DNA from: Candidatus Omnitrophota bacterium | GTDB taxonomy: Bacteria > Omnitrophota > Gorgyraeia > Zapsychrales > Zapsychraceae | NCBI GenBank assembly: GCA_018062515.1 | Contig: JAGOSC010000001.1 | Coordinates: 40,765-104,764, forward strand | Reading direction: 5' to 3' | Length of the DNA: 64,000 nucleotides | Part shown: positions 1 to 64,000 of the stretch, in pieces | How positions within the stretch are numbered: position 1 is the stretch's first letter | Layout: every line of letters starts with the position of its first letter | Made by a program: the position numbers and the translations under genes | Notes under the pieces: model-generated | What the model was told of the DNA's origin: nothing | The model's database searches: none | What the model saw: the letters and a program-made list of their open reading frames with translations, nothing else

Positions 1-1176
1 ATAATCAAAATAATTAATCATTTCTTCAATTCTCACCGCGTCGATGGGAGGAAGCTGGCCCTGGTCGACAAATCGTCGAATATTACTGTACGACGCTGTA
101 TCCACATCGACGGAGAATGTTGACAATGGCGCATTAACCGCTGAATAAAACGAATTTTCAAAAATTGAATCATACTCCTCACTATTAGACTGTGGTTGAG
201 GATACGGATAGATGCGTTCGGCTGGATCAGGATAAATGATCCGATCTTTATAATCATCTTCGCGATAAGCCGGCATTCTATTATTTTCCGTGGAATTTAT
301 TTCATTGGATTCAAAATATCTTCTTTGGGCTTCGAGAATTGTTTCATCACTCGCCGGTGGAACAGCGGCGGGATGACGAGCGTACGTCGCACTTCCCTTT
401 GTTTTTTGAGCAACCTGCTCCATCCGTAAACCACCCAAAGCGGCCCCCCGTGGTAAATCATCCTGAGGTACACCTTCCTTCTTTGATTGTATTGGCGCAA
501 AAGTATCCATATTAGCGGAATCCGACCGGGCATATTCCGAAGATTGATATCCGTCCGCACCTTGTCTGTATCGAGCATCTTTAGAGGAGGCTATTTTTTC
601 GCCTGCTCCGAATGATTCTATCGCCGATCCTGATTCTGATTCCGATGGTTTCAAATAACTTGTCGTCAGATAATATGGCTCATATTGGGGCTCAGCTGTA
701 TCTGCTTTTCGCTCTGCACTGGTTACAGTCGGAACCGAAGCTGATACAGTCCGTTTCACTATTGAAGTGTCAACTACGGAAAACTGATCTCCAATATCAT
801 CCGAAGCGGATTTCAAACGTTGCTGAATATTTTTCTTTCCATAAGTCTGGAAATAAATCGTCCCGATAATTAAACATATAGCTATGGTTACAAAGGCGCC
901 GCCTCCGAACGAAAATATTGATTTTCGATTCATATTTTTCTCCCGGAGCTTATCATCAAGAAGTGTCTTCTGAATTTTATTCGCCATATCAGCGGATACA
1001 TCTTCATCTGACCAGTCTTTTAAAGCCGTCGATAACCGATTCAATTCTTTATAATAATCCTGCCATTCTTTTGAATTAATGATCAGGTCTTCGACCTCTT
1101 TTTTTTCTTCTTCAGTGACGAAACCGTCTATATAGGCTGAGATAAGCTCTTTAATTTTTTCATTATTGTTAATCAT
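1..1176 (-). CDS. Anti-sigma factor, 5'-complete and 3'-truncated by the window edge. N-terminal anti-sigma domain, one TM helix, C-terminal vWA-N (YfbK-like) region.
   Basis: ATG at 1176 overlaps the sigma gene stop by 8 bp. I translated the minus frame manually and found it open to position 1: [26 protein letters not shown]... [20 protein letters not shown] ... [38 protein letters not shown] (matches the vWA N-terminal motif). Absent from the ORF track because no stop lies inside the window. Confidence 0.6.
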
Positions 1177-1783
1177 GGTAACCCTCCTGAATATAGGAAG
1201 ATAATTCAACCCGCAATTTTTCACGGGCGCGAAAGATCAGTATTTTGACATTATTCAATGAACAGTTAAGGATTTTGGCGATTTCATCGTAGGAAAATTG
1301 GTGATACTCCCTTAATACAATCGCTTCACGCTGTTGATAATCCAGTCGGCTGATGGCCTTTTGAACAAATACAGCCCGCTCTTTTTTCTCTAAATTTTGA
1401 GATGATATATCCGTTTCATCCGGAACATCCCATTGAGTCGATTGGTCTTTATTTGTAAACGTCATGGAAAATATTTTTTTCGTTTTTCTGATTTTATCGA
1501 TACAGCGATTTCGCGCGATGGTAAACAACCAGGTGGAAAATTTTGCGTTAGGCTGTTGCTTATAAGGACTGCTCAGAAGAGCGACAAATACGTCATGAAC
1601 AACATCCTCAGCATCGGCTCGATTGCCCAAAATTCGGACGCAAAAATTTAAAATACGGTTCTTATATCGATGAAATATCATCGAAATCGCCTCACGATTT
1701 CCAGACTGGTAATCCAGCATGATCTCTTCGTCTGTCTTTTCCATATTGATTAAATGTTCAATGCCTTCAGTTTCATGGAGCAA
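1169..1783 (-). CDS. ECF-family RNA polymerase sigma-70 factor.
   Basis: 204 aa with region 2 ([29 protein letters not shown]) and region 4 ([34 protein letters not shown]) signatures. Overlaps the downstream anti-sigma gene. Confidence 0.85.
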
Positions 1784-1824
1784 TATGCTCCGGCGGGCCC
1801 GCCTTTTTCAACTGATCTTTCATT

Positions 1825-1862
1825 GTTTAAACGCAATTTTCGAAGAATTGTTACAAAAAAAA
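1825..1862 (-). promoter_or_regulatory. Candidate ECF-type promoter (GTAACA-N16-GCGTTT on the minus strand) for the sigma/anti-sigma operon.
   Basis: The minus strand reads tGTAACAattcttcgaaaattgCGTTTaaac: AAC in the -35 and CGT in the -10 with a 16-nt spacer, about 50 nt upstream of the sigma ATG. Pattern only, no experimental support. Confidence 0.3.
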
Positions 1863-1945
1863 GTAGAGTTATTGAGTTCATTGAGTTGGTTGAGTTAATT
1901 GAGTTCGACAAACTCAAAAAACCCAAGAAACACAACAAACTCAAT
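1863..1945. repeat. Direct-repeat array: TTGAGTT at exact 9-bp spacing x4 (1872-1905), a degenerate fifth copy (TAGAGTT, 1864-1870), and two inverted copies AACTCAA (1911-1917, 1938-1944).
   Basis: Read directly: attgagttca ttgagttggt tgagttaatt gagttcgaca aactcaa ... aactcaa. Lies in the 170-bp gap upstream of the ECF sigma gene. Confidence 0.8.
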
Positions 1946-1953
1946 AAACACAT

Positions 1954-2370
1954 TTACCGGAATTTATCGTATTTTAATCCGATGTGATGTAAGAACGGCT
2001 TAAATCGTCCCATGTCAGCTTCAAAGCCGCTAAATTCACAACCGCAGCGGTAACAATTGATTACGTACGGAACCTTCTTAAAAAGCAGCCAGTCTACAAG
2101 TGCAAAAAATGGCAGGCTAAGGCCATATGTCCACGGGACGGCAACTATGCCGCACAGCATAATTAGGCAGCCAGCCATTTGATTAAAATTTTTGGAAAGA
2201 TAAAACTGACGGCAGGGACACATGGGGCAGCGGTCAAAAAAATCCGCCTGATTCTGAACTTCTCCCCATTTTGTGTTACATCCGGGGCAGAAAAATTCTT
2301 TTTGATCCAGCCATTCGATTTGACCATACTTTTGACAAGCTGGACAATGACGGCTGATGACTTTTTTCAC
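1954..2370 (-). CDS. Cys-rich zinc-ribbon membrane protein, function unknown.
   Basis: 138 aa; CxxC pairs (CPACQ..CPGCN; CPMCPC; CYRCGC) flank two hydrophobic helices. Its start overlaps the upstream membrane-protein gene by 4 bp. Confidence 0.5.
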   Translation of the reverse strand: MKKVISRHCPACQKYGQIEWLDQKEFFCPGCNTKWGEVQNQADFFDRCPMCPCRQFYLSKNFNQMAGCLIMLCGIVAVPWTYGLSLPFFALVDWLLFKKVPYVINCYRCGCEFSGFEADMGRFKPFLHHIGLKYDKFR

Positions 2371-3140
2371 AAGCTTATTCCAAATTTTATAAAATAATAT
2401 TTATAAGCAACATCACCTAAAAGGACTCCGCATAAAATAACATAAAGAATTCCCGTCGCAGCCTGCGTGTTCTTCAATTTAATAATTTCATGGACCATGA
2501 ATAAAGCAAACAATGGAAAAATAGTACCAAAAAAAACAGGTATGATGAGCAATATCCCTTCGATCGATTTTATAAAGTCAAAGATTGTAACGGTGTCGCC
2601 CAGGTAAACAACTTGTTGAGTAAAAATATAATAAAGATCCCATACGAATCGCATGACAATTAAAACCCAAAAAACCACCGTAGCATTACGGAGATGTTTT
2701 AAAGGAAGCCCGTGAACATTAAGATACCAATGTCCTAAATTCATCGCGAATAAAGATGAAGAAAAAATTAATCCGCCTAAAATACTGATTAAAAAAGTAC
2801 TCGAACTATGTCCTGTTAAAACCAATTGAACACACCACGTTATATATAATCCCAACACCGCTAAAAAAGTAACGGCGGCGAGACCGACTGTTTCTTTTTT
2901 CCAATAAAATGCCGTGATACCTAAAGCTGCAATCATCCAGAAAATGGAAATCACATTTATCATCGGTGAAATCTGCATACGGATCACAAAAAATAAAGTA
3001 ATCACGCCAATGATCGTCGACAAACCGATATGAAAACGATGAAAATTATTTTTTAGAGGATCTTTAAAACAGATCCAAAAACTAAGCGGATAAGTGAAGG
3101 AAAATAACAGGCTGGTTAATAATGTGATGGAAAATATCAT
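2367..3140 (-). CDS. Polytopic integral membrane protein (7-8 TM), function unknown.
   Basis: 257 aa, very hydrophobic; translationally coupled (ATGA overlap) to the zinc-ribbon gene; immediately downstream of the octaheme cytochrome gene. Confidence 0.5.
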   Translation of the reverse strand: MIFSITLLTSLLFSFTYPLSFWICFKDPLKNNFHRFHIGLSTIIGVITLFFVIRMQISPMINVISIFWMIAALGITAFYWKKETVGLAAVTFLAVLGLYITWCVQLVLTGHSSSTFLISILGGLIFSSSLFAMNLGHWYLNVHGLPLKHLRNATVVFWVLIVMRFVWDLYYIFTQQVVYLGDTVTIFDFIKSIEGILLIIPVFFGTIFPLFALFMVHEIIKLKNTQAATGILYVILCGVLLGDVAYKYYFIKFGISL

Positions 3141-3185
3141 AAGAAATTTTGATTTGCTTGAACCGCATGCATCGAATAAGCCGGC

Positions 3186-6125
3186 TTAATTGCTGGTCGG
3201 TGTTGAGACAGGCGCAGGGTGTTCCGCAGGCGCATCGGATAAATGCATGAGAAAATTGCGTAATACCCGAATCTGTTCATTTTCATCACCATTGAGGACG
3301 TCAGGCGGTCCTGACTCGTTGAAATTACTAGGATCAAAAAATGTAGGCATTTTTGTCCCGGGTACAAGAGCTGGAGGGTTTTTAATCCATTCAATCATCC
3401 ATTCCGGCTGCAAACGTGTTTTTGCCAAAGCTAAATCAGGCGCCCATGAATCCTGCGAGCCCGTCGGGAGTTTATTTCCGACAACGTGACATTTGGTACA
3501 ATCCAAATATTCAGCAGAAAATAATTTCTCAGCAGCAGCATACTCTTCCGGTGAAATACTTGTATCAGAATCAAGTTTAAACGCGAATTGATCTCCGTCG
3601 ATGGTTTGAAAGTATTTAACCAAAGTATTTAAATGAGCCGTATTGAAATTAAACGTCGGCATCTTTACTCTTAGCCAAGGCCTAATATTTTCCTTTGGCT
3701 CATGCAAAAACTTAAATAACCATTCGGGATTTAACTTTTTACCCGTGCCCAATAAATTCGGCGGACTGAAACTGTCCCGTTCTTTAATCGCTTCGTTTTC
3801 TGTTTTTCCTTCATATTCTTTAAGCCATGTTTCCACCGTCGCTGCAATCGTCCCGCCACTGTTATCAATAACGTGACAACCCATACAATTAAATTGCGCG
3901 ATTAATTCCTGTCCTTGTTCTTTAAGCAACATTTCCGGCGTTCGCGGAACTTTCTTTAGGACAACCATATCATCATTAACGAAACCTAACAAAGCCGTAA
4001 CAATCGCTTCAACTTCATCATCCTTAAAATGGAAATTAGGCATGACCAATTTTTCATCCGGGGCTTTAATTTTCCCTTTATCAAAAACGCGCGGATCTTT
4101 TAATTTATGTGTATACCAAGATTCTTTGCTGTGGTCGATATGAAGGAAACCAAAATCAAATTTATGAATCGATTTACTTGATTCTTCCGTTAATTCAACA
4201 CCGATCGGTTTATAATTTTCAAATCCTTTAATAGTGTGACAACTATAGCAGCCATATTGACCGATTAATTTCTCGCCGGAAAACTGTAATTTTTCTTCCA
4301 GTTTCATGCTGATCAATTTTTTATTGGCGCCTTGATCGGTTTCGGCGCGTTTTAAAAATCCAAGGACAATGTCATTAAGTACATGTTCATCGACGGCGGG
4401 TATGGCCTTAGCTTCAAACTTAGCATTCTTTCCTTGAATAAGATATTGGGTGATATCCGACGCTTCCTGATCTGTTAAACGGAAGTCAGGCATCTTTGTT
4501 TCCGGATGATAACGATTCGGATCCTTGAGCCAATCATAAAGCCACTCGGGAGATGTTTTCGAGCCCAAACCGATTAAATTCGGACCATATCGACGTCGGA
4601 CTGAATCAATATTAGCTTTATCTTCTGTCGGTTCAGGTTGAACATTATGACAAGCAAAACAACCAACCGACTTAACTAACTTTTCACCATTTTTAGCATC
4701 GCCATTAACTGGTATTTTTTTCAGAGCAAATTCGGTGCTGTTTCCAAATAAATAAGACACAATCGCATGGATTTCCTGTTCAGAGCGTTTCTTCGACGCC
4801 GGATCACTATTATTTGACTGATTAAAGTATGCGGGCATCATCGTATTGTGACGGAAAGAATGCGGATCATTAATCCAGCGATAGGCCCATTCTTTAGAAA
4901 ACTTATTGTGCAATTTAGTTAAATCAGGCCCAGGTTTTTTCCAATCAGAATAACGTTCAATGTCATGACAAGCAAAACAACCGGCCTTTTCGATTAAATT
5001 TAATCCAAGACTGAGTTTTTCAGCACCTTTAATAGGGAATTCACCGCTGTGACATTTAAAACAGCCCGCTTGAACAAACGGCAAAGGCAGCATGGGATCT
5101 TCCCATAACTCCATTTGATGATATTTGTATTTATGCGTCCACTCATCCTTTTGTTGAGCTGAAGATGGCACGTGAACAGCACCATTAAAACTCGTTCCCC
5201 GCGCCCGGCCGCCATGACAGGTTGTACAACCAAATTCTTCTATAGGATGCTTCGAATCTTTCCCGACGTAAAGTTCAAGATTAGGGTGTGTTCGAAATGG
5301 CTGAATCTCATTTTTATAATCTGGATTGGTAATACCTAAGTGGCATGTCACACAACGCTCCACCTTGGGGATACCCATAAAATTGACATTGTCTTTTAAA
5401 TCCCGCAAAACAATTTGTTCAATTTTATTATTTGGATTGGCTAAATCAATGATAGGTAAATCGCGTACCCCATTGGCAATTTGATTCGCAAAACTCATTT
5501 GGGCGGGATCAATTTTAGCGAGCTTTCTTTCTAATAATTCTTTCTTTCCGGCTATTTTATTTTTTTGACGCTCAATTTGCTTAAGCTGCTCGCCGCATTG
5601 CGCTAATATATCTGTTTTTCCTTTAAGTTGAGTGGTAACGTTTTGAACTTTGAGATTCAGGCCGGTAACCATCTTATCCAATACTTGATAATTATTTTTA
5701 TATTTGCTGGTTTGATGTTCATGATTTGCTTCTGCATGTTCAAATTTGTATTTGGCCGCGTCTAACTCGGCTTTTTTAAATTTATAGGTCTGTTCTACAA
5801 GGGTTAACTGGGCTTGAAGATTTTGAATCTCAGAGTTAATGGTTGTTTGCGTGGTGCAGGTTTTGGTATAATCTTGTTTACTTTTCTCAAAATCCTCGAC
5901 GATCTTTTTGTATTCTTCTTGACTATTTAAATTTATTTCCTCTTTATCGAGCTTTATACGGGCCTTTTCGACTTCCATCTCTCTAAACTGAATCTGATAC
6001 TTTTTCCATTCACGGTCATAATCTCTCAAAAACATGATTGTGATGGTGCCCAATAAAACCATGCTAGCTAGGGCAAATAGTACGTTCAGCTTTTCTGTAT
6101 TATAATGACGTTCGTCTTTTCCCAC
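3186..6125 (-). CDS. Membrane-anchored octaheme c-type cytochrome: a 4-heme module fused to four class-I monoheme domains.
   Basis: 979 aa. N-terminal TM (LNVLFALASMVLLGTITIMF) then about 200 aa coiled coil. Eight CxxCH motifs: CVTCH, CTTCH, CFKCH, CFACH, CFACH, CYSCH, CMGCH, CTKCH. The last four each have a downstream Met ligand motif (KMPDF, VMPNF, KMPTFNF, KMPTFF). Confidence 0.85.
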   Translation of the reverse strand: MGKDERHYNTEKLNVLFALASMVLLGTITIMFLRDYDREWKKYQIQFREMEVEKARIKLDKEEINLNSQEEYKKIVEDFEKSKQDYTKTCTTQTTINSEIQNLQAQLTLVEQTYKFKKAELDAAKYKFEHAEANHEHQTSKYKNNYQVLDKMVTGLNLKVQNVTTQLKGKTDILAQCGEQLKQIERQKNKIAGKKELLERKLAKIDPAQMSFANQIANGVRDLPIIDLANPNNKIEQIVLRDLKDNVNFMGIPKVERCVTCHLGITNPDYKNEIQPFRTHPNLELYVGKDSKHPIEEFGCTTCHGGRARGTSFNGAVHVPSSAQQKDEWTHKYKYHQMELWEDPMLPLPFVQAGCFKCHSGEFPIKGAEKLSLGLNLIEKAGCFACHDIERYSDWKKPGPDLTKLHNKFSKEWAYRWINDPHSFRHNTMMPAYFNQSNNSDPASKKRSEQEIHAIVSYLFGNSTEFALKKIPVNGDAKNGEKLVKSVGCFACHNVQPEPTEDKANIDSVRRRYGPNLIGLGSKTSPEWLYDWLKDPNRYHPETKMPDFRLTDQEASDITQYLIQGKNAKFEAKAIPAVDEHVLNDIVLGFLKRAETDQGANKKLISMKLEEKLQFSGEKLIGQYGCYSCHTIKGFENYKPIGVELTEESSKSIHKFDFGFLHIDHSKESWYTHKLKDPRVFDKGKIKAPDEKLVMPNFHFKDDEVEAIVTALLGFVNDDMVVLKKVPRTPEMLLKEQGQELIAQFNCMGCHVIDNSGGTIAATVETWLKEYEGKTENEAIKERDSFSPPNLLGTGKKLNPEWLFKFLHEPKENIRPWLRVKMPTFNFNTAHLNTLVKYFQTIDGDQFAFKLDSDTSISPEEYAAAEKLFSAEYLDCTKCHVVGNKLPTGSQDSWAPDLALAKTRLQPEWMIEWIKNPPALVPGTKMPTFFDPSNFNESGPPDVLNGDENEQIRVLRNFLMHLSDAPAEHPAPVSTPTSN

Positions 6126-6142
6126 TTGAACCCTTAAGTAAA

Positions 6143-7261
6143 TTAAATATTAAAGAAAAATTCCGGAATGGCGATAATGTACTTCACGTTAAACGCCCAG
6201 CGCAAAAGCATTTTAATCGGTAAGCTAGCTGTCAATAACAGGAGAACAACAAACACGCTGTATCGCAATGGTCCCAAATTTTTATATACATTTTTTAATA
6301 ATGTTTTTGATAAAAGCCACGGCATACCCGCGAGGTAAATAAATAGGACGATAAAACCTCCAACCTCTCTTAAAAGGATATTTGTCGGCAACTCTCTCTT
6401 CATCCATATCATATAAATATATTCAGAAAGATTTATGTTCGTCAACGCTTCTAACTTATGCAAATCCCAGTATTCAAAAGGCCCGAAGAAATTCCAGTTT
6501 GGTCCACGCAAAAATGTTCCGACGGTGATTAAGAACATCCATAATACCAACCATAAGAACATAAAAATCGATATAGCCATGCGCCGTTCTTGAAATGTGT
6601 AATAACCGCAGCCCTTTTTATTATTATCAATATAAGGTATCGACATTAAACCAAACATAATAATCGACGGAAACACGACACCGGCTAACCATGGATCAAA
6701 ATAAACAAGCATTTCCTGAAGCCCAAGAAAATACCATGGGGCTTTGGAAGGATTAGGTGAAACCGCCGGGTTAGCGGCTTCTTCAATGGGTGCTTGCAGC
6801 GACATCGCCCATACAAGGAGTAACGCAGAACACAATATTATACAAATAAATTCAATGTAAACCAGATCCGGCCAAACGAGAATTTTTTCCTTAGCGTCTT
6901 CTGCTTCATTTGGTCTTTGTCCGGCGGCAATACGGGCATCATTGTCATAACCTTGTTTCATGGATAACCACAAGAAAAAAACAATCAGAAACAAAAGCCC
7001 GACGATCGGCACATTATCGGGTTTCGTTACAATTTTTCGAAAATTAGGATCCGTTATCCCAAAACAAAAAAATGCAAAAAGTGTGGATAATAGAGCAACA
7101 CCCCCTGCATTCGTCCAAAGTTTATAGATACGTAGGCGCTGATTAATTTTTAAAAAGAAATCATTGATGGGAAAAATAAGCAGGTAAATTCCGACGAGAA
7201 CTGGAAAAAGAATCCGCGGATTTGTTACGTGATTAATAAATTCTTTGATTGAGTCGATCAT
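6143..7261 (-). CDS. Cytochrome b C-terminal half (subunit IV-like) of a split bc/b6f-type complex, with extra N-terminal helices.
   Basis: 372 aa; carries the PEWY-equivalent motif KAPWYFLGLQEM; polytopic; directly follows the b6-type cytochrome b gene. Confidence 0.7.
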   Translation of the reverse strand: MIDSIKEFINHVTNPRILFPVLVGIYLLIFPINDFFLKINQRLRIYKLWTNAGGVALLSTLFAFFCFGITDPNFRKIVTKPDNVPIVGLLFLIVFFLWLSMKQGYDNDARIAAGQRPNEAEDAKEKILVWPDLVYIEFICIILCSALLLVWAMSLQAPIEEAANPAVSPNPSKAPWYFLGLQEMLVYFDPWLAGVVFPSIIMFGLMSIPYIDNNKKGCGYYTFQERRMAISIFMFLWLVLWMFLITVGTFLRGPNWNFFGPFEYWDLHKLEALTNINLSEYIYMIWMKRELPTNILLREVGGFIVLFIYLAGMPWLLSKTLLKNVYKNLGPLRYSVFVVLLLLTASLPIKMLLRWAFNVKYIIAIPEFFFNI

Positions 7262-7299
7262 AAGTTTATTACTTTATTTTTTTACGAAATATTTTCCGA

Positions 7300-8094
7300 T
7301 TAGACTGGCCCGGAAATTCCGCCGTCTTTTCTTACGCGCCAGAAATGGATAATCATAAAAATCATAACAACGAATGGCAATCCTATACAGTGAAGAACAT
7401 AGAACCGCAACAAAGCCGCCTCACCGACGAAACGGCCGCCTAACATCGCAAACTTCGCATCGCTGCTCGACGTGACAAAATTAACATCACCGATCGCTAA
7501 AAGGCCTGAACCGGGTCCCGACGTCCCGACAAACGGTGTCGCCCCAGCCATGTTTGATCCGACGGTGATAGCCCAAATTGCTAATTGATCCCATGGTAAT
7601 AAATATCCGGTAAAGCTTAAAAGCATTGTTAAAACTAATAAGACAACACCAATTGACCAATTAAATTCACGAGGAGGTTTATAAGAACCTGTCATGAAAA
7701 CTCGGAACATATGCAGCCAAACCGTAATAACCATCAAGTGAGCACCCCAACGATGAATTTCTCGCATGATACCTAAAGGAACTTGTTCGCGTAAATCAAT
7801 AATATCGCCGTACGCATATTCGACCGTCGGACGATAATAAAACATAAGAAGAATTCCGGTCACTGTCATGACGAGAAAAATAAAAAATGATAATCCGCCC
7901 ATACACCATGTATATTTGACTTTTACGGCATGCTTAGGTAAACGCACCGGATGAAGATGAAGAAAAACGCCATTTAACATGACCATCATCCGTTGTCGGC
8001 GAGTTTTCGGAACACCCGTACGGAAAACAGCTTTCCAAACTTGGGTTCCGACTATGTATTTCTGAAATTCTTTCCACTTACTATTTTCCGACAT
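7300..8094 (-). CDS. Cytochrome b, N-terminal b6-type subunit (PetB/QcrB-like).
   Basis: 264 aa; His ligands in helices B and D ([24 protein letters not shown]...[20 protein letters not shown]). Confidence 0.8.
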
Positions 8095-8108
8095 GTACTT
8101 CCTCCTAG

Positions 8109-8735
8109 CTAAACCTGAACAAAAGATTCAGGATCGCTCCACTCGCCTTTTTCCTGCTGAAATTTTTTTGTTTTGTCGACGACCAATTCTCCGTCGTCGC
8201 CTAAAGTAATCTTAAAACGCTCCAAAGGCCGTGGCGCTGGTCCTTCAAAATTAACACCGGTTTTATAAAATCCGCTTCCGTGGCAGGGACATTTAAACTT
8301 CGCCTCGCTGGATAACCAATTCGGCGTGCAACCAAGATGTGTACAATATGTCGATAAAACGTAAATTTTTTCCGGATCCCGAACTATCCAAGCGCCTTGA
8401 GTTTCTTTATAACGTTCGGAAACCTCGCCGCTGACATAATCATCGGGACGACCAGCTCTAAAAGATTGTTTGGGTTCAAATAAAACATTCGGGAAAAGAT
8501 AACGAAGGACAAGTGTTCCATATCCGGCGAGAACAGCAGCAAATGCCGCCCAACCTAATGTTGACCACTTAATAAATGTCCGTCGGTCCATATTTTCAGG
8601 AACTTGCTGAACAGCATTAGCCGGCGATGAATTCACGATTTTGGAACTTTCAGCCAATTGTGAAACAGTGACACCAACTTGTTTTGGATTTAACTCTTTT
8701 TGAGGATCTTTATTTTGCGGGGTATCTTGACTCAT
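8109..8735 (-). CDS. Rieske [2Fe-2S] iron-sulfur subunit.
   Basis: 208 aa; CTHLGCTP ... CPCHGS cluster-binding boxes; TM anchor with a twin-arginine-like RRTFIKW. Confidence 0.85.
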
Positions 8736-8744
8736 GCTACGCGA

Positions 8745-9611
8745 TTAATCCTTTATTAACTTTAGGGCTGCGGCCCTTACTTTCATATTTTGATCACTGA
8801 TCGACAATTTATTTAATTGGTCTTTTATCGCTTGATCGTTAATCAAATCACAGGCTTCAATCGTGGCAATTATCAGATTATTGGCTTCGTTCTGATCCAC
8901 TTCAGCAAATTGACTAAGGTATTGTCGGTCTAGGAGTTTCAACAAAATTTCCTTACCAGAATCATCTCTCATTTTTGCTAAAGATATGCCTGAACCCCAT
9001 TGTACATTGGGTTCAACATCTTTCAATCCTTTTCTTAAAAAAATGATTGATGACTCATTATTTAGGTTCCCGAGAGCAGCGACGGTGATGGATCGAATCC
9101 TCGCATTATTATTTTCCATGAAAGGAAATAATACATCCGCATTTTCTTTTATTCCTAACATTCCAATGGCGTAAATCAAACCAGGTAGGTTCTCTTCCTT
9201 TTCATCTTTAAGCCCATCGACTAACACTTTACTGAAGGCCGGATTTTTTGTGCGTCCCATCGCTAACGCTAAATACTGACGCACTCTCCCGTCGTCGTGC
9301 TTCGCTCCTTCAAAGGCATGAATCAATTCATTTATAAATCGCTCATCGTGCGGAACCAGCGTCGGGGTGGAAAGAATTTTTGATAATTCAAACGCACCTT
9401 GCCAGCGCTTCTCTTGTCCACCGATTTTTACATCTTCCAAGTAATCATACACACTACGATTTTCTTGAGTGAGCAATTTGATGCCGGTAAACAATACGAC
9501 GGAAAAAACCGCAATTAAGAAGGGAATAATAAAAAAAGAATGAACAATTACTCTCAAAAAAGGTTTTTCTTCTTTTACTTCCATCGCTGGTTGATCTTTA
9601 AGGTCTGGCAT
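8745..9611 (-). CDS. Membrane-anchored HEAT-repeat protein (PBS-lyase HEAT-like).
   Basis: 288 aa; N-terminal TM; repeated A-L-G-x-L-G-x-x-x-A-x-x-x-L helical-pair pattern (LALAMGRT..., LIYAIGMLG..., TVAALGNL...). Confidence 0.5.
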   Translation of the reverse strand: MPDLKDQPAMEVKEEKPFLRVIVHSFFIIPFLIAVFSVVLFTGIKLLTQENRSVYDYLEDVKIGGQEKRWQGAFELSKILSTPTLVPHDERFINELIHAFEGAKHDDGRVRQYLALAMGRTKNPAFSKVLVDGLKDEKEENLPGLIYAIGMLGIKENADVLFPFMENNNARIRSITVAALGNLNNESSIIFLRKGLKDVEPNVQWGSGISLAKMRDDSGKEILLKLLDRQYLSQFAEVDQNEANNLIIATIEACDLINDQAIKDQLNKLSISDQNMKVRAAALKLIKD

Positions 9612-9639
9612 TTAAATTCCCAAGAAAATAATTAAACTG

Positions 9640-9932
9640 TTAATTCAGAAGTTGTTTCGCTTCGGCTAAAGATGAAGCCTTAGTTGCTTTATCCGTAAGC
9701 AATAAAGCTTCTGATTTATGATTAACTTCAAATATTCCCGGCGCTATAGAATAAAATATTTCAGCGCCTTCCTGAAGAATGCGGACGACTCCCTTTGTCA
9801 GTTTAGAGGCGATCGGAGCGTGGCGGTTCAAGACACCGAATGAACCCTGAACGCCTGGAACCGACACAGACTCGACGGGGCCTTTAAATATTTTTCCTTC
9901 AGGAGTAATGATCGTTAGATCAAACGAGGTCA

Positions 9933-9933
<1 letters not shown>
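9640..9933 (-). CDS. atpC: F1 ATP synthase epsilon subunit (short form).
   Basis: 97 aa; beta-sandwich N-domain sequence (LTIITPEGKIFKGPVESVSVPGVQGSFGVL); position after atpD. The usual C-terminal two-helix extension is largely missing. Confidence 0.7.
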
Positions 9934-11360
<1,427 letters not shown>

Positions 11361-11365
11361 TTAAC

Positions 11366-12235
11366 TTATTTAATTGCCTCAGCCCCGGCGACGATTTCAA
11401 TTAATTCCGTCGTGATGGATGCCTGTCGGGCGCGGTTTCTTAATAATGTATACCGATTAATCATATCTGACGCATTTTTTGTCGCATTATCCATGGCCGC
11501 CATTCTGGCTCCATGTTCACCAGCCGAATTTTCAAGTAATGAAAAATAAATCTTAAAATATAAATAATGCGGAATTAAAAATTCCAATAATTCTTCAGCC
11601 TCGGGTTCAAAAATATATTCTTTCGGTCTTTCCACTTTTTCATCGACTAACTCGGCCGGGTCAATCGGCAATACCTTTTCAAAAACAGTTTTTTGGGAAA
11701 TTGGGCTTAAAAAATGATTGTACACCGTGTAAACCTCGTCGAATTTACGGTCGATGAAGTCTTTCACGATATCTTCTCCGATCCGCTTAGCCGTTTCAAA
11801 TTTTGGTGTGGCCGTAACATCTTCATAATAATTACGGACATTTTCTTTCTTCTTAAAAAATTGATAACCTCGTCGCCCGCAAAAACTAAGTGATATGGTC
11901 TGATATTTTTTACGGTTTTCATTAACCCAATGAAACACACGTTTGTTCGCATTATTATTAAAAGCCCCGCATAATCCGCGATCCGACGTGATCACCAAAA
12001 TAAGCACATTGTTCACCGCCGGCCGGGTGACAAGTAATGGATGCATGGTTGAGCTCACTGCCGCTGATATACGTGCCGTCATCTCGGCAAGACCTTGCGC
12101 GTATAATTTCGCGTTACTTTGCGCTTCCTGAGCCCGACGAAGTTTACTCGCGGCGACCATTTTCATCGTGCGCGTAATCTTCTTCGTGTTCTTAAGACTC
12201 TTTAACTTATTATTAAATTCCTTAATACTAGCCAT
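11366..12235 (-). CDS. atpG: F1 ATP synthase gamma subunit.
   Basis: 289 aa; start MASIKEF..K(I/L)[21 protein letters not shown]; C-terminal [14 protein letters not shown]; 8-bp overlap with atpA. Confidence 0.9.
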
Positions 12236-13751
12236 TGGCAGGATAATTCTTATTTTTGAAATTGGTTAATATTTTATCTAATTCTGCTTTAATCTCGTCG
12301 GTGATCTTTTGTTCTTTTTCTAATAAACGGATAACATCAATATATTCAGCATCAAGCGCGTCATGTAGTTTTAATTCAAATTCACGCACTTTATTGACGG
12401 GGATAGTATCCAAATAGCCTTTAACACCAGCATAAATGATGACAATCTGTTTGGCAACCGGCAGCGGAGAATAAATTCCTTGTTTGATAATTTGCATGAG
12501 ACGTTGACCACGTTCCAATTGTTTTCGCGTGGCTTCATCCAAGTCAGAAGCAAACTGAGAAAACGCCGCTAATTCACGATACTGCGCCAAATCAAGCCGA
12601 AGTGTACCGGCTGTTTGTTTCATGGCTTTAATCTGAGCATCCCCCCCGACGCGGGAAACAGATATACCGGGATTGATGGCTGGACGCTGACCGGAGTTGA
12701 ATAAATCAGATTCCAAAAATATTTGTCCGTCGGTGATCGAAATAACGTTCGTCGGAATATACGCGGAGACGTCGCCAGCTTGTGTTTCAATAATCGGTAG
12801 CGCTGTTAAACTACCAGCACCCTTTTGGTCACTCATTTTGGCTGCGCGTTCAAGAAGACGGCTATGTAAATAGAAAATATCACCTGGATAAGCTTCACGG
12901 CCCGGCGGTCGTCGTAATAACAATGATAATTGTCGATAAGCCTGGGCTTGTTTCGTTAAGTCATCATAAATAATAAGGGCGTGCTTTCCTGAATCACGAT
13001 AATACTCAGCCATCGCGCATCCGGCATAAGGCGCTAAAAATTGCATCGGCGCAGGATCTGAGGCCGTAGCCGCGACGATCGTTGTATATTCCATCGCACC
13101 ATTTTTCTTTAAAGTCTCATGAACCGAGGCCACCGTCGATCTTTTTTGGCCAATAGCGACATAGAAACAATAAACGCCTTTACCTCGTTGGTTAATAATC
13201 GTATCAATAGCGAGCGCTGTTTTACCTGTTTTTCGGTCACCAATAATAAGCTCTCTTTGTCCTCGTCCAATCGGTGTTAATGCGTCAATAACTTTAATAC
13301 CCGTCTGTAAAGGTTCGTGAACATTTTTTCTGTCGATGATTCCTGGCGCTTTAACTTCAATTTGTCTAAAATCTTTGGTTTGAATCGGCGCCAATCCATC
13401 AATGGCTACACCCAACGCGTCGACAATACGTCCGACTAAGATTTCTCCGACGGGAACGGAGGCAATCAATTCTGTTCTCTTAACTTGATCTCCCTCTTTA
13501 ATTCCAATATCGGAACCGAATATGGCGATACCCGCATTATCAGATTCAAGATTCAGCACCATCCCCTTAATTCCGTTTGAAAACTCAACTAACTCACCCG
13601 CCATAACATTGGCCAATCCGTGAACCCGAGCGATCCCATCTCCGACGCTGAGAACGGTTCCAACTTCATACGTCTCACCTTTGTTATCAAAATTCGCTAA
13701 TTGTTTTTTCAATATAGAAGAAATTTCTTCACGCTTTAATTTCATCGACAT
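12228..13751 (-). CDS. atpA: F1 ATP synthase alpha subunit.
   Basis: 507 aa; GDRKTGKT P-loop; the remainder is alpha-subunit-like. Confidence 0.95.
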
Positions 13752-13760
13752 ATTCAGTCC

Positions 13761-14297
13761 TTACTGGTTTAAAATAGCTGATTTAAATTTCTTTAATTTA
13801 GAATCGATACTGTAGTCGTAAACCATGTCATTAATCTGAACTTTAAATCCGCCCAACATGTTTTCTTGAATGGTTTGTTGTGTCTCAATATTTTTATTTC
13901 TTATTTTCTTAAATTTTTCGGTAATTTGATTTACCTGCGTCTCGGACAAAGCAACTTTACTCTGTATCGTCGCATGGAGAATATCTTTCGATGATAAATA
14001 TAATGATTCAAACGCCGTACATATGTGTTTTACCAATTCCAACCGGTCTTTATCGATTAAGAACAATAAAAAATTGAATGTTTGCGGCTTAAGCCTTCCC
14101 TGAAAAACTTCAGTTAACAGGTTCTTTTTTTGCGCCACAGTGATAATAGGACTGGATATAAAACGTCTGAAGTCCTCAGAGGCTTGACATAAAATGCTTA
14201 TTTCATGCAAATCATTGTGAATGTCGTCGATCTGATTTGCTTCTTTGGCGGTTTCAAATAACGCTTTCGCGTAGCGTTCGGCGATGATATCAATCAT
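13761..14297 (-). CDS. atpH: ATP synthase delta (OSCP) subunit.
   Basis: 178 aa; start IAERYAKALFE typical of OSCP; sits between atpF and atpA. Confidence 0.75.
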   Translation of the reverse strand: MIDIIAERYAKALFETAKEANQIDDIHNDLHEISILCQASEDFRRFISSPIITVAQKKNLLTEVFQGRLKPQTFNFLLFLIDKDRLELVKHICTAFESLYLSSKDILHATIQSKVALSETQVNQITEKFKKIRNKNIETQQTIQENMLGGFKVQINDMVYDYSIDSKLKKFKSAILNQ

Positions 14298-14869
14298 AAT
14301 TCACTAATATACTGAGAAATAAGTTTTCGACTTTTTGTTTCATCCAGGTTTTCCTCAATGATTTTGGCGGCCAGCTCGACGGCGATTTCAGCGCTTTCTT
14401 GTCTCAAGCGAGCCTGAGCTTCTTTGACTTCTTCTCTAATATCACGCTGCGCGTTTTCCAAAATGATTTGAGCTTCTTTTTTGGCTTGTTCAGCAATCTG
14501 GTTAGCTGCTTCTTTAGCAGCCTTCCTTGAATCTTCGATGATCCCTTTAGCCGCTGATTCCGCTTCTCTTATTATTTGCTGTTGCTTCGCGGCAAGGCTT
14601 TCCATTTCTGTTTTGATCTTGTCCGCGTCTTCCACCGATTTCTTGATGTATTGCTCGCGCGAATCCAGCGCGGCTAAAATCGGTTTCCAGGCAAACTTCG
14701 ACAACAAAAATAAAAGTATGAAAAAGCAGCCCCATGTGACCATCATTAATTGGAGATCCGTCGTCAAGAATCCGGGCAGTTCTGAGCTATGCGGATCAGC
14801 ATGCGGCGTTACGCCGATTGATTCCGTTGTTTCGTGCGTCGTTTCGTGTATCACCGTTGTTTCATTCAT
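14294..14869 (-). CDS. atpF: ATP synthase Fo b subunit, with an unusual His/Thr-rich N-terminal extension of about 45 aa.
   Basis: 191 aa; single TM (MMVTWGCFFILLFLLSKF) followed by a long Ala/Glu/Lys/Gln-rich helix typical of subunit b. The N-terminus reads MNETTVIHETTHETTESIGVTPHADPHSSELPG. Confidence 0.75.
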   Translation of the reverse strand: MNETTVIHETTHETTESIGVTPHADPHSSELPGFLTTDLQLMMVTWGCFFILLFLLSKFAWKPILAALDSREQYIKKSVEDADKIKTEMESLAAKQQQIIREAESAAKGIIEDSRKAAKEAANQIAEQAKKEAQIILENAQRDIREEVKEAQARLRQESAEIAVELAAKIIEENLDETKSRKLISQYISEL

Positions 14870-14873
14870 AGGG

Positions 14874-15092
14874 TTATTTCAAGATTAAGGTTAATAAACA
14901 AATGATGATACTGATAACGGCAACCCCTTCGATCAACCCGGCAGCAATAAGCATGGTTCCTCGAATATCTTTTAAAGCTTCCGGTTGACGCGCGATTCCT
15001 TCTAGCGCAGCAGCGGCGAGTAAACCGATTCCTAATCCGGCACCGATTGTAACTAATCCAACTCCGATTCCTGCAAATGTTGCACCTGTCAT
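14874..15092 (-). CDS. atpE: ATP synthase Fo c subunit (proteolipid).
   Basis: 72 aa; two-helix hairpin; the conserved carboxylate is the E in LIEGVAV; polar loop RQPE. Confidence 0.85.
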   Translation of the reverse strand: MTGATFAGIGVGLVTIGAGLGIGLLAAAALEGIARQPEALKDIRGTMLIAAGLIEGVAVISIIICLLTLILK

Positions 15093-15179
15093 AAAAATAT
15101 CCTTTCCTTTAACTTTTTTCTTAATTTGAATTCAATTATAACAACACATCACCCGTTGTAAATAAAGCAATTACAAAAA

Positions 15180-15962
15180 TCAATGTTCCGGATGGTAAAA
15201 GAGGGAAATAAACATCGCCGACAAAAATGTAAAAATATAAGCCTGTAAAAAAGCGACAAAAATTTCCAGCAAATAAATAAACAAAACAACCGGTATAACA
15301 ATCGGTAAAGTAAACATACCGATCAGCGCCGTCATTCCTGTTAAAGACAATAAAACGATGTGCCCGCCGAGTAAATTGGCGAACAAACGAACCATAAGAA
15401 CAAATGGCCGAATCATAAAGCCGAGAATTTCAATGGGAATCAATATAAAAAGAATGACAACCGGAACACCGGAAGGAACGAACGCATGGATAAATCCGCC
15501 TATTCCATTTTTTCTAATCGCACCGAACGTCATGTACCCGAATGTCACCAAAGCCAATGCACCGGTAATATTAAAATTGGCGGTTGCCGTCGAGAAAATC
15601 GGAATAAGCCCCATTAAATTTAAAGTGAGGATAAGAAAAAAGAATGTGCAGAATAATGGCGTCATCCTCCGTCCATCTTCTTCGCCTAGACACTGTATGG
15701 AAATCTCATTCCGAATAAACAGTACAAAAGCCTCAATCGCGTTGGTGACGCGGCCTTTGGGTTGATGGCCCTTTTCCCTATATAACAGGACGAGGAGAAT
15801 AAAGAGAAAAACGGAAGCGATAAAAAACATCAATAAATGCAGGCTAAGCGGCTTAGCCAGTTGAATAGTCGGCAAAAAAGGTAATGCCCATTCCTGGCCA
15901 TTGGCCACGTGATGCATGATGTAATCGTCTAACGCGAATTGTTCACCGGCTGGTTGTGACAT
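15180..15962 (-). CDS. atpB: ATP synthase Fo a subunit.
   Basis: 260 aa polytopic protein; conserved Arg in the penultimate helix (LMVRLFANLLGGH). Confidence 0.85.
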   Translation of the reverse strand: MSQPAGEQFALDDYIMHHVANGQEWALPFLPTIQLAKPLSLHLLMFFIASVFLFILLVLLYREKGHQPKGRVTNAIEAFVLFIRNEISIQCLGEEDGRRMTPLFCTFFFLILTLNLMGLIPIFSTATANFNITGALALVTFGYMTFGAIRKNGIGGFIHAFVPSGVPVVILFILIPIEILGFMIRPFVLMVRLFANLLGGHIVLLSLTGMTALIGMFTLPIVIPVVLFIYLLEIFVAFLQAYIFTFLSAMFISLFYHPEH

Positions 15963-16230
15963 AACGGTATAGGTCGTAGACCTTAGTCCCTAAATAAAAA
16001 ATAATAAATATTAGTAAAAACAAAACTAAATTGATTTTATTGACCAAGATGATGAACGACACCGATGAGAGAAGAAAAGCTATTCGGACTGCGTGCCATA
16101 TTAAGAGAAAAGAAATATTCCTGGGCCCTTCTCTTTTTAACGCCGCTGTTTCAATAAACCGAATAGAAATCTGATTTACTATAACTATGCTTAAAGCAAA
16201 CAAAAGTTCTAAATAGATGTTTCCTGTCAT
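15943..16230 (-). CDS. Putative ATP synthase protein I (AtpI-like small hydrophobic protein). The start is uncertain.
   Basis: The track ORF starts MDICRR... at 16314 and would overlap the atpZ-like gene. The first internal Met gives MTGNIYLELLFALSIVIV..., a 95-aa protein of two hydrophobic hairpins. It sits before atpB, as atpI does in canonical operons. Confidence 0.4.
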   Translation of the reverse strand: MTGNIYLELLFALSIVIVNQISIRFIETAALKREGPRNISFLLIWHAVRIAFLLSSVSFIILVNKINLVLFLLIFIIFYLGTKVYDLYRYVTTSR

Positions 16231-16235
16231 CGCGG

Positions 16236-16433
16236 TTAATCCGTTTCCGTGATCATTTTCCAAATCAGATAACCGCAATAAATCATTCCGAGCCCAACGC
16301 CTACAAATGTCCACCAGCGCGTCTTAAATTTTGAATCAATATAATAACCCGCATATGTCAAAACCCCGACGCCACTAATCATACTCCAAACCAAATTTAA
16401 ATATTTAAAAAACGGGTCTTTTTTCTCAACCAT
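16236..16433 (-). CDS. AtpZ/AtpR-like small membrane protein (ATPase_gene1 family), first gene of the ATP synthase operon.
   Basis: 65 aa; two TM helices separated by a short loop (ISGVGVLTYAGYYIDSKFKTRWWTFVGVGLGMIYCGY), the layout of small proteins found upstream of atpI. Confidence 0.45.
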   Translation of the reverse strand: MVEKKDPFFKYLNLVWSMISGVGVLTYAGYYIDSKFKTRWWTFVGVGLGMIYCGYLIWKMITETD

Positions 16434-16446
16434 GGCGAATACGAAC

Positions 16447-17499
16447 CTACAGAGTCACCGTCGGATGTTCCGTCGTTAAACGGGCAATTTTAGAGTAATA
16501 TTCGTCCAATTTTGCCGCAACAATCTTTTCAACATCCCGGACGGCGGCTTCGCGTTTCATTAAATTTTCCTGAACGACGGATTCCAAGTCATCAATATGG
16601 TAAAGAACAACATTATTAATCGACGCAATCTTTGGATCGATGTTACGAGGCATGGAAATATCCATAAATATCAGCTGTTTACCCTTTCTTAACTCCATCA
16701 CCTTTTCAACAATGAGCTTATCAAGAATGTAATGCGGCGCTGACGAAGAACAAATACATAAATCCACATCGCTTAGGATTTCTTTAATATCACAAAATGA
16801 AACAACCTCGCCGTTAAACGTGTCCGCTAAGCATTGCGCGTGCTCAATCGTCCGGTTCATTAAATATAATTTTCGAAATCCTTTATCTGAAATTTGACCA
16901 ACAGCCAGCTTGCTCATTTCTCCGGCGCCGATCATCAAGACAGATTTATCAGACAATGTCCCTAAATATTTTTCCGCTTTTGTCACCGCCGCCCAACTAA
17001 TGGATGATCCGCCGGAACTGATATCCGTTTCATTACGGGCCTTTTTTCCTGTACGAATGGCCACGTTCCATAAAATATTAAAATTCTTTCCTAAGAAATG
17101 TTTGCCGGCTGATTTTTCAAAAGCACTTTTGACTTGACCTAAAATCTGTTTTTCACCGAGGACGAGTGAATCAAGGCCGGTGACGACTTTAAAAAGATGC
17201 TCGACGGCGGCTCTTTGATGTTCAATGTAAAAATATCCCATTAAACCGCTGCTGTAAGCTAATTCGCGGATTTGGCATATCAACATCACAATTTTTTTGG
17301 GTTCATATTCATTGATTACATGGACGTATATCTCGATACGGTTGCATGTAGACACAACAAAAGCTTCAACAACGGCAGGATCCGAGCGAAGTTCGCTCAA
17401 TAATAAATCTTGTTGAATGGAATTGAGATAGAATTTTTCCCGGATTGAAATGGGAGCAGTTTTATGGTTAATCCCTACGACAATAATTTCCATAAGCAA
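16447..17499 (-). CDS. hemA: Glutamyl-tRNA reductase.
   Basis: 350 aa; VVSTCNRIEIY active-site motif; NAD(P)-binding GAGEMSKLAV. Confidence 0.85.
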   Translation of the reverse strand: MLMEIIVVGINHKTAPISIREKFYLNSIQQDLLLSELRSDPAVVEAFVVSTCNRIEIYVHVINEYEPKKIVMLICQIRELAYSSGLMGYFYIEHQRAAVEHLFKVVTGLDSLVLGEKQILGQVKSAFEKSAGKHFLGKNFNILWNVAIRTGKKARNETDISSGGSSISWAAVTKAEKYLGTLSDKSVLMIGAGEMSKLAVGQISDKGFRKLYLMNRTIEHAQCLADTFNGEVVSFCDIKEILSDVDLCICSSSAPHYILDKLIVEKVMELRKGKQLIFMDISMPRNIDPKIASINNVVLYHIDDLESVVQENLMKREAAVRDVEKIVAAKLDEYYSKIARLTTEHPTVTL

Positions 17500-17590
17500 T
17501 AAAATATTTTCTTAAACGTTAATTTACTGCGAGTATAGCAAAATCTATTTTGACAATCAATGTATTTACCGGAAATATCATAAGTCATTT

Positions 17591-18625
17591 TTAATTGAGG
17601 ATTTGCGAATCATTTTCTAAAACTAAAGACTTAAGGCATTCGATCCATTGAGGCTGAACATTCAGGCTCTCTACGAGATCAAGCCGTTCTCCACCTTCTT
17701 TTCGAAAAAGCTCGTCATATGTTTGTCCAATTTCAACCGTTGTTTCCAGACAATCGGCGACAAATGACGGAGATAATGCCAATATTTTTTTCTTTCCCTG
17801 TTTAGCTAGCTGAGAAATAACTTCGTCGGTGAAGGGTTTAATCCAAGGATCACGTCCAAGGCGGGACTGAAAACAAACAGTATAATCGGACTCTTTTAAA
17901 TTAATCTTTTCGGCGAGCAATCGTGAGGTTTGATAACACTGAGCGCGATAACAATATATATTTTTAGCATGATACATTGAACAACATTTTTGATTTAACT
18001 GGCAGGACCCCGATGAACTTTTTAAAATCTGGCGTTCCGGCAAACCGTGATAACTAAATAAAATGTGATCGTAATTATTCTGTTCCATGCATTTCAAAGC
18101 ATTCTGCGCGAAGGCTTCAAGAAAAAACGGATGGTCAAAAAACTGGCTGATAACGTTCAACCGAGGATAAGTTTCCCATTGTTTTAATTCATCGAGAACT
18201 TTTTCAATGGTCGATCCCGTCGATGCTGAAGCATATTGAGGATATAATGGAATAACAACTAATTGTTTAATCCCGCTCCCTTCAAACTCTTTTAAAGTCG
18301 TTTTTATCGACGGTGATTGATATCGCATGCCTAAGACAACTTTAAAGTTTTCACCTAAACTTTTCTGCAGAAGGTCACGTAATTTTTCTCCATAAACCAA
18401 TAATGGGGAGCCTTCAGCCGTCCATAATTTCTTATATTCATGAGAAGATTTAGGCGAACGGAAAGGCGCGATGATGAGATGGATGAGAAGAAACCGTTTC
18501 CAAAACGGAATATCAATCACCCGCGGGTCCATCAAGAATTCTTTTAAATACCGACGGACATCGGGGGTTTCCGGACTATCCGGCGTTCCTAAATTGATTA
18601 AAAAAACACCTGTTTTTGGCTTCAT
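17591..18625 (-). CDS. hemH: Ferrochelatase.
   Basis: 344 aa; N-terminal GVFLINLGTPDSPE..VRRYLKEFL; conserved His at H194 in FSYHGLPER. Confidence 0.85.
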   Translation of the reverse strand: MKPKTGVFLINLGTPDSPETPDVRRYLKEFLMDPRVIDIPFWKRFLLIHLIIAPFRSPKSSHEYKKLWTAEGSPLLVYGEKLRDLLQKSLGENFKVVLGMRYQSPSIKTTLKEFEGSGIKQLVVIPLYPQYASASTGSTIEKVLDELKQWETYPRLNVISQFFDHPFFLEAFAQNALKCMEQNNYDHILFSYHGLPERQILKSSSGSCQLNQKCCSMYHAKNIYCYRAQCYQTSRLLAEKINLKESDYTVCFQSRLGRDPWIKPFTDEVISQLAKQGKKKILALSPSFVADCLETTVEIGQTYDELFRKEGGERLDLVESLNVQPQWIECLKSLVLENDSQILN

Positions 18626-18805
18626 AAAAAAAGTTTAAGTAAAATTTCGAAATCCTAAATACTAAATTCGAAACAATACCTAAAATCCAAATGTTTTAAT
18701 TTTCTAAACTTTCTTTGCGTTATTATTTTTTCAAAAATTCGAAATTGTTTCGGAATTCGACTTTCGATATTCGAGATTAACTGGTTTATTTTCTGTCGAA
18801 CAATA

Positions 18806-19846
18806 TTATTTTAATTTGGAAATAAAATCAGCGATTTTGAAAACGAGCTGTTTCGAGTCTTCCCAACCGAGGCAAGGATCCGTAATCGATTTCCCGAAGA
18901 CTCCCCCATCCACATCTTGAGAACCTTCTTCGAGATAACTTTCGATCATAAGACCTTTAACAATTTTATTAATTTGTTGGGCTCGTTCCATGCTTTGTAA
19001 AACTTCCATGGCGACACGAGGCTGTTCGCTGAACTGCTTTCCGCAATTGGCATGGCTGACGTCGACGATGATGGCGGGATTGGCAAAACCTTTTTTAAGA
19101 TACATTTCGGTTAATCGATTTAAATCTTCATAATGGAAATTGGGAATATTTTGTCCGAATTGATTAAACGCCCCCCGCAAAATAGCATGCGCATAAGAAT
19201 TCCCCGGCGTCTTTACTTCCCACCCCTTATAAATAAAAGAATGCGGGGCTTGTGCGGCTTGAATTGAATTAAGAAGAACATTTAAGTCTCCGCTCGTCGG
19301 GTTTTTCATCCCGATGGGAATATCGAGCCCGCTGACGGTCAAACGATGTTGTTGATTCTCGACGGACCTGGCTCCGATAGCAACATAAGTTAATAGGTCT
19401 TCAAGATAAGGATAATTTCCCGGATATAGCATTTCATCAGCGGCGGTTAAATGCGTTTCTTGAAGAACACGAATATGCATACGGCGAATGGCTTTCAAAC
19501 CCTCAACAATATTCGGCTCTTGTTTCGGATTGGGCTGATGCGCCATACCTTTGTAACCAACGCCGGTGGTCCGCGGTTTGTTCGTATAAATTCTTGGAAC
19601 GAGCATCAATATATCTTTAACTTCATCATTTAATTTTGCTAATCGTGAAACATATTCACAAACAGCATCTTCATTATCGGCGGAACACGGCCCGATAATC
19701 AGCATAAATTTTTTACTCTTTCCAGTAAGAATATCAATTGCCTCTTGATCTCGATTGGCTTTGACTTTCTTTAAGTCTTCTTTTACGGGCATTTCTGAGA
19801 GAATTTCATCGACGGAGGGAATCTTTTGGATATATTTGAAACTCAT
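18806..19846 (-). CDS. aroG: 3-deoxy-7-phosphoheptulonate (DAHP) synthase, class I.
   Basis: 346 aa; IGPCS, KPRTTGVGYKG, GARSVENQQHR, IVDVSHANCGK motifs. Which AroF/G/H isozyme it is cannot be told. Confidence 0.8.
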   Translation of the reverse strand: MSFKYIQKIPSVDEILSEMPVKEDLKKVKANRDQEAIDILTGKSKKFMLIIGPCSADNEDAVCEYVSRLAKLNDEVKDILMLVPRIYTNKPRTTGVGYKGMAHQPNPKQEPNIVEGLKAIRRMHIRVLQETHLTAADEMLYPGNYPYLEDLLTYVAIGARSVENQQHRLTVSGLDIPIGMKNPTSGDLNVLLNSIQAAQAPHSFIYKGWEVKTPGNSYAHAILRGAFNQFGQNIPNFHYEDLNRLTEMYLKKGFANPAIIVDVSHANCGKQFSEQPRVAMEVLQSMERAQQINKIVKGLMIESYLEEGSQDVDGGVFGKSITDPCLGWEDSKQLVFKIADFISKLK

Positions 19847-20002
19847 TATTTTTCCTTACTAAGTTAAAATGATCAACGGATAATTTTTCAAAATATTTAA
19901 TTTCTAAATTTTGGAAATTATAACATTAAACATAGGTGAGGGCAAATGATTCATTGGTTTAGTATTTACTGATTATAAAATCCTGAGCGACTGGCAATAG
20001 CC

Positions 20003-20230
20003 CTATCTTATGCTGGACAATTGATCTTCCGTATTTATAACCGCGCCTAATATGAGTGGTAGATTTGTGATTGGGGTGACGTTGATAATGACCGGCATTA
20101 AACCATCATCAATTTGAATATTCTCAAAATTGTATACCTTATTACCCGCGTCAAGATTATTCCCTTGACCTCTAATTTCTAATTCCAATAAATCAAGGCT
20201 AAAATCAACCCCACCTGTAGGACTCTGCGC
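20003..20230 (-). other. Family C-terminal conserved domain of about 70 aa (P1 copy). The same domain ends P2 (34746-34990), P3 (38425-38700) and P4 (54757-55000).
   Basis: Four-way alignment by eye gives GG(I/V)D(F/L)NPxLLDL(E/Q)IxGxG - 20-30 aa - NIxIxxGxxP(V/I)IINxTPxTNxPxLLG, then a short acidic/polar tail. I do not recognise the domain. Confidence 0.7.
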
Positions 20231-23200
20231 AGCTCCAGATTTACTTTGTGAAAGGTCATTTGTCGTCGAAGCATTAGAAAAACCATTCTTTAAAGCGGGT
20301 TGTCTATTTATTATGTCCCTTTTTCCATTTTCAAATTTTCGGCTGAAATCTTTAAAATCTTCCGGAAACAATTGCGATACCATTTCAATACCTTCACTGA
20401 CCGTCATATTAGAAACTGCATTCTCAATATACTTCTTTCCGGTAATTTCCGTCCACTCTTTCGACGCCTCAACAAAGACATTTAATAATGGCCGCCCTGT
20501 CAACATAGCGCCTTTAAGGACCGGCTTTGCCGCGGGATATAATTTAGCCCATTTACTTTCCTTCATGGACAAATCGATATAAGCCGTCATCATTCTTTCT
20601 GCCATAGAAACAGAAATCAAACTTCCGACTACATCTTTTATCTCCGCGTCTTGCTTCTTGATCAATTCATTAATATTGTCTTCTAATATTTGTGGGCCGT
20701 AAATTTTGACTAACGTTAGCGCATCTTTTCTGAGCTTCATATCTTGAAATTTTATTTTTCCCATCAGACTCTCCGTCATCTTATAAACTGCTGGCTGCCA
20801 TAAGGAACTCAGGAAATAACGGTTTGTCTTTTCATAAAAATTCTTTTTTAAAATTTGTCTAAAATCCTGTTCCTGCTCATTGGATTCATCCCTCTCAATG
20901 TCCTCAACCACAATATATTTCGCCTGTTCTTGAGCGGCACGTACAGTATCTTCGTCGCTCAAGCTAATATACGACCCGATCGTTTGCAAAGTTTCCATGC
21001 CATTTGCCCAGTCAGTTGGAAAAAGATACATGGCCTGTGTAAAAGCCTTCAAGAAGGTTGAAAAATTCTTTGAAATGTGAGAATTTTTCACTTCAGATAC
21101 AGCTCTCATACTGATCATATTCATCGTCATTTTAAGATCAAACCCCTTATCTAAAACCTCCTGTATGCTCTCCAATGATATGCTCGTCATTTTCGATGAA
21201 GCGCTGTCAGTATTTATAAAAATAGTATCAATCCCTGTCTTTATAAGATCTTTTTCTCTTAATAAAAGCCCTTTAAATAAAACCTTGGCACCTTCGCTCT
21301 GTTTCTTATTTAATGTCCCAACGTTCCCTCTATCAATCAATACCAAGCCACCATCCGGGGTAATCATTACATTAGCCTGATGTAGGTCAGCATGGAAAAC
21401 TCCGTCGACAAATATATTGTGCAACAATAATTGACGTAATAATGAACGTAATTTATCGTAATCAAATTTCAATAGCTTTTCTGATAAACCGTTTAACTCT
21501 GTTTCAGAAAAGCCGGCTTTCTTAAGACCTAAAATAATATGAGCTTGCTTAGAGTCAAGCTTCACTAATTCACTATAAATACGCTTGGCTTCTAGAGGTG
21601 AATACCCCGCCTTTGTCACATCTTCAATAGAAACAGGGTTTTGATTAGGCGCAAGATTTAAAATAGGAATACCCTGAATTTCCTGTTCAACAATCAAAGA
21701 CTTGGTTGCGTAAAAAATCTTCGGATGAATCAAATGTACACCTGCTTCTTTTTGTAAATCTTCCGACCATGAATAATCTAAATCAGTAAGCATATCGGAA
21801 AATTTAACCTCATTCATAAAATCCATCTCAAGAGTGACCCACTCTTTTACCGTTTGGACTAAATCACCCAAGTTAATAGCTTCTCCTCTATATACGTCAC
21901 CTTGAAGATCTTCCGAGACGGATTCAAGTGTTGTAAAATCTGTATCTAAGGTTACTTCCATATCCGGACGTCTAATTTTATAGACAACCGGAACGCCAGC
22001 CTCTTCACGTTTTATCTTATATTGATTTGCTTTTGCGACAATATACGCCACCAGCCCGCTATTCATAATATCTTTACTTTGAAACAATGCCGATAACTGT
22101 GATCTTATTTCATTAGCCTCAGCCTCACTCTTAGCATTTTTGAGCACTAATTGGGATAATAGTTCAATATCCAACCATTTTCCTCTATTTACCTGCTTGA
22201 TCGATGCTACACCGACGGGGTTGTCCATTTCTTGAACAAAGATGTCACTGAACGGTATTTCATTCTCTAAAACAGAAAAACTCGCTATTTTTGTAATTTC
22301 TGGTGCGTTATTTCTTAAAGATCCCAGGTTAGAGCGCATACGTTTATCCGGAACTAAAGTTTCATTTTCCGATAAATATTGAGATACTTTAATACCGACG
22401 GAACCCAATACACCCAGAAAAACAGCTAATCGTTCTCCGACGCTGGTCTTTTCAAAATTCCCCTTAGCGCGTAATTGAGCTAAAGCCTTAATGACATGAA
22501 CCCGTCGATAAGCGGGAAATTTTTTCATAACAACCAAGAAAACTTTTTGTAGAAGAAGTCTCGCCTCACTTTCAAGACCGGGCATATTCTCCGGAAAAAT
22601 AAATATGAATGTCTTTTCCAAAAAATCCGACATAATTCGTACATCATTTTCATCTTGCGGATCCAAAACTCCATTATCCCCCAACATAAACCCTTCGATA
22701 AATTTATCCCGCATGGTTGACGGAAGCAGCTTCACATCACTTGGCAACGTTGTAAAATCTATATTTAATTTCGTTTCAGCATCCACGACAAACTTCGGTT
22801 TTTCCTGAGCCCCGACAACCCATAATAAAATATCCTTTCGCTCGTCCATTCTCGCCGCCCCAAAAAGATGCAGAACGGTTTCTGAAATAAAATCGTGCGT
22901 TCTCAAATCTTTATTCGGCGACAGCAAATTATTAACGTATAGCTCTTTAGTAATGTATGCCACCTCTTCTAAGTGCTTGACATATTTATTGGCGATCTGC
23001 ATTAACAAATCATCTCTGAGTATGCTGGGTTCGGGCATAAATTTTGTTAAGGCGTCAATATTGTCGGTTAGACCCAATTGCGTATTTTCGGGTAATTGTT
23101 TCCATAACATGTAAGCTGTTGCACCATAACGAGACGTTTTTTGGGGTGACAATAATAAAGGAATCATTGTTTGATAGAAATCCAGTAATTCATATATTCT

Positions 23201-26200
23201 TTCTGGTGCTATTTCTATCTGTTGATTTAATTTCTCCAAGCGCCCCACATCATCATCCATTTCTCCCAAAAGAGTCCACATATCCTGCATATCTGTTTCT
23301 TTCCCGGACACTTGACGGGCTAATTTTACCAAAGCTGGTAAATCAGCAATAATTTCAGGAAATACATCGGTTTCCCACATATCAATAACACCGTCTTTAA
23401 TGAGCGATTTATGAGGCATTGACGTTGTTAACCAGTTCAACCTTTCTGGGAGCGGCTTATAATCGCCATACACATATCCTTCGCCATGAATTTTTATATG
23501 CTCGTTTATGAGTCTCGTATAAACCGAAGAATTCTTAAAAAACTTTGCCATTATTTTCCGGTAGGGCACTTTCTCCCCACTCGTATGGTCCTTCAGAAAA
23601 CCGATTGGATCGTTGATAATTTGGTTACCAACATTCGGATTTTGCAATAATGGGACTACTTCTAAAAAATTACCTTGTAAATTATTTTTGATTATGTAAT
23701 TTTCCCATACCGTATCCAGTGTTGCGTTTGGAATAGCGACACCAAGTAAATTTTCTTTAATCTGCGCATATGAAATTTTACTTACATCATCTTTTTCAAA
23801 TTTAAAGTTCAGGCTTGTACTAGCAGAAATCACTCCGTCTTTGTTCTGAGAATAAGAAACCCTTAGCTCCATAAGATCATCCAGCCTATCCATACTATTC
23901 TTTTCCATCCATTTCGGATCACCCAATTTCTTAAACAGAATCAATGTCATTAAATTGGCAAAAAAATCATTGTATCCGGATAGTGAAAAATCTTCACCCC
24001 TATATTCAACTGTTGTATTAAGCGCCACATATTGTAATCTCTTTTTCAAAAGCTGCTTCAATTGATCGATGGATAAATTCGTTAAACTGGTTAGAAAAAT
24101 AGATTGATGATCATATTGATTATCATTCCAACCAAAATTATGAAGCGCGAATCGAGATATAATGGTCTTGAATGATCCTTTACCTTCTGCCTCAGGCATA
24201 ATACTCGTCTTACCTGATTTAAAATCGGGCGTCCCCTCGTCCTTTGAAACCCCGCGTGATTGATACATGTACACTCTTAAAGGTGTTGCAGCACTTAAGG
24301 TGGTCAAGGCCGAATAAATTGTTTCATCGACATAATTCTGATCACTCATTTTTCCAGACTCTTCCATCTTTTCACGCAACAAAGCTAAATAAACCTCGCC
24401 TGATTTTTCCGAAGCTTGAAATGTTTTTGACGTTTGACTAAAAAGGTATTCAAGCAGTGTACTTTGTAAATTCTTTAGATCTGAAATAGGCGCATCGTTA
24501 TCTTGATCTTTCACTGCCTTGAGATATTGCCTATAGATTACATCAGTAACCAATTTTTCGGTTAACTTAAGGGCGTCATTTTTGGAAAACATGCCTAAGA
24601 ACCATACAGCCACTTCTTGGGGATTTTGTTTAAACGAGCTGATAAAAAATTTAGTCAAACGTAAATTGACGTCCGACTCTAAAAATACACTTTCAAATAT
24701 TCTTCGACGCTGATCATAGTCAAGCCTATCTTTCATCCAAGAAAAAAGTTCAGTAATTGAAGCGTTTTCTGTAACAGAAACCTTTATCATCGATGCAACC
24801 TCATCAAAATTCTTATCCAAATATTCAGAAAGAGCCCAGTCCGGCAACTCTGATAAGGCTTTAAAAGATTTAATCTGCTTTTTATCCGGCATATTGTAGT
24901 CTAATCCGGTTTCATTTTGAAACGTGTCTGGCACATGCGCTATTCTTTCTAAGCGAGGCGAACTTATATCTTCTGTAGTATTTAGTTGGCTTGCCACCCA
25001 TAGGTCAGGGTCATTTTTCAGTAAAGAATCAATCGCATCATTATTTCTACCCAACTCAATATCAAAATATTTTTTCAACCTTTGACGCGCTATATTTAAT
25101 GCTTCTGACTTCGAATGTTCTCTTAGTAAAAGGTTATAATATTTTAAAAAAATAGTATCGAGATCCTGCTGTGACCCTCGAGTATGTAAATCAACACCTG
25201 GAAAAGAGCCATCTAAATAACGACTATTGATGTTTTTTATCGGCCTTTTTAAAATATACTGAAGAAGGATAATATTTTGAAGATTTTTTCGGGTATCCGC
25301 GGATTGAATATCGCGATATGAGGGATTTTGTAAATAAATGGAATTGCTTTTTTGTCGTAACTTTGCCTGAACATCCGTGGTTGGAACCTTAACATTCACG
25401 GACGGTTGTTGATCAATATATTTGGCGTAGAAAAAGGCAGAAATTAATTTCTTCGGATCTTTTATTGCCTTTTCAAAAATTGCTTCCGCTACGTAAGCTT
25501 TTTTTCCTTGCGGTAATGGCACCTTATTCCCTAAAATGTCAAGTCTTCCCGCATCTTTTGCATCTGTAAACATCGGGATCAATTCTTCAACTTCATTCAA
25601 GGGAAGCAAAAAATTATCAAAATCAGCGTCACTGAGGCTATTTTGTAGAGAAGTAATGGAATTTAATTTATTTAATAAATCCTTTCCGGAAGCAGATCTT
25701 CTCGTATCTCCACCCTTTTCTTTCGATTTTTCATAATCTCTTATGTAAGTTTCAACATCACCCTTTAAGTCTTTTAAAAAATCTCCATAAAAATCAGAAT
25801 CCTTACGTTCTGATACTTTGATTGTCTCATTATCTTGCCCGAATTCATAAATGGCAGCAGCACTTCTCATATCAGAATAATCAATTTTTTTATTATATAC
25901 ACTTATATCAAGCCTGCGTGTCATTGCTTCGTGAACCGCCTGTACATAAACGTTACGCAAAAAAGAAGTTTTTAAATCTTTTTCTTTAACTAAAGCTTTT
26001 AAGAAATTCATGCGCCTTCGCGTAACAAGCATTCCCGTTAATTCATCTAAAGCTGTGACGCTTTCTGCATTCTGTATCTGATCTAATAAATCTTGGTCGC
26101 TCGCATCCATAAAAAGTCGAAAATCAACGTCTTGACTTTTTATTTCTCCTTCTCCTGCCATATTTACTCGTGGAGCCTTGATATTTGTAAAAATATTTGT

Positions 26201-28264
26201 TTTTTGTTCATAAATTAATTGAGATAATTTATGTTTCCTGAGGCTTATGTAGGGATGCGAATCTAATATATTTTCGGCTTGGCTGGATTGTTGCATATAT
26301 TCCAGAAATCTCATAGCGTCAATGGCTCCTAGTACAGAATATCCCGCCTTATTCATCAATTCCAAAGCCACCATGTCTGCATCATATTCACCATTCTTGA
26401 TCATTTGCAACAAATAAGGCAAAGTCTCAGATCCATAAAAATCTCGAATATTAAGGCCGTAATGGGTGGTGTTTTGTATGGAATGGCTTAACTCATGCGC
26501 CATGACAAAGGCAATTGCATCTTCCGTAAGCGGAACGTTCATTTTCCCAGCGATATCATACAAAGCTTCATACAAACCTTTAAAGAAATATACATCCGTA
26601 CGATTACGTATCACAAATGCATTAATCTCATTTGAATCGATAATGCGCAACTCACCCGGTGAATCCTTGGTTTTTACTGTATAAATATCAATGAGGCGAT
26701 CAAATATTGTATGCATTTTTTCAGTAACCATATCGGTGTTTCGCGGTAATATGCCTGTATGTTCCATTTGCTTTTCGATCATAACAATGTTCCGTTCAAA
26801 ATTGGCTTCCACGTCGTCAACTGAGATACCCTGTTTTTTAGCAAGCTCCTCAATTAAAATTTCATCATACGTTTCATTCTTCTCAATTTTATATACAGGC
26901 TGTTTCGGCGTGGTTTCTTTTAGTTTTAAATTTTTGACAGGCTCTATTCTTGCTGCGGTTGTGTTCACATCTTTAGAACCAGTTAAGATCGCTGGATCAT
27001 TTACCGGAGGTAATTCTTCTTCCTGCCCTTCTTCCTCGTTAAATCTTTGTTTCATAAATTCATTAACCGTCTCCGGAGATATTTTTGAACTGATAAATGC
27101 TCCCGCAATGAAATGCCTTTTTGTAGCTTTATTTGTCTTAGCCAATTGTTCCTGGGTCACATTATCCGGCGTCACTGTCTGAAGCGGGACGATAATCTTG
27201 GTCAAAACCATACCGCCGGAAAAATATTTTCTGGGAATGATTTCCTGTGATACCGCGTCATATTCATCTTTGATATAATTATAAACGCCTTGTTTAAATG
27301 CTTCTAAATATTGCGCGTAAATTTTTTCTTTAGCGGAAGGATCATCAATCTCAACACCCCCGATTTTCTTCCGATCTGAAAATTTCTGATTCAATATACT
27401 TTGTTTCAGATTCTGTTTGTACCACTTCGCTAAAATCAATGAGTTATAGACTTGACGTAACTTGGAAAAATTTTTACCTTCGTTCACTTCTTTTTCAATT
27501 TCAGGTAAAATAATTTCCCGTATAACCTCAGATCCCAGTTTACTAGTATTTTGATTTTCTGATTCGCTTCTGCCTTTTAAACTTCTTTCATCGGTTCGGC
27601 TATGTTCCAATGCCACGTAATCTTCTTCCAACATAACCTTTAAATGGCTTTCAATAACATAGACAATATCGCCATTTTGATAAACTACGGCCTTTTCGGG
27701 AACTATCCAAACTTTATTAAATGTGTTAACAGGAACTTCAGTTGTTCCATATTCTTCCTGCGCACGTTGATAAATCTTCTTCCAAAATGCTTGTCCCAAG
27801 GCCTCTTCCGGATAAATTAATGACGCCGTCAATTGCTTTAAAATATAATCCTGGGCTAATAAATCGCGGCCCATTTCTGTCATACCAAATTCATTGGGTA
27901 CAATCCGATCCTTTTCATAGGGAGATAAATTCACCCATAGATCATCTTCTGGAATGGTTAATGAAGCCAAAAAATATTTAATTAACTTATTGGCCTCTTC
28001 TTTTAAGCGGTCGGGATTTAAGTCAACATCTCCGCTATCTAAAATGAAATCAAAATGAAAAGGATTATTAACCGCTATTTTCATACCGGTCAACATCGGA
28101 GGAATAAAGGCAGAAGTACGGGTAATCATCATACCCGGGAGAGGTAAATTAAGAACACTTTGCGCATAACTTGGCTGAGGCGGGACTACAAATGTCACAG
28201 CCAAAATAAGGCTTAGACAGGAAGAGAAAATTTTGTATAAGAAATGGTTTTTAAGCCGGGTCAT
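20003..28264 (-). CDS. Giant secreted protein P1 (2753 aa): signal peptide, family N-terminal domain, M48-type metallopeptidase domain, long helical region, UbiB/ABC1-type atypical kinase domain, family C-terminal domain.
   Basis: Uninterrupted 8.3-kb ORF. N-terminal signal sequence (LSLILAVTFVVPPQPSYAQS). HELSH...EYDAD (M48). ASIKQVNRG ... VYKIRRP ... EMDFMNE ... FHADLHQANVMITPDGGLVLIDRG (UbiB). C-terminus GGVDFSLDLLELEIRGQG...PVIINVTPITNLPLILG. Confidence 0.9.
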   Translation of the reverse strand: MTRLKNHFLYKIFSSCLSLILAVTFVVPPQPSYAQSVLNLPLPGMMITRTSAFIPPMLTGMKIAVNNPFHFDFILDSGDVDLNPDRLKEEANKLIKYFLASLTIPEDDLWVNLSPYEKDRIVPNEFGMTEMGRDLLAQDYILKQLTASLIYPEEALGQAFWKKIYQRAQEEYGTTEVPVNTFNKVWIVPEKAVVYQNGDIVYVIESHLKVMLEEDYVALEHSRTDERSLKGRSESENQNTSKLGSEVIREIILPEIEKEVNEGKNFSKLRQVYNSLILAKWYKQNLKQSILNQKFSDRKKIGGVEIDDPSAKEKIYAQYLEAFKQGVYNYIKDEYDAVSQEIIPRKYFSGGMVLTKIIVPLQTVTPDNVTQEQLAKTNKATKRHFIAGAFISSKISPETVNEFMKQRFNEEEGQEEELPPVNDPAILTGSKDVNTTAARIEPVKNLKLKETTPKQPVYKIEKNETYDEILIEELAKKQGISVDDVEANFERNIVMIEKQMEHTGILPRNTDMVTEKMHTIFDRLIDIYTVKTKDSPGELRIIDSNEINAFVIRNRTDVYFFKGLYEALYDIAGKMNVPLTEDAIAFVMAHELSHSIQNTTHYGLNIRDFYGSETLPYLLQMIKNGEYDADMVALELMNKAGYSVLGAIDAMRFLEYMQQSSQAENILDSHPYISLRKHKLSQLIYEQKTNIFTNIKAPRVNMAGEGEIKSQDVDFRLFMDASDQDLLDQIQNAESVTALDELTGMLVTRRRMNFLKALVKEKDLKTSFLRNVYVQAVHEAMTRRLDISVYNKKIDYSDMRSAAAIYEFGQDNETIKVSERKDSDFYGDFLKDLKGDVETYIRDYEKSKEKGGDTRRSASGKDLLNKLNSITSLQNSLSDADFDNFLLPLNEVEELIPMFTDAKDAGRLDILGNKVPLPQGKKAYVAEAIFEKAIKDPKKLISAFFYAKYIDQQPSVNVKVPTTDVQAKLRQKSNSIYLQNPSYRDIQSADTRKNLQNIILLQYILKRPIKNINSRYLDGSFPGVDLHTRGSQQDLDTIFLKYYNLLLREHSKSEALNIARQRLKKYFDIELGRNNDAIDSLLKNDPDLWVASQLNTTEDISSPRLERIAHVPDTFQNETGLDYNMPDKKQIKSFKALSELPDWALSEYLDKNFDEVASMIKVSVTENASITELFSWMKDRLDYDQRRRIFESVFLESDVNLRLTKFFISSFKQNPQEVAVWFLGMFSKNDALKLTEKLVTDVIYRQYLKAVKDQDNDAPISDLKNLQSTLLEYLFSQTSKTFQASEKSGEVYLALLREKMEESGKMSDQNYVDETIYSALTTLSAATPLRVYMYQSRGVSKDEGTPDFKSGKTSIMPEAEGKGSFKTIISRFALHNFGWNDNQYDHQSIFLTSLTNLSIDQLKQLLKKRLQYVALNTTVEYRGEDFSLSGYNDFFANLMTLILFKKLGDPKWMEKNSMDRLDDLMELRVSYSQNKDGVISASTSLNFKFEKDDVSKISYAQIKENLLGVAIPNATLDTVWENYIIKNNLQGNFLEVVPLLQNPNVGNQIINDPIGFLKDHTSGEKVPYRKIMAKFFKNSSVYTRLINEHIKIHGEGYVYGDYKPLPERLNWLTTSMPHKSLIKDGVIDMWETDVFPEIIADLPALVKLARQVSGKETDMQDMWTLLGEMDDDVGRLEKLNQQIEIAPERIYELLDFYQTMIPLLLSPQKTSRYGATAYMLWKQLPENTQLGLTDNIDALTKFMPEPSILRDDLLMQIANKYVKHLEEVAYITKELYVNNLLSPNKDLRTHDFISETVLHLFGAARMDERKDILLWVVGAQEKPKFVVDAETKLNIDFTTLPSDVKLLPSTMRDKFIEGFMLGDNGVLDPQDENDVRIMSDFLEKTFIFIFPENMPGLESEARLLLQKVFLVVMKKFPAYRRVHVIKALAQLRAKGNFEKTSVGERLAVFLGVLGSVGIKVSQYLSENETLVPDKRMRSNLGSLRNNAPEITKIASFSVLENEIPFSDIFVQEMDNPVGVASIKQVNRGKWLDIELLSQLVLKNAKSEAEANEIRSQLSALFQSKDIMNSGLVAYIVAKANQYKIKREEAGVPVVYKIRRPDMEVTLDTDFTTLESVSEDLQGDVYRGEAINLGDLVQTVKEWVTLEMDFMNEVKFSDMLTDLDYSWSEDLQKEAGVHLIHPKIFYATKSLIVEQEIQGIPILNLAPNQNPVSIEDVTKAGYSPLEAKRIYSELVKLDSKQAHIILGLKKAGFSETELNGLSEKLLKFDYDKLRSLLRQLLLHNIFVDGVFHADLHQANVMITPDGGLVLIDRGNVGTLNKKQSEGAKVLFKGLLLREKDLIKTGIDTIFINTDSASSKMTSISLESIQEVLDKGFDLKMTMNMISMRAVSEVKNSHISKNFSTFLKAFTQAMYLFPTDWANGMETLQTIGSYISLSDEDTVRAAQEQAKYIVVEDIERDESNEQEQDFRQILKKNFYEKTNRYFLSSLWQPAVYKMTESLMGKIKFQDMKLRKDALTLVKIYGPQILEDNINELIKKQDAEIKDVVGSLISVSMAERMMTAYIDLSMKESKWAKLYPAAKPVLKGAMLTGRPLLNVFVEASKEWTEITGKKYIENAVSNMTVSEGIEMVSQLFPEDFKDFSRKFENGKRDIINRQPALKNGFSNASTTNDLSQSKSGAAQSPTGGVDFSLDLLELEIRGQGNNLDAGNKVYNFENIQIDDGLMPVIINVTPITNLPLILGAVINTEDQLSSIR
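21030..22250 (-). other. UbiB/ABC1/ADCK-type atypical protein-kinase-like domain inside P1.
   Basis: Ordered family motifs: PVGVASIKQVNRG (A-S-I-x-Q-V-H-like), VVYKIRRP (VAVKVQRP-like), EMDFMNEVKF (E-x-D-F salt-bridge Glu), VHLIHPKIFY...LIVEQEIQG, and FHADLHQANVMI...LIDRG (F-H-A-D-P-H-P-G-N ... D-F-G equivalents). About 60 aa are inserted after the first motif. Confidence 0.6.
26290..26790 (-). other. M48-family (HtpX/BepA/Ste24-like) Zn-metallopeptidase domain inside P1.
   Basis: AFVMAHELSHSIQ (HExxH at 26483-26497) followed about 50 aa later by KNGEYDADMVALELMNKAGY, the M48 third-ligand E-x-x-x-(E/D)-A-D motif. Confidence 0.6.
27060..28264 (-). other. Family N-terminal conserved domain (signal peptide plus about 330 aa), P1 copy. 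Also at 37280-38357 (P2) and 49250-50334 (P3).
   Basis: Shared blocks: LNLP.PG, NPL.F.F, LIKYFLA.LT.P...LWVNLSPYEKD(R/K)(I/M)IP.EFG.TEMGRDLLAQDY.LKQ, YGTTEIPV.TFNK.WIVPE.A.VY, SHLKVML..DY.AL, NEGE.F..LRQ..NS.ILA.W(Y/F)K.NL, PR.YFSGG. Confidence 0.7.
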
Positions 28265-28364
28265 TTATAGTACTCTATATTATTATTAGTTTAATACGCC
28301 CAAGTCTAACATATATATATAGGCGATGCCACAAAAGCAGCAATATAAATCGAAATTTTTTAAG

Positions 28365-29054
28365 TCAAATCCGATCCGGAAAGTCAGAAAAAATTCCGTC
28401 CACACCCAGCTTTTTCAACCGGTCAATATCTTCCTTTTCATTTACCGTCCAAACATAAACCTTTAAACCGCTTTGTTTTGCGTCTTTTATGATTTTAGGA
28501 TCGGTCACTTTAAGGCTTAGATGAGCAGAATATGCCCGTATGGACTTGGCAAATTTAATAAAACCAAAGGGATGACGGGCTAATAAAGCACCTATGCGGA
28601 CTTTATGATTTAATTTAGATAAACGTTTAAGATTCTTTCGTGAAAACGTAGAAATGATAAAATGTTCATACGTCCATCCTTTTGTGTGGACATATTCTTC
28701 AATCAGCTTTAAAACCGGGGTGAGCGTAAATTTTCCCTTAAGTTCAATATTGATGCCGATGCGTTTATCAATCAAATCGAAAACTTCTCGCAAAGTTGGG
28801 ACTTGCTCTTCGTCGCCAGCATTTAAAGATTTAATGTAGGCCAAAGATTTTTTCCGGACCGCGCCTAAGCCGTTGGTCGTTCGATTAAGTTTTTCGTCGT
28901 GAATAACAATCACTTCACCATCGAGAGAAACATGAACATCCAATTCTACCATGTCCACGCCGAGTTCAATGGCTTTACGAACGGATTTTAATGTGTTTTC
29001 AGGAGCATAACCCTTAGCCCCGCGATGCCCAATCTTCAATAATGGTTTCGTCAT
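28365..29054 (-). CDS. Glycerophosphodiester phosphodiesterase.
   Basis: 229 aa; HRG...APENT, ELDVHVSLDGEVIVIHD, and E..KG motifs of the GDPD fold. Confidence 0.8.
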   Translation of the reverse strand: MTKPLLKIGHRGAKGYAPENTLKSVRKAIELGVDMVELDVHVSLDGEVIVIHDEKLNRTTNGLGAVRKKSLAYIKSLNAGDEEQVPTLREVFDLIDKRIGINIELKGKFTLTPVLKLIEEYVHTKGWTYEHFIISTFSRKNLKRLSKLNHKVRIGALLARHPFGFIKFAKSIRAYSAHLSLKVTDPKIIKDAKQSGLKVYVWTVNEKEDIDRLKKLGVDGIFSDFPDRI

Positions 29055-29527
29055 GGAAGTGGGATATTTTTTGGAATCGTACTCTCAAAGGGTTGCTTCA
29101 GAGACGACCACTCCGCGATTCCACCTTTGTAATGCAGGATATTTGTATAGCCTAATTTTATTAAGCGCTGGGCGGAATACTCACTCAACGGACAGGAACT
29201 ACTGCTGCAATAAACAACAATCTTAGCCCTTTTTTCGGGAAGAAAACTAAAAATCTGTTCATCCGTGGACTGACCAACATATAAATTAACAGCACCTTTG
29301 ATATGTTGAGAATCATAACTTTGTTGAGAACGAACGTCGAGGAGAATATAGGATTCATCCGACGCGTGTAAACGCACCATATCGTCATAACTGATTTCAG
29401 AAACCTTGATTTCCGTCGGCGCAGGGCTTTCGTCGCTGCATGGAGTATCCGCCCCGCAATCGGAATCGGCGTTAGACTGATAAGGACATACGACTAAAAA
29501 CAAAAATAAAATAATTATCTTCTTCAC
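29051..29527 (-). CDS. Secreted rhodanese-domain (sulfurtransferase) protein. The start is re-assigned to a GTG.
   Basis: Rhodanese fold: active-site Cys in VVYCSSSSCPLSE, then GGIAEW. The track ORF starts further upstream, overlapping moaD. A GGAGGG Shine-Dalgarno plus GTG (MKKIIILFLFLVVCPYQSNA, a signal peptide) right after the moaD stop is the more plausible start. Confidence 0.55.
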   Translation of the reverse strand: MKKIIILFLFLVVCPYQSNADSDCGADTPCSDESPAPTEIKVSEISYDDMVRLHASDESYILLDVRSQQSYDSQHIKGAVNLYVGQSTDEQIFSFLPEKRAKIVVYCSSSSCPLSEYSAQRLIKLGYTNILHYKGGIAEWSSLKQPFESTIPKNIPLP

Positions 29528-29528
29528 A

Positions 29529-29771
29529 TTACCCTCCTGCCACCGGCGGAATAAAAACAATTTCATCATTCTCTTTAATATGTGTTTGCCAATGAACATA
29601 TTGGCTATTGACGGAAACGCGTAAAATATCCGTCGACAACTTGAATGCATATTTTTTTCTTAAAAAAACATATAAATCCTGGACGGTTATACAATCTGTC
29701 TGAAGTGTTTCGCTGTTCAAGCCGCTCTCTTCTTTCAGCAATGCATAATATTTAATGTGAACTGTATTCAT
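29529..29771 (-). CDS. moaD: MoaD/ThiS-type sulfur-carrier protein.
   Basis: 80 aa ubiquitin-like protein ending in ...FIPPVAGG (C-terminal Gly-Gly); directly downstream of moeA. Confidence 0.6.
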   Translation of the reverse strand: MNTVHIKYYALLKEESGLNSETLQTDCITVQDLYVFLRKKYAFKLSTDILRVSVNSQYVHWQTHIKENDEIVFIPPVAGG

Positions 29772-29772
29772 A

Positions 29773-30969
29773 TCACCACCGATAAAACCTTGCCGTTGTG
29801 CCGGGTTTAATTACTTTTGTACCCGACGGAATCTCAATAAATCCGTCGGATAAAGCTAAAGAAGCAAAATCACCCGAACCTTTAAATATTTGCGGGCGAG
29901 CTGTCAATATTGCGTCTTTTGTCTTTTCCAATTTAACCGGACAGAAAAAAGTTAATGGCGTGTCCGGTGTAAATTCTTCATTCAATTGAACAAATTCCTC
30001 AGCCGGTTCAAGACCTAAGGCTCTTTGTAAACTAGGGATGACGTATCGGTATGTTCCCATCTGCGTTGAGACCGGATTTCCCGGTAAAGCAAATACCGGT
30101 TTTCCGTCGGAAGAAATTCCAAACCAAAAAGGTTTTCCGGGCTTTTGCTGAACTTTGTGAAACAAGACTTTTACTTTTAATTCCTTCATCGCTTGCGGAA
30201 TAAGATCAAATTTACCCATCGATACTCCGCCCGTCAAAACTAATACATCATAGCGTTCAATAATCGCGCCGATTTGTCGAATGAGTACTTTTAAATTATC
30301 TTTAAAATGAAATAAAGCTGTGTCAAATAATTGAGTTTTTTCCAAAGCGGCCTGAATAAAATAGGAATTTGATTTACGAATCTGATAAGGCTCAACGGGA
30401 ACATCCAAATCGACGAGTTCATCACCACTTGAAATAATGGCAACACTGGGTTTCGCGCTGACTTTAACTTGCGCCGCACCGACGGCAGCGACGGTGGCAA
30501 TTTGAACGGGCCCCAATATATTCCCTTTTGGTATTAATATTTCTCCCTTCTTATGATCAGAGCCTTTACTGCGGATAAACTGTCCCTTTTTTAATGCCAA
30601 GCCATCCTTAACCAATGCCTTTCCTTCTTGAATCGTGACATCTTCAATAGGAATAACCGTATCACATCCCTCGGACAAAACCGCACCCGTCATGATTTCC
30701 GTGCACGAATCAGCAAATTTTAACGATAAGGCTGGAATTCCCGCCGACTGCGTTCCTTCGACGAGAAATTTACGGTTTCCTTTTTTATAAGATTCAATTC
30801 GAATTGCTAAACCGTCCATGAGCGATTTATCAAACGGCGGCATATCACGATCGGCTTTAATATTTTCTATTAAGACCGCGCCGTAGGATTTTAATAATGG
30901 ACGCTCCACGATGGGAAATGGTTTGGTGGCTTTTAAAATAATTTGATCAGCTTCTTGAATACTAATCAT
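29773..30969 (-). CDS. moeA: Molybdopterin molybdenumtransferase MoeA.
   Basis: 398 aa; MoeA N-terminal, linker, MoCF-binding (GGVSMGKFD) and C-terminal domains. Confidence 0.8.
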   Translation of the reverse strand: MISIQEADQIILKATKPFPIVERPLLKSYGAVLIENIKADRDMPPFDKSLMDGLAIRIESYKKGNRKFLVEGTQSAGIPALSLKFADSCTEIMTGAVLSEGCDTVIPIEDVTIQEGKALVKDGLALKKGQFIRSKGSDHKKGEILIPKGNILGPVQIATVAAVGAAQVKVSAKPSVAIISSGDELVDLDVPVEPYQIRKSNSYFIQAALEKTQLFDTALFHFKDNLKVLIRQIGAIIERYDVLVLTGGVSMGKFDLIPQAMKELKVKVLFHKVQQKPGKPFWFGISSDGKPVFALPGNPVSTQMGTYRYVIPSLQRALGLEPAEEFVQLNEEFTPDTPLTFFCPVKLEKTKDAILTARPQIFKGSGDFASLALSDGFIEIPSGTKVIKPGTTARFYRW

Positions 30970-32867
30970 ACCTTTAACCTTTTTTTAGCGGCTGGATAAG
31001 CGACAGTCAAAAATAATAATTGAGCCAATAAGTAAATTAAAAGATTTGTCGCCAGTCCGGACGTGAAACCATATGAATGTAAACCAATACTCAATAAGTT
31101 TACGCCGAACCACGCCCACATCACGACGATAATTCCTAAAATACTCCCCACCGCTAAACCGAGTGGCCCGATTATTTTGGCGATCTTGGCATGAAATAAC
31201 ATGGCCGTCCAAAGAATAATCATCAAAGCTCCGTTCTCTTTCGGATCCCATCCCCAAAACCGTCCCCAGGATTGATCCGCCCATATTCCGCCGAGATTGG
31301 TTCCTAAAAACGCGAATGTGAGACCAAACCCTAATGTTCCGATTAAAACATTGTAAGTCGATCGTAATAATTCTTTATCTTTCGATTTAAAAATAGCCTG
31401 AAGCATATAGACGTGTCCGACAATACCGGCCACACAGGTACCGGCATAGCCGATCGTGATACTCGTTACATGCGTTGACAACCAAAAATTAGAATTTAAA
31501 ACAGCGACGAGCATTTGCATTGTATCGCCTTCAGCCGCGAATTTTTCAGAAATACTTAAGAAAATGTATCCAGATATCGCCGCGACGGCAATACCCAGCC
31601 AATTTTTAGTCATTCGCTCAATAATCAAGCCAACGATCACGCTGATAAGGCCAACAAAAATAAATGTTTCAAATAAATTCGATACAGGCGGGCGCTGCAG
31701 GATTGTTATCCGCATCATCAATCCAATCAGATGACATAAGAATCCGATCCACAGAAAAATCCAAGCTGTTCGATAAACCCAACGATTCGAAAATATTAAT
31801 CCAAAAATAAAAATAATAAACGTTAACAAATAAATAATTTTAGCCAGCAAAAATAAGTTTGACTGATTATAAAGCAATTCCAAATTGGCCAGCCCGATTC
31901 TTTTATCGTAACTGTCGTCGGAACGTGCTTTCAGCAAACCGCGATAAGCTTTAACGTTGAGATCAAAATCAAGCCCTCGTCCATCCCAATAGTCAACCAT
32001 CATTTTCTGAAAAGAAATTAATTCTTTGCGTCCGGAAGCATCCCGCAAGCCCGTCGTCATAATGTCCCACGGACTATACCAATTTTCATCGCCTTTAGTG
32101 TAAGACGGAATAATTTGGAGAGGCATTCCTTTATAGATCATCGACCATTTCAGTAAATTCGCGGCTAACACGACAACTTCCTGCTGTTGTGAAGACCATT
32201 TCGACTGATCCAAGCGCTGCAGAGGAACCGTCAATTTTTGCAAAACATCGGCATTAAGGGCAATATCTAAATAACTGAACACATCCGCCCGTTCCCCAAG
32301 CCCCATCATGTTTTTCAGCTCGGCATCGGTCACGGTAAAATCAGGATGAGATAAAACAAAGGCAAAACTAATCGATAAATTCGAATACAATTTAATATTT
32401 TCATAAACACGGATGAGCTCCGCCTCGACGATATCACGTTCTTTACTATCAATTTCACTCGCCGCATGGGCTAAGCGCTGTAATGTCTCAAACTTTTCTT
32501 CCAGTTGAGAAAACGTATAGCGACGATGTTTATCCGGTTCAATTCCTAATGATTCGACAATCTGCGGGTTATTGATAAGAAAAATTTGATTTTCCCGGGC
32601 ACGGCCGGGATCAAACAAAACCATGGTGAGCCAGTTGATCGCCGGTTTTTTATTGAACGTACCTCGTCCGGAAAACTGTACTAATATGCTGCGCGCGTAC
32701 GTATCCAAAGGTTTAACGCGTCCATGATCTAAAATAAGAATATGCTGAAATTCTTTTAAGGATGATACACCTTTGGCTATGGGGCAAACTTGATCCGCCG
32801 ACCATGATGTGATCGACACAAAAAATATCATCAAAAAATAAAAAAGAATCTGTTTAACTTTTCTCAT
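30966..32867 (-). CDS. ccsA: Cytochrome c-type biogenesis protein CcsA/ResC (System II heme-handling protein), long form with a large N-terminal periplasmic domain.
   Basis: 633 aa; signal peptide, about 330 aa soluble region, then eight TM helices carrying the Trp-rich WWD motif FWGWDPKENGALM and conserved His residues. Confidence 0.8.
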   Translation of the reverse strand: MRKVKQILFYFLMIFFVSITSWSADQVCPIAKGVSSLKEFQHILILDHGRVKPLDTYARSILVQFSGRGTFNKKPAINWLTMVLFDPGRARENQIFLINNPQIVESLGIEPDKHRRYTFSQLEEKFETLQRLAHAASEIDSKERDIVEAELIRVYENIKLYSNLSISFAFVLSHPDFTVTDAELKNMMGLGERADVFSYLDIALNADVLQKLTVPLQRLDQSKWSSQQQEVVVLAANLLKWSMIYKGMPLQIIPSYTKGDENWYSPWDIMTTGLRDASGRKELISFQKMMVDYWDGRGLDFDLNVKAYRGLLKARSDDSYDKRIGLANLELLYNQSNLFLLAKIIYLLTFIIFIFGLIFSNRWVYRTAWIFLWIGFLCHLIGLMMRITILQRPPVSNLFETFIFVGLISVIVGLIIERMTKNWLGIAVAAISGYIFLSISEKFAAEGDTMQMLVAVLNSNFWLSTHVTSITIGYAGTCVAGIVGHVYMLQAIFKSKDKELLRSTYNVLIGTLGFGLTFAFLGTNLGGIWADQSWGRFWGWDPKENGALMIILWTAMLFHAKIAKIIGPLGLAVGSILGIIVVMWAWFGVNLLSIGLHSYGFTSGLATNLLIYLLAQLLFLTVAYPAAKKRLKV

Positions 32868-33991
32868 TTTTTCTTCCGTTTAAAAGCCATCATAAGAAAA
32901 TGAATGGCCAGGCCGGTAAATGTCAATAAACTGGAGATGTACGGTAAAAGCCGCCCAGAATTTCGTACAACCGCTAATGTCGAGCGCATATTTCCAGATG
33001 CGTCGACGGAATACGAAGCTTGATAAAATGTATAATTTTTATAACGATACGGATGATTCATATAAATTTCAGCATCACGTTTGGCTCCGCCATGCTCAAT
33101 CGTGACATAACTTTTATAGCTTCGCGCAATTTCCGTCCCAGGATGTTTTTCCATTTCAAATTTTTTTAAAATAACGGTGATGGGCAAAGGATAACGTTTA
33201 CGTTGTACCTGAAGATTTACACTTTTACCGTCGATCTCAATCGTCGTCGGGCGCGACTCTTTACCAAAAAGAAGGACACTGTCTTTTTTCTGTCCTTGCC
33301 CGGTGACATCTATAACTATTCCCGGAAAATTTTTTTCAGGTTCTTTATTGAGATCTGATTTTCTTAACTCATGAATGCCCGATACGTTCTTGATGGTGTT
33401 TTGCGCCTCATTACCCACGTATGCCTCGGCATTTTGGAAATAAGATTTAACAGCTGCCTCGACTCCTAAATCAGCAAACGACAATTGTTCGCCCGATTTT
33501 AATCCTTTCAAATCAAACGCGTATACTTTTTTAAATTCAGGTTTACTCTCCAGCCAGACGGCAACTTCCCAATAATGGTAAGCCACCCCGACATTGCTTC
33601 CCTGTCCTTCACTTAATGTCACGTTCGACTCCTCAACCATATGCAAAGTCACAAAAGCGGAGACAAAATAAGTAAGTAATCCCAAATGAATGACCAAAAT
33701 CCCAATGTGTGACCAGCGGTACACAAATCTAGTTATGGAAACAGCGCAGAGATTGATAAATAAAACCCAAAGAACTAGTTGAGCGCCGGGAAATGGCAGG
33801 AAATTAAAGACAAGGAAATACCAGGAATTGAAAAATTGTTGTTGAGCCTCATACAAGCCTTGATTAACTTGGGCAACGGTGCCCCAAAAAGTTAAAATGA
33901 ATAAGAGTAAAAGACAAACGACGGTTATCTTGATCGACGCTATTGACTTTAAAACGGAGGATTTCTTTAAACGTTCAAATAAATTATTCAT
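32864..33991 (-). CDS. ccsB: ResB/CcsB-like cytochrome c biogenesis protein (short form).
   Basis: 375 aa; N-terminal TM, periplasmic domain and C-terminal TM, as in ResB; 4-bp overlap with ccsA. Confidence 0.6.
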   Translation of the reverse strand: MNNLFERLKKSSVLKSIASIKITVVCLLLLFILTFWGTVAQVNQGLYEAQQQFFNSWYFLVFNFLPFPGAQLVLWVLFINLCAVSITRFVYRWSHIGILVIHLGLLTYFVSAFVTLHMVEESNVTLSEGQGSNVGVAYHYWEVAVWLESKPEFKKVYAFDLKGLKSGEQLSFADLGVEAAVKSYFQNAEAYVGNEAQNTIKNVSGIHELRKSDLNKEPEKNFPGIVIDVTGQGQKKDSVLLFGKESRPTTIEIDGKSVNLQVQRKRYPLPITVILKKFEMEKHPGTEIARSYKSYVTIEHGGAKRDAEIYMNHPYRYKNYTFYQASYSVDASGNMRSTLAVVRNSGRLLPYISSLLTFTGLAIHFLMMAFKRKKK

Positions 33992-34637
33992 TCGTTAATC
34001 TTAATGACGTAAGCAAGCCCATAAATTTTTCATCGTTTAAGTTTATGGCTTCTAACGTACCCGTTAATTTAATGAATATGGTCTTCTCATCCGATTCGAT
34101 GACGCCGGCCATAATACTCGACTCTTGGTTATCTTTAGATGAGGAGAGCGGCCGAAAATCGATCAGGCGAATTTTAAGTCCGCTTTGTGATGCAATTTCC
34201 TTTTGAGACGACATAAAATTCTCAAACTCTTCCGTCGATAAATCGAAAGAAAGTTGACCTAACCAGCGTTGGATATTCGCCTCAAGCCCACCCGATGCTC
34301 CGCTCAAGGAAACAATACTGCATTCAATAGCATTCTCACCCGTCGAGGTAAACGTCGCCATGCGCATTCCGCTTCCTTTCTGCTCCGTCCATCCGTTGGG
34401 AACTGTCCAGCTCAAATCAGCGTTTGCCATTGAATTCGTGAGCATTTCCTGCATAGACGAATCTTGGGATTGAAAATCCATACCTCGATTCATCATCATT
34501 CCTTCATGAGGATCTTTCACGTTTGAAGGTTGAGGATTAATCGTCACCTCTTCGTAAGTGCGGATCGTACGATTCTGTTCACACGAATAGGCAGACAGTA
34601 TAGTTATAGAAACTAATATTATTATTTTTGATTTCAT
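33984..34637 (-). CDS. Secreted or lipoprotein-like hypothetical protein.
   Basis: 217 aa; signal peptide MKSKIIILVSITILSAYSC; no recognisable motifs; 8-bp overlap with ccsB. Confidence 0.45.
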   Translation of the reverse strand: MKSKIIILVSITILSAYSCEQNRTIRTYEEVTINPQPSNVKDPHEGMMMNRGMDFQSQDSSMQEMLTNSMANADLSWTVPNGWTEQKGSGMRMATFTSTGENAIECSIVSLSGASGGLEANIQRWLGQLSFDLSTEEFENFMSSQKEIASQSGLKIRLIDFRPLSSSKDNQESSIMAGVIESDEKTIFIKLTGTLEAINLNDEKFMGLLTSLRLTNE

Positions 34638-34745
34638 AGAAGGGATAGTTATTTATTCATTTTATAAACTTTTATAACAAATACAAGGAATAATTTGACG
34701 GAAAAATCGAAGATTTTATGGAAATCTAAGACGGGTTTTATAAAT

Positions 34746-37700
34746 TTACGAGGAATGTTGATTGGCTACTTGTAACGGAACTTTATCAATAGAATTTTCC
34801 TGATCTGATTCGGATTCTCCCAAAAGCATTTGGATATTGATCACCGGCGCGACATTGATGATGACAGGCTGTATCCCTTCAATCTGAATGTTTTGAATTT
34901 TGATTGGATCAAACTCAAGATTATATTTAATTTCCGTCCCTTGTGTGTTTAATTGCATATGATCTGGATTAAAATCAATACCACCCAAAGGATCACCGGT
35001 TAAAGGTTTATCTTTATTATCCGTCGCGTTAGGATTCTTCTTTCTTCCTAAATTCTTAAAGCCCAGAGTCATTGCCCAGAACAGAAGCTGACTAAAGTGA
35101 ATAAGTTCTTCTCTGTCCTCATTTGATATATTTTTTTCCTCAATTAACGTGTCGGAAAAGTTAACAAAATCACCGTAAAGCAATGTCCCCGACGCAACGG
35201 CAATCAATATTTGTGAAAGAATTTTATCAAGATTCTTATTTTCAGAAACATCATAATTTGACAGGAACCACTGGATGACCGGATGATCAAGCGTTAATGA
35301 TTGACCACCAGAATTTTTTTCCAGAGCTTTCTTAAAATCCTGAACCATACTGTCATTCGCGGAATTTTCTAATTCTATATTCAACCTTTGAGAATTAAGG
35401 GCAATTTCTTTCATCTGTTTGACACTTAACGAACGCCCTATCGAGTCCACCGCTGCCCGCCAAACCTTTTCTTTTGCGCTCTGACCAAACAGTTGCGTAA
35501 AAATCAAATCATCATCTATAGTATGGGCAACGTTCATACTGTCACTATACGTGAGACCATTATCGTTAATATATTTCACCGCCTCAGGAGATATATTTTT
35601 CTTCAAATTTTCCTGAAAATCGTCATTTATAGGTTTTGGCAAGATGAATGGCGGTGTGATAGGAAACGATTTAAAGTCTTTATTATATAATTCAAACGCT
35701 GCTTGCTGGAGCAACTCGGGATACATGAGCATGTCATCAATCATTTCCCGAATCGTTTCCCCGTCCCTGGCATCTCGCACCTTTTTTGGTTTTAAACCTT
35801 TGACCCCTTTTTTCCGTAAAGATTTATAGACGGAATTAAAAATATAGGTGGCTACATAATCGTAAGGATTCTGATACCCATCATTCTCCTGTTTTCTTAG
35901 AATAATCCTCCCTAGACCGATTAAATCCAAAATAGGCCTTCTATTCTGCGCCATTGAATATAAATAAGCGCCCGTTTCATTAATAATCCTAATCTGTAGT
36001 CTGTCATCAAAGGAATCCCATAAACCATCATTAAGAGTTTTAAAATAATCTGTTCCGCTATACGAAGATGCGTCTCTAAAATACGCATGTTCGCCTTCAT
36101 GAACTCTTATATAGTTAATAATGTCCAGCTTGATTTCATCAGGCGACATCCCCGAAAAAGCTTCTCTGATTAATTGATCAATTCTGGATGATGTGACTGA
36201 ATCCGTTAATAAATAATTATTTCCATTTAACGTGTTAATGATATTTTGGGTTTCTTTATTTACATAATCCATATTGATAAAAAGTTCTCCATCCAGGTGT
36301 GCCCCCTGATGAGCAACCAAAGGATGGAATGGTAAATCAATTTTATTTACTTGCCGATAATAAAAAACTTTAATTTCTCTGCCGGCTAAAATAAATTTTT
36401 CCTCTTTATCCACCACAAATATGGCGATAACAGGAAGCATATCACCCGATTTTTTTTCGATTAGATCCATCCCCCCTAAAAAACCATTCCGAAGAAGGTA
36501 CACCTCGAATTCATCCCACTTCTTAAGAAAAGTAAAATCCTTACTTTTATAAAAAGCTGGATCCTCTTTCTGATAAGACATAACTAAATATTCCATATAC
36601 GCTTCTAAAGTTTCGGAAATATCTTTAGCTTTACGAACGAGATCAACTTCGAGCTCTCTGCGATTAGGAGATGAGTCAGTAACTGCGGTCATATACTTTG
36701 ACCAAACCTCTTCAAAAAATATCCGCAATTTTCTCGTTTCTTCTGATTCAATCATCCTCTGTTCCTGCCAATTTTTGTCATTGATGATATCCAACATCGC
36801 TTCTTTTAATAATCGGCCATTATCTTTTAAGGGGTCTTTTATTTCCAGCTTTGAAGCATCATAGGATGCAATTTTATAAAGATAAATAAACAGTTCAAAT
36901 ATTTTTGGATCATTTCCGAGATTTTTAAGATTATCCGAAAAATACTCTACGTCAACGGTCGTTTCTAAATAACGTTTCCACTCATTTATATCCGTCGAAA
37001 ACAAAAGAGGCTGCTCTGTCTTCTTCATATGCTCCAGGTACTGAGTTAGATCAGATAAAGCTATTTTTGTACTTTGCTGATTAGCGTGGTTGACTTCATT
37101 GACTAGAAAAACTTCGAGATTATCAGGCTTTCCTCCATCTTCTTTTTTATAATACTCTCCTGTTTGCGTAATCCCCAAAGCGACTAGCATCAGTGAAAAC
37201 ACACTAAAACTGGCATGGGTCGTTCTTTTAAGCCAGTTGACGGATGGTTTTTTATTTTCCTTACTGGTCAGTATTGCAGCATCTATTTTTGCCGCGTTTA
37301 TCCCCCCGGAAAAATACTTTCGAGGAATCATTTCCTGTGTTGTTGAATCGTATTCATCACGCACAAAATTATGTACACCCTTTTTAAATGATTCGACATA
37401 CTGCTCGTAAATTTTCTCGTTCCCATCTTTATCTTCAACCTCTAAACCTTTAACTTTTCCCTTATTAACAAAGATTCCACCTAATAAACTTTTTTGTAAA
37501 TTATGTTTGTACCACGTCGCTAAAATCATCGAATTATAAACTTGCCGTAAATTGGCGAATGTCTCGCCTTCATTCACTTCTTTCTCAACGGCCGGAATCA
37601 ATATGTTCTTCACTATTTCCGAAGACACGCCGCTGGTGATTTCAATATCTTCTTTTGTCACCTTGCCCAACCCGTGCTGTTGACTATTCTGATTATGCTC

Positions 37701-38357
37701 TAAAGCCAGATAATCCTCCTCGAGCATGACTTTAAGATGACTATCGACGACAAAAACGGTTGTTCCATTAACATACACATCCGCTCTTTCTGGAACAATC
37801 CAAATCTTGTTAAAAGTATTCATTGGGATTTCTGTAGTTCCATATTGTTCTTGAGCCTTCTTGTAAACTTCATCCCAGAATTTTCCCCCCAGTTTTTCGT
37901 CCGGATTCATTAATGAAGCTGAAAATTGTTTCAACATATAATCCTGGGCTAATAAATCCCTTCCCATTTGTGTTAATCCAAAATCAGTCGGAATAATACG
38001 ATCCTTTTCATACGGTGATAAATTCACCCACATTTGTTCGGATGGAACAGTAAGCGTTGTCAAGAAATACTCAATGAGCTTATTAGCCTCGGCGCGAAAT
38101 TCTTCCGAACCTTGAACTTTGTCGCCCGGATCGATAATAAAATCAAATTTCAAGGGGTTGTCAGGATAAATCGTAATGCCGGTGATGATGGGAGGATTAT
38201 AGGGCTGGCTGACTAGCACTGGTGTTCCCAGAGCAGGCAGATTGAGCACACTTTGCGCGTAACTTTGCTGTGGTGGAACAACAAACGTTACCACCAAAAT
38301 AAGGCTTAAATAAGCCGAAAAAGTCCTGAATATTATGTGTGTTCTTAGTTGACGCAT
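34746..38357 (-). CDS. Giant-family secreted protein P2 (1203 aa): signal peptide, family N-terminal domain, internal TM, HEGEH motif region, family C-terminal domain.
   Basis: N-terminus about 60% identical to P1 and P3 (LSLILVVTFVVPPQQSYAQSVLNLP..., WVNLSPYEKDRIIP..., HLKVMLEEDYLALEH). HEGEH at 36087-36101. C-terminus GGIDFNPDHMQLNTQG...PVIINVAPVINIQMLLG. Confidence 0.9.
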   Translation of the reverse strand: MRQLRTHIIFRTFSAYLSLILVVTFVVPPQQSYAQSVLNLPALGTPVLVSQPYNPPIITGITIYPDNPLKFDFIIDPGDKVQGSEEFRAEANKLIEYFLTTLTVPSEQMWVNLSPYEKDRIIPTDFGLTQMGRDLLAQDYMLKQFSASLMNPDEKLGGKFWDEVYKKAQEQYGTTEIPMNTFNKIWIVPERADVYVNGTTVFVVDSHLKVMLEEDYLALEHNQNSQQHGLGKVTKEDIEITSGVSSEIVKNILIPAVEKEVNEGETFANLRQVYNSMILATWYKHNLQKSLLGGIFVNKGKVKGLEVEDKDGNEKIYEQYVESFKKGVHNFVRDEYDSTTQEMIPRKYFSGGINAAKIDAAILTSKENKKPSVNWLKRTTHASFSVFSLMLVALGITQTGEYYKKEDGGKPDNLEVFLVNEVNHANQQSTKIALSDLTQYLEHMKKTEQPLLFSTDINEWKRYLETTVDVEYFSDNLKNLGNDPKIFELFIYLYKIASYDASKLEIKDPLKDNGRLLKEAMLDIINDKNWQEQRMIESEETRKLRIFFEEVWSKYMTAVTDSSPNRRELEVDLVRKAKDISETLEAYMEYLVMSYQKEDPAFYKSKDFTFLKKWDEFEVYLLRNGFLGGMDLIEKKSGDMLPVIAIFVVDKEEKFILAGREIKVFYYRQVNKIDLPFHPLVAHQGAHLDGELFINMDYVNKETQNIINTLNGNNYLLTDSVTSSRIDQLIREAFSGMSPDEIKLDIINYIRVHEGEHAYFRDASSYSGTDYFKTLNDGLWDSFDDRLQIRIINETGAYLYSMAQNRRPILDLIGLGRIILRKQENDGYQNPYDYVATYIFNSVYKSLRKKGVKGLKPKKVRDARDGETIREMIDDMLMYPELLQQAAFELYNKDFKSFPITPPFILPKPINDDFQENLKKNISPEAVKYINDNGLTYSDSMNVAHTIDDDLIFTQLFGQSAKEKVWRAAVDSIGRSLSVKQMKEIALNSQRLNIELENSANDSMVQDFKKALEKNSGGQSLTLDHPVIQWFLSNYDVSENKNLDKILSQILIAVASGTLLYGDFVNFSDTLIEEKNISNEDREELIHFSQLLFWAMTLGFKNLGRKKNPNATDNKDKPLTGDPLGGIDFNPDHMQLNTQGTEIKYNLEFDPIKIQNIQIEGIQPVIINVAPVINIQMLLGESESDQENSIDKVPLQVANQHSS

Positions 38358-38424
38358 TAGGTTATTAGTATTATTTATATCTATTTATGCTCAAGAGTAA
38401 CATATAGTGAGCAGAGTTGCTAAC

Positions 38425-41400
38425 CTAGGAATTAATCCTAGAATGCAGTCGTTTTGGGTCATCACTCAGGTGCTTATACTGGAAACTATACTCTGTTGGA
38501 TTACCTTCCTGATCGACGAGGCCTAGAAGAAACGGCATATTGGTCACTGGTGTTAAATTGATAATGACGGGAATAAAACCTTCGATATTTTTGAGAAGAT
38601 CGGCTGGCTGCTGCAACATCGGCAACGGGATACCGTTACCGTCACGTTTAATTTGAAGGTCTAAAAGCTCCGGATTCAAATCAATCCCGCCGGGGGTTTC
38701 AGGATTTTTGGTATTCGACACGGGAACACCATTAACTTTCATGTCCCCACCACTCCATCCATTGAGATACAGTTTATTTTTCCAATTCTTTTGTTCACGC
38801 TGAAACTCCTTCTCGGTAAAAATCTTTTCTCTATTACTTCCACGAGAATTTTTGCGAGGCGCTAATTTGATACCCTTCTTTTCCAAAGCTGTTTCCGCTA
38901 AACGAAGCATATATTTTTTTGCTAGCCATTCATCCCATCTATATTGGATCTTCTCCGGGTGGTCATTAGAATTTTCAACCTTTAGAAGTTCCCCACGAAT
39001 CTTCTTTTTAAGTTTTTTAAGCTTTTCTAAATCTAGTACGCCATTACCTTTTATTTGGAGAGCATGCACCCATATTTGCGCATCAATCCGATGTGCTAGC
39101 AATTTCCGGTCATGAGGCGATAAGACTGTCCAGTCTTCAGCTTTCAAATTCTTTAACTGAGCAAGTTCTCTTGCGTTTAACGAGAGCAATTCATGAGTTA
39201 TCTTAGCTAAAGTCATTTTTAACATTCGCTCAATTTCTACATTTATTAGTGGTTGTTCCTCGGGGTCTACATCAAAATTAATTAGATCTTCCCATTCGTT
39301 TTCATCCTGAAAATCAGAAATCATAGCGTGATCAATTTTTTCTTTAACGCTTGATAATATTTTAGTCCATCTTTCCGACGATGGACCGATAAATTTCTCT
39401 CCACTTTCTTCTTTTATTTTCGTTTCCTGAATGCGAGCGTTAAGAATGCTGACGACAAATGATTTTAACGGCTGTTGAGAAATCCATTCAATCAATTTCT
39501 CGTCCTGAATAGCCGGATTTTCTTCAATTAAATGATTTAATTTTGAATCAAGATCGCTAAATATATCCTTCAAGAATTTAGCTAATTTTTGCTGATCAAC
39601 CGGCGTGCTTTGGGCATCAAGATAATCTAAAATCTTATTTAATTCCGCCTTCTGCTTCTCATTAAAGGCATTCAGAGTTTTATGATCAGGCAGTTCATTT
39701 TCCTCCAAAACACTTTCAATGACCAGTTCAAGTAGGTATTGAATTTCTTGTTTAAGCATCAATTCCTTATCCGGCATTTTCGAAATTTTTTCAACGATGG
39801 CTAATGAAAATTCGACAAATCCGGACGACGACCAATTAGGACTAGAGGTAAAAAATATCTTAAAATCCTCATCAATTTTACTTAATAATAAAGTTAAAAT
39901 CTGGTCAGCACTATGATTCACAACTATTAACCGCGCATTAATCCTTTTAATGAGATCCTCTGATTCAGCTGATTTTCTTTTTTGTTCAAGCTGTAAACTA
40001 GTTAGACCGCTTAAATCACTTTTTAATGCCTCTAGTTCTAAAAGCGGACGATTCTCTTTTTCCAAATACCGTGAAAGCGGCAACTCAAGTACATAACTAA
40101 AAGGTTCATATTGATATTCGATTCCTTCCTGAGATAATTTAGTGAGGAGCTTTACGGCGCTTGATTCTCCGTGCGTATGGACCCAAATTTGTGCTTGTAT
40201 ACGTGATAAAACAATCGCTATGCCTTGCAGGCTGCCAGACACATTTATATCTTCGCTTCCTGTGAGACTATTTAAACCAGCCGAAACGACTGTTACTAAA
40301 TCTTTCTGCACTTCAGAATCCAACTTCTTAATATATTCTTGATAATTTGAAAATTTGCCTTTGTCATTTCTCAAACCATTCTCAAGCACATCATTAATTT
40401 TTGTTAACTCAGTACGAGTAAGTTGCGCCAACATGTTCTGAAAAATTTGATCTTCTTGCGTGTTTTCATTCTGGGATCCGAGAATTTTTGTTACAGTCAT
40501 CCATTCTTCCAAAGAATATTTTCCTGTTTCCACCGCCGTCGGTTGTTTTCTAACTGAAGCAGGATTGTTTGGTTCAGCCGAAGGCTCATTCAATTTAATC
40601 ATATCCTTCTCGGAAAATATTTCTTCATTCTCTAAGTCATGTTCATCATGCATAATCGCTGCTTCTAAAACATACAAAAGAGGTTGATGAGGCTCAATCA
40701 TAATTCCCGCGCGAGATGTTTCGATAAGAAGCTGTAAAACGCCTAATTTCTTAAGTTCGAGTAAGCGTTTTTGGGCTTTAAATCTTCTTAAAACAATATT
40801 CCACTCGACGGGTTTATTGACCCTTAAAACTCTAAGTAAATTCTTGGGATTATTACGCCACGTTTCATATCCTTGCGACTTTTCTACTTCCAGACTGTCG
40901 ATCCCAGTCACAATCGCATTCCGGTAATTTGTCTGCTCCTCAGAAGTGAACTGGCTAAACATTCCCATTAAAGCATATTCGAGGGTTGGTTCATCATTCG
41001 TGTTCCCAAGCTCCATGATTTTAATTAACATGTCGAGCTCTTCCACGTTCAATTCATTGAGTAGTTTCTTAAATTCTTCATCAGATTTTTCACCTCTTTC
41101 CGTTAAATAGATGGGAACCATTTCCCCCGACTTATTCTCTTTATATCGATAAATAATGTGAGGTGCAGTAAGAACAACATTAATGGCATACCATTCCAAA
41201 GGTGGACGGCGGCCTTGTTTCCTCAAGGCCATCTTTTTTTCTTCCGATGCATTCACCCAATCGTTCGTTTCAGATTCATACATTTGTAATGTTTTAATCT
41301 CAATGGAGGTTAATGTCTTGACTGGTTTTGATAATAAGTCCTTAATATACGCCTTTGTGACCATCATAGCCTGATCCTCATCATGATTATCTTTTTCAAG

Positions 41401-44400
41401 AGCAAATCGGAGCATAAACAATACAGCTTCCACCTCCTCGGGAGAACGCATTGAGTAACCATAAAGCGCGTCTTGAAATTTATTAAAAACACGTGATCTC
41501 AACTTTTCTAGAGTTTCAGTTTTTCTCTCAATTTGCACAAGCACCCATAATTGAGCGGTAACACGGTCTAATAAAATCTGCCATTCTTCCGGCGCGCGAT
41601 TCCCCTTTGTTCGCTGAAACCATTCTTCCGGAGATTCTTCTTCGATCTGCTTACTTTCTCGTTTCATTTTCTCAAACTCTTGATTTTTTACTAATTCACG
41701 GCCTTTAAGCCGTAATAATTTCTTCAATTCCTGATCTTCAACCATACTCCATTCTTTATGGTTTTCGAGCGCATTCTCAAGGTTTCTCTCAATAATATCG
41801 CTTAATTCGATAAGTTCATCATGGTCTAAGTCAGTTAATTGATGACTAAATATTTCTAACGGCTGCTGCAATAATGTATCCATTAGATCCTCAGTATTCC
41901 CTTCCCCACTCTGATGATTGGCTAATAGTTCACTTAACTTCGACCAATTTCCATCATTGACCTTTTGACTTTCATTCTTCATAGCATATTCAATCAATAA
42001 TAAAAAGGGATGACTATGTATCCATTTTAAATGTTCTTTATTGGCCATTTTTGGATTATTTTCTAAGTGTTTTTCTATCATAACCAAGAATTCGTCCATT
42101 GCTGCCTTAAACGCTTCGCTTAATTGCTCTCCAGAAATTTGATGGTTTAAATTTTTTACATAAAACAATAATTCTTGTATTTTAATTCTTTGTTCCTGGT
42201 TAATTTCTTTATGAAGCTCTTTCTCTAATGCAACTTCTGCAATATATTGGAAAACATATTTAATTGGATGTTCGATATAATTTTGTTCAGAAAGCTTTTC
42301 AAGAATAATCAAGGTGTTCTCAATAAATCCTGACACAGACCAAGGATCACTATCCTTTAGGGATTCAATTAAATCTTGATCAATATATTTTAAGTACAAA
42401 AACAACAAATCATTGAGGCTTTTTTCAAAAGCCGATAGGCGCGCATTAATACGCTCATCGATCATGTTTAATTGCTCTTTGGTTATATATTCTTGTATAA
42501 AATCATTTTCGGTTTCTGTTCTTTTTTCTCGCAGTTGTTCAGAATTTAAATTGCTCAATCCATCTGATAATTCATTCAGCGATTTTTCCATTTTTGACTT
42601 TGGAATATATTGAATATATTCTTCAAATTCCTTTGATAAAGACGCTGCAAGGATATAAATAAAAGGTTGATCCATCATAGGAAAAATATTTTCGCGGATA
42701 ATTCGTGTTAAAAATTTTACACCTTTTAATGTCCCATTTTGAAGCAGCCAGATTTGCGCTTCAATACGTTGAAAAACAATTTTCAATTTTATAAAATCGC
42801 TATCCTCGTAAGATCCTGACGAATTTATAAATTGATCATTTTTTAGACTATCTATACCAGCCTGGAGTAAGTTTGTAAAATTATCCTTCAATTCCGCGTC
42901 TAAACCATCAAAATATGATTCATACTCTAATTCTTGATCATAAGTTATGCCCATAATCGCAGGCTTATATATGTCGCGCATTTCAATTAACTGTTCAACA
43001 CTAAATTGATCCAACAAAGTTCTAAAAGTCTTATCTTCTTCTGTGTTCTTAACATTTAGAGGGCCAAGAATGTCGGTGATGATCACCCATTCAGTCGCTG
43101 TGTAAGACCCTAATTCGCGTTTACTCTTCTTTTCCTTTTTTTGTTCCGGTTTACTTTCGTTTCCCTTTTCTTCAAAGTCAGTTGCAATATCCGAAGTCTC
43201 CATCCACGTGAGGAAATGGTCACTAGTAAACACATCTTTATTTTCCAAATTGGCTATACCGTACTTAATTGCTCCCTCAAGAACATATATGAAAGGCTGA
43301 TTAGTGGAAATTTCAAAACCAAAACCACCCAAACTGAAAATTTCAGCTAAACGCTGTAAAGCGGCTTCACTACCCATTTCAACCAAACGAATTTGGGCTT
43401 CAATACGTTTTAAAACAATTTCCCATGCCTCTGGATTGTAGGAGCTTAAAGCCCTAAACCAATTATCGTCCTGTTCTTTTTTAGTGCCATGATGAATTTG
43501 TAAAGCTAATGTTTCTAGGCTATCTACCCCCGAAATAATGATATTTTTAAAATCCTTGGTTTGCTCAATTATTCTTTTCGCTTCTATATAGTCTCCGTCA
43601 TTCGCATTCTGCCCTAGTTGCATGACATACTTTAATCCATCCAACTCTATAGGACTCAATTTGTTTATTAAAGACTTGAAAATAATATCAGAACTTTGAG
43701 CATGTGGTGTTGGATAGTCAGGATGAAATTCTAATAATCCTTCACCATCGTCAAATAATAATATTTCATTTGGTGAATTAAGGACAAATCCTAAAGCATA
43801 CCATTCATCAGGCGGCCGACGGTTATTTGATCGAAGCTCTGAGCGTTTCTCTTTTGAAGTATTAACCCAATCGCCGGTTTTATATTCGTATTCTTCGAGT
43901 TGATTAATCTCCGTACCCAGTAAGTGTCTGATTGGTTTTTTGAGAAGGTTCTCAAATTTAGCCTTGGAAATCATCGCCTGATCAGCTATTTTCTCATCAA
44001 GAATTTTCAACCATTTTTGAGTCGGGCGAATATACGAAACAGCTTGCCCATTTAAGCTCGGTTGTGAATCCAGAGCCTTTTTAACCAATTTTTCCAAATC
44101 TTCAAGCTGAGGCTTCTGCATGACGGCTATTGTTTGCCGGAATAAAGCGTCATTATCTTCGTCGGATATTAATTCCCGCGATATGATTTCCGGTTCTGTT
44201 GAATTTTGCCTATTCGCCACGTCAATCAACTCTTTCATGCGGGAAATATTCCATGCGGAATCTATGTCAGAATTCTCTGCCTGCAGCGGCTCGATGACCA
44301 TCAGCCTTTTTATTCCCAGCAACGGCTTACGCAACATGTTAGCACTCCCGACATCGACGTTCTTGCCATTCCGCGCCCACAATTCAATAATCTTATTCAT

Positions 44401-47400
44401 TTTTACGTCTAAATCTTTCAGCTCAGTGGAATCTAATGTCAATAATTCTTTATGCGCTTCTATCCGGTTAATGGCCCTGTGGTAATACATTAATGTTATA
44501 AATCTTTTAATCCGCTGATTATCGTCACCTATGTACCAATAATCAAGAGCGTCTTTTCCAGTTTCTAAAATATTTTTCGCTTCGTTGAAATCTTCGTTGC
44601 TCAAAGATTTTTCATTACCAGAACGATTCAACCGTGCGTTTAAAAAATAAGCCAGGTCATCCGGTAAATCAATATTACGGAGATTGGGCATTTCAACCGG
44701 TTGTTTAACCGGCTCTATTTTGTTTATCGCAGATGGATTTGATTCGAGAATCGCACTTGAAGCAACGTATTCCGATTCCATCATCCGCTCAAGCTCAGCG
44801 ATTTGACTATTGATCCATTGACTGTTTAGGCCCGCATTTAAATCCTTAAGTTTCTTGATCAAGCTCTCCAATTCAGCCAATTGCGCAAAATCTTTTTCAG
44901 AATTTGATTCTTCATTTACATTTACAGGTGAATTTTTCTTTAATTCTTCCTCAGCATGAGGCAGTTTTAGTTTTTCATCGATCCTAGACAACCATTCACC
45001 GGTAAATTTGTACTGGCCTTTTTCTATAAAGTCATTCTTTACCTGAATACTTAAACGGACTTTCTGGGTTAACAAATTTCGTATTTGTGTAAGCTGAATA
45101 AATTGTTCAGAGTTTTCATCCGAAGCCTCAGGAAATCGCCTTAATAATTTATTAAATAACTTTATTCCCTTTACCTCATTTATACTAACATCCGACAATA
45201 TCGTATTATTGTCGGAATAGTCGGGCGTATTTAGAAAAAAATTAACATGACCGATAAGTCTTTCCAGATCAAGAATGTACAAAAAGCTCTCCAATTGACC
45301 AACGCGCGGTATTGACGACGACTGACTAAAATTAACTTTCAGTTCATTTTCTAGCGCTGCTTCCGCATTTTCTTTTATGATTCTAAGCTCCAGGCGGCTC
45401 TTATCGTTCAAAGGTCTTGTCATTAAATCTTTCAAATCAGCCAACTGTGCGAAATCTTTGTTTGATTCATCAACTTTAGAGGCCGATGTCTTTCTCCTAT
45501 ACTGTCCGCTATACTCTCCGCCGATCACTTTGCTGTGCTCTACGGGTTTCGACGCAACCGTGGTTTTGTCTTGCATTTTTAACTTTTCTAAGATTCCTTC
45601 CAAAATCGATATCATTGCCTCACGTTCCCGCTTTGATTTAAGGCTAATACTATTACTTTCTTTCCTGCTAATTCCTTTTTGCCAATCATCTCTATCACTA
45701 TCCAAATTCCATTTTCCCCAGAATTGACTTATGTACCGCTTAACCTGCTCAATGTCATCTAATCCAGTTAATTTTTTAACCCCTACATATGCTTTAGTAA
45801 GGATTAACAATTTTTCTAACTCATCTTTGTCCCATGGAAATGTGATCTTCTTATGTGTAGTTTCATTAAACACGTGCGGCTCAAGTAGATATTTTAATTC
45901 TACGAGCATTTTGGGGGTTAATTGACTTAATTTATTTGCGGCATCATCAAATGATAAATGCAGCAAATCTGATAATTGCAATTCATCACTATGCCTCGGC
46001 TTTAATTTGTCATCAATCAAGGAAGACCATTTGTCAGTGAATACGTAAAAATGCGGACTCTTAAAGTGGCCAAATCTGGGATCATCAGAGTATTCGTGAC
46101 CAGCGGTTTGAACTTCCTTGGTTAATAAATCCCGTATTCGGAGCAACGGAAAAAATTGTTCCGGTTTATCTTCGGTATAATTAAGCGGAATTCGATTTAA
46201 TATCTGTAACAATATACGTTCACTCGTTTTTTCATTCACGATCACTTCAGATATTACTTTTCTATTTGTTGAATAATCAGCCGAATTCAAAAGAGAATTG
46301 ATGTGATTAATGAACCATTGCAAATCAAGAATATCCAAAAATATATCCGCTTGAACAAATGATGGTGCCTCTTCGTTTCCTGGAGCAATGAAATGCATAA
46401 AAAGTTGCTCTCTTAAGGTATTCTCAGCCTTTTCTTTAATGGATCTAAGTTCCTCGCGGGTCTTGTCATTCAAAGGTGTTGCCATTAAATATTTCAAATC
46501 CGTCACCTGAGCTTGACTTTTATCTAAAGACGTGTCCACATCCCTTTCCGCAGCGATCATGGCCGCATCGGCTTTCAATTTCATCTGAATTTCAGATAAC
46601 TTTGCCACCCATCGATCTCTTGACCATAGGTAATGCTCTTCCAAATATTCTTTAAGAACATCGGTCTGTTCTTCGGGTTTATGTACCATCCAGTACCGGT
46701 TTTTGAGTTCAATTTTTACTATTTTTTCCAGCTCTTTAAGTTCCAGCGGATTCGATTCCGCAATCGGTTTATTCAATAATCGCTTTGTCGACTCGGAAAA
46801 TCTCTTTGCTGTAGCGGCGATTCGTGCTTCTTCCTCTTGAGATAACATAGACTGATCGACGGATGAAGATTTTTGAGGAATAAAAACAGTAATTTTCGGA
46901 TTATCTTTATGATGAGTATCGTTATTCTCGTCGAAAAGAACACGAAAATACATTGGAATTTTTTTATTGATGAGCTCTTGGTATAACTTATGACTAATAT
47001 AAATTTTCTCAACTTCCCAATTTTTTGCGTCTGAAGTTGTGTTAGAAAATTTTAGATAGTTTTGTACGTCAGGATCATTTTTATCGACCTTTTTAAAAGT
47101 TTCTTTACGGAAAACTTGCCTTACTTTGTCTTCAACGACTGCTTCTTCTTTCATAAATTTATTTTGAAAAATAACTCTGGTTCTTTGACTGGGCAGACTC
47201 CATAGTATCCTAAGGTGGTCATTCCTGAAGTTCTCATGAATTTTACCACTCCAACTAAAATTAATTGGTTTACTGCTTTTCGCTTTTTCCTCTCTCGCTT
47301 TTATTTTTCCTTTTATTTTTTCTTCATCCCTTTTCGTTAACGCGCTCATAGTGGCTTGGTCCGAGCCGGCTTGATTTTGTTTTTCATCAGCCGTCATCGC

Positions 47401-50334
47401 CTCGTCATGGGATGTTGAAGGTGATTCAGACTCATTGCTGATTTTCCCGTCTTTTCCGTTTTCCATTACCCTTGATGTCGGACTTCTTTTAGAAATTTCA
47501 TCTCTAAGGGCGAAAATTCTTGACTCCAGAGTTAATAGGCTGTCATTCAGCTCTCCTTCATTCAGTTCTCGACCATTTAGCTTAGATTCTAAATTTAAAA
47601 TCACTTCATTTCTTTCTGCTATCGACTCCGATAGTATCTTTTCAAATTCTTTTGTAAGCTCTTCTTTTAATAGCGTCTTATCTTCTTCTCTAAATCTCCC
47701 TTTATATTGTTCTTTATATTTTCTTATAATCTCATTACTCATATTTTTGTATTGGCGCAGATATATTAATGCCCGAACATAATATAATAAGATTTTCTGT
47801 TCTTCCTTAATATGCCAAAGCCTGGAGACATTGATCATTTTTTTATTTTCCGCCTTATCGTTCCAATCCTTAGCGGGATCAATCAAATCTTCAACTTCCT
47901 TGAGTTTAATCAGGCTTATTTGGTCTAATGGCCAATAAGATAACGGATCCCATTCGATTTTCCGTTTTTCAACACTAAATCCCGTTGATGGCCAATAATT
48001 TAATAATCCCATCTCGAATAACATCGATTTAAAAATATCCGAAACTCTTGTTTGTATTTTAGCTAAAGTCTCGTTTAACTCAGTAATTTCTCCCTTGGAC
48101 GTTTCGTCATTGATTTTCTTATAAACTAATTCATTGAATTTAAAAATTTCTGGTAATTTTAATTCATGTCTTAAAAACTTCGCGCGCATTTCGATATACT
48201 CTTCATCGTGATTTTCCCCGATCATCGCAACATCAACAAACTCTTTGTTACCAGTGTATTCAAAAGAATCGACATTTTCTGCCACCGTAATATCACCTAG
48301 ATTGTCGTAAATAGCACGTCTGAGGTCATCCCATGTCCGCAATGACAACCGGCCTTTTCGCAACAATTCTCTTTCTTCTTTTGGCGTCAGTGTTGACCAA
48401 TCTGTTCCTGACTTTTGTTCCACCTCATATTCATTCTCTATATTAAGGAATAGTTCAAATTTCGTATCAGAGTTTGTATACCCATTAAAACCCTTAAGAC
48501 GAAGCCATTGCTGCGGATCGACACTGGCAATCTTATTCAACCAGTATTCTAATGGTTGCCGACCAAGCTTTTTCCATATGTCCTCTATTTCATCACTTTT
48601 TTTCAAGTCCCAACGAATGATCGATGTTTTGGAGAGTTCTTCTTCAAGTTTGTATTCCTCTTTCAATATTTCCCTTAATTTGGCGACCTGCTGATCATTT
48701 AAACTCATTAACGGCGCCTTCATATTGATTAAAGCATATCTTATGGCTTCTTCTACTCGGGAACGTAATTTCTGTTTCCATAAGGCGTCTTCAATCGACC
48801 GCGACGGTTGTAATAAAAGGTCAACCTCTTCAAGAAGCTTGAGCTGATGAGCCCCTATGGAATTTGATTTAACATAATCAATAACGTGTTCGATTTTAAA
48901 ATCTTTTCGGATAGGATCAAATTTTTTACGGAAAATAGAGGGCTGATTAGACCGAACTGCCTTTGTCACAAGCTTATGAAGTCTCACTACTTTTTTATCG
49001 TATTTATTTTCCCTTCTTGACGCCAACGCATCCTTAAAATTTTTGACTTCCTCTCGCTTTAACTCAGCCATCTTATTGAGTATCGAAAGTTTTTCTGTAT
49101 CTTTAGCGGCGACAGCATCATTAATTATTTTTTCATTGGTGAAATTAGCCTCAAAAAGCTTTACGTCCAATGCAACCATGGAATTATCTTCGGCAATCTT
49201 CATTGCTTCATCAATAATATCTTTTTTGGCATACTTTAAATCTTCATATGTTTCCGATAAGACAGCTTTATCAATATTCTGAAATCCTGCCCCGCCGGAG
49301 AAATATTGTCTTGGAATAACCTTCTGCACGGAAGGATCATATTCTTCTTTAATATAGTTATAGACTCCCAGCTTAAATGCCTTTAAATACTGCTCATAAA
49401 TCTTATCTTTTATTGCAGGATCATCCACATTTACGCCGGCTACTTTCTTTTGATCCACATACACTTGGCCTAAGAGTGATTCTTTCAAATTATTCTTAAA
49501 CCAAGCTGCTAAAATCATGGAATTAAACATTTGTCTTAAACTCGCGAATGTTTCTCCTTCATTCACTTCCTTTTCAATCTCAGGTATAAGAATCTCTTTG
49601 ATCAATTGAGAAATCATTTCATTCTTGTCATTGTCTTCAGCAACTTTTTGATCCGGTCGTAAAGCCATATAATCTTGAGCTAACATCACCTTCAAATGAC
49701 TCTTTAACACAAACGCGCTGCCATTATGCTCATACACCGCCGCTCTTTCTGGAACAATCCATATCTTATTAAATGTTTCAACGGGTATCTCCGTTGTCCC
49801 AAAACGTTCAAAAGCTTTTTCATGTACTCGTGTCCAAAATTTTTGACCCAATTCATCCTCAGGATACATCAATGAGGACGTTAACTGTTTTAGTACATAG
49901 TCCTGGGCTAATAAATCTCGTCCCATTTCAGTAACTCCAAATTCCTGAGGAATCATCTTGTCTTTTTCATAAGGTGACAAGTTAACCCATAGATCTTTGG
50001 ATGGAGTGGTCAAAGTGGCTAAAAAGTACTTAATTAACTTGCTGGATTCTTCTTGAAGCTGATCATCACTGATATTTTCATCCCCTTTACTCACATAAAA
50101 GGTAAAATTAAGAGGATTTTCAGGGTTGATCGTGATACCTCTAATTAAAGCCGGCGTAAACCCTGATGTTTGAGCAACTAATGAACCGGGTATGGGAAGA
50201 TTAAGAATGGTAGGAAGGCTTTGAGCCGCCACTTGCGGGGGTAAAATCGAGGTGAAAACAAACGAAAACGCCACAAAACTACAGATAATTTTGCGGCCGA
50301 TGATTCTTTTTTCTTTATTTTTTGCCAACTTCAT
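38425..50334 (-). CDS. Giant-family secreted protein P3 (3969 aa): signal peptide, family N-terminal domain, very long charged alpha-helical repeat region including a tandem super-repeat of about 870 aa, family C-terminal domain.
   Basis: 11.9-kb uninterrupted ORF; N-terminal LNLPIPGS...WVNLSPYEKDKMIP...HLKVMLAQDY; C-terminal GGIDLNPELLDLQIKRDG...PVIINLTPVTNMPFLLG; no enzymatic motif recognised. Confidence 0.9.
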   Translation of the reverse strand: MKLAKNKEKRIIGRKIICSFVAFSFVFTSILPPQVAAQSLPTILNLPIPGSLVAQTSGFTPALIRGITINPENPLNFTFYVSKGDENISDDQLQEESSKLIKYFLATLTTPSKDLWVNLSPYEKDKMIPQEFGVTEMGRDLLAQDYVLKQLTSSLMYPEDELGQKFWTRVHEKAFERFGTTEIPVETFNKIWIVPERAAVYEHNGSAFVLKSHLKVMLAQDYMALRPDQKVAEDNDKNEMISQLIKEILIPEIEKEVNEGETFASLRQMFNSMILAAWFKNNLKESLLGQVYVDQKKVAGVNVDDPAIKDKIYEQYLKAFKLGVYNYIKEEYDPSVQKVIPRQYFSGGAGFQNIDKAVLSETYEDLKYAKKDIIDEAMKIAEDNSMVALDVKLFEANFTNEKIINDAVAAKDTEKLSILNKMAELKREEVKNFKDALASRRENKYDKKVVRLHKLVTKAVRSNQPSIFRKKFDPIRKDFKIEHVIDYVKSNSIGAHQLKLLEEVDLLLQPSRSIEDALWKQKLRSRVEEAIRYALINMKAPLMSLNDQQVAKLREILKEEYKLEEELSKTSIIRWDLKKSDEIEDIWKKLGRQPLEYWLNKIASVDPQQWLRLKGFNGYTNSDTKFELFLNIENEYEVEQKSGTDWSTLTPKEERELLRKGRLSLRTWDDLRRAIYDNLGDITVAENVDSFEYTGNKEFVDVAMIGENHDEEYIEMRAKFLRHELKLPEIFKFNELVYKKINDETSKGEITELNETLAKIQTRVSDIFKSMLFEMGLLNYWPSTGFSVEKRKIEWDPLSYWPLDQISLIKLKEVEDLIDPAKDWNDKAENKKMINVSRLWHIKEEQKILLYYVRALIYLRQYKNMSNEIIRKYKEQYKGRFREEDKTLLKEELTKEFEKILSESIAERNEVILNLESKLNGRELNEGELNDSLLTLESRIFALRDEISKRSPTSRVMENGKDGKISNESESPSTSHDEAMTADEKQNQAGSDQATMSALTKRDEEKIKGKIKAREEKAKSSKPINFSWSGKIHENFRNDHLRILWSLPSQRTRVIFQNKFMKEEAVVEDKVRQVFRKETFKKVDKNDPDVQNYLKFSNTTSDAKNWEVEKIYISHKLYQELINKKIPMYFRVLFDENNDTHHKDNPKITVFIPQKSSSVDQSMLSQEEEARIAATAKRFSESTKRLLNKPIAESNPLELKELEKIVKIELKNRYWMVHKPEEQTDVLKEYLEEHYLWSRDRWVAKLSEIQMKLKADAAMIAAERDVDTSLDKSQAQVTDLKYLMATPLNDKTREELRSIKEKAENTLREQLFMHFIAPGNEEAPSFVQADIFLDILDLQWFINHINSLLNSADYSTNRKVISEVIVNEKTSERILLQILNRIPLNYTEDKPEQFFPLLRIRDLLTKEVQTAGHEYSDDPRFGHFKSPHFYVFTDKWSSLIDDKLKPRHSDELQLSDLLHLSFDDAANKLSQLTPKMLVELKYLLEPHVFNETTHKKITFPWDKDELEKLLILTKAYVGVKKLTGLDDIEQVKRYISQFWGKWNLDSDRDDWQKGISRKESNSISLKSKREREAMISILEGILEKLKMQDKTTVASKPVEHSKVIGGEYSGQYRRKTSASKVDESNKDFAQLADLKDLMTRPLNDKSRLELRIIKENAEAALENELKVNFSQSSSIPRVGQLESFLYILDLERLIGHVNFFLNTPDYSDNNTILSDVSINEVKGIKLFNKLLRRFPEASDENSEQFIQLTQIRNLLTQKVRLSIQVKNDFIEKGQYKFTGEWLSRIDEKLKLPHAEEELKKNSPVNVNEESNSEKDFAQLAELESLIKKLKDLNAGLNSQWINSQIAELERMMESEYVASSAILESNPSAINKIEPVKQPVEMPNLRNIDLPDDLAYFLNARLNRSGNEKSLSNEDFNEAKNILETGKDALDYWYIGDDNQRIKRFITLMYYHRAINRIEAHKELLTLDSTELKDLDVKMNKIIELWARNGKNVDVGSANMLRKPLLGIKRLMVIEPLQAENSDIDSAWNISRMKELIDVANRQNSTEPEIISRELISDEDNDALFRQTIAVMQKPQLEDLEKLVKKALDSQPSLNGQAVSYIRPTQKWLKILDEKIADQAMISKAKFENLLKKPIRHLLGTEINQLEEYEYKTGDWVNTSKEKRSELRSNNRRPPDEWYALGFVLNSPNEILLFDDGEGLLEFHPDYPTPHAQSSDIIFKSLINKLSPIELDGLKYVMQLGQNANDGDYIEAKRIIEQTKDFKNIIISGVDSLETLALQIHHGTKKEQDDNWFRALSSYNPEAWEIVLKRIEAQIRLVEMGSEAALQRLAEIFSLGGFGFEISTNQPFIYVLEGAIKYGIANLENKDVFTSDHFLTWMETSDIATDFEEKGNESKPEQKKEKKSKRELGSYTATEWVIITDILGPLNVKNTEEDKTFRTLLDQFSVEQLIEMRDIYKPAIMGITYDQELEYESYFDGLDAELKDNFTNLLQAGIDSLKNDQFINSSGSYEDSDFIKLKIVFQRIEAQIWLLQNGTLKGVKFLTRIIRENIFPMMDQPFIYILAASLSKEFEEYIQYIPKSKMEKSLNELSDGLSNLNSEQLREKRTETENDFIQEYITKEQLNMIDERINARLSAFEKSLNDLLFLYLKYIDQDLIESLKDSDPWSVSGFIENTLIILEKLSEQNYIEHPIKYVFQYIAEVALEKELHKEINQEQRIKIQELLFYVKNLNHQISGEQLSEAFKAAMDEFLVMIEKHLENNPKMANKEHLKWIHSHPFLLLIEYAMKNESQKVNDGNWSKLSELLANHQSGEGNTEDLMDTLLQQPLEIFSHQLTDLDHDELIELSDIIERNLENALENHKEWSMVEDQELKKLLRLKGRELVKNQEFEKMKRESKQIEEESPEEWFQRTKGNRAPEEWQILLDRVTAQLWVLVQIERKTETLEKLRSRVFNKFQDALYGYSMRSPEEVEAVLFMLRFALEKDNHDEDQAMMVTKAYIKDLLSKPVKTLTSIEIKTLQMYESETNDWVNASEEKKMALRKQGRRPPLEWYAINVVLTAPHIIYRYKENKSGEMVPIYLTERGEKSDEEFKKLLNELNVEELDMLIKIMELGNTNDEPTLEYALMGMFSQFTSEEQTNYRNAIVTGIDSLEVEKSQGYETWRNNPKNLLRVLRVNKPVEWNIVLRRFKAQKRLLELKKLGVLQLLIETSRAGIMIEPHQPLLYVLEAAIMHDEHDLENEEIFSEKDMIKLNEPSAEPNNPASVRKQPTAVETGKYSLEEWMTVTKILGSQNENTQEDQIFQNMLAQLTRTELTKINDVLENGLRNDKGKFSNYQEYIKKLDSEVQKDLVTVVSAGLNSLTGSEDINVSGSLQGIAIVLSRIQAQIWVHTHGESSAVKLLTKLSQEGIEYQYEPFSYVLELPLSRYLEKENRPLLELEALKSDLSGLTSLQLEQKRKSAESEDLIKRINARLIVVNHSADQILTLLLSKIDEDFKIFFTSSPNWSSSGFVEFSLAIVEKISKMPDKELMLKQEIQYLLELVIESVLEENELPDHKTLNAFNEKQKAELNKILDYLDAQSTPVDQQKLAKFLKDIFSDLDSKLNHLIEENPAIQDEKLIEWISQQPLKSFVVSILNARIQETKIKEESGEKFIGPSSERWTKILSSVKEKIDHAMISDFQDENEWEDLINFDVDPEEQPLINVEIERMLKMTLAKITHELLSLNARELAQLKNLKAEDWTVLSPHDRKLLAHRIDAQIWVHALQIKGNGVLDLEKLKKLKKKIRGELLKVENSNDHPEKIQYRWDEWLAKKYMLRLAETALEKKGIKLAPRKNSRGSNREKIFTEKEFQREQKNWKNKLYLNGWSGGDMKVNGVPVSNTKNPETPGGIDLNPELLDLQIKRDGNGIPLPMLQQPADLLKNIEGFIPVIINLTPVTNMPFLLGLVDQEGNPTEYSFQYKHLSDDPKRLHSRINS
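38700..43895 (-). repeat. Tandem duplication of a super-repeat of about 2.6 kb (about 870 aa) inside P3. Copy A runs about 43895 down to 41290, copy B about 41285 down to 38700; roughly 30-40% amino-acid identity.
   Basis: Collinear matches: YEYKTGDWVNTSKEKRSELRSNNRRPPDEWYALGFVL vs YESETNDWVNASEEKKMALRKQGRRPPLEWYAINVVL; YTATEWVIITDILGP vs YSLEEWMTVTKILGS; FQRIEAQIWLLQNG vs LSRIQAQIWVHTHG; DPWSVSGFIENTLIILEKLS vs PNWSSSGFVEFSLAIVEKIS. Confidence 0.7.
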
Positions 50335-50545
50335 AAACCAAATTTACCCCGATATCGACATAGATTGATTTGCTAAAAACAACGTAAAAAACCCGAATGA
50401 TTAAAACCATAAGGGCTTAAATGACAAAATAAACTAAAGTTGTAGTTAGAATTTAACTCAATTGATTGGGGAATTTGGATCAGTTTTGGATATGCAGTAA
50501 GTATATTCTATATACTTATAACTGTCAATTTTTTCTTTAAATTTT

Positions 50546-51898
50546 CTATAACAATTGAACTGTTTGCTGGGCGGATTTAATGCAATCGTTGACCGATACT
50601 CCGTCCCAATAATTCGCGGTGAAATAAATATGAGAATGATGTTTGAGCGCGGATTCAATACAAATCTTCGCCTGATGCCGATGGAGGTCATACTGCGGAA
50701 TAGCGTTTCGCCACGTCTTTAAAAATACGTGAACCGGCTGCCCGGTGAACCCAAGCGTTTCACTGATTTCCCGACGAGCCATAGCGATCAAATCGTCTTT
50801 GGAATATTTTAGGATTTGCGGATGGCGGATGCCTCCGATCATCAACCGGAGTAAACATTGATCCGGCTGGCTGCGGTTCTCAAAAATTTGGTCTTCAAAT
50901 AAAACACCCAGAATGGGACTTTTCTGATTCGATGGTTTTAAATATCCAAACCCTTTGGGCATATTGATAAAGTCTTTTTTCAAACACACAAATCCTATGA
51001 CGGCCAGCGGGGCGTACTTGATTTCATTGAGGCTGGCGGCCAAAACCGGGTCAAGACCATTGAGCATATAGCCCGCCGCGTACGCCGGCACAGCGATAAA
51101 CAGTTCATTCGCCAGGTACATCGTTTCGGCGGTATGCAAAAAATACGGATGATCAGGCTCCTTGTCGATGGATTCAACCTCCTGAGACAAAATAATATCG
51201 TTTCGGTATTTCTCATAAAGAGCGTTTGTCAACGAAACCATGCCGCCGCGCAAAGAATATAATACACGTTTGGCCGGATTTACTTTTCTCTGTTCCGTGA
51301 GGCCCTTTAAAACCGAACCGTGATTTTGTTCATACCCATACAGTTGCGAAAAAGCGTCTTTGAATATGATCGCTTTCGCGTCACCGGCGTAAATGCCGCT
51401 GACCATCGGATCAGCCAAAAAATCTGCCCAATTAGACGACAAACGCCGGCTAACAAACTCATGAACAGTTTCCCTCGAGTTCATCCCTGGTTTAACCAAT
51501 TTCTCTGACAACAAACGAAGTTTATCCTTCATCGTCAAAAAAGGAAAAGCGATTAATTTAAGAGGTGATGTCGGCGCCGGGTAAAGTTTTTGTTCAATAC
51601 ATAAATATCTGGTTTTAGTCGCTTCAGACGCCTCAATCAGTTGATCGCGAATACCAAGGGCGTTGATCAAATCCAATGTGTGCGGCTGATGATTAAGAAA
51701 ACTGCCGGCTCCGGTTTCGAATAAAGCGCCCGCTTCCCTCTCAGAGTTGATGACACCGCCGGCCGTCGGTTTTTTTTCCAAAAGTTTGATCGACATATCC
51801 GGCCTGTTTCTATATTTTTCTTTTAAGAAATGCAGCGTCGATAAACCGCTGATACCGCCACCGATAACGACGATGCTATGATTTAAAGTCATGTTCAT
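50546..51898 (-). CDS. hemY: FAD-dependent protoporphyrinogen/coproporphyrinogen oxidase (HemY/PPOX family).
   Basis: 450 aa; VVIGGGISGLS dinucleotide-binding motif; PPOX-like throughout; 4-bp overlap with hemE. Confidence 0.8.
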   Translation of the reverse strand: MNMTLNHSIVVIGGGISGLSTLHFLKEKYRNRPDMSIKLLEKKPTAGGVINSEREAGALFETGAGSFLNHQPHTLDLINALGIRDQLIEASEATKTRYLCIEQKLYPAPTSPLKLIAFPFLTMKDKLRLLSEKLVKPGMNSRETVHEFVSRRLSSNWADFLADPMVSGIYAGDAKAIIFKDAFSQLYGYEQNHGSVLKGLTEQRKVNPAKRVLYSLRGGMVSLTNALYEKYRNDIILSQEVESIDKEPDHPYFLHTAETMYLANELFIAVPAYAAGYMLNGLDPVLAASLNEIKYAPLAVIGFVCLKKDFINMPKGFGYLKPSNQKSPILGVLFEDQIFENRSQPDQCLLRLMIGGIRHPQILKYSKDDLIAMARREISETLGFTGQPVHVFLKTWRNAIPQYDLHRHQAKICIESALKHHSHIYFTANYWDGVSVNDCIKSAQQTVQLL

Positions 51899-52908
51899 GA
51901 GCTTGTCCTAGGAAACTGATGCACTTGATCCACAATGCGTTTCAATTTATCAGGATCGACGTCGGGAAAAATACCATGGCTGAGATTAAAAATATACCGC
52001 GGGTACCTGCCTCCGCCGATGAGAACATCATTCACTTCCCGACGAAGCTGTTCATGATCAGCGTAAAGTAATCCATTAAATAAATTACCTTGAATACCCG
52101 AATTTGTTTTCTCCAGCACGCGTTCATGGCCAAGCACAACCGTATGATCGACGGATAAAATGTCAGCGCCGCATTGCGTCATGAGTGGTAATAAATGTTG
52201 CGTGTTTTTTAAAAAATAAATCGATGGATGATCAACCGCTTTAAATATACGCTGTATATATGGTAAAACTAATTTCGCATAATCAACGGGACGTAAAATT
52301 CCCGCCCAACTGTCAAATAATTGATATACAGCGACGCCAGCTTCGATTTGTAATTTTAAATATCGAATTGTATTTGTCGTCAAACGATCCATCAGTTGAT
52401 GGAATGTTTGTTCTTGCGTTTGGATAAAACGCAGCGTCTTGGTGAAATTGATCGATGATCCGCCTTCGATTAAATAGGTCGCGACGGTAAATGGCCCGCC
52501 GGCAAAACCGATGAGTGGAATGTGATCAGGTAATTCTTGTAAAACGAGTTTAATCGTCTCGTCGATATAATCCAAATTTTCGAAATCACGCATATGTTTA
52601 AAATCAAGACTCTCGTCGATAAGAGGCCCTTTTTGATTATCAAATGTAATTTGAAAACCCATAGCCTGCGGCAAGGTAAGAATATCAGCGAATAGAATGG
52701 CAGCGTCCACTCCCAAATACCCGATGGGCTGGCACGTAATTTGCGCGGCCAATTCAGGCGTTGTGAACATTTCATTTAAAGAATATTTTTCTTTGATTTT
52801 ACGATATTGGGGTAAATACCGCCCAGCTTGACGCATAAACCAAACCGGGACGGTTTTATTGGTGCCATCAAAAGCTTGTAACAGGAGTGGTTTTTCGGAT
52901 GTGATCAT
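51895..52908 (-). CDS. hemE: Uroporphyrinogen decarboxylase.
   Basis: 337 aa; PVWFMRQAGRYLPQY signature. Confidence 0.9.
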   Translation of the reverse strand: MITSEKPLLLQAFDGTNKTVPVWFMRQAGRYLPQYRKIKEKYSLNEMFTTPELAAQITCQPIGYLGVDAAILFADILTLPQAMGFQITFDNQKGPLIDESLDFKHMRDFENLDYIDETIKLVLQELPDHIPLIGFAGGPFTVATYLIEGGSSINFTKTLRFIQTQEQTFHQLMDRLTTNTIRYLKLQIEAGVAVYQLFDSWAGILRPVDYAKLVLPYIQRIFKAVDHPSIYFLKNTQHLLPLMTQCGADILSVDHTVVLGHERVLEKTNSGIQGNLFNGLLYADHEQLRREVNDVLIGGGRYPRYIFNLSHGIFPDVDPDKLKRIVDQVHQFPRTSS

Positions 52909-52948
52909 CTAACCATCAAATACATTACGTAGGTTTATACCGGATACT

Positions 52949-53311
52949 TTAGCCAGTCTTTTCCGGAGGATTACTTTTGATGAGAGACGTATAAAATTCG
53001 AGGAATCGTTCATAATCAGGTCCTTCACCTTCCAAAATCTGGACGCCAACCATGAAACGGCCGCTATCCCCCACCGCCTTGCACCAGGCGGATTTAACTT
53101 TTATCGTCGCGAGTGTGTCATCACCGAGATCCACGCATAAAAGGATGTCTTTACCGGCCTTAATCGGTTCATGGGTAAAAAAACCAAAACCACCGGAAGA
53201 TACATTCACGATGGTGGCCTCTTGAGTGTATGGCAAATCTTCCGGGATTCCAAACGAAGCGGCCATTTCTATCGGAGAGCGTTGATTAATACGTTTGTTG
53301 TCCATATTCAC
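52949..53311 (-). CDS. PilZ-domain (c-di-GMP-binding) protein.
   Basis: 120 aa; RINQR (RxxxR) and NVSSGG (D/N-x-S-x-G-G) PilZ motifs; 4-bp overlap with hemN. Confidence 0.65.
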   Translation of the reverse strand: MNMDNKRINQRSPIEMAASFGIPEDLPYTQEATIVNVSSGGFGFFTHEPIKAGKDILLCVDLGDDTLATIKVKSAWCKAVGDSGRFMVGVQILEGEGPDYERFLEFYTSLIKSNPPEKTG

Positions 53312-54684
53312 ACCGTCCTTGAAAATCGAGCGTTTAGTTTCTGTTTATTTAGATAAACATCAAAGCCCATACAGATATTGCGGATAAAAATTTTTCCTAA
53401 ATCACTTACATTTATAACATGTTTATCGGCTTCAAGCAAACCATCTTCTATACAATTTTGAATATGCGCCTGTTCTTCGAAAAAATAACCATCAAATAAT
53501 TCGTCAAACCGTTGAGAAAATTCATCCTTATCCAGCCTAAAATGGCACATCAAAGAATTGATGGTAAACTGCCGTATTTTATCGTCCCTGGTCAAACATT
53601 TCCCCCGCTCGACGGGAAGCCGGTTCTGATCTAAAGCGCCATAATAATCTTTAAGAATCTTGTGATTTTGAATAAACGCGTCTTCAATAAATCCTATCGA
53701 CGAGACTCCGACGCCAATATACTCATCGGCCGGCTTGACGGTATAACCCATAAAATTTCTGTATAACCGATTGTTTCGATACGCCTTCGCCAATTCATCC
53801 TCTTTTAAAGCGAAATGATCCATAGCGATAGCCTGATAACCAGCCTCTAAAAGTTGCCGGCGCGCCTGAAGAAAGATATCGATTTTTTCACTGCTCGTCG
53901 GTAATGAAGCTTGATCTATTTTTTTTTGATGTTTTTTCAGCCATGGGACATAAGCAAAACTATATAAAGCAATTCGGTCTGGGCGTAAAGCAATAACTTT
54001 ATCGACGGTGTCATAAAAACTTTTCGTTGTTTGAAAAGGCAATCCATAAATCAGATCAAAATTAATCGACGGAAAACCAAGTAAACGGCAATAATCATAG
54101 AATTCTTTGACTAGTTCGTAGGGTTGAATACGGTTCACCGCTTCTTGAACAGCGACGTCAAAATCCTGAACGCCCATGGAAATACGGTTAAAACCCAAAT
54201 CCTTTAAACTTTTAACTTTTGAGCGGTCAATTGTCCGCGGGTCGATTTCAATGGCGATTTCTCCAGTATAATCAATTTCAAAATGTTCACTCACCTTTTG
54301 AAAAAGTCTTCGGATCTGGTCTTCATTCAAAAATGTCGGAGTTCCTCCCCCCCAATGAAATTGGCGGATATTCTTCCGACGGCCGATATATTGGGAAAGC
54401 AGATCAATTTCTTTAAAAAGATATGTGAGATATTCTTCACCATATTTGTCGTCGTGTTTGCGTAAAATAACGCTACACGCGCAATAGGTGCACATGGTCT
54501 GACAAAAGGGAATATGGATGTATAAGGATAAAGTTTTATCTGATTGGCCGAATGTTTTTAACTTCTCTTGATAAATTGATGAATTAATTTCCTCTGACCA
54601 AACGGGCGCGGTGGGATAACTTGTATAGCGTGGACCAGCGATATCAAATTTCTCAATTGTATGTTTATCAATCTGAAGGGACAT
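53308..54684 (-). CDS. hemN: Oxygen-independent coproporphyrinogen III oxidase (radical SAM, HemN-type).
   Basis: 458 aa; CQTMCTYCAC (CxxxCxxC) radical-SAM cluster motif; full-length HemN architecture. Confidence 0.85.
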   Translation of the reverse strand: MSLQIDKHTIEKFDIAGPRYTSYPTAPVWSEEINSSIYQEKLKTFGQSDKTLSLYIHIPFCQTMCTYCACSVILRKHDDKYGEEYLTYLFKEIDLLSQYIGRRKNIRQFHWGGGTPTFLNEDQIRRLFQKVSEHFEIDYTGEIAIEIDPRTIDRSKVKSLKDLGFNRISMGVQDFDVAVQEAVNRIQPYELVKEFYDYCRLLGFPSINFDLIYGLPFQTTKSFYDTVDKVIALRPDRIALYSFAYVPWLKKHQKKIDQASLPTSSEKIDIFLQARRQLLEAGYQAIAMDHFALKEDELAKAYRNNRLYRNFMGYTVKPADEYIGVGVSSIGFIEDAFIQNHKILKDYYGALDQNRLPVERGKCLTRDDKIRQFTINSLMCHFRLDKDEFSQRFDELFDGYFFEEQAHIQNCIEDGLLEADKHVINVSDLGKIFIRNICMGFDVYLNKQKLNARFSRTV

Positions 54685-54756
54685 AGAGTTACAATAGCAG
54701 AGTTACGGTATATTTCAAGCTCAAATCTGAACCGGATGAGCTGACTTTATACCGCT

Positions 54757-57700
54757 TTATCTTACGCTGCTCAACATCTCTTCTTCGTTCACTGTCGCAC
54801 CCAAAAGAAGCGGTAAATTGGTGATTGGCGTTATGTTAATGATAATGGGCGATAAACCTTCGCCGATGTGGATATTTTGTAGATTTTGATTAACATTCGG
54901 CGCGTTAAAACTTTGACCTTTTCCTTGAATTTCGAGATCTAGTAAGCCGGGATTAAAATCAATACCACCGACTTCTTTTCCCAATATGCTTTTATCGGAA
55001 TTTTGCATCTCGCTCGCGCCACTCACGTATTTACCAAAAGGAACCTTCGCTTGGTCTGACGGATCTTTGGTCGGGTCTTGGCCAGGTATCGCGTTTGTTT
55101 TCATCTCTTTTCCAATCTTTGCAATTAAATCTTTGGCCTTGTCTTGTAGTCCATCCGCTTCAAAACGATTAAGCACATTTTTTAAAACAGCGTCAGGTTG
55201 AACGAGGGATTCTAACATTGATTTAAGCAAAGTCTCTTCGGATGATAATGTTTGTTCTTCAGCTGTCTGTTTAGATCTTTCTTCTTCAACTAACTTTTTA
55301 TATTGATCTGGCAAGTTACTCATCGTTACTTTTTGATTGACATCGTGACCATATTTGATCGTCAGATTATCCCGATTTTTGTGACGGACCAGAGAACGGT
55401 AAACTCTCTCCATATTATTTTTGATAGTGGCTTCGTCTCTGTAGTTAGGAGCAAAATCATATGAATGAATCTCAATCTTTTTTAAACTTGATACTGTTTC
55501 CAATTGTTCTAAATATGATAAAGAAGGTATGTTTATCTCCTCTAAATTTTCAGGAAAATCTATATTTTCCATATTTAAATTGCGATTATCCGCATCGCGC
55601 AATACTAATTCTTTTAAAAACTTAAAATTTTTCAAATAACTTAAAATCCTTTCTCGAGCGGCATCGTCCATCTTCTCAACAGATAATTTAATATTACTTA
55701 TATTCTCTAAATGACTAGGCCAGGAAAGTATTTTAATTATTGCCTCTGGTTCCAAACCAAAAATACTTAATCCGCTAATTTCTCCTTTTCTATTAAATCT
55801 TAATGTTTCTTTAAGCATCTCCCTCTCAATAGACAGATCTTTGACGGCCGCATCCAATGTCTTTTCACTGTTTAAGGTCATCATATGCCCTTGCGACGTA
55901 AGGATAGCCAAATTATCCCGATTCTTATGATGATTTAAGAAATCTATCAAAAGATCATCCTTAAAACCTGTGGCATACACACTTAAATATTCCAAGTTTT
56001 CCAGGTATTGTAGATTCTTTAATCCGGCTATAGTTATATTTTCTTTGTAAAGGATTAACTCTTTCAGGCTCTTTATTTTTGTTAAATATTTGAAATCGAC
56101 ATCATTATTTTCGTTTGTGGAATATTGTAATTTTTTCAAATTCTTCAGTTTTGGTAAATGCTTAGCTCTATTTTTCATTTCAACATTGTAAAGATATAAT
56201 TCTTCCAAATCATCGCTTAATTGTTCCAACCCAACAAATATTTTATCCATAATTTTTTCGTCGAGAGAACTGTTATCTAAATCTAAAACGAATTTTCCGT
56301 CACTGTTGAGTGTCAATCGTTCTTTACCTAAATTCTTATTAAGACCAAGATTTTCTAAATATTTACGGGCTATGGCCAAACGTTTATCCAAAGCAGCGGA
56401 TGTTTCTTTCGGGTCAGCGATTTTATATTCCGAAGGTACGTCGTCAAGAAATAAAGTTTTACCCGAAGAAGACACAACAGAGAAAATTTTTGGTTCTGGA
56501 GAATTATATTGCATAATAAGTTTAAAAATAGCGTCATCGCTCACCGCAGTATCTTTAAAATTTAAACTTTGTAATATAGGCAGCCCTAATAAATGTTTTT
56601 CTAATCCCACATCAGTCACTTTTGTTCCTTCAAGATCAAGGCTTGACAATCCTAACCCTTTTAAATGCACTAAGCCGTTATCGCTTATATTCGTTCCGTC
56701 TAGGATTAAAATTATTAAATTGGGTAACTCTCTAATCTGGACTAATCCCGCATCGGTCACCTTCGTTTGTCTAAGATTTAATATGCCTAACTTATGCAAA
56801 CTCTTTATATGTGCTAATCCATCATTGGTGACGTTCGTTCCCTTTAAATCCAAACGTACCAAATTGGGCAAATCTTTAATGTACCCTAATCCTGAGTCGC
56901 TCACCATTGTATCGTTAAGCATTAATTCTTTTAAATTCGACATCCCTTTTAAATTCATTAACCCGCTATTGGTCACAGCCATTCCACTAAGATTTAACAT
57001 GTTTAGGTTCGTCAAACGGCTGATATCAGAAAGGATATTGTCAATATCAATAATATCGGCATCTATACTTAATCCGCTTAAATCCAACTTCATAAATTTT
57101 TCCTCACCTAATAAATCAACTCGTTCTTTTATTTCGTTAAGTTTGACAACACCCAAATCTCCTAAAATTTTAATGGCCAAATTCACCTGGTCGTCCAGGC
57201 TGAGCCCCTCTTTCTGTTCCGCGATTTTGTGCTCAGGTAGATCCTTAACTGTAAGTTTAGTATTTGAATCGGTAAGAATTTCCAGATTTTTCTGATTAGC
57301 ATGCTGTTCAATAAATTTCAAAAACGCATCCTTAGATATTCCAGCTTCAAGAAACAATAATTTTAGATTTTTTAAACTTAGTAAATTTGATAGTCCAGCC
57401 TCCGTAATTTTTGTTCCATCAAGATAAAGACTTTCTAAATTTAATTTACTCAAACTTGGCAGCCCGGCATCCGTGACTTTAGTGTTTGTAAGATCCAAAT
57501 GTTTTAAAAATGTTAATTCTTTTAAATATTCTAACCCGTCGTCACTTATATTCGTATCTTTAAGTTCCAAATGTATTAATTTTGTCAAACCTTTTACATG
57601 TTGTAACCCCGCATTACTTATACTTGATCCACTGAGATTTAAAAATTTCAAATCCGTTAAACGGCTGATTTCGGAAAGCTTATTGTCCATTTGATCATTT

Positions 57701-60700
57701 TTGAGACCTGACAAATCCAAACTTATCCATTTCTGTTGAGCGTCATTTCGTATATTTATTCGCCCCTTCATTTCTTCGAGATCTTTTACCCCAAAATCAT
57801 TCAATATTTTTTTGGCTATTTCTTCTTGTTCGTCCAGGCTGAGGGTTTCTTTCTGCCCCGCGGTTTTATATTCCTCAGGCACGTCAGTTATTGTGATTGT
57901 TTCAGTCGGGGAATATATGATTCCTAAATTATCCCGATTTGGATGCTGCACAATAAATTCATAAATAGCTTTATCGGTTAACTGTGTATCGTCACCGACA
58001 TTTACATCTTCCTCTAAATGTGTGTCTGTTCGAAAATGAAGATCCAGGGTTTCCAATTTTTTCAGTGAAATCAGGTATTTTAATCCCGAATCTTGAATGC
58101 GATTGTTCGAAAAAGTCAGTTTCTTTAAATTCGTTAGCTGACCAACCCTGAAAAGAATATTGTCTTCTATTTTATGTTTGCTTCTAAGGTCTAACTCCAA
58201 TTCTCCCTGATCATTGACGTGTAATCGATCCATTGAAATATTTAATTCAAGCAATACTTTTCGAGCTTCAATTATCTGCTCATCCAGAGTGAGGGGCTTT
58301 TTCTGCTCAGCGGTTTTATATTCCTCAGGCACGTCATTTATGGTAATAAGCTTCCCAGAACTTGATATAACAGCCAGATTGTCTCCATTTTCATGTTGGC
58401 TGATAAAATTTTTAATGGCATCATCACTTACTTTCGTAGCTACAAATATCGCAGATCCCAAATTCGGCAATTTATTTAAATACGGCAATGCGGCATCAGT
58501 AACGTTCGTATCAGTCAAATTAATAAACTTCAGATTCAGTAAATCTAAATACTTTACCGATGTATCATCCACTTGGGTATAGTCAAGATATAATGCCTCT
58601 AAAGTCGTCAGAAGACGAATATTGAAAAGCCAAGTATTGATATTACTGTTTGTTAAATTTGATAAAATCACTCCAATAACTTCTTCCTTATCATTTTTTA
58701 TGATTCGATCTTTGATAGCGTCATCCGCAACGTCCAATCCTTTTAATAATTGACGGGCCATGTCCTCAACGGTGAGAGGTTTTTCCTGCTCCGCGGTTTT
58801 GTATTCATCCGGCACGTCATCTATGGTCAAATACGGGCCGCCCGCTCCAACCTCCAATTTTTGATTCGGATGTTGTACTATAAATTTATATATTTCTTCA
58901 TTACTTATATCTGATCTAGAAAAATATAAATTCTCTAAATATAGCAGACCGTTAAAATACTTTAACTTCGAGCTGGTTATGGTTACGCCTCCAAGAAATA
59001 GCCATGTGAGGTCTTTATCTTTTAATCCAGCAAGAACTTGGTCAATATTATTATCATTCAAATCATCTATGTGTGCCTTCAATTTTCCGCCTTCAACCAA
59101 TACAATGGGTTCTTTGATTCCTAAATTTCTTAACAATTCTTTGATCTGTGTCACTTGATCCTTCAAACTAGAAGGTTTTTTCTGCTCCTCGGTTTTGTAT
59201 TCATCCGGCACGTCGCTTATTCCAATCGTCTTACCAGAGGCTGAGATGACTTTCAGGTTATTTCGATTCATATGTTGTCCTAAAAATTTTTTAATATCGT
59301 CTTCACTTACATTCGTTCCAGATAAATCTACATAACGCAAATTTGGTAATTCAAGCAAAGGCGTAAGTCCAGAATAACTCACCTTTGTTCCCCTCAAAAA
59401 CATTGTTTCTAAATTTTTATTATTTAAATATGATAATTCTGAATCACCCACATCTGTGTTAGTAATATCCAATCTTGTCAATTTTTTCAATCCGTTAATT
59501 TGCTCTAAGTCATTCCCCTTTAATTTTAATTTAGTCCCTTGTAAAGTTAAATCTTCCAAAGTATCTAGCCGCGCCACGTCATAAAGTATTTTTGAGAAAT
59601 CTTTATTATCAGCAAATAAACTGAGGGACAATCTAAATAATTCACCTTGAGAGTTGACGCCTATGCGCAAATCACGCCGACCTTTTTCTAAAACTCCTAC
59701 ATCCTTTAATATTTTATGGGCCAGATCTATTTTTTCCTCCACGGAAAGTTCTTTTTTCTGTTCTGTGGTTTTGTATTTATCCGGCACGTCTGTTATGCCA
59801 ATGGTATGGTGCCTTCTTATAAACTTTCCTGACTTAACACTTATCTCATGCGCTAACGTAACTCTTATATTATCCCGATTCTTATGCTGCACAATAAATT
59901 TATAAACAGCTTCATTGCTAACTTGTGTCTCATGAAGATTTATCTCTTCCAAGTTTTCTAAATCTTTAAGAAGGAGGAGGTGTTCATCCGTCAAATTTGC
60001 TATCGAATTAAGAAGCAGATATTTTAAATTTGTCAAACGGTTAACGTCCGAAAGCACCTGACTAATATCATTACTCACCAGGTCAGATAAATTAAATCCT
60101 TCCAACTCTCCAGAGTCGTTCTTCAGTATTCGAGCTTCAACTTTCAAAAAACTCGAGCTAAAAGCCATATTTTTTAATAGTTTTGTGACTAAATCAAGCT
60201 GTTCTTCAGAGCTGAGAACTTCCTTCTGTCCCGCGGTTTTATATTTCTCAGGCACGTCACTAATTTTGTAAACAGTTCCGTTGTCATTTTTTCCCCACCC
60301 GTCCCCATAATATAATTTAACGGATAGATTATTCTGATTTTGATGCTGTCCGATAAATCTTTTAATAGCATCTTCGCTTACTACCTTTTTATAAAACGTT
60401 ACTTCTTTCAAATTCGGCAGTGCCAATAAATATGGCAGTTCGGCATCGGTGAATGCCGGTCCATTAAAGGTCAATTTTATCAAATTCGGAAGACGATTGA
60501 AATTCAGAAATATAGACTTGAGACCTTCAATGTCAAAATTTGATAAATTTAACGTGAATCCTACCCGATCGTATCTTTTTGATATTCGTTCCTCAATGCC
60601 AATCGCTGACTCCCCCTGCTTTTTTAAAATTTCCTGAGTCAGTTTCACCTGTTCATCCAAGCTGAGTTCTTCTTTCTGTTCCGCGGCTTTATATTCATCA

Positions 60701-63700
60701 GGCACGTCTTTTATTGTAATTTCTTTTCCGAATGCATGAACTGTTAAATTATCTCTATTTTTATGCTGCCATATAAATTTCTTTATGGCATCCTCAGTTA
60801 CTTTGGTTCCATTAAGATATAAGTTTTTTAAATTTGACATTAAGATTAAATACTCTAACTGTTTATCGGTTGTATCCGTATCATGCATGTCTAATGTTTC
60901 TAATTCAGTTAAATGCTTTATATCGTGAAAAATTGCCTGTTTCGTTGGCTCTAACAATGCTACACTTAATTCAGTTACTCCATAGTCATTAGTATCCATA
61001 AACAGATTACTTTTTGTAATGCCTAGCTTTTTTAATATTTTAATTGCCAAGTCAATTTGTTCTTGCCTGCTGAGTTTTTCATTCTTTTCCGTTGATTCAT
61101 CTCCAACATTTTCCTTTAATATGACTGAACGCATGACGCCATAGGTATAAACCTCTTCCACTTTGCGCTGAATGTCCTGTAAACTTACCAGTTCAAATGT
61201 ATCGCGCTGAAGGCGGCTGGAAACGTCTTTCTTTATCGCTTCATTCTCGACGGAGGTAGACCGTTGTATGGCTTTTTTAAGGTCGGCGAGTGTAGTGATT
61301 TCGTCAACATAACTGACCGCGTCTGTATATACAGTGAATTTAAATCCTTGTGCAAATAAAAATGCCAAAGCCTCGTCGAGAATCGGATTCCATTTGATTT
61401 CGTTCAAGTTCTCACCCGTTAAAATAATTGTCTTTTTAGAAGTTAAAGGAACACCGCTGCTACTCACATGTGCTTCGGAAGGATTTAGAAAATAGGCTTC
61501 TAGGTCAAATACACCATTCATCCCAAAATCATCACCAGGTGTTTTTTTAATTTGAATAAAGGCGTCCAAAGCCTGATTCAGTTCACTCTGGAACGTTTCA
61601 CTGACTTGAGCCATACGTGGTTGTCGAGGAGTATCTTCTGTTGTACTTCGGGTTAATTTGATTTGCTTGACCGATGGTGGTGTTACGGGCTTAGGATCAT
61701 ATTTTGAGGCTCGATGACTATCTGTATGGACACCCGCCCCATGTCGCCGGCCAATCATTCCTCCCATATCTATTCCTTCTCCAAAGCCATCTCCAAATTG
61801 TTGTCCGAACCCATGTCCTTTTACATCATTCCAAAATTTATCCAGCTTATTTAAAAAACTGTTTGATTTTCCTTTCTGATTCAATGATTCATTCGCCGCC
61901 TGCATTCTTTTTTGTGAAACCTTTCTAATATGACTCTTCAGTCGATTAACTTGACCTATAAGCGTTGACTCCAGATTAGATTTTTGAATTTGATGAATGG
62001 CATCAACAATGTTTCCTTGATAAGACGGATTTTCCAATAATGAAAGCATTTCTTCAAGACGTTCATCTAAAAGACGATATTCATACATTAAGTCCTTAGA
62101 AATTTCGTCTAAAATCCGTTTGATTTTTTGTTCAGTAGGTCGTGTGTTCCGTTTAAGACGATCAGCCAAAGCTTGTTTTTTCTTATTCAACTCAGCTTCA
62201 GTTAATGGCTGATTATTTTGAACAACATGGCTTTCTTCCTCTACATTTTCAACCTCACCCAAATTCCGGATAGCCTCAGCACTGTGGGCGCGTTCTTCCT
62301 CTTTCTCTTCTTCAGAAAGAATTTCTTCCGGTTGTTCTTCCACTGGAATAGATAAATAGTCATTTTCCATTGAGGAAAATAAAATATCCCCGCGAAACTG
62401 CTGATACAAACGTTCTTCTTCATCATTTACCCGCGCGTAAGAAAGCCCTAATTCCCGAGCAGCATCCAAATGTTTTAACGCTAAACGGACCGGATTTATA
62501 GCAAAGACATCATCTAATACACCGGCAAATTGTTCCAGACTCTCGCGTCGATTATTTTTTGCGTGTTCTGGGGTCAACAGAGTATTTGCATAAGTCCATA
62601 ACGTATATTGATACATTGTCCGCATAGTTAAAGGATCATTGCCGTCAATCATCCATTCATCAAATGTTTCAATATCCACGTCGGCTGCCATTTGAGCAAA
62701 ACGTTTTAAACCGTCTGACGGTATACCAAGTACGGAATACTCAAACTCATAACGATGCCCGGCCTCATGACGCAAATCTTCCATATCTTGCTGAAAATCA
62801 CTTCTGAGTACTGAGCGCGTCCGACGGGCATGACTGGTTTCATGGAACATGACATTCTCCCAATAACCATTGATAAATCCCCGCGACCGTTGGACAATTG
62901 CTTTTTGATCTTCCTTCCAATAACCACCACCGTCGTTTGCATCGGCACTGTCCTCCCACACATCAACCTCTCCGTAAAGATCTCCGACCAGATACCAAGC
63001 TATTTTTTTCATCATATTAATTTGCTGGATTTTCAAATCCTTGGCATCTTCCTGGTAATTGATTAATTCCTCGCGAGACGGAAGCTTTTGATTTTTCAAG
63101 AATTTTTGTAAATACAGCTGATAAACAAACTCTTCAGCTATTTTTTCAGGAGATTCACTTGGTAAACCCAAGCGCATATGTAACATACGGAGAAACTCCC
63201 GAGGCGTAGGCTGATGTTCTTTATTTTCAATGTGATTCTGCAGCCATAAATGAATATTCACCATGACCTTAATATCTTCCGTTGATACTTCCTTACCAAC
63301 CATATATGAATCAATAAACTGAACCGCAATTTGCGTTAATTCTTTTTGATTATAACTCCTTAAACGTTTATAAATAACCCGGTTCTGCAAGGCGCTGGAA
63401 AGCTTTTCTCGTCCATGAAAATCCACGGAATTAATGGTGGCAAACAGCGCAAAACCCGGAGCGGCGTTACCAGTCAACACATCATTGAGCCGCCCTTCCA
63501 AAAATCCGCTCGGTAAACGGTTCATTTCACTAATAACAACAATTGATCCTTCTCGTTGCGCCTTCTTGATGAGAGCCACCATTGCATCCGTATCAAAAGA
63601 CGCCGTAATGCGGTAAAAAGTTGTTTCAGGATTTGTTGCAGTTTGCTCTACCGATCCTTCTTTAAATCCATTTTCAGTGAGTGTTTTAACAACACTCACG

Positions 63701-64000
63701 TCCTTACCTTGTCCAGATGGGCCCTCAATAATCATCCCGCGTTTGCCTTGTAATGTCTGCGGATTTTTAACCCGCTCTTGACGCATATTTAAAAAATCTT
63801 GAATATCCGCCGTTAATTCCGCTGTAGAGTCGTTGAAAAAGAATTTATCTTTTTTAAAACGTTCGCCAAATTTTTTTTGAATGTCTGCTATCCGTTGTTG
63901 ATCAAGATCGTTCACTAAAACACCATACTTTTCTCGAATCAAATACGTAAATGCTTTTTTCTCCTCTTCAGAAAAATTTCCTTTATAAATAATCCAAGCG
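54757..64000 (-). CDS. Giant-family protein P4 (more than 3080 aa, 5' end beyond the window): degenerate AAA_5 (MoxR/midasin-like) ATPase module, tandem HExxH motifs, nine leucine-rich-repeat cassettes, family C-terminal domain.
   Basis: The frame stays open from 63942 to 64000 (AWIIYKGNFSEEEKKAFTY-L-IREKYG...), so the track's 'M' is a TTG inside the ORF. GPSGQGKD / IVVISEMNRL / FALFATINSVDF..LSSALQNRV follow the AAA_5 motif order. HETSH at 62830-62844 and HEAGH at 62755-62769. LRRs of the LxxLxLxxTxVTDAGL type. C-terminus GGIDFNPGLLDLEIQGKG...PIIINITPITNLPLLLG. Confidence 0.9.
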   Translation of the reverse strand, partial: AWIIYKGNFSEEEKKAFTYLIREKYGVLVNDLDQQRIADIQKKFGERFKKDKFFFNDSTAELTADIQDFLNMRQERVKNPQTLQGKRGMIIEGPSGQGKDVSVVKTLTENGFKEGSVEQTATNPETTFYRITASFDTDAMVALIKKAQREGSIVVISEMNRLPSGFLEGRLNDVLTGNAAPGFALFATINSVDFHGREKLSSALQNRVIYKRLRSYNQKELTQIAVQFIDSYMVGKEVSTEDIKVMVNIHLWLQNHIENKEHQPTPREFLRMLHMRLGLPSESPEKIAEEFVYQLYLQKFLKNQKLPSREELINYQEDAKDLKIQQINMMKKIAWYLVGDLYGEVDVWEDSADANDGGGYWKEDQKAIVQRSRGFINGYWENVMFHETSHARRTRSVLRSDFQQDMEDLRHEAGHRYEFEYSVLGIPSDGLKRFAQMAADVDIETFDEWMIDGNDPLTMRTMYQYTLWTYANTLLTPEHAKNNRRESLEQFAGVLDDVFAINPVRLALKHLDAARELGLSYARVNDEEERLYQQFRGDILFSSMENDYLSIPVEEQPEEILSEEEKEEERAHSAEAIRNLGEVENVEEESHVVQNNQPLTEAELNKKKQALADRLKRNTRPTEQKIKRILDEISKDLMYEYRLLDERLEEMLSLLENPSYQGNIVDAIHQIQKSNLESTLIGQVNRLKSHIRKVSQKRMQAANESLNQKGKSNSFLNKLDKFWNDVKGHGFGQQFGDGFGEGIDMGGMIGRRHGAGVHTDSHRASKYDPKPVTPPSVKQIKLTRSTTEDTPRQPRMAQVSETFQSELNQALDAFIQIKKTPGDDFGMNGVFDLEAYFLNPSEAHVSSSGVPLTSKKTIILTGENLNEIKWNPILDEALAFLFAQGFKFTVYTDAVSYVDEITTLADLKKAIQRSTSVENEAIKKDVSSRLQRDTFELVSLQDIQRKVEEVYTYGVMRSVILKENVGDESTEKNEKLSRQEQIDLAIKILKKLGITKSNLFMDTNDYGVTELSVALLEPTKQAIFHDIKHLTELETLDMHDTDTTDKQLEYLILMSNLKNLYLNGTKVTEDAIKKFIWQHKNRDNLTVHAFGKEITIKDVPDEYKAAEQKEELSLDEQVKLTQEILKKQGESAIGIEERISKRYDRVGFTLNLSNFDIEGLKSIFLNFNRLPNLIKLTFNGPAFTDAELPYLLALPNLKEVTFYKKVVSEDAIKRFIGQHQNQNNLSVKLYYGDGWGKNDNGTVYKISDVPEKYKTAGQKEVLSSEEQLDLVTKLLKNMAFSSSFLKVEARILKNDSGELEGFNLSDLVSNDISQVLSDVNRLTNLKYLLLNSIANLTDEHLLLLKDLENLEEINLHETQVSNEAVYKFIVQHKNRDNIRVTLAHEISVKSGKFIRRHHTIGITDVPDKYKTTEQKKELSVEEKIDLAHKILKDVGVLEKGRRDLRIGVNSQGELFRLSLSLFADNKDFSKILYDVARLDTLEDLTLQGTKLKLKGNDLEQINGLKKLTRLDITNTDVGDSELSYLNNKNLETMFLRGTKVSYSGLTPLLELPNLRYVDLSGTNVSEDDIKKFLGQHMNRNNLKVISASGKTIGISDVPDEYKTEEQKKPSSLKDQVTQIKELLRNLGIKEPIVLVEGGKLKAHIDDLNDNNIDQVLAGLKDKDLTWLFLGGVTITSSKLKYFNGLLYLENLYFSRSDISNEEIYKFIVQHPNQKLEVGAGGPYLTIDDVPDEYKTAEQEKPLTVEDMARQLLKGLDVADDAIKDRIIKNDKEEVIGVILSNLTNSNINTWLFNIRLLTTLEALYLDYTQVDDTSVKYLDLLNLKFINLTDTNVTDAALPYLNKLPNLGSAIFVATKVSDDAIKNFISQHENGDNLAVISSSGKLITINDVPEEYKTAEQKKPLTLDEQIIEARKVLLELNISMDRLHVNDQGELELDLRSKHKIEDNILFRVGQLTNLKKLTFSNNRIQDSGLKYLISLKKLETLDLHFRTDTHLEEDVNVGDDTQLTDKAIYEFIVQHPNRDNLGIIYSPTETITITDVPEEYKTAGQKETLSLDEQEEIAKKILNDFGVKDLEEMKGRINIRNDAQQKWISLDLSGLKNDQMDNKLSEISRLTDLKFLNLSGSSISNAGLQHVKGLTKLIHLELKDTNISDDGLEYLKELTFLKHLDLTNTKVTDAGLPSLSKLNLESLYLDGTKITEAGLSNLLSLKNLKLLFLEAGISKDAFLKFIEQHANQKNLEILTDSNTKLTVKDLPEHKIAEQKEGLSLDDQVNLAIKILGDLGVVKLNEIKERVDLLGEEKFMKLDLSGLSIDADIIDIDNILSDISRLTNLNMLNLSGMAVTNSGLMNLKGMSNLKELMLNDTMVSDSGLGYIKDLPNLVRLDLKGTNVTNDGLAHIKSLHKLGILNLRQTKVTDAGLVQIRELPNLIILILDGTNISDNGLVHLKGLGLSSLDLEGTKVTDVGLEKHLLGLPILQSLNFKDTAVSDDAIFKLIMQYNSPEPKIFSVVSSSGKTLFLDDVPSEYKIADPKETSAALDKRLAIARKYLENLGLNKNLGKERLTLNSDGKFVLDLDNSSLDEKIMDKIFVGLEQLSDDLEELYLYNVEMKNRAKHLPKLKNLKKLQYSTNENNDVDFKYLTKIKSLKELILYKENITIAGLKNLQYLENLEYLSVYATGFKDDLLIDFLNHHKNRDNLAILTSQGHMMTLNSEKTLDAAVKDLSIEREMLKETLRFNRKGEISGLSIFGLEPEAIIKILSWPSHLENISNIKLSVEKMDDAARERILSYLKNFKFLKELVLRDADNRNLNMENIDFPENLEEINIPSLSYLEQLETVSSLKKIEIHSYDFAPNYRDEATIKNNMERVYRSLVRHKNRDNLTIKYGHDVNQKVTMSNLPDQYKKLVEEERSKQTAEEQTLSSEETLLKSMLESLVQPDAVLKNVLNRFEADGLQDKAKDLIAKIGKEMKTNAIPGQDPTKDPSDQAKVPFGKYVSGASEMQNSDKSILGKEVGGIDFNPGLLDLEIQGKGQSFNAPNVNQNLQNIHIGEGLSPIIINITPITNLPLLLGATVNEEEMLSSVR
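56400..60760 (-). repeat. Nine tandem coding cassettes in P4 (each about 130-200 aa): LRR block, FIxQHxNRDNL, then DVPDEYKTAEQK-xLSLDEQ linker. The linkers are near-identical at DNA level.
   Basis: A core of about 33 nt (ctgctccgcggttttgtattcatccggcacgtc and variants) recurs at about 56440, 57225, 57870, 58321, 58790, 59180, 59760, 60225 and 60675, each encoding DVP(D/E)EYKTAEQK on the minus strand. Confidence 0.85.

Follow-up and report, generated by a model that had tools for sequence, protein, structure and literature searches.

The UbiB/ABC1/ADCK proteins have long posed the question of whether they act as ATPases, protein kinases or lipid kinases, and they bear on human disease through COQ8A and COQ8B. 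Ordinary UbiB, like the HtpX-type M48 proteases, acts on the membrane of the cell that produces it. The family members Rv3197 (MABP-1) and MSMEG_1954 are soluble, lack membrane helices and bind ADP or AMPPNP as well as a hydrophobic ligand. BepA, an M48 peptidase, carries a TPR domain and serves in outer-membrane protein quality control. To our knowledge, plastoglobules and cyanoglobules are the only setting that functionally links a UbiB-family kinase and an M48 protease. On these lipid droplets, ABC1K kinases and the M48 protease (PGM48 / sll1280) are separate proteins (PMC12223511, PMC8956952). By definition, the UbiB family replaces the Gly-rich loop of kinases with a loop bearing an Ala triad, AAAS, and its biochemical activity is disputed between ATPase, protein kinase and small-molecule kinase (PMC8956952). 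Omnitrophota are ultra-small, host-dependent or predatory bacteria; the presumed place of action of their large proteins is the cell surface or a target cell (PMC10066038; bioRxiv 10.1101/2023.11.21.568195).

We find that a 64,000-nucleotide stretch of a Candidatus Omnitrophota genome (the window) encodes a 2753-aa protein in which a genuine UbiB/ABC1-type kinase-like domain follows an M48 peptidase domain. The protein is seemingly an exported carrier, an unusual place for an ATP-using enzyme domain. From N- to C-terminus it consists of a signal peptide, an N-module, the M48 domain, a middle region of ~1150 aa, the UbiB/ABC1 domain, a tail and a C-module:

20003..28264, minus strand: whole gene, 2753-aa protein (open reading frame list and translation)
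28163..28264, minus strand: predicted Sec signal peptide, aa 1-34 (by inspection of the sequence)
27209..28162, minus strand: N-module, aa 35-352, last residues PRKYFSGG
26195..26767, minus strand: M48 zinc metallopeptidase domain, aa ~500-690 (Pfam PF01435)
26483-26497, minus strand: HELSH, aa 590-594, M48 active site
26375-26389, minus strand: EYDAD, aa 626-630, M48 ExxAD motif
22700..26167, minus strand: middle region, aa ~700-1855, family-conserved, without known domain
20825..22699, minus strand: UbiB/ABC1 atypical kinase-like domain with its N-terminal helices, aa 1856-2480 (PF03109, AlphaFold2, Foldseek, alignments)
22379..22393, minus strand: KxGQ motif, here IKVSQ, aa 1958-1962
22187..22207, minus strand: equivalent of the A-rich loop, ASIKQVN, aa 2020-2026
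22001..22177, minus strand: helical insertion 1, aa ~2030-2088, from the A-loop to the beta3 lysine (alignment and AlphaFold2 model)
21965..21988, minus strand: beta3 strand VVYKIRRP, aa 2093-2100, with Lys2096
21809..21829, minus strand: alphaC motif EMDFMNE, aa 2146-2152 (E2146, D2148, E2152)
aa 2180-2198 of the same protein: HPKIFY / VEQEIQG
21479..21667, minus strand: helical insertion 2, aa ~2200-2262, from the hinge to helix alphaE (alignment and AlphaFold2 model)
21371-21394, minus strand: catalytic loop HADLHQAN, aa 2291-2298 (D2293, N2298)
21326-21337, minus strand: metal-binding IDRG, aa 2310-2313 (D2311)
20261..20824, minus strand: post-kinase tail, aa 2481-2668
20030..20215, minus strand: C-module, aa 2684-2745, GGVDF...PVIINVTPITNLPLILG, then an acidic tail

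A preliminary description of this DNA had recognised the UbiB hallmark motifs in a given order, and all of them lie in that order in this one minus-strand open reading frame. The fold that it proposed is borne out, well above what chance could give, by the ABC1 profile PF03109, which matches with 72 bits (E=5.6e-20; gathering cut-off 22.9), and by structure prediction. Searched against the PDB, the family profile finds Rv3197 (E=1.8e-22) and COQ8A (6e-10). The AlphaFold2 model of the domain (m7c02e1099c33; pLDDT 77.6, pTM 0.74) predicts a UbiB-type three-dimensional fold, with the helices of the KxGQ part preceding beta1; its top 12 Foldseek matches in the PDB are all of the UbiB family (MSMEG_1954, COQ8A, Rv3197; E 1.8e-9 to 4.6e-6, target TM-score 0.44-0.66), and ordinary kinases rank below them, only at E>2e-3. 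The interval first assigned to the domain, 21030-22250 (aa 2006-2411), falls inside it and stops short on the side towards the 5' end of the gene, leaving out the KxGQ part (IKVSQ, window 22379-22393) and its helices, which lie upstream in the gene. Two helical insertions of ~60 aa, one in the N-lobe and one before alphaE, set the domain apart: 72 residues separate the A-loop from the beta3 lysine, compared with 15 in relatives of 1.8 kaa, and the second segment spans 98 residues, compared with 34-73 in relatives. These insertions could alter regulation or access to the active site.

The domain and UbiB, the protein of the quinone pathway, are not orthologs. It scores 101.9 with TIGR01982 (cut-off 487.55) and 58.1 with PRK04750 (cut-off 667), and it sits in a protein of 2753 aa rather than ~550 aa. 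The protein lacks the transmembrane helices with which canonical UbiB ends: C-terminal to the domain there is no hydrophobic helix, the proline-rich segment of the C-module excepted, and the hydrophobic C-terminal tails of the canonical UbiB matches (P0004-P0020) cannot be aligned to this protein. Conservation of the post-kinase tail is confined to close orthologs (35-37% identity in P0141-P0143). No ubi or men genes lie near the gene, whose neighbours encode GDPD, rhodanese, MoeA, DAHP synthase (downstream) and haem genes, and none lie near its ortholog in another Ca. Omnitrophota genome, L003, where the neighbours are TPR, GAF-ANTAR and Amt genes. An anti-phage defence kinase was also considered and rejected, since the PADLOC models yielded no more than 45 matching residues, in the kinase loop of PD-T4-6 (E=8.6e-4).

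Is the domain a degenerate kinase? The replacement of PGN by QAN and of DFG by DRG had been taken to suggest altered catalysis or a pseudokinase. Across 20 of 20 aligned clade members, at ~20% overall identity, K1959, Q1962, A2020, K2096, E2146, E2152, D2293, H2295, N2298, D2311 and G2313 do not vary. The clade thus keeps the Lys of beta3, the Glu of alphaC, the catalytic Asp, the metal-binding Asp and N2298. The residue between the D and the G of DFG varies freely in the clade (R, I, V, L, A, N, D, S, C), and the Pro-Gly ahead of the catalytic Asn is likewise unconserved. Given that the catalytic residues are retained and that QAN and DRG fall within the normal variation of the clade, the pseudokinase reading is unsupported. 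The KxGQ motif, here IKVSQ, keeps K1959 and Q1962 with Ser in place of Gly. Aligned as PVGVASIKQVN with PIASASLAQVH, the A-loop keeps A2020, S2021 and Q2024; the Ala triad (AAAS) is reduced to a single Ala (GVAS), and K2023 is a signature of the clade at a position held by Gly or Ala in canonical UbiB. Judged by its catalytic residues, the UbiB/ABC1 domain is probably active.

The preliminary description had located the domain in the last third of a giant protein and noted an M48 peptidase in the same chain. Both points hold: PF01435 (Peptidase_M48) scores 49.3 bits against a cut-off of 20.3, both profiles thus exceeding their thresholds. H590, E591, H594, E626 and D630 of the M48 domain are invariant in 20/20 sequences; E626 is presumably the third zinc ligand, by motif analogy with the M48 family. 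The family profile matches the M48 structure 3c37 (3e-18) and BepA (2.5e-13). The middle region has no Pfam or PDB match and is detectable by BLAST in half of the large relatives (33/66). Full-length and of identical architecture, the L003 ortholog (2951 aa) is 55% identical to our protein across aa 1103-2592, a span that takes in part of the middle region. The distance from HExxH to KxGQ, 1365 aa here, is 1176-1357 aa in 19 relatives.

The pairing of M48 and UbiB is recurrent, not one-off. An exhaustive search places the nearest relatives of the UbiB domain almost entirely in proteins of 1.4-7.3 kaa, and 36 of the 40 best representatives measure at least 1.4 kaa. M48 lies upstream of ABC1 in 55 of 66 large matches (median offset 1399 aa; at least 55 representative clusters at 50% identity), and it is present in none of 82 short matches; all 20 aligned members carry both PF03109 and PF01435. 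The M48-UbiB core is a conserved unit of large proteins in tiny host-dependent bacteria. Together with the overall reading set out below, we consider it fairly probable that this conserved core has three parts, an M48 zinc peptidase, a family-specific region of ~1,150-1,350 aa and, at the C-terminal end, a UbiB-like ATPase/kinase. A class of ~1.8 kaa, for example in Ca. Uhrbacteria (Candidate Phyla Radiation, CPR), has the core as a stand-alone protein, without a signal peptide and with normal Cys content. The combination had been put forward as unreported: our literature search found no paper on a UbiB-M48 giant protein, and yet the architecture recurs in at least 55 clusters, some of them already auto-annotated in public databases, and the M48...ABC1 core is not tied to a secreted setting, occurring also without a signal peptide in CPR bacteria.

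In the protein studied here, as in its Omnitrophota ortholog, the core is flanked by an N-module and a C-module. The N-terminal pattern (aa 1-352) is a signal peptide followed by LNLPxPG ... WVNLSPYEKDRIIP ... PRKYFSGG. With 55-62% identity, this N-terminal part is shared with at least 120 family members among those listed. The N-module of ~320 aa yields at least 1,595 matches in databases and accompanies cargo of the HAD, NUDIX, ankyrin, HEAT, metallophosphatase and methyltransferase types. The C-module (~60 aa), close to the C-terminus, follows the pattern GGID[FL]N ... G-x-x-PVIINIxP ... LG; it is common to all four giant proteins of the window and to complete family members, short ones too. 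Neither module matches Pfam, NCBIfam or PDB entries, structural relatives were not found, and no NCBIfam sorting-signal model matches the C-module. Secretion-system genes were found neither near the gene here nor in L003 or L001. The window holds three N-modules and four C-modules, distributed over our protein and three others:

34746..38357, minus strand: carrier-family paralog, 1203 aa, N-module and C-module with different cargo; 0 Cys
38425..50334, minus strand: carrier-family paralog, 3969 aa, N-module and C-module; sole Cys within the signal peptide
54757..63942, minus strand: paralog of at least 3061 aa, N-terminus outside the window, C-module and LRR repeats; 0 Cys

As part of the same overall reading, and with the same measured confidence, we regard the signal peptide with N-module and the C-module as a modular carrier that is seen almost only in Omnitrophota.

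The signal peptide, MTRLKNHFLYK / IFSSCLSLILAVTFVV / PPQPSYA with predicted cleavage before QS, shows the n/h/c anatomy on inspection: R3, K5 and K11, a hydrophobic stretch at aa 12-27, and S32-Y33-A34 ahead of Q35. The paralogs repeat its pattern, as does the family consensus 'PPxxxxAQxxLNLPxPG'. The whole protein has only two hydrophobic segments, the signal peptide and the proline-rich segment of the C-module, and no internal hydrophobic helix. The mature chain is free of cysteine, as are the mature parts of all four window proteins (0 Cys in ~10,900 residues). Neighbouring genes encode ~1% Cys (0.2-3% in all but one); across 120 family members the content is 0.06%, compared with 0.3-0.8% in the 1.8-kaa relatives that lack a signal peptide. 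This total exclusion of cysteine from the mature chain supports export independently of the signal peptide. The Sec export claimed at the outset agrees with both lines of evidence, and the word "secreted" is best kept as a prediction from sequence features: the protein appears to be exported.

Taken together, we rather favour the reading in which a catalytically competent-looking UbiB domain is the C-terminal enzyme of an M48-X-UbiB core, itself the cargo of an Omnitrophota exported carrier. An exported, possibly delivered, enzyme cargo would be the best description of it. The protein would be exported by Sec and its signal peptide cut after Ala34; the Cys-free chain would then be displayed at, or passed beyond, the envelope with the N-module, the C-module or both as a handle. 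ATP-Mg could be bound through K2096-E2146, D2293/N2298 and D2311, residues that are present in the sequence. By analogy with COQ8, Rv3197 and plastoglobule ABC1K, the UbiB domain may have as its target a lipid or other hydrophobic ligand or a protein associated with the membrane, and the M48 domain may cleave an associated protein substrate. The weakest step is the last, action as an effector in a compartment that holds ATP, for example the host's or prey's cytoplasm or membrane. We know of no ATP source outside the cytoplasm, which makes the export of an ATP-dependent enzyme a paradox except where another cell receives it; given the need for ATP, an ATP-holding compartment is the most coherent place for it to act. 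The relatives that lack a signal peptide count against this reading, as they suggest that the core is able to work inside the producer cell, and so do the lack of secretion-system genes in the vicinity and the A-rich loop with its single Ala.

The same need for ATP leads to an alternative that we judge unlikely, in which the N-terminus is an uncleaved anchor in the inner membrane and the bulk of the protein, UbiB domain included, is cytoplasmic and acts on the cell's own membrane lipids, quinones or membrane proteins. It would account for the strong constraint on the catalytic residues of an ATP-requiring enzyme family, and the ~1.8-kaa homologs without a signal peptide are presumably cytoplasmic. 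The window also encodes a quinol-dependent cytochrome b/Rieske complex, a multihaem cytochrome c, haem synthesis and cytochrome c maturation genes, so that a respiratory membrane would be available as a target; the ortholog in L003, however, lies among unrelated genes, which argues against a link to the respiratory genes. A 2026 preprint on Omnitrophota interprets many of their long proteins as anchored in the membrane, with domains on the cytoplasmic side. Yet the charges here predict an N-in/C-out orientation, with R3, K5 and K11 before the hydrophobic stretch and none after it until R49, and the small-x-small site (S-Y-A before Q) is conserved in paralogs and in the family consensus. Moreover, the exclusion of Cys from four mature chains has no cytoplasmic rationale and is absent from the cytoplasmic-type relatives.

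An exported pseudoenzyme is, in our view, improbable. Held in the periplasm or on the surface, its UbiB fold would bind a lipid, an isoprenoid or another hydrophobic ligand without ATP, perhaps presenting substrates to the M48 domain. UbiB-family proteins do bind hydrophobic small molecules, Rv3197 having been crystallised with erythromycin (PDB 5yk2), and the lack of a known ATP pool outside the cytoplasm would be no obstacle; the degenerate A-rich loop (GVAS), together with QAN for PGN and DRG for DFG, points the same way. However, QAN and DRG sit at positions that vary throughout the clade, and the invariance of K2096, E2146, D2293, N2298 and D2311 in exported and non-exported members alike would be unexpected for a mere binding module. 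That the giant open reading frame is an artefact, an ordinary ubiB fused to its neighbours by mis-assembly, has a negligible probability and is refuted: metagenome assemblies can yield chimeric reading frames and the closest word-indexed matches are short fragments, but those fragments are contig-end truncations of the same long frame, an independent genome holds the collinear 2951-aa ortholog, dozens of independent large proteins share the domain order and spacing, and both the NCBIfam UbiB equivalog score (101.9 against 487.55) and the missing C-terminal transmembrane helices speak against a normal UbiB.

Going beyond the exported-cargo reading, it is conceivable, if doubtful, that the N- and C-modules form an undescribed system of cargo export or delivery, nearly confined to Omnitrophota, for many different enzyme domains of cytoplasmic type, with M48-X-UbiB as one payload. 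The core would then be the first UbiB-family effector, using host or prey ATP for the extraction or modification of isoprenoid or membrane lipids, or for the phosphorylation of membrane proteins, while the M48 domain cuts those proteins, and the fusion would serve as a 'Rosetta stone' for a common ABC1-M48 substrate. If so, ABC1 kinases and M48 proteases would share a substrate generally, as suspected for plastoglobules. Regardless, the module family (signal peptide with N-module, variable cargo, C-module, no cysteines) makes the presence of 'cytoplasmic' enzymes in exported long proteins testable with respect to their destination and ATP source. A covalent M48 fusion that is conserved across very divergent bacteria with both active sites intact is a guilt-by-association clue to UbiB function. 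CPR lineages that depend on a host are commonly assumed to make no quinones, and the occurrence of the core in them suggests a function independent of quinone synthesis.

How does the locus compare with the systems already described? With the UbiB/ABC1/ADCK proteins (E. coli UbiB, yeast Coq8, COQ8A/ADCK3; PF03109) it has in common the bilobed kinase-like core and the KxGQ helical cap, and it retains the Lys and Gln of KxGQ, the Lys of beta3, the Glu of alphaC, HxDxHxxN and DxG; at the site of the Gly-rich loop it has a segment that aligns with the A-loop and keeps one Ala of the triad. It differs in that the domain sits around residue 1900 of a 2753-aa, apparently exported protein, has two helical insertions of ~60 aa and an ASIKQV with a clade-specific Lys, and does not conserve the PG or the Phe of DFG. 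Rv3197 (MABP-1) and MSMEG_1954 (PDB 5yjz, 7cy2, 7cyr), the best PDB matches by both sequence and fold, are stand-alone cytoplasmic proteins of ~450 aa with ~15% identity and without a protease partner. The closest solved relatives of the M48 domain, of the BepA/YfgC type and Geobacter 3c37, are soluble periplasmic peptidases that share HExxH and the downstream ExxAD Glu; BepA has a TPR domain, whereas here ~1,150 aa of no known fold and then the kinase-like domain follow.

The Omnitrophota giant proteins ('Archaeovorins', Dockerin-type; West-Roberts et al. 2023 preprint; 2026 complete-genome preprint) come from the same phylum and likewise combine a signal peptide or membrane segments with normally cytoplasmic enzymes (NUDIX, HAD, methyltransferases, kinases). 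ABC1/UbiB goes unmentioned in the two preprints, and a term search of them did not find M48. Their giants measure at least 10-30 kaa, in most cases with many transmembrane helices, whereas our protein of 2.75 kaa has no internal one and its family is defined through particular N- and C-modules; an assignment to the Archaeovorin type (at least ~30 kaa, many transmembrane helices, HEAT-rich) was rejected on these grounds and because it has no HEAT match. Polymorphic toxins and modular effectors follow a like logic, with conserved ends (~55-62% identity here), swapped central cargo and clustered paralogs. Unlike them, the proteins here have conserved modules at both ends that match no known trafficking domain, and a polymorphic toxin system was rejected given this mismatch, the absence of an immunity-like gene (DAHP synthase lies downstream) and the absence of a secretion system nearby.

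The likeness to the plastoglobule pair of ABC1K and PGM48 is that there too a UbiB-family kinase and an M48 protease share a surface, that of a prenyl-lipid-rich droplet. The pair consists of separate proteins in a plastid or cyanobacterium, whereas here both domains lie ~1,400 aa apart in one polypeptide of bacteria without plastoglobules, and in the window this polypeptide is apparently exported. The M48-ABC1 fusion agrees with the co-location of ABC1K and PGM48 on the lipid droplets of plants and cyanobacteria.

The UbiB/ABC1 domain lies within one minus-strand ORF of 8,262 nt (20003..28264) that encodes 2,753 amino acids, and the motifs named in the preliminary description are all found there, in the order it stated:

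residues 2020-2026: ASIKQVN
residues 2093-2100: VVYKIRRP
residues 2146-2152: EMDFMNE
residues 2180-2198: HPKIFY...VEQEIQG
residues 2291-2298: HADLHQAN
residues 2310-2313: IDRG

The motif order and two Pfam scores above threshold confirm that a UbiB domain and an M48 peptidase domain share this chain: ABC1 (PF03109) reaches 72 bits (gathering score 22.9; E=5.6e-20) and Peptidase_M48 (PF01435) 49 bits (gathering score 20.3), the latter with its HELSH motif at residues 590-594. The extent first assigned to the UbiB domain, residues 2006-2411, leaves out the upstream KxGQ part, which is specific to the family (IKVSQ, residues 1958-1962); the folded unit covers approximately residues 1856-2480, window 20825-22699 on the minus strand. 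An AlphaFold2 model of residues 1856-2480, built from a 21-sequence alignment (pLDDT 77.6, pTM 0.74), has as its best 12 PDB matches in Foldseek structures of MSMEG_1954, COQ8A and Rv3197, all of the UbiB family (E 1.8e-9 to 4.6e-6), and tyrosine kinases and Rio2 rank after them at E>2e-3. Sequence searches of the PDB agree with the UbiB-family fold and give no match for the N-module that follows the signal peptide, for the middle region between the two enzyme domains, or for the tail and C-module at the end of the protein. PADLOC and PHROGs searches yielded short matches only, nearly all on the kinase catalytic-loop region.

The replacement of PGN by QAN and of DFG by DRG had raised the idea of a pseudokinase. 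In alignment with 17 ordinary UbiB proteins the window protein keeps the Lys and Gln of KxGQ, the A-loop Ala-Ser...Gln-Val, the beta3 Lys (K2096), the alphaC ExDxxxE, the H-x-D-x-H-x-x-N catalytic loop and the D-x-G metal site, and the same motifs are kept in alignment with 19 distant large relatives, at an overall identity of only about 20%. Residues K1959, Q1962, A2020, K2096, E2146, E2152, D2293, H2295, N2298, D2311 and G2313 are invariant in the window protein and these 19 relatives. Within the clade marked by ASIKQV, the metal-binding Asp is followed by any of R, I, V, L, A, N, D, S and C, and the two positions ahead of the catalytic Asn (Q-A in the window protein) are variable as well. 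Given that the QAN and DRG changes sit at freely variable positions and that the catalytic residues are all invariant, the pseudokinase idea is rejected; the ATP-Mg and catalytic residues of the UbiB-fold domain are intact. The true peculiarities are others: the A-rich loop retains a single Ala of the triad (GVAS), the Lys of the ASIKQV loop is specific to the clade, and two helical insertions lengthen the domain, to 72 residues instead of 15 in the segment that links A-loop and beta3 Lys, and to 98 instead of 34-73 ahead of the catalytic loop. Orthology with UbiB itself is rejected: the domain's NCBIfam UbiB equivalog score is 101.9 against a cut-off of 487.55, it is devoid of the C-terminal membrane helices that canonical UbiB has, and no ubi genes were found near the window gene.

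We find that the pairing of the two domains is a conserved architecture. A word-indexed search returned three close relatives only, each a contig-end fragment of a longer ORF. An exhaustive HMMER search of 1.84 billion representatives gave 1,810 matches at E<1e-3, 97 at E<1e-10 and 20 at E<1e-30, and 36 of the best 40 are proteins of 1.4-7.3 kaa in which ABC1 lies towards the C-terminus. Among the matches listed, an M48 domain stands upstream of ABC1 in 55 of 66 proteins of at least 1,000 aa (median offset 1,399 aa) and in none of the 82 short proteins. All 20 aligned members contain both Pfam domains; in every one of them the M48 residues H590, E591, H594, E626 and D630 (HExxH...ExxAD) are invariant and 1,176-1,365 aa separate HExxH from KxGQ. 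The zinc-site residues of the window protein are intact, and the fixed architecture ties the M48 domain to the UbiB-fold domain. The middle region of about 1,150 aa, for which neither Pfam nor the PDB holds a match, is conserved among the family members. A full-length, collinear ortholog of 2,951 aa, 55% identical to the window protein and with IDCG in place of IDRG, is encoded at locus L003 of a GTDB genome labelled Candidatus Omnitrophota. This independent ortholog, together with dozens of proteins of the same domain order, rules out an assembly chimera.

The core of M48, middle region and UbiB-like domain occurs in two settings. Members of the first class measure about 1.75-1.92 kaa, have the M48 domain right at the start, possess no hydrophobic segments and contain 0.3-0.8% cysteine. 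One of them is MBI2482569.1, 'M48 family metalloprotease [Candidatus Uhrbacteria bacterium]', of 1,813 aa, encoded at 8001-13442 of locus L031 in GCA_016188355.1. This CPR core gene lies in a setting of envelope and lipid synthesis, with glycosyltransferases, sugar epimerases and a CDP-alcohol phosphatidyltransferase as neighbours. Proteins of the second class measure 2.4-7.3 kaa and mostly begin with a hydrophobic N-terminal segment; ten carry the N-module, as the window protein does. Five members of 3.1-3.7 kaa (database relatives P0143, P0144, P0147, P0148 and P0280) are normal in cysteine content and have a differing, conserved-looking N-terminus, …R/K-x-V-x-x-I-T-L-V-A-F-L-F…, which suggests a second, distinct type of carrier or anchor for the same core.

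In the N-module region, roughly the first 352 residues, a start resembling a signal peptide leads into a domain with PRKYFSGG at its end. Database searches matched this region at least 1,595 times at 55-62% identity; the named matches come nearly all from Candidatus Omnitrophica/Omnitrophota, and on these grounds the window probably derives from Omnitrophota. A solved structural relative of the N-module was not found. The C-terminal cargo behind it varies and includes HAD, NUDIX, ankyrin, HEAT, metallophosphatase and methyltransferase domains. The C-module is about 60 aa long, reads GGID[FL]N...G-x-x-PVIINIxP...LG followed by an acidic tail, and also ends complete short family members of 570-730 aa. 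In total the window holds three N-modules and four C-modules, in four large ORFs:

20003-28264, minus strand: 2,753 aa, M48 and UbiB/ABC1 cargo
34746-38357, minus strand: 1,203 aa
38425-50334, minus strand: 3,969 aa
54757-63942, minus strand: at least 3,061 aa, extends past the window edge, N-terminus missing

Signal peptide and N-module are near-identical among these paralogs and the central cargo is unrelated; the carrier family is one of conserved ends and cysteine-free chains. The visible part of the ORF at the window edge lacks both M48 and ABC1, has a Walker-A-like GPSGQGKD near its start and carries leucine-rich repeats at residues 1937-2151 or thereabouts. Directly downstream of the 1203-aa carrier gene, a 217-aa ORF (33984-34637, minus strand) begins like a lipoprotein (MKSKIIILVSITILSAYSC) and matches nothing in Pfam. 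Two plus-strand ORFs antisense to giant genes, 26691-27182 (163 aa) and 56306-57295 (329 aa), in all likelihood arise from the strongly skewed composition (GC skew of roughly -0.1 to -0.2) and do not represent genes.

Where does the window protein reside? Its N-terminus presents R3, K5 and K11, then a 16-residue hydrophobic stretch, and Pro-Pro-x-x-Ser-Tyr-Ala precedes Gln-Ser; this signal-peptide anatomy is shared by the paralogs and the family consensus. The sole other hydrophobic stretch is proline-rich and lies inside the C-module. The mature chain contains no cysteine, the four carrier proteins of the window have two in about 10,986 residues, both within signal peptides, and all but one of the window's other genes encode 0.2-3%. 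Across 120 carrier-family members from other genomes cysteine amounts to 0.06%, as against 0.3-0.8% in the core relatives without signal peptide. Exclusion of cysteine is known for proteins that, once outside the cytoplasm, must remain unfolded or work in an oxidising milieu. Taken together, signal-peptide anatomy, hydrophobicity pattern and cysteine exclusion make export of the window protein likely. The main rival explanation, a protein tethered to the membrane and facing the cytoplasm, would satisfy the requirement for ATP and is consistent with the existence of core relatives without signal peptide, but it is at odds with the way charges are distributed at the N-terminus, with the cleavage-site motif and with the exclusion of cysteine. 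Reading Cys16 as a lipoprotein cysteine fails, as it stands at the start and not at the end of the hydrophobic stretch and is missing in the 1203-aa paralog. NCBIfam models of known C-terminal sorting signals gave no match in the window protein.

A conserved operon or secretion-system neighbourhood is not supported by the three contexts examined: the window, L003 and L001, the locus of a close relative, have no neighbour gene in common, the orthologs being flanked by unrelated genes, and no secretion-system genes were found near the window gene. The tRNA and Rfam scans of the 64-kb window found nothing. Other genes of the window are:

3186-9611 and 9933-15962, minus strand: respiratory block
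16447-19846, 29773-33991 and 50546-54684, minus strand: haem and cofactor genes between the giant genes

The respiratory block encodes, in order, a 979-aa multihaem cytochrome c, a split cytochrome b, a Rieske protein, a HEAT-repeat protein and an F-type ATP synthase, whose operon is complete. The block is notable because electron transport is described as incomplete in the dominant Omnitrophota orders (2026 preprint, bioRxiv 10.64898/2026.06.07.730766). Among the giant genes are those for glutamyl-tRNA reductase, ferrochelatase, uroporphyrinogen decarboxylase and a HemN-like radical SAM protein, as well as an amine-oxidase-type (protoporphyrinogen-oxidase-like) protein, ResB/ResC cytochrome c maturation proteins and MoeA. 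The neighbours of the L003 ortholog are entirely different, so it is apparently by chance that an 'Absence of bc1' domain is encoded close to genes of the bc complex. Downstream of the L003 ortholog, and absent downstream of the window gene, is a 529-aa TPR / DUF4034 protein (10831-12417). In BepA-type M48 proteases a TPR domain is fused, and by analogy the L003 protein could be a separate partner.

The UbiB/ABC1 domain family is already well known and nothing here is categorically new; M48-X-ABC1 proteins are present in public databases, automatically named 'M48 family metalloprotease' or 'predicted unusual protein kinase...'. Our literature searches found no paper on a UbiB/ABC1 domain in long proteins of Omnitrophota, on an M48-ABC1 fusion family (including searches for CPR or Omnitrophota), or on a UbiB-type secreted effector. 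Neither Omnitrophota long-protein preprint (bioRxiv 10.1101/2023.11.21.568195; 10.64898/2026.06.07.730766) mentions ABC1/UbiB; M48 does not occur in the portions of the two covered by term searches, nor do ABC1, PF03109 or M48 in those of their supplements that were searched. The conserved M48-ABC1 fusion hints at what the poorly understood UbiB family does, and a carrier family of cysteine-free, probably exported proteins laden with enzymes raises a clear, testable question.

We propose that the window protein would be exported by Sec and cleaved after Ala34, that its end modules may serve onward display or delivery, and that it would use ATP to act on a membrane protein or a hydrophobic ligand, an action coupled to proteolysis. 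That this would take place in or on another cell is speculative; it is the most coherent reading for an exported enzyme without an obvious ATP supply, and it would fit the host-dependent or predatory biology and the cell-surface roles of large proteins that have been proposed for Omnitrophota (PMC10066038; bioRxiv 10.1101/2023.11.21.568195; 10.64898/2026.06.07.730766). The ATP-dependent action and its coupling to proteolysis are proposed on the analogy of COQ8/UbiB, Rv3197 and the plastoglobules and cyanoglobules. COQ8 and UbiB have their role in the metabolism of prenyl lipids (quinones), and the solved structures of Rv3197, PDB entries among our Foldseek matches, include complexes with nucleotides and one with erythromycin. 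In plastoglobules and cyanoglobules, ABC1K kinases and an M48 protease (PGM48 / sll1280) are found on one lipid droplet (PMC12223511, PMC8956952).

Follow-up and report, generated by a model that had tools for sequence, protein, structure and literature searches.

TpsA proteins of two-partner secretion (type Vb) consist of a Sec leader, a conserved N-terminal domain of about 250-330 aa and a very large, cysteine-poor and variable downstream part, and many paralogues share one targeting domain. Cargo proteins of the type IX secretion system (T9SS) of Bacteroidota join a Sec leader and arbitrary cargo to a conserved C-terminal module of about 70-100 aa, which is common to many proteins per genome and likewise restricted to one phylum. 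MARTX toxins and giant adhesins of the LapA type are cysteine-poor and keep conserved N- and C-terminal regions around a variable middle made of effector or adhesive domains; their secretion is of type I, with RTX repeats and the corresponding signals and without a Sec leader. LapA is kept at the outer membrane by an N-terminal retention module and exported by means of a C-terminal signal. TANFOR proteins of Bacteroidetes are polymorphic toxins whose export has been inferred, with toxin C-termini, adjacent immunity genes and at most five copies per genome (339 in total; Jana, Salomon & Bosis 2020, PMC7073777). Giant dockerin-type proteins of the Omnitrophota, termed 'archaeovorins', exceed 30,000 aa, are rich in transmembrane helices, include SecA-like domains and are encoded beside T2SS/Tad-like loci, and the N-terminal regions of these giants are said to 'generally lack identifiable domains' (West-Roberts et al. 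2023, bioRxiv 10.1101/2023.11.21.568195).

About half of the window, by which we mean the whole 64-kb stretch of Omnitrophota DNA analysed here, is occupied by one family of proteins, P1 to P4, in the neighbourhood of genes for haem synthesis, cytochrome c maturation and ATP synthase (Table 1). Both an N-terminal domain and a C-terminal motif were detected by HMM in P1, P2 and P3, and the family consists of two constant end modules flanking a variable middle. We give an even chance to the reading that these ends are export or surface-display modules around variable cargo. In P4 the C-terminal motif is visible, and an alignment of 1,651 columns shows its cargo to share 31% identity with a protein (L057) that carries both modules; P4 is almost certainly a member of the same family. 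Neither exact 40-mers nor a protein pattern located the N-terminal part of P4 when metagenome contigs were scanned. P2 itself is present in the representative library (as P0132) and had no exact-sequence match in the contig collection.

Table 1. Positions of the family genes and their modules in the window.
Feature	Position	Strand	Basis or remark
P1 ORF	20003-28264	minus	
P1 leader, aa 1-36	28157..28264	minus	translation, hydropathy; signal-peptide-like
P1 N-terminal family domain, aa 37-357	27194..28156	minus	HMM envelope E 3e-193, alignment A1
P1 variable cargo (M48 metallopeptidase and ABC1 atypical kinase)	20234..27193	minus	Pfam, HExxH scan
P1 C-terminal family motif, aa 2678-2748, then tail ...QLSSIR	20021..20233	minus	HMM E 1e-36, alignment A4
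P2 ORF	34746-38357	minus	
P2 leader, aa 1-36	38250..38357	minus	81% identical to P1 leader, aa 12-42
P2 N-terminal family domain, aa 37-358	37284..38249	minus	HMM E 1e-190, alignment A1
P2 variable cargo, HEGEH at aa 753	35004..37283	minus	Pfam scan without match; HExxH scan
P2 C-terminal family motif, aa 1119-1188	34794..35003	minus	HMM E 4e-35, alignment A4
P3 ORF	38425-50334	minus	
P3 leader, aa 1-42	50209..50334	minus	diverges from P1/P2 leader
P3 N-terminal family domain, aa 43-354	49273..50208	minus	HMM E 8e-183, alignment A1
P3 variable cargo, ~3,500 aa	38707..49272	minus	Pfam: none above threshold
P3 C-terminal family motif, aa 3877-3946	38497..38706	minus	HMM E 5e-32, alignment A4
P4 ORF	54757 to beyond 64000	minus	runs off window; N-terminus outside
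P4 C-terminal family motif, then tail ...MLSSVR	54775..54987	minus	HMM E 2e-36, alignment A4

The sequence-only reading had proposed an N-terminal domain common to P1, P2 and P3, and BLASTP bears this out with pairwise identities of 51-56% (E ~1e-114 to 1e-136): 56% over 358 aa for the N-terminal regions of P1 and P2 (E 8e-136), 55% over 344 aa for P1 and P3 (E 2e-118) and 52% over 357 aa for P2 and P3 (E 9e-114). All the protein blocks that it quoted are found in alignment A1, whose blocks are WVNLSPYEKD..., TEMGRDLLAQDY, GTTE.P..TFNK.WIVPE, SHLKVML and PR.YFSGG. HMM envelopes in the three proteins define a domain of ~320 aa that follows a leader of ~35 aa. Mean pairwise identity of the domain across the family is 60% (sd 5%), dN is ~0.33 and dS is saturated; the domain is under strong, uniform constraint. 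The same reading could place the domain in no known family, and Pfam, NCBIfam, PDB-sequence and fold comparisons agree; it may be a chaperone or usher-binding, adhesion or carbohydrate-binding module, as that reading suggested. No Pfam match covers the domain of full-length P1-P3 at E<=0.01, and NCBIfam returned noise only (E>=0.07). When 59 members were scanned at E<=10, the sole recurrent match was a short DUF896-like stretch (16 of 59, best E 5e-5), with a related NCBIfam DUF896 match at aa 298-332 of P2. Assignment to a known family was rejected, as Pfam, NCBIfam and PDB-sequence searches (single sequence and profile) gave only this weak recurrent helix.

The AlphaFold2 (AF2) model of the P1 N-domain (pLDDT 75.6) has a predicted alpha/beta fold with long helices, not a beta-helix, which matches no solved structure and is a candidate new fold. 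The domain has many invariant polar and aromatic residues (W110, N112, E117, Y140, K143, W161, W186, E259, R270, Q271, W281 and K283), as might be expected where a ligand or glycan binds. Together with conservation along the whole length of the domain, they would fit an enzyme or an intramolecular chaperone (pro-domain) with the cargo or an envelope polymer as its target, in place of a targeting module. We regard this as quite improbable: the invariant positions include neither a His nor a Cys nor a Ser-His-Asp set, H207 is variable across the family, and neither sequence nor fold points to an enzyme family.

Homologues of the N-domain comprise 8,074 representatives of 50%-identity clusters at a threshold of E<=1e-3, and 6,311 remain at E<=1e-30. 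Among the matches listed, the domain begins within the first ~57 residues in 150 of 150 proteins and is thus N-terminal; these proteins measure 420 to 4,969 aa. Genomic loci number at least 547, nearly all in Omnitrophota metagenome-assembled genomes (MAGs); among the best 80 loci one MAG can contribute seven copies or more, often in tandem. By these matches, the P1-P3 family is very large, undescribed and almost confined to records labelled Omnitrophota.

The C-terminal motif of ~60-70 aa, which the sequence-only reading had not noticed, reads GGIDxNP..L.L...G...I.GF.PVIINxTPxxNLPxLLG plus a short acidic tail, the residues after PVIINxTPxxNLPxLLG being acidic or polar and 1-49 in number. It ends 64 of the 76 ORFs that have an N-domain and a complete 3' end and is present in 108 of 140 full-length representative proteins; at three exceptional loci (L009, L019 and L064) an N-only and a C-only ORF follow each other directly in that order, as if one gene had been split. 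There was no NCBIfam match to the motif at E<=1 and no relevant Pfam match at E<=0.1. A query with the C-terminal module returned no matches from a word-indexed database, which may be explained by a stop codon in the query or by a limit on indexed length; all matches from another query there were <=630 aa.

One member of 438 aa (P0093) consists only of leader, N-domain, a 15-aa linker and the C motif; its gene is complete, lies on contigs of 32-44 kb and has only another family member in its context. The AF2 model of this cargo-less protein reached a pTM of 0.79, with pLDDT 79-94 over the C motif (aa 371-410). The most conserved N-domain block has pLDDT 88-95 there vs 49-58 in the model of the P1 N-domain alone, a difference that may reflect the different query and alignment. 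As a prediction, the gain is compatible with packing of the N-domain and the C motif together. These models, the cargo-less member and the near-obligatory co-occurrence of the two modules would also suit proteins whose ends bind head to tail or loop and thereby build a polymeric surface coat or fibre displaying the cargo, and the Omnitrophota member Velamenicoccus has been described as 'coated'. Such a coat is nonetheless unlikely in our judgement, as N against C columns show no coupling signal: in an underpowered mean-field direct-coupling analysis of 165 N+C pairs (effective number 153), N-C couplings made up 5 of the top 60, below their random share.

The family resembles TpsA in its putative Sec leader, its N-terminal domain and its downstream part. 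Unlike TpsA, its N-domain has no Pfam or NCBIfam match to the TPS/haemagglutination-activity domain, the fold is predicted not to be a right-handed beta-helix and no Omp85/TpsB gene adjoins, a distant transporter being possible; TpsA proteins in turn have no conserved C-terminal motif like that of the Omnitrophota family. The C-terminal module recalls T9SS cargo, but it matches no Por_Secre_tail or CHU_C model, T9SS cargo proteins do not share an N-terminal domain and the host phylum differs. Compared with TANFOR, there is no NCBIfam or Pfam match, a constant C motif stands in place of the toxin, immunity genes are not obvious and the family is far larger. Conserved ends are shared with MARTX/LapA, but here a signal-peptide-like leader is present and RTX or related Pfam matches are absent. 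Like archaeovorins, the proteins belong to this phylum and are very long, mostly unannotated and putatively at the surface or extracellular; unlike them, by their description, they are 438-4,969 aa long in the sequences examined, have one N-terminal hydrophobic segment and have no such neighbours. A polar or acidic tail without a helix plus Arg/Lys and without an NCBIfam sorting-domain match separates the family from PEP-CTERM/exosortase and LPXTG/sortase substrates, and the C module, at ~60-70 aa and without a Pfam match, is not the beta-barrel of ~250-300 aa of a classical autotransporter (type Va). All-against-all clustering of the ORFs flanking 80 loci found no neighbour family in more than 10 loci, the commonest being a response-regulator/EAL protein.

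The leader of P1 has a basic n-region, a hydrophobic core of ~20 residues (aa 9-27, KD 2.02) and the sequence PPQPSYA|QS, in which positions -3 and -1 are occupied by small residues. An n-h-c signal-peptide pattern with small -3/-1 residues was seen by eye and by hydropathy in P1-P3, the 'AQ' at the predicted cleavage site is kept family-wide, and the leader is probably cleaved there. The signal peptides had been called near-identical, which holds for P1 and P2 (81% over aa 12-42) but not for P1/P3 (40%) or P2/P3 (37%). The hydrophobic segment might instead be an uncleaved signal anchor, so that the proteins would be periplasmic scaffolds or enzymes tethered to the inner membrane, with the N-domain as a membrane-proximal assembly domain and nothing secreted. 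The single N-terminal segment, with no other strong transmembrane segment, and the failure to find dedicated secretion genes nearby are in keeping with such an anchor. The small residues and the conserved 'AQ' suit a signal-peptidase site, however, an anchor leaves the extreme C-terminal module and the near-total loss of cysteine unaccounted for, and many copies of 1,000-5,000 aa would be hard to fit into the periplasm of ultra-small cells; we assign it a small probability.

The 5' ends, that of P1 and P2 above all, had further been attributed to recent duplication or gene conversion within the genome. The leader DNA of P1 and P2, put at about 80% identity, was overstated: it is 68% over 28150-28264 vs 38240-38357, with 83% in the best 60-nt window and 78% in the best 80-nt window, and conserved blocks elsewhere in the domain are at least as similar, two windows of 25 codons having 79%. 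Among 8,585 family pairs the leader peptides (aa 12-42) of P1 and P2 do rank at the 99.9th percentile, their domains only at the 19th, and this, with the 83% stretch of 60 nt, would speak for such an origin. Synonymous sites are nevertheless saturated everywhere, leader included (Nei-Gojobori pS 0.74-0.80 in all three pairs; for P1/P2, 0.74 in codons 1-40 and 0.76 overall). Identical residues use the same codon in 12 of 25 cases in the P1/P2 leader vs 8.6 expected from codon usage alone, and in 51 of 107 cases in the rest of the domain vs 48.6 expected. The leader type also occurs in P0149 (74% to P2) and P0155 (71%), which are orthologues of neither protein, and its recurrence in such unrelated members indicates a conserved leader variant under protein-level selection. 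In domain identity P1-P3 lie at the 17th-26th percentile of the family pairs and are no nearer to one another than to copies from other genomes; each is nearer to proteins elsewhere than to its neighbours, the P1 N-domain being 64-67% identical to proteins of the global representative library, and the middle section of P1 has clear orthologues in other MAGs. Recent duplication or conversion, ruled out by the pS saturation and the codon-identity counts, is hardly credible, and the window copies are ancient paralogues that purifying selection has maintained.

Different paralogues carry unrelated cargo, which includes M48 peptidase with ABC1 kinase, LRR, ankyrin, HEAT, WD40 and HAD domains. In P1 Pfam identified the M48 metallopeptidase at aa 514-599, with HELSH at aa 590, and the ABC1 atypical kinase at aa 2089-2339; orthologous cargo is found in L002, P0134, L001 and P0121 at 44-56% identity. 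For P2 no similar cargo was present within the fetched set. Of 140 proteins, 26 have HExxH in their cargo, where 2.65 would be expected. P1-P4 contain two cysteines in 11,005 aa (0.018%), both within leaders, vs 1.09% cysteine in the 25 other ORFs of the window; family-wide the value is 0.084%, and beyond aa 40 Cys is absent from 69 of 140 proteins. Autotransporter passengers, TpsA and RTX proteins, all of which traverse the outer membrane in an unfolded state, typically show such depletion of cysteine.

In the export or surface-display reading, the conserved Sec-type leader would take an unfolded, cysteine-free polypeptide through Sec, and shared envelope machinery would recognise the N-domain and the C motif for passage across the outer membrane, retention on it, or both. 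The cargo would then fulfil the function particular to each paralogue, either on the cell surface or inside a host or prey cell. On this reading export would go beyond the periplasm, with both modules serving in targeting or retention. Several cargo domains (ABC1 kinase, HAD, WD40 and HEAT) are usually cytoplasmic and no secretion or anchoring machinery is encoded beside P1-P4 within the window; both points count against export, as does the absence of enriched N-C couplings in the underpowered coupling analysis. If both modules are targeting signals, an unknown envelope pathway is implied.

Omnitrophota are uncultivated, ultra-small and probably predatory or parasitic. As a tentative and rather doubtful extension, the N-domain and the C motif might form the two-part signal of an undescribed, Omnitrophota-specific pathway of outer-membrane secretion or attachment that delivers effectors to host or prey. 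Each lineage would then possess hundreds of cysteine-free effectors and adhesins, some with eukaryote-like modules (LRR, ankyrin, HEAT, WD40 and kinase), and the family would be the main effector repertoire of ultra-small predators or parasites. Attention to host interaction in Omnitrophota has so far been on a handful of giant genes in which hardly any domains are recognisable, and the two modules provide a simple sequence handle by which the large set of candidate surface or secreted proteins of any Omnitrophota genome can be listed. The N-domain could also serve as a near-diagnostic marker of Omnitrophota DNA in wrongly binned MAGs.

Every gene-like ORF of at least 150 aa in the window lies on the minus strand. 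The window (34-43% G+C) is dominated by four very long ORFs, P1-P4, which belong to one family and are separated by housekeeping genes. These include an ATP synthase operon, a cytochrome bc-type complex, a multihaem cytochrome, GlutR, ferrochelatase, DAHP synthase, GDPD, a rhodanese, MoeA, CcsA/ResB, a protoporphyrinogen oxidase-like protein, URO-D and HemN. Interleaved with the large genes is a coherent respiratory and haem gene set (F-type ATP synthase, Rieske/cytochrome b, a 979-aa multihaem cytochrome c, CcsA/ResB, GlutR, ferrochelatase, URO-D, HemN and a HemY-like oxidase), which is notable given that Omnitrophota have been reported as a phylum with an incomplete electron transport chain.

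Coordinates of the family genes, their modules and associated features (window positions unless a locus is named)
Feature	Position	Strand	Remark
P1	20003-28264	minus	2,753 aa
P2	34746-38357	minus	1,203 aa
P3	38425-50334	minus	3,969 aa
P4	54757 to beyond 64000	minus	>3,080 aa, N-terminus outside window
N-domain P1	27194-28156	minus	
N-domain P2	37284-38249	minus	
N-domain P3	49273-50208	minus	
Most conserved N-domain block	~27878-27955		P1 aa 104-129; P0093 aa 100-130
DUF896/YnzC-related match P2	~37362-37466		aa 298-332, NCBIfam
C motif P1	20021-20233	minus	
C motif P2	34794-35003	minus	
C motif P3	38497-38706	minus	
C motif P4	54775-54987	minus	
Tail P1	20003-20020		...QLSSIR
Tail P4	54757-54774		...MLSSVR
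HExxH P1	~26483-26497		aa 590, recognised by Pfam (M48)
HExxH P2	~36085-36099		aa 753, no Pfam recognition
HExxH P4 (two)	~62753-62842		in-window aa 386 and 411, no Pfam recognition
Walker-A-like segment P4	62500-63999	minus	within visible N-terminal part
Respiratory and haem gene set	1-19846, 28365-34637, 50546-54684		
N-only then C-only ORF, L009	3184-11065		locus coordinates
N-only then C-only ORF, L019	9863-13785		locus coordinates
N-only then C-only ORF, L064	16151-19105		locus coordinates

The N-terminus that the sequence-only reading had described as common to P1, P2 and P3 was borne out: the three proteins can be aligned over approximately 355 residues, and all motif blocks quoted there were found in this alignment. 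BLASTP identities of 56%, 55% and 52% for the three pairs (E values of 8e-136, 2e-118 and 9e-114) are far above chance. The shared domain (N-domain) begins near aa 37, ends at the PRKYFSGG motif near aa 351 and is preceded by a signal-peptide-like leader with 2-3 basic residues, a hydrophobic core of about 20 residues and the sequence PPQxSYA|QS. An uncleaved leader acting as a signal anchor would leave these proteins tethered to the inner membrane, a reading that is considered unlikely. The description of the signal peptides as near-identical applies to P1 and P2 (81% over aa 12-42), whereas P1/P3 and P2/P3 reach only 40% and 37%. At the DNA level P1 and P2 are 68% identical over the leader coordinates given in that reading (28150-28264 and 38240-38357) and not about 80% as had been estimated; their best 60-nt stretch reaches 83%, compared with up to 79% in other conserved N-domain blocks.

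The likeness of the 5' ends had been taken to indicate recent duplication or gene conversion. This proposal is contradicted by synonymous saturation, codon-identity counts and the existence of closer relatives elsewhere. Synonymous sites are saturated (Nei-Gojobori pS about 0.76-0.80 for the three P1-P3 pairs, with dN of about 0.33-0.40), including the first 40 codons of P1 and P2 (0.74). Identical P1/P2 leader residues use the same codon in 12 of 25 cases, where 8.6 are expected from codon usage alone, and the corresponding count for the rest of the N-domain is 51 of 107 against 48.6. None of the paralogues in the window has its nearest relative among the others: domain identities of 57-58% between them rank in the 17th-26th percentile among 8,585 family pairs, while the P1 N-domain is 64-67% identical to proteins of a global representative library and orthologues of the entire P1 middle section, 44-56% identical, occur in other MAGs (fetched loci L002, with a protein of 2,963 aa, and L001; library proteins P0134 and P0121). 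The observation of a shared start is real and the conversion story is wrong; recent gene conversion is given hardly any probability. At the protein level the P1/P2 leader likeness is genuine (99.9th percentile), and the same leader type recurs in the library proteins P0149 and P0155, which are orthologues of neither P1 nor P2. It is therefore read as a conserved leader variant that is probably under selection.

Neither single-sequence queries nor a 59-sequence profile matched the N-domain to anything in Pfam-A, NCBIfam or the PDB sequences. The sole recurrent weak signal, seen in 16 of 59 members (best Pfam E value 5e-5), was a helical stretch similar to DUF896 and is uninformative on function; DUF896 is also the name given to a family fragment in one JGI annotation. 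An AlphaFold2 model of P1 aa 1-360 (pLDDT 75.6, pTM 0.64) shows an alpha/beta fold that includes two long beta-hairpins as well as seven helices of at least 12 residues. That the N-domain is itself an enzyme or a chaperone is judged slightly less probable than the signal anchor. When 1.84 billion cluster representatives were scanned exhaustively with HMMER, 8,074 proteins matched with E<=1e-3, and 6,311 of them with E<=1e-30. In all 150 of the matches listed, which are proteins of 420 to 4,969 aa, the start of the domain falls in the first ~57 residues. Nearly all named matches come from Omnitrophota/Omnitrophica MAGs, and the N-domain could serve as a marker of the phylum. A few bins are labelled 'uncultured Planctomycetales', Heimdallarchaeota, Pacearchaeota or Candidatus Elulimicrobium (among others L005, L006, L013 and L024; P0025 and P0030; L003/L017), which likely reflects wrong labels or binning contamination. 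At least 547 loci were found with one genome per GTDB species; among the best 80, single MAGs carry up to seven or more copies, frequently in tandem.

A second constant module, absent from the sequence-only reading, was revealed by all-against-all BLASTP. The last ~70-90 residues are also common to P1-P4 (47% identity over 89 aa for P1 and P4) and contain a C motif of ~60-70 aa, GGIDxNP...PVIINxTPxxNLPxLLG in short form (consensus GGIDLNP..LdLQikrdG.GiplP......lnI.GF.PVIINItPvtNLPlLLG), followed by a polar or acidic tail of 1-49 residues. The motif matched nothing in Pfam or NCBIfam. It is present in 108 of 140 representative full-length proteins. The 80 fetched loci contain 76 ORFs that have an N-domain and are complete at the 3' end, and 64 of these terminate in the motif. 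In three of the exceptions an N-only ORF is directly followed by a C-only ORF; these look like split (frameshifted or interrupted) family genes, and the interruptions may represent pseudogenes, errors of assembly or programmed events. Although the start of P4 lies outside the window, its middle section aligns with the L057 protein (3,263 aa), which has both modules, at 31% identity over 1,651 alignment columns. Since the first in-window residue of P4 aligns to residue 1,372 of that protein, P4 probably comprises at least 4,400 aa and starts with the same N-domain.

The gene of P0093, a natural minimal member of 438 aa, is complete, lies on contigs of 32-44 kb and has the gene of a 1,110-aa family member as its tandem neighbour. 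The protein consists of the leader, the N-domain, a 15-residue linker and the C motif, with no variable middle. Its AlphaFold2 model (60-sequence full-length alignment; pLDDT 78.3, pTM 0.79) is confident in the C motif (pLDDT 79-94 over aa 371-410), and the most conserved N-domain block, WVNLSPYEKDRI...TEMGRDLLAQDY, rises to pLDDT 88-95 from 49-58 in the N-only P1 model. This rise would be in keeping with the two modules packing against each other; packing was unsupported by an underpowered mean-field coupling analysis of 165 N+C pairs, which placed 5 N-C pairs among the top 60. Association of the modules between molecules, N-domain to C motif and head to tail, would build a surface coat or fibre, an idea considered as improbable as the signal anchor.

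N-terminal regions of Omnitrophota giant proteins 'generally lack identifiable domains' according to West-Roberts et al. (bioRxiv 10.1101/2023.11.21.568195), and the N-domain is not described in the papers on Omnitrophota giant genes. A term search of a 2026 complete-genome preprint (bioRxiv 10.64898/2026.06.07.730766) and of Seymour et al. 2023 likewise found no mention of it. The interest of these results is wider than the shared start noticed initially and lies in a two-module protein architecture that spans the phylum, has not been described before and includes a candidate new fold.

Between the two modules, no similarity among the middle sections of P1-P4 (the cargo) was detectable by all-against-all BLASTP. 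Pfam identified an M48 metallopeptidase and an ABC1 atypical kinase in P1 and no domain above the curated threshold in P2 and P3. P2 contains a HEGEH motif; P4 contains LRR repeats at about aa 1955-2170 of its visible part and two HExxH motifs. HEAT, WD40, ankyrin and HAD domains occur in other family members. The HExxH zinc-metallopeptidase motif is found in three of the four cargo regions in the window and in the cargo of 26 of 140 representatives (2.65 expected from shuffles). A Walker-A-like GPSGQGKD segment in P4 suggests a possible AAA/MoxR-like ATPase, which no Pfam model detects.

The family is also nearly devoid of cysteine. P1-P4 contain 2 Cys in 11,005 residues, both within leaders, compared with 96 in 8,804 residues (1.09%) for the other 25 ORFs of the window; the family-wide content is 0.084%, and 69 of 140 proteins are Cys-free after residue 40. 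Near-absence of cysteine is a property of autotransporter passengers, TpsA and RTX proteins, which stay unfolded and disulfide-free to cross the outer membrane.

The family is classed as modular, putatively exported proteins with constant, putative trafficking modules. The leader would route the polypeptide through Sec, the N-domain and C motif would be read by shared envelope components for outer-membrane translocation, retention on the outer membrane or both, and the cargo would be the working part specific to each paralogue. This mechanism is the best-supported reading and is predicted, partly by inference, with moderate confidence. Two observations speak against it: the gene context of the window and of the 80 fetched loci revealed no linked transporter gene, and several cargo domains are usually cytoplasmic, which fits delivery into another cell and equally a non-secreted role. 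In its proposed way of working the N-domain is comparable to the two-partner secretion TPS domain and to TANFOR, a domain of Bacteroidetes polymorphic toxins (PMC7073777), the C motif has a counterpart in the T9SS C-terminal domain, and constant ends around a variable middle are also the layout of MARTX and LapA. Sequence models, fold where possible, and gene context placed the family in none of these systems. A new Omnitrophota-specific secretion or attachment pathway is a tentative possibility of rather low probability.

The extreme C-terminus [QE][LV]S.[LIV][NRQ] ends 29 of 165 members, where about 3 are expected. It occurs in P1, P4, L018, L006, L036, P0126, P0018 and others and is missing from P2; the P3 tail (...HSRINS) matches the loose search pattern and not the tail consensus. 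The motif may act as a tail signal that is read, for instance, by a PDZ-type protease or receptor.

What the first reader, a model, noticed from the sequence alone, without database searches (positions are those of the whole stretch)
26290..26790. Bona fide M48-type zinc-metallopeptidase domain embedded in giant protein P1
FVMAHELSHS (HExxH) followed by KNGEYDADMVALELM reproduces the M48 (HtpX/BepA/Oma1/Ste24) zinc-ligand arrangement, including the distal Glu. M48 enzymes are normally small membrane or periplasmic proteases. Here the domain is fused inside a 2753-aa secreted protein that also carries a kinase-like domain. A giant surface-located protease-kinase fusion is unusual and could act on host or prey envelope proteins.
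Basis: partly seen in the sequence, partly recalled or inferred. Interest (0 to 1): 0.55.

Follow-up and report, generated by a model that had tools for sequence, protein, structure and literature searches.

The report
M48 protease domain in Omnitrophota giant
The flagged stretch is a genuine zinc protease domain of the M48 family with every catalytic and self-inhibiting residue intact, and it always travels with an ABC1/UbiB kinase-like domain about 1,700 residues downstream, a pairing conserved in giant proteins of several ultra-small bacteria and archaea but apparently not yet described.

Summary
ORF 20003..28264 (-) encodes a 2,753-aa protein, P1. Residues ~505-690 are a real M48 metallopeptidase domain:
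- Pfam PF01435 scores 49 bits against a cut-off of 20.
- A family profile matches M48 crystal structures 3C37 (E 3e-22) and BepA (E 2e-14).
- The AlphaFold model (pLDDT 87) best matches BepA.

P1 carries NAF, H590-E-x-x-H594, E626 and H670-P-x4-R676. The last is the M48 autoinhibitory plug. These residues are invariant in relatives only 20-26% identical.

- NCBI already names this protein an M48 metalloprotease.
- The protease-kinase pairing is not a one-off. Of the 101 best M48-profile matches of at least 1,500 aa, 81 also carry an ABC1 catalytic loop, at a roughly constant spacing.
- These include ~1,800-aa proteins with no signal peptide in genomes labelled Peregrinibacteria, Uhrbacteria and Woesearchaeota.

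In Omnitrophota this unit sits between a signal peptide plus a conserved N-terminal module and a conserved C-terminal module. Other giants with unrelated cargo share both modules. Export is plausible. Surface location and action on prey envelopes are untested.

I read it as a latent, BepA-like protease coupled to an ABC1 ATPase/kinase. It is a new variant of a known kind, of moderate interest.

The parts
20003..28264 (-). Gene for giant protein P1 (2,753 aa plus stop)
   Evidence: ORF list and translation. It is 100% identical over 99% of its length to NCBI 'MAG: M48 family metalloprotease [Candidatus Omnitrophica bacterium]', P0001.
28160..28264 (-). Predicted Sec-type signal peptide, aa 1-35: basic n-region MTRLKNH, hydrophobic core aa 8-30, then SYA|QS
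   Evidence: This is one of only two hydrophobic segments in P1. A small-x-A followed by Q/E, then LxLPxPG, recurs in 87 of 126 proteins that carry the N-terminal module. The assignment is heuristic; no SignalP-type tool was available.
27194..28159 (-). Conserved N-terminal module ('N-cap'), aa ~36-357, shared by many Omnitrophota giant proteins
26195..26752 (-). M48 zinc-metallopeptidase domain, aa ~505-690
   Evidence: Pfam PF01435 49.3 bits. Profile A1 against PDB: 3c37_A E 2.6e-22 across the whole domain, BepA E 2e-14. AF2 pLDDT 87.1, pTM 0.86. Foldseek top matches are BepA 6ait/6sar and 3c37.
26615..26623 (-). N548-A-F550, the conserved M48 beta-strand motif upstream of the active-site helix
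   Evidence: The Ala is invariant in alignment A1. It aligns with 'vNAFa' of 3C37 and BepA.
26483..26497 (-). H590-E591-L-S-H594: two zinc ligands and the catalytic Glu
   Evidence: Invariant in A1 and A3. Aligned with HExxH of 3C37 and with BepA H136/E137/H140.
26375..26392 (-). G625-E626-Y-D-A-D630: E626 is the predicted third zinc ligand, on the next helix
   Evidence: E and D are invariant in A1. E626 aligns with the first E of BepA 'NEQEAD', which is E201.
26237..26257 (-). H670-P671-Y-I-S-L-R676: the HPx4R active-site plug (fourth, autoinhibitory zinc ligand in BepA)
   Evidence: H, P and R are invariant in A1 and A3. The motif aligns with BepA T-H246-P247...R252. It lies outside the finding's coordinates.
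23213..26194 (-). Long linker, aa ~691-1684, with no recognisable domain; poorly conserved
   Evidence: No Pfam hit. No PDB sequence match for aa 701-1701. Distant relatives align with P1 only in the M48 and ABC1 blocks.
21023..23212 (-). Conserved block of pre-ABC1 region plus ABC1/UbiB kinase-like domain, aa ~1685-2414
   Evidence: BLAST blocks shared with ~1,800-aa M48-ABC1 proteins. Pfam ABC1 72 bits at aa 2089-2339. NCBIfam UbiB 102 bits, below its equivalog cut-off. PDB ABC1 proteins 5yjz and 7cy2 match.
21326..21394 (-). ABC1 catalytic loop and metal-binding motif, H2291-A-D-L-H-Q-A-N ... I-D-R-G2313
   Evidence: Regex match and conservation across the family. Aligned to 'HGDAHPGN...IDFG' of 5yjz.
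20006..20272 (-). Conserved C-terminal module ('C-cap'), aa ~2665-2753: GGVDFSLDLLELEIRG...MPVIINVTPITNLPLILG
   Evidence: Shared with window giants g1203, g3969 and g3061 at 38-49% identity. Never found without the N-cap among 260 proteins. It contains the second hydrophobic stretch, aa 2725-2743. No Pfam or NCBIfam match.

Best explanation
Residues ~505-690 of P1 are a catalytically complete, soluble-type (BepA / LoiP / 3C37-like) M48 zinc metalloprotease.

Predicted active site:
- Zinc would be held by H590, H594 and E626.
- E591 would be the catalytic base.
- H670, in the HPx4R plug, would occupy the fourth coordination site and keep the enzyme latent until the plug is displaced, as shown for BepA.

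The domain is not free-standing. It is the N-terminal half of an ancient two-enzyme unit: M48, then ~1,500-1,750 residues of mostly unrecognisable linker, then an ABC1/UbiB atypical kinase/ATPase domain. This unit recurs with similar spacing in giant proteins of Omnitrophota and in proteins from genomes labelled Patescibacteria (CPR) and DPANN.

By the gene-fusion ('Rosetta stone') argument the two activities work together. Most likely, ATP- or lipid-dependent changes in the ABC1 domain at a membrane or lipid surface are coupled to regulated proteolysis.

In Omnitrophota the unit has been inserted into the phylum's standard carrier: a Sec signal peptide plus a ~320-aa N-terminal module, and a ~60-90-aa C-terminal module. 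P1 is therefore probably exported from the cytoplasm.

Shown: domain identity, motif completeness and conservation, the M48-ABC1 linkage, and the shared caps. Inferred: activity, autoinhibition, functional coupling and export. Unknown: substrates and final location.
For: Domain identity:
- Pfam M48 is well above its gathering score.
- The family profile hits 3c37_A at E 2.6e-22 over the whole domain and BepA at E 2e-14, with HExxH, Glu and HP...R in register.
- The AF2 model has pLDDT 87.1 and shows a three-strand sheet, the active-site helix and the Glu helix. Its best PDB matches are BepA and 3C37, at E 3e-5 and probability 1.00.

Conservation:
- Ten invariant columns (A of NAF, G, H, E, H, E, D, H, P, R) persist across sequences only 20-26% identical.
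- The HExxH...ExxxD...HP motif is present in 33 of the 120 homologues listed, including nearly all whose precomputed Pfam list includes PF01435.
- The M48-specific signature of PMC7950410 is matched once in the window and in 1 of 20,000 shuffles.

Linkage to ABC1:
- 94 retrieved proteins have both the M48 motif and the ABC1 catalytic loop, usually 1,450-1,780 aa apart and 1,701 aa apart in P1.
- 81 of the 101 best M48-profile matches of at least 1,500 aa carry the ABC1 loop, and 65 of those lack the Omnitrophota N-cap.
- Pfam confirms M48 plus ABC1 in ~1,800-1,900-aa proteins.
- Such single ORFs occur in genomes labelled Peregrinibacteria, Uhrbacteria and Woesearchaeota, among others.

Independent association: M48 protease PGM48/sll1280 shares plastoglobule and cyanoglobule lipid droplets with ABC1K kinases.

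Carrier and export: caps and signal peptide.
Against: - There are no biochemical data of any kind.
- Model coordinates could not be inspected, so zinc-site geometry is inferred from alignment only.
- The Pfam match comes as two partial stretches, not one full-length match.
- The HExxH-to-Glu spacing is 31 residues, about half that of BepA.
- Localisation is internally awkward. An exported protein would leave the ABC1 domain without ATP, and the cap-less homologues have no signal peptide and look cytoplasmic.
- Gene neighbourhood gives no support for any pathway. The respiratory-chain context in this window is not conserved around orthologues.
- Taxon labels of the metagenome-assembled genomes may be unreliable.
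- Co-occurrence in one polypeptide does not prove mechanistic coupling.
Confidence: 0.7

Rival explanations
1. One reading: P1 is displayed on the cell surface or secreted. Its M48 domain attacks envelope proteins of a host or prey cell, with the kinase-like domain as a second effector activity.
For: A conserved Sec-type signal peptide with an AxA-like cleavage site. Omnitrophota are inferred or shown to be predatory or host-dependent, and their giant proteins have been proposed to act on target-cell surfaces. If the protein were delivered into a host cytoplasm, the ATP requirement of ABC1 would be met.
Against: P1 has no adhesin, carbohydrate-binding, dockerin or known surface-anchor domain. 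The same M48-ABC1 unit occurs without a signal peptide or any hydrophobic segment in CPR-labelled genomes, and without the Omnitrophota caps in DPANN-labelled ones, so its core function does not need export. The caps are shared with cargo such as glycolytic enzymes, receiver domains and radical-SAM enzymes, which are not obvious surface weapons. There is no conserved secretion-system neighbourhood here or around orthologues.
Confidence: 0.15
2. The M48 domain is a processing protease for giant polyproteins. It would cut P1 itself (for example, freeing the ABC1 half or removing the caps) or other capped giants into working pieces.
For: It is embedded in a giant multi-domain chain, and at least three other capped giants are encoded in the same window. 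Self-cleavage by embedded C39/S8 peptidase domains has been proposed for Omnitrophota giants. BepA shows autoproteolysis when its plug is weakened.
Against: The unit is conserved in ~1,800-aa cap-less proteins, so any cap-removal role cannot be its ancestral function. Most capped giants in the phylum lack an M48 domain. No conserved cleavage motif was looked for or seen. M48 enzymes characterised so far act in trans on membrane or misfolded proteins.
Confidence: 0.15
3. The domain is a catalytically dead relic that now serves only as a structural or binding module in the scaffold.
For: Many giant proteins carry degenerate domains. The Pfam match is partial. The HExxH-to-Glu spacing is unusually short.
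Against: All zinc ligands, the catalytic Glu, and the plug His-Pro and Arg are invariant across relatives that have otherwise diverged to 20-26% identity. That is the signature of selection on catalysis.
Confidence: 0.05

Closest known systems
BepA (YfgC) of E. coli and the Geobacter M48 peptidase 3C37: soluble/periplasmic M48 metalloproteases
   Same: Best sequence-profile and fold matches. The core is the same: NAF strand, HExxH helix, Glu ligand on the following helix, and the HPx4R plug that supplies a fourth, inhibitory zinc ligand. No transmembrane helices lie within the domain.
   Different: P1 has no TPR domain (BepA) and no detectable BAM-related context. Its HExxH-to-Glu spacing is about 30 residues shorter. 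The domain sits at residue ~500 of a 2,753-aa chain and is tied to an ABC1 domain.
PGM48 (Arabidopsis AT3G27110) / Synechocystis sll1280 together with ABC1K kinases on plastoglobules and cyanoglobules
   Same: A small soluble-type M48 protease and several ABC1/UbiB-family proteins reside on the same lipid-droplet surface and are co-expressed. This is the same pair of activities that is fused in P1.
   Different: There they are separate gene products in photosynthetic organisms. No specific sequence affinity of P1 to PGM48 was tested or shown. The closest small M48 relatives found here come from Chitinivibrionales, Vulcanimicrobiota and Omnitrophota MAGs. A direct PGM48-ABC1K3 interaction is my recollection of Bhuiyan et al. 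2016, which I could not read.
UbiB / Coq8 (ADCK3) / mycobacterial ABC1 protein MABP-1 (PDB 5yjz, 7cy2): ABC1 atypical kinase-like ATPases
   Same: The P1 C-terminal block has the family's KxGQ-like motif (IKVSQ), Ala-rich loop (ASIKQV), Lys (YKIRRP), catalytic loop HADLHQAN and IDRG. Pfam ABC1 is above cut-off.
   Different: P1 scores far below the NCBIfam UbiB equivalog cut-off (102 vs 488 bits), so it is not an orthologue of UbiB. It has no C-terminal membrane anchor of the UbiB type and is fused to a protease.
HtpX, Ste24/ZMPSTE24, Oma1: membrane-embedded M48 proteases
   Same: Same Pfam family and catalytic motifs. Weak matches to HtpX and Ste24 fragments.
   Different: Those enzymes are built around transmembrane helices. 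P1's M48 domain has none.
Omnitrophota giant proteins ('Archaeovorins', Dockerin-type) of West-Roberts et al. 2023; Seymour et al. 2023; Nielsen & Lui 2026
   Same: Same phylum. Very long ORFs carry a signal peptide and mix ordinary enzyme domains. A pilZ gene lies near a giant gene in this window too.
   Different: Those papers treat proteins longer than 10,000-20,000 aa with many transmembrane helices. None mentions M48, ABC1/UbiB or the N-cap/C-cap pair. P1 is 2,753 aa with no internal transmembrane helix.

Membership tests
Peptidase family M48 (Pfam PF01435) | Score above the curated Pfam gathering threshold | tested here: met
   49.3 bits against a cut-off of 20.3, E 6.7e-13, in two stretches.
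Peptidase family M48 (Pfam PF01435) | HExxH zinc-binding/catalytic motif on the active-site helix | tested here: met
   H590-E-L-S-H594. It is invariant in relatives and aligned with HExxH of 3C37 and BepA. It lies in helix 117-133 of the model.
Peptidase family M48 (Pfam PF01435) | Third zinc ligand Glu in an E-x-x-(A/S)-D motif on the next helix | tested here: met
   E626-Y-D-A-D630. E and D are invariant, and E626 aligns with BepA E201.
Peptidase family M48 (Pfam PF01435) | HPx4R active-site plug; signature HExxH-x(30,140)-HPx4R (PMC7950410) | tested here: met
   H670-P-Y-I-S-L-R676, 75 residues after H594. H, P and R are invariant. The signature has one match in the window and occurs in 1 of 20,000 shuffles.
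Peptidase family M48 (Pfam PF01435) | M48 / gluzincin-type fold | tested here: met
   AF2 pLDDT 87.1. Foldseek top matches are BepA (6ait, 6sar) and 3c37, at E 3e-5 to 9e-4 and probability 1.00. TM-score normalised to the query is only 0.43-0.54, because the flanking helices do not align.
Peptidase family M48 (Pfam PF01435) | Zinc binding and peptidase activity | not testable with these tools
   This needs purified protein.
BepA subfamily | C-terminal TPR domain following the M48 domain | tested here: not met
   No TPR family hit anywhere in P1 at E <= 1.
Membrane-embedded M48 (HtpX / Ste24 / Oma1 type) | Transmembrane helices flanking or interrupting the protease domain | tested here: not met
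   The only hydrophobic segments in P1 are aa 8-30 and aa 2725-2743 (Kyte-Doolittle scan).
ABC1 / UbiB atypical kinase-like family (Pfam PF03109) | Score above the gathering threshold, plus KxGQ-like motif, Ala-rich loop, Lys, HxDxHxxN loop and DxG | tested here: met
   72 bits against a cut-off of 22.9. Motifs present: IKVSQ, ASIKQV, YKIRRP, HADLHQAN, IDRG.
UbiB proper (NCBIfam TIGR01982 equivalog) | Score above the equivalog cut-off | tested here: not met
   101.9 bits against a cut-off of 487.55.
Known C-terminal sorting signals (T9SS CTD, PEP-CTERM, LPXTG and the like) | Match to the curated NCBIfam/Pfam model of the signal | tested here: not met
   No hit over aa 2665-2753 in Pfam or NCBIfam at E <= 1. 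The tails after the motif are variable and not basic.
Archaeovorin / Dockerin-type Omnitrophota giant proteins | Length over 10-20 kaa, many TM helices, HEAT or dockerin repeats | tested here: not met
   P1 is 2,753 aa, has no internal TM helix, and has no HEAT or dockerin hit.

The most novel reading that the evidence does not exclude
The M48-linker-ABC1 unit is a so-far undescribed, ancient protease-ATPase machine characteristic of ultra-small, host-dependent prokaryotes (Omnitrophota, CPR/Patescibacteria, DPANN). In it, ATP- or lipid-driven motions of the ABC1 domain would release the HPx4R plug and gate proteolysis at a membrane or lipid surface. The fusion would then show that ABC1/UbiB proteins in general work hand in hand with M48 proteases, as their co-residence on plastoglobules and cyanoglobules hints. 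That would give a handle on the long-unclear biochemical role of the ABC1 family. In lipid-auxotrophic episymbionts such a machine could serve membrane remodelling or the acquisition of host membrane material.
Probability: 0.2. Interest if true: 0.8.

Novelty: new variant of a known kind. Interest (0 to 1): 0.55.

Why it matters
M48 proteases and ABC1/UbiB proteins are both ancient, widespread and poorly understood. Substrates are known for only a few M48 enzymes, and whether ABC1 proteins act as kinases or as lipid-handling ATPases is still debated.

A fusion of the two with conserved spacing, found across three groups of ultra-small microbes, is strong comparative evidence that they cooperate. 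It matches their unexplained co-residence on chloroplast and cyanobacterial lipid droplets.

The ~1,800-aa cap-less versions are tractable targets for expression. They would make the coupling directly testable: does ATP or lipid binding unplug the protease?

Separately, the work exposes a phylum-wide 'carrier' in Omnitrophota: a signal peptide plus N-terminal module, and a C-terminal module. It carries very diverse, normally cytoplasmic enzymes. Its destination is unknown, and that bears on how these predatory or parasitic nanobacteria interact with other cells.

If the plain reading holds, this is simply one more annotated M48 domain in an unusual setting.

Tried and rejected
1. Word-indexed homologue search with the 213-aa M48 segment alone returned nothing, not even the identical database protein. 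This is a tool limitation and cost one search.
2. Single-sequence phmmer of the M48 region against PDB was only marginal (3c37, E 0.06). The family profile was needed.
4. The AFDB50 fold library was unavailable, so closeness to PGM48-type proteins could not be tested structurally.
5. Linker aa 701-1701 has no PDB relative.
6. Genomic-context hypothesis, rejected. P1 sits among cytochrome bc, cytochrome c maturation, haem synthesis and ATP synthase genes, which suggested a respiratory quality-control role recalling Oma1/Coq8. Orthologues P0006 and P0002 lie in unrelated neighbourhoods of efflux/polysaccharide export and glycogen genes.
7. Neighbours of the Peregrinibacteria M48-ABC1 gene are unrelated housekeeping genes.
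8. The mixed Omnitrophota/CPR alignment A3 was too divergent for the genome scan. The scan with CPR-type sequences gave only 8 loci.
9. Exact look-up of P0001 on contigs failed.
10. Bhuiyan et al. 2016 (PGM48) is not held.
12. The antisense ORF 26691..27182 (+) has no support as a gene.

Full report
**Observation.** The window holds a 2,753-codon ORF on the minus strand, 20003..28264. FVMAHELSHS is aa 586-595 (26480..26509) and KNGEYDADMVALELM is aa 623-637 (26354..26398). The finding's span 26290..26790 equals aa ~492-659. HExxH occurs only once in the protein.

**Is it an M48 domain?** Every available test says yes.
- Pfam Peptidase_M48 scores 49.3 bits (gathering cut-off 20.3, E 6.7e-13), as two stretches.
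- The single sequence gives only a marginal PDB hit (3c37, E 0.06).
- A profile of 20 homologous regions (alignment A1) hits the Geobacter M48 peptidase 3c37_A at E 2.6e-22 over the whole domain, and E. coli BepA at E ~2e-14.
- In those alignments the NAF strand, HExxH, the Glu motif and a C-terminal His-Pro...Arg all fall in register.
- An AlphaFold2 model of aa 465-714 is confident (pLDDT 87.1, pTM 0.86). It shows a three-stranded sheet, the HExxH helix and the following Glu helix.
- Its best matches among solved structures are BepA (6ait, 6sar) and 3C37. Far weaker matches to selecase, BlaR1 and HtpX follow.

Bryant et al. (PMC7950410) show that BepA's zinc is held by H136, H140, E201 and H246. 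They also show that H246-P247...R252 (HPx4R) forms a mobile 'active-site plug' conserved throughout PF01435, and that HExxH-x(30,140)-HPx4R identifies the family. P1 has H590/H594, E626 and H670-P-Y-I-S-L-R676. The signature occurs once in the six-frame translation of the window and in 1 of 20,000 shuffles of P1.

**Is it likely active?** Across relatives only 20-26% identical to P1 in this region, ten columns are invariant: the Ala of NAF, a Gly, H-E-H, E and D of ExxxD, and H, P, R of the plug. All of these except the Ala and Gly stay invariant when cap-less proteins are added. The motif HExxH...ExxxD...HP is found in 33 of the 120 best full-length homologues. These include nearly all whose precomputed Pfam list includes PF01435. 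Selection has therefore preserved catalytic and regulatory residues while the rest diverged. Activity and BepA-like autoinhibition are inferred, not shown.

**Anatomy of P1.**
- The only hydrophobic segments are aa 8-30 and aa 2725-2743.
- The N-terminus reads as a Sec signal peptide: MTRLKNH, a hydrophobic core, then SYA|QS. A small-x-Ala then Gln/Glu site followed by LxLPxPG recurs in 87 of 126 related N-termini.
- Residues ~36-357 form a module that is 51-56% identical to the N-termini of two other giants in this window, 34746..38357 and 38425..50334.
- The same module is 55-63% identical to more than 100 Omnitrophota giants. Their middles carry phosphoglucomutase, glucose-6-phosphate isomerase, phosphoglycerate kinase, methyltransferases, receiver domains, HEAT repeats, radical-SAM domains and more.
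- This module is always N-terminal.
- The last ~60-90 residues (GGVDF...MPVIINVTPITNLPLILG) are likewise shared, including with the 3,061-aa ORF at 54757..63942.
- Among 260 proteins, this C-terminal module never occurs without the N-terminal one.
- Neither cap matches Pfam, NCBIfam or any PDB sequence. The N-cap model is mediocre and has no structural relative.

Downstream of the M48 domain there is a ~1,000-residue stretch with no recognisable domain. A conserved block at aa ~1685-2414 follows. It contains an ABC1/UbiB atypical kinase-like domain (Pfam 72 bits) and matches PDB ABC1 proteins 5yjz and 7cy2. The KxGQ-like motif, Ala-rich loop, Lys, HADLHQAN and IDRG are all present. It falls far below the UbiB equivalog cut-off.

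**The wider family.** A profile search of 1.84 billion representative proteins gave 29,853 M48 hits at E <= 0.001, of which 86 were at E <= 1e-30. The best hits were overwhelmingly 1,700-7,300 aa long.
- Of the 150 best, 101 are at least 1,500 aa.
- 81 of those 101 also contain an ABC1 catalytic loop, and 65 of the 81 lack the Omnitrophota N-cap.
- Over all proteins retrieved, 94 have both motifs. The HExxH-to-ABC1-loop distance is mostly 1,450-1,780 residues, and 1,701 in P1.
- About 25 are ~1,700-1,900-aa proteins that begin with the M48 domain, end with ABC1 and have no hydrophobic segment at all.
- One of these is NCBI MFC1616099.1 from a 'Patescibacteria group bacterium'. A partial M48 relative, MBN1594396.1, comes from candidate division FCPU426.
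- In species-representative genomes, single ORFs with both domains occur in MAGs labelled Peregrinibacteria (1,908 aa), Uhrbacteria (1,813 aa), 'Gammaproteobacteria' (1,849 aa), 'Methanosarcinales' (at least 4,067 aa) and Woesearchaeota (at least 3,318 aa). None has the Omnitrophota caps.
- P1 aligns to these proteins in exactly two blocks, the M48 domain and aa ~1685-2414.

The M48 domain of P1 is therefore half of an old, conserved two-enzyme unit that Omnitrophota have placed inside their capped carrier. The taxon labels of these MAGs should be treated with caution.

**Mechanism.** Best-supported reading (confidence 0.7): a latent, BepA-like zinc protease whose plug must be displaced for activity, functionally coupled to the ABC1 domain with which it is always fused. 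The coupling rests on the fusion argument and on an independent association. In Arabidopsis plastoglobules and Synechocystis cyanoglobules, the M48 protease PGM48/sll1280 shares a lipid-droplet surface with several ABC1K proteins and is co-expressed with them. How the coupling works is speculation; ATP- or lipid-driven unplugging is one possibility.

The signal peptide suggests export in Omnitrophota. This conflicts with the ATP need of ABC1 and with the cytoplasmic look of the cap-less homologues. The conflict is unresolved. It leaves room for delivery into another cell.

Rivals:
- A self- or trans-processing protease for giant polyproteins (0.15).
- A dead relic (0.05), which the invariant catalytic residues contradict.

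**Context.** All genes in the window lie on the minus strand.
- Around P1: glycerophosphodiester phosphodiesterase, rhodanese, MoeA, ResB/CcsA upstream; DAHP synthase, ferrochelatase and glutamyl-tRNA reductase downstream.
- Further out: cytochrome b/Rieske, a 979-aa multihaem cytochrome c, the F-type ATP synthase operon, more haem genes, and a PilZ gene.

This respiratory setting is tempting in view of Oma1 and Coq8, but it is not conserved around orthologues, so I give it no weight.

**Known versus new.** NCBI already names this exact protein 'M48 family metalloprotease', and close relatives are named 'AarF/UbiB family protein'. The domain's presence is therefore known at the level of automated annotation. 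The papers on Omnitrophota giant proteins do not mention M48, ABC1/UbiB or the cap pair. Full-text searches for the domain combination, or for M48 in CPR, DPANN or Omnitrophota, found nothing relevant.

I file the domain as a true M48 member. It is not of the BepA (no TPR) or membrane-embedded (no TM) subtypes. I rate the whole as a new variant of a known kind. Interest is moderate at 0.55: the domain call is ordinary, but the conserved M48-ABC1 unit in ultra-small prokaryotes and the capped carrier are worth following up.

Noticed in passing
window 20003..28264, 34746..38357, 38425..50334, 54757..63942 (all minus strand): Four giant ORFs in one window share end modules. Three have the same signal peptide plus ~320-aa N-terminal module, at 51-56% identity. 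All four have the same ~60-90-aa C-terminal module (GGIDxNP...PVIINxTPxxNLPxLLG). The same cap pair flanks very diverse, normally cytoplasmic enzyme domains in well over a hundred Omnitrophota proteins. The C-cap was never seen without the N-cap. No known family or fold matches either cap.
   Followed up: partly
window 28196..28264 (P1 aa 1-23): The NCBI protein (P0001, 2,731 aa) starts 22 codons downstream of the window's ATG, at V23. That start would remove the basic n-region and half the hydrophobic core of the signal peptide. Paralogues and orthologues conserve the longer N-terminus, so the deposited start is probably wrong.
   Followed up: partly
window 52949..53311 (-): A 120-aa PilZ-domain gene lies two genes downstream of the 3,061-aa giant ORF. 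West-Roberts et al. 2023 report pilZ genes directly downstream of most Omnitrophota giant genes.
   Followed up: no
window 54757..63942 (-): The 3,061-aa ORF runs off the window end, so its true N-terminus is missing. It carries leucine-rich repeats (aa ~1936-2151) and a Walker-A-like GPSGQGKD near the start of the visible part. Its function was not examined.
   Followed up: no
window 3186..19846 and 29773..34637, 50546..54684 (-): A dense run of respiratory and cofactor genes, all on the minus strand, is interleaved with the giants. It includes a 979-aa multihaem cytochrome c, cytochrome b halves and Rieske protein, the complete F-type ATP synthase operon, GlutR, ferrochelatase, UroD, a HemN-like radical-SAM protein, an amine-oxidase-type (HemY-like) protein, ResB/CcsA and MoeA. 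This organism is therefore not a purely fermentative Omnitrophota type. The context is not conserved around P1 orthologues.
   Followed up: partly
L001 7839..13565; L003 7872..13313; L002, L005, L006: Single ORFs with M48 at the front and ABC1 ~1,500-1,600 residues later occur in genomes labelled Peregrinibacteria, Uhrbacteria, Gammaproteobacteria (MAG), Methanosarcinales (MAG) and Woesearchaeota. They have no caps. The ~1,800-1,900-aa bacterial ORFs (L001-L003) also have no hydrophobic segment, whereas the longer archaeal-labelled ORFs (L005, L006) have internal ones. The archaeal labels may reflect episymbiont contamination of bins and were not verified.
   Followed up: partly
window 26691..27182 (+): A 163-aa ORF lies antisense to the M48 coding region. 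It has no support as a gene and is most likely a by-product of the AT-rich (38.5% GC) sequence.
   Followed up: no
window 8745..9611 (-): A 288-aa HEAT-repeat protein is encoded between the ATP synthase epsilon gene and the Rieske gene. HEAT repeats are the commonest domain in Omnitrophota giant proteins, but here they form a small separate protein.
   Followed up: no

What the first reader, a model, noticed from the sequence alone, without database searches (positions are those of the whole stretch)
34746..38357. P2, the compact family member with an internal TM helix and an HEGEH motif
P2 has the same signal peptide, N-domain and C-domain as P1 and P3 but only about 750 aa of cargo. It contains a strongly hydrophobic segment (ASFSVFSLMLVALGI, about 37160-37225) after the N-domain and an HExxH (VHEGEHAYF, 36087-36101) with downstream acidic residues. 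P2 may be a minimal member, useful for defining what the frame needs. It sits 67 bp downstream of P3 on the same strand, so it is probably co-transcribed.
Basis: seen in the sequence. Interest (0 to 1): 0.55.

Follow-up and report, generated by a model that had tools for sequence, protein, structure and literature searches.

The report
Exported Omnitrophota protein with novel HExxH domain
P2 is a real 1203-residue exported protein from an uncultured Omnitrophota bacterium whose variable middle part holds a previously undescribed, probably zinc-dependent, protease-like domain, preceded by a leftover signal peptide rather than a proven membrane helix.

Summary
ORF 34746..38357 (-) encodes 1203 aa with the signal peptide, N-domain and C-domain of P1 and P3, a hydrophobic stretch at aa 382-396, and HEGEH at aa 753-757.

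The "TM helix" is better read as an inherited signal peptide. A free-standing homolog (P0125) has its Sec signal peptide at that position, and most MA modules are preceded by Sec- or Tat-like segments. Its hydrophobicity is marginal, so membrane anchoring is unproven.

A second HExxH module (MB) has lost its conserved residues in P2. P2 is not the minimal member; relatives of about 680 aa exist. The N/C frame has over 4000 relatives and no solved structural relative.

The parts
38256..38357 (-). N-terminal Sec-type signal peptide, aa 1-34 (MRQLRTH / IIFRTFSAYLSLILVVTFVV / PPQQSYA|QS)
   Evidence: Positive n-region, 19-mer KD 2.05 and Hessa sum 0.75. An A-x-A-like SYA|Q site is conserved as AYAQS across the family.
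37284..38255 (-). Family N-domain (frame), aa 35-358, ending in the invariant RKYFSGG
37269..37283 (-). Junction motif DAAIL (aa 359-363, context KIDAAILTS), a member of the D-x-A-[MI]-[LITMV] class
   Evidence: Either this motif or SSP[VILMT] lies within 70 aa after the N-domain in 56 of 118 relatives, and within 35 aa before the C-domain in 56 of 107. Only 3 occurrences were found in 41,883 aa of N-domains.
37170..37214 (-). Hydrophobic segment ASFSVFSLMLVALGI, aa 382-396, with a K/R-rich stretch before it: a signal-peptide-like element belonging to the cargo unit
   Evidence: Position kept in P0002 and P0042. Equivalent to the Sec signal peptide of the free-standing homolog P0125. Marginal hydrophobicity. 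Low-confidence isolated helix in the cargo model, but a beta strand with pLDDT ~88 in the full-length model.
36780..37157 (-). Module M0, helical, aa ~401-526
   Evidence: Profile positions 1-125. Duplicated in P0002 and present in a subset of hits. Helical with pLDDT ~90.
35688..36779 (-). Module MA, aa ~527-890: novel zincin-like HExxH...E domain
36087..36101 (-). HEGEH, aa 753-757: putative metal ligands H753 and H757, and catalytic E754
   Evidence: H is kept in 41/45, E in 42/45 and H in 40/45 aligned modules. The motif lies on model helix 375-396.
35976..35978 (-). E794 (NETGAYL), putative third metal ligand
   Evidence: E is kept in 36/40, followed by the conserved xxAYL. It lies on the next helix, model residues 421-440.
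35124..35687 (-). Module MB, aa ~891-1078: a degenerate copy of a second HExxH module
   Evidence: The family conserves H989, E990, H993, W1045, E1048, E1049, Q1056 and E1057 at 85-96%. P2 has S, Q, N, K, S, Q, S and G at those positions.
34749..34985 (-). Family C-domain (frame), aa 1125-1203: GGIDFNP, then about 28 aa, then the hydrophobic PVIINVAPVINIQMLLG (from P1161) and an acidic tail
   Evidence: 38-41% identical to P1, P3 and P4. A consensus was built from 111 relatives, with a median of 72 aa to the end. AF2 pLDDT is 75-93 with a 14-residue strand. No NCBIfam or Pfam sorting-signal model matches.
38358..38424 (-). 67-nt spacer between the P3 stop and the P2 start
   Evidence: No terminator-like hairpin and no same-strand promoter-like site in it.

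Best explanation
P2 is an exported, modular protein of a very large Omnitrophota-specific family. The family is built as Sec signal peptide, conserved N-domain, variable cargo and conserved ~72-aa C-domain.

P2's cargo is one inherited unit made of four parts:
- A signal-peptide-like hydrophobic segment (aa 382-396).
- A helical module, M0.
- A new, distant zincin-like metallohydrolase domain, MA, with H753-E754-x-x-H757 on one helix and E794 on the next. It is most likely a zinc metallopeptidase.
- A second HExxH-type module, MB, which has lost its conserved residues in P2 and is probably inactive.

Shown: the domain boundaries, the conservation of the motif, the modelled arrangement of secondary structure, and the positional equivalence of the hydrophobic segment to the signal peptide of a free-standing homolog.

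Inferred:
- The N-terminal signal peptide sends the protein through Sec.
- The weak internal hydrophobic segment is a relic or secondary export signal, at most a peripheral tether, rather than a classical stop-transfer anchor.
- MA binds zinc and cleaves peptides outside the cytoplasm, acting on prey or host envelope proteins or on family members.
For: - Family frame.
- Cargo orthologs P0002 and P0042 align over the whole cargo and keep both HExxH and the hydrophobic segment.
- The profile search found 78 representatives and showed that MA and MB are separable modules. All named ones are Omnitrophota.
- Conservation: H753 91%, E754 93%, H757 89%, E794 90%, then xxAYL.
- The cargo model has pLDDT 80.9 and pTM 0.71, with a beta sheet followed by the HExxH helix and the Glu helix.
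- hhalign of the MA profile against P1's Pfam-significant M48-like region aligns HExxH and ETxxYL (probability 44%, E 2e-4).
- Signal-peptide origin: P0125 is a complete 493-aa gene made of Sec signal peptide, M0 and MA. Most of the 28 MA modules examined are preceded by Sec- or Tat-like segments, although only 8 of the 28 pass the hydrophobicity cut-off used (Hessa 19-mer sum below 4.0).
- 15 of 118 family members have such a segment after the N-domain, several with RRxF(L/F) or a lipobox.
- The segment is not packed into the cargo fold.
Against: - No curated family matches.
- P2 deviates from its own family next to the motif: L755G, T756E and K758A. Its MB is dead. Relaxed constraint or loss of activity in P2 itself is therefore possible.
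- In the full-length model the hydrophobic segment becomes a confident beta strand. The relic reading does not predict this.
- No TM or signal-peptide predictor was available, and there are no expression or proteomic data.
Confidence: 0.55

Rival explanations
1. True single-pass anchor. The N-terminal signal peptide exports the N-domain, aa 382-396 stops transfer, and the HExxH cargo stays in the cytoplasm, tethered to the membrane. The C-domain's hydrophobic stretch may re-enter the membrane.
For: - It is the only internal hydrophobic stretch of the cargo, and it is conserved in position in orthologs.
- It is unpacked in the cargo model.
- Published DeepTMHMM runs on giant Omnitrophota proteins report signal peptide plus many TM helices, about one per 370 residues (bioRxiv 10.64898/2026.06.07.730766).
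- Many family cargos are cytoplasm-type enzymes such as PGK, PGI and hexokinase.
Against: - The hydrophobic core is only 15 residues and includes three Ser.
- The Hessa sum is +3.5, against -2.9 to +1.2 for the ResB TM helices in the same window.
- The N-side flank carries about +4 net charge and the C-side flank about 0, which opposes an out-to-in orientation (sequence).
- The equivalent element in P0125 is an N-terminal cleavable signal peptide.
- About 87% of family members have no such segment.
Confidence: 0.2
2. MA is not a peptidase. It is a non-haem iron enzyme, an oxidase or oxygenase that uses HExxH...E as a facial triad, like PolE (DUF6421) or the HExxH αKG oxygenases on a DPP III-like fold.
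For: - PolE has a DPP III-like fold and an HE/DxxH-x21-23-E motif, and it is Fe- and pterin-dependent (PMC12614342).
Against: - The motif spacing is 36 residues in P2, not 21-23.
- No Pfam DUF6421 hit appears in any of the 41 members scanned.
- The protein is exported, and outside the cytoplasm pterin or αKG co-substrates are unlikely to be available.
- Most HExxH+E proteins with a zincin fold are hydrolases (general knowledge of MEROPS clan MA).
Confidence: 0.12
3. P2 is a polyprotein precursor. It is cut at the junction motif (KIDAAIL|TS), so the cargo acquires a free N-terminal signal peptide and is exported on its own. The N-domain and C-domain would then be separate products.
For: - Junction motifs (D.A[MI]L or SSP[VIL]) bracket cargo modules far above background.
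- They are typically followed by a K/R n-region, an h-region and an AxA or AQ site, or by a Tat RRxFL motif, even deep inside giant proteins.
- P3 carries six such motifs.
Against: - No protease or cleavage has been shown.
- P2's c-region (ITQTG) lacks a good -3/-1 signal-peptidase site (sequence).
- P2 has no junction motif before its C-domain.
- The motifs could be simple linker or recombination-junction relics.
- No literature supports the idea.
Confidence: 0.15
4. P2's cargo is a decaying, catalytically dead passenger kept only as a spacer or binding module.
For: - MB has lost all eight family-conserved polar or aromatic residues.
- MA has atypical residues at 755, 756 and 758, next to the ligands.
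- M0, MA and MB have lower GC (0.34-0.37) than the frame's N-domain (0.40).
Against: - All four putative catalytic or ligand residues of MA are intact in P2.
- The 1203-codon ORF is intact.
- The model is confident.
Confidence: 0.12

Closest known systems
Gluzincin metallopeptidases (MEROPS clan MA(E)); the nearest solved folds are dipeptidyl-peptidase III (M49; 5zum, 5yfb, 5na6, 3csk), then M1 (LTA4 hydrolase, aminopeptidase N), M4 (thermolysin, elastase) and M48 (BepA)
   Different: There is no detectable sequence relationship and no Foldseek hit. P2 has the 5-residue HExxH, not M49's HExxGH, and lacks the EExR(K)AE(D) second motif. The His-to-Glu spacing is 36, against 18-25 in M1 and M4. 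The domain is embedded in a signal peptide/N-domain/C-domain frame and is known only from Omnitrophota.
PolE / DUF6421 Fe- and pterin-dependent oxidase (9j2e)
   Different: The spacing is 21-23 against 36. There is no Pfam DUF6421 match. PolE is a cytoplasmic actinobacterial biosynthetic enzyme, whereas P2 is an exported Omnitrophota protein.
Giant multi-enzyme proteins of Omnitrophota with a signal peptide and TM helices (West-Roberts 2023, bioRxiv 10.1101/2023.11.21.568195; Nielsen & Lui 2026, bioRxiv 10.64898/2026.06.07.730766)
   Same: Same phylum, an N-terminal signal peptide, scattered hydrophobic segments, and a mosaic of enzyme domains normally found in the cytoplasm.
   Different: Those papers treat proteins of 10,000 aa or more. 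In the passages I read or searched by keyword, they describe neither the conserved N-domain/C-domain frame, nor the junction motifs, nor the MA and MB modules. P2 has 1203 aa.
MARTX toxins and viral polyproteins with internal signal peptides (analogy only)
   Same: Conserved terminal regions bracket a mosaic of exchangeable modules separated by short recurring junction motifs. Internal signal-like segments precede modules.
   Different: No RTX repeats, no T1SS signal and no cysteine-protease domain were detected, and no cleavage has been shown. The resemblance is recalled from general knowledge and was not tested.

Membership tests
Zincin / gluzincin metallopeptidase superfamily | HExxH motif located on an alpha helix | tested here: met
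   HEGEH at aa 753-757 lies on model helix 375-396. The motif is conserved in 40-42 of 45 modules.
Zincin / gluzincin metallopeptidase superfamily | Third metal ligand Glu on the next helix downstream | tested here: met
   E794 is conserved in 36/40 modules and lies on model helix 421-440. Its role as a ligand is inferred, because coordinates could not be inspected.
Zincin / gluzincin metallopeptidase superfamily | Mixed beta sheet N-terminal to the active-site helix | tested here: met
   Five strands at model residues 262-331 (P2 aa 626-695) precede the helices.
Zincin / gluzincin metallopeptidase superfamily | Significant structural similarity to solved zincins | tested here: inconclusive
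   [not shown]
Zincin / gluzincin metallopeptidase superfamily | Match to a curated peptidase family model | tested here: not met
   Pfam and NCBIfam give no hit for P2. Across the 41 members scanned there are only single, faint hits to M57, Tox-MPTase2 and Zn_peptidase at E 0.04-0.07.
Zincin / gluzincin metallopeptidase superfamily | Zinc binding and peptide-bond hydrolysis | not testable with these tools
   This needs metal analysis and an activity assay of recombinant MA with an E754A control.
Peptidase M49 (DPP III) | HExxGH hexapeptide and the EExR(K)AE(D) second motif | tested here: not met
   P2 has the pentapeptide HEGEH and the context NETGAY. The family consensus is HE[LIF][TA]H[KQ] ... 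E[TV]xAYL.
DUF6421 / PolE Fe-pterin oxidases | HE/DxxH-x(21-23)-E motif and a Pfam DUF6421 match | tested here: not met
   The spacing is 36 residues in P2. No DUF6421 hit appears in the 41 members scanned. The motif definition is from PMC12614342.
Peptidase M48 | Pfam PF01435 match | tested here: inconclusive
   There is no Pfam hit for P2. The MA profile aligns to P1's PF01435-positive region over 51 columns, including both motifs, at probability 44%.
Single-pass transmembrane anchor | About 19 or more apolar residues with favourable insertion energy | tested here: inconclusive
   The core is 15 residues. The best 19-mer has KD 1.44 and an unweighted Hessa sum of +3.5. The ResB TM helices in the window score -2.9 to +1.2, and the weakest CcsA helices +3.2 to +4.7. 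No dedicated predictor was available.
Single-pass transmembrane anchor | Flanking charges consistent with the topology (positive-inside rule) after an exported N-domain | tested here: not met
   The N-side flank SKENKKPSVNWLKRTTH carries net about +4. The C-side flank TQTGEYYKKEDGGKPD carries about 0 (sequence).
Sec signal peptide (internal, inherited) | Positive n-region followed by a 10-15-residue h-region | tested here: met
   The sequence is NWLKR-TTH-ASFSVFSLMLVALGI. It is positionally equivalent to the signal peptide of the complete gene P0125.
Sec signal peptide (internal, inherited) | c-region with small residues at positions -3 and -1 | tested here: not met
   P2 has ITQTG|E with no AxA-like site. 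P0002 (TLA|Q) and P0125 (CFS|Q) do have one.
Known C-terminal sorting signals (PEP-CTERM, GlyGly-CTERM, LPXTG, T9SS CTD and similar) | Match to the NCBIfam or Pfam models for these signals | tested here: not met
   P2, P1 and P3 give no such hits. The tail after the hydrophobic stretch is acidic, not basic.
Omnitrophota N-domain/C-domain frame family (unnamed) | Signal peptide, N-domain ending in RKYFSGG, and a C-domain with GGID(L/F)NP ... PVIINxxP | tested here: met
   All three elements are present in P2.

The most novel reading that the evidence does not exclude
P2 and its more than 4000 relatives may be a bacterial polyprotein or effector-display platform unique to Omnitrophota. In this reading, an N-domain and a C-domain without any solved structural relative bracket exchangeable cargo cassettes. 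Each cassette is delimited by a short junction motif (D-x-A-M/I-L or S-S-P-V) and often carries its own Sec or Tat signal. Processing at the junctions would release modules, including new HExxH enzymes such as MA, for separate export or for delivery to the host or prey cell.
Probability: 0.15. Interest if true: 0.85.

Novelty: new variant of a known kind. Interest (0 to 1): 0.5.

Why it matters
Omnitrophota are widespread, uncultured, probably host-dependent nanobacteria. A large share of their coding capacity goes into huge, unannotated exported proteins.

This analysis makes three things testable:
- A compact, tractable member carries a new and very divergent HExxH...E metallohydrolase module. 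It gives a handle on what these proteins do to the cell envelope or to a host.
- Some hydrophobic segments that topology predictors count as TM helices in such proteins may be inherited signal peptides. That would change the predicted location of the cargo.
- The family frame (N-domain and C-domain) has thousands of members, several per genome, and no known fold relative, which makes it a good target for structure determination.

If the cargo proves to be an ordinary secreted protease, the finding is a useful annotation but not a surprise.

Tried and rejected
- Pfam, NCBIfam, PADLOC and PHROGs scans of P2 gave nothing.
- PDB sequence searches with P2, with the cargo alignment and with the N-domain alignment gave nothing significant.
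- A word-indexed homolog search with the cargo alone found only P2 itself. The exhaustive profile search was needed.
- Foldseek against the PDB with the cargo model gave no hit.
- The AFDB50 library was unavailable.
- The idea that the Met in D-x-A-M-L is a relic or internal start codon was rejected. P1 and P2 have Ile there, and the alternative junction SSPV has no Met.
- Autotransporter or trimeric-autotransporter anchor for the C-domain was considered and rejected. It has about 72 aa with one uniformly hydrophobic 14-residue strand, not an amphipathic barrel.
- Synteny of P2-type genes was checked. The P0042 locus is unrelated (rpsO-pnp-ftsK..., then TPR proteins), so there is no conserved operon partner.
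- P1, P3 and P4 were searched for MA and MB; none was found.
- Literature searches for the frame, the modules or 'polyprotein' in Omnitrophota gave no description.
The metal-site geometry and the pairing partner of the aa 387-398 strand could therefore not be checked.
Full report
**Observation.** The ORF at 34746..38357 on the minus strand is real, starts with ATG and encodes 1203 aa. It is identical to an NCBI MAG protein annotated only as a hypothetical protein of Candidatus Omnitrophica. BLASTP against the other large ORFs of the window confirms the shared frame. Residues 1-358 are 56% identical to P1 (20003..28264), and residues 11-364 are 52% identical to P3 (38425..50334). The last 60-70 residues are 38-41% identical to P1, P3 and P4 (54757..63942, which runs off the window). 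The hydrophobic stretch ASFSVFSLMLVALGI is aa 382-396 (37170..37214), and HEGEH is aa 753-757 (36087..36101). The spacer to P3 is 67 nt. All stated features are therefore present at the stated places. In shuffles of the cargo, HExxH arises in 0.7% of trials and an equally hydrophobic 15-mer in 18%. The hydrophobic stretch is thus unremarkable by composition alone and needs comparative evidence.

**Context.** The window is a housekeeping region of an Omnitrophota genome. It encodes cytochrome bc/c proteins, F-type ATP synthase, haem biosynthesis, cytochrome c maturation (ResB/CcsA), MoeA and GDPD, all on the minus strand. The four family genes lie between these operons and have slightly lower GC, 0.37 against 0.39-0.45. 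No terminator-like hairpin or same-strand promoter-like site lies in the 67-nt P3-P2 spacer. Co-transcription is plausible but untested.

**The family frame.** A search with full-length P2 returned 4281 proteins at E<=1e-3 among the 8000 candidates scored. They share about 50-63% identity over the first ~30% of P2 only. Their middle parts carry very different Pfam domains, including phosphoglycerate kinase, glucose-6-phosphate isomerase, phosphoglucomutase, hexokinase, UDP-glucose pyrophosphorylase, methyltransferases, DnaJ, HEAT repeats and histidine-kinase ATPase. All named hits are Omnitrophica/Omnitrophota.

A pattern scan of species-representative genomes found at least 583 loci, several per genome and at least 7 in one MAG. 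The record titles read Omnitrophota or, for some third-party assemblies, 'uncultured Planctomycetales'. The N-domain ends in an invariant RKYFSGG. The C-domain has the consensus GGIDLNP, then about 28 aa, then PVIINITPxxNLPLLLG and a short acidic tail, with a median of 72 aa.

**The cargo and the HExxH.** With the cargo alone, the word-indexed search found only P2. Two proteins from the first search, P0042 (1508 aa) and P0002 (1310 aa), align with P2 across the entire cargo at 24-32% identity. Both have HELTH where P2 has HEGEH, and both have a hydrophobic stretch in the same place.

A profile of these three, scored against 1.84 billion representatives, gave 78 hits, 56 of them below 1e-10. 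It showed that the cargo is modular:
- M0 covers P2 aa ~401-526.
- MA covers aa ~527-890 and contains HExxH.
- MB covers aa ~891-1078.

MA and MB occur independently inside other proteins of up to 7722 aa. Every hit that carries a name is from Omnitrophota.

In an hmmalign of the hits, H753 is kept in 41/45 modules, E754 in 42/45, H757 in 40/45 and E794 in 36/40. E794 is followed by a conserved xxAYL. This is the signature of a functional HExxH...E site.

MB has its own nearly invariant HExxH, a W-Y-x-E-E motif and a Q-E pair. In P2 all eight of these positions are replaced (S989, Q990, N993, K1045, S1048, Q1049, S1056, G1057), so P2's MB is a degenerate copy. P2 also deviates from the MA consensus beside the ligands (L755G, T756E, K758A).

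**Fold.** An AlphaFold2 model of aa 365-1120, built with a 41-sequence alignment, has mean pLDDT 80.9 and pTM 0.71. It shows a helical region, a five-stranded sheet (aa 626-695), the helix carrying HEGEH, and the next long helix carrying E794. That order matches zincins.

The support has limits. The scores are modest, and Foldseek against the PDB finds nothing. Pfam scans of all 41 alignment members and a profile search of PDB sequences are negative apart from isolated, faint HExxH-level hits. A profile-sequence comparison with P1's Pfam-significant M48-like region aligns both motifs (HELSH ... SETLPYL) at 44% probability.

**The hydrophobic segment.** It is not buried core. In the cargo model, aa 365-418 have pLDDT below 50, with only a short isolated helix.

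As a TM helix it is weak, for three reasons:
- The core is 15 residues and includes three serines.
- The best 19-mer has KD 1.44 and an unweighted Hessa sum of +3.5 kcal/mol. The ResB helices encoded 1 kb away score -2.9 to +1.2, and the weakest helices of the multi-pass CcsA score +3.2 to +4.7.
- The positive charges lie on the N-terminal side, opposite to what an out-to-in anchor after an exported N-domain would need.

Comparative data give a better reading. P0125 is a complete 493-aa gene, with in-frame stops upstream and a stop at the MA/MB boundary. It consists of a typical Sec signal peptide (MKKTIFFNILFLCFFSTVCFSQ) followed directly by M0 and MA, and it aligns to P2 aa 427-895.

Most of the 28 MA modules examined, even those deep inside giant proteins, are preceded by Sec-like or Tat-like segments, although only 8 of the 28 pass the hydrophobicity cut-off used. 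Examples are DRRNFLRMAAGFTAALALLRGPLKAQA and TRREFLKRTAVGITAAMSG.

In 15 of 118 family members a comparable segment follows the N-domain, several with RRxF(L/F) or a lipobox. The segment therefore travels with the cargo unit and descends from an export signal.

In P2 its c-region no longer has a good -3/-1 site. What it does now is open: nothing, peripheral tethering, stop-transfer, or signal function after processing. One unexplained point remains. In the full-length model the same residues (aa 387-398) become a 12-residue beta strand with pLDDT ~88, alongside a 14-residue strand of the C-domain.

**Junction motifs (seen in passing, relevant to mechanism).** Short motifs, D-x-A-[MI]-[LITMV] or S-S-P-[VILMT], lie within 70 aa after the N-domain in 56 of 118 relatives. 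They lie within 35 aa before the C-domain in 56 of 107. Only 3 occurrences were found in 41,883 aa of N-domain sequence. P2 has KIDAAILTS at aa 357-365, P1 has NDPAILT, and P3 has six such motifs. They are usually followed by the signal-like segments described above. This pattern suggests module boundaries that might be processing sites, but no cleavage has been shown.

**Verdict.** The HExxH interpretation is supported, with the caveat of very remote similarity and a possible non-peptidase chemistry. The TM interpretation is replaced by 'inherited signal-peptide-like segment, membrane role unproven'. The 'minimal member' idea holds only within this window.

The finding is a new variant of a known kind: a new zincin-like family in an unusual, phylum-specific architecture. 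The most interesting open aspect is the frame family itself.

Noticed in passing
window 37269..37283 (P2 aa 359-363); P3 aa 701, 977, 1256, 2118, 2987, 3668; P1 aa 423: Recurrent junction motifs, D-x-A-[MI]-[LITMV] or SSP[VILMT] in other lineages, bracket cargo modules across the family. 56/118 have one just after the N-domain and 56/107 just before the C-domain, against 3 in 41,883 aa of N-domains. They may be processing sites or cassette boundaries.
   Followed up: partly
relatives P0011, P0029, P0018, P0007, P0057, P0126, P0136, P0127 (proteins, not in the window): Twin-arginine (RRxFL) signal-like and lipobox-like segments occur internally, after the N-domain or deep inside giant proteins, directly upstream of cargo modules. 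Topology predictors would count them as TM helices.
   Followed up: partly
window 35124..35687 (P2 aa 891-1078): Module MB belongs to a second Omnitrophota-specific HExxH family, with a conserved HExxH, a His, W-Y-x-E-E and Q-E. P2's copy has lost all of these residues.
   Followed up: yes
[not shown]
   Followed up: partly
window 37164..37199 (P2 aa 387-398): The same hydrophobic residues are a low-confidence isolated helix in the cargo-only model. In the full-length model they are a 12-residue beta strand with pLDDT ~88.
   Followed up: no
window 20003..28264 (P1): P1's cargo includes a Pfam-significant M48-like peptidase region (aa 514-599, HELSH at aa 590) and an ABC1/UbiB atypical kinase domain (aa ~2089-2339). 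P4 (54757..63942) carries leucine-rich repeats.
   Followed up: partly
family-wide: Cargo regions of signal-peptide-bearing relatives contain enzymes normally found in the cytoplasm, such as PGK, PGI, PGM, hexokinase, UGPase, DnaJ and radical SAM. This is hard to reconcile with simple secretion.
   Followed up: no
window 20003..28264, 34746..50334, 54757..63942: The four family genes have lower GC (0.366-0.374) than the interspersed housekeeping genes (0.386-0.452). Within P2, the cargo modules M0, MA and MB (0.34-0.37) are lower than the N-domain (0.40).
   Followed up: partly
P0042 aa ~1240-1330 (ortholog, locus L080): The P2-type cargo ortholog P0042 carries an extra protein-kinase-like segment (LIHGDMQHHNVLL ... 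MIDFGD) between MB and the C-domain. Its locus is not syntenic with P2's.
   Followed up: no
window 33984..34637: The 217-aa ORF just downstream of P2 starts with a lipoprotein-like signal (MKSKIIILVSITILSAYSC) and overlaps the ResB-like gene by 8 nt. It has no Pfam match.
   Followed up: no
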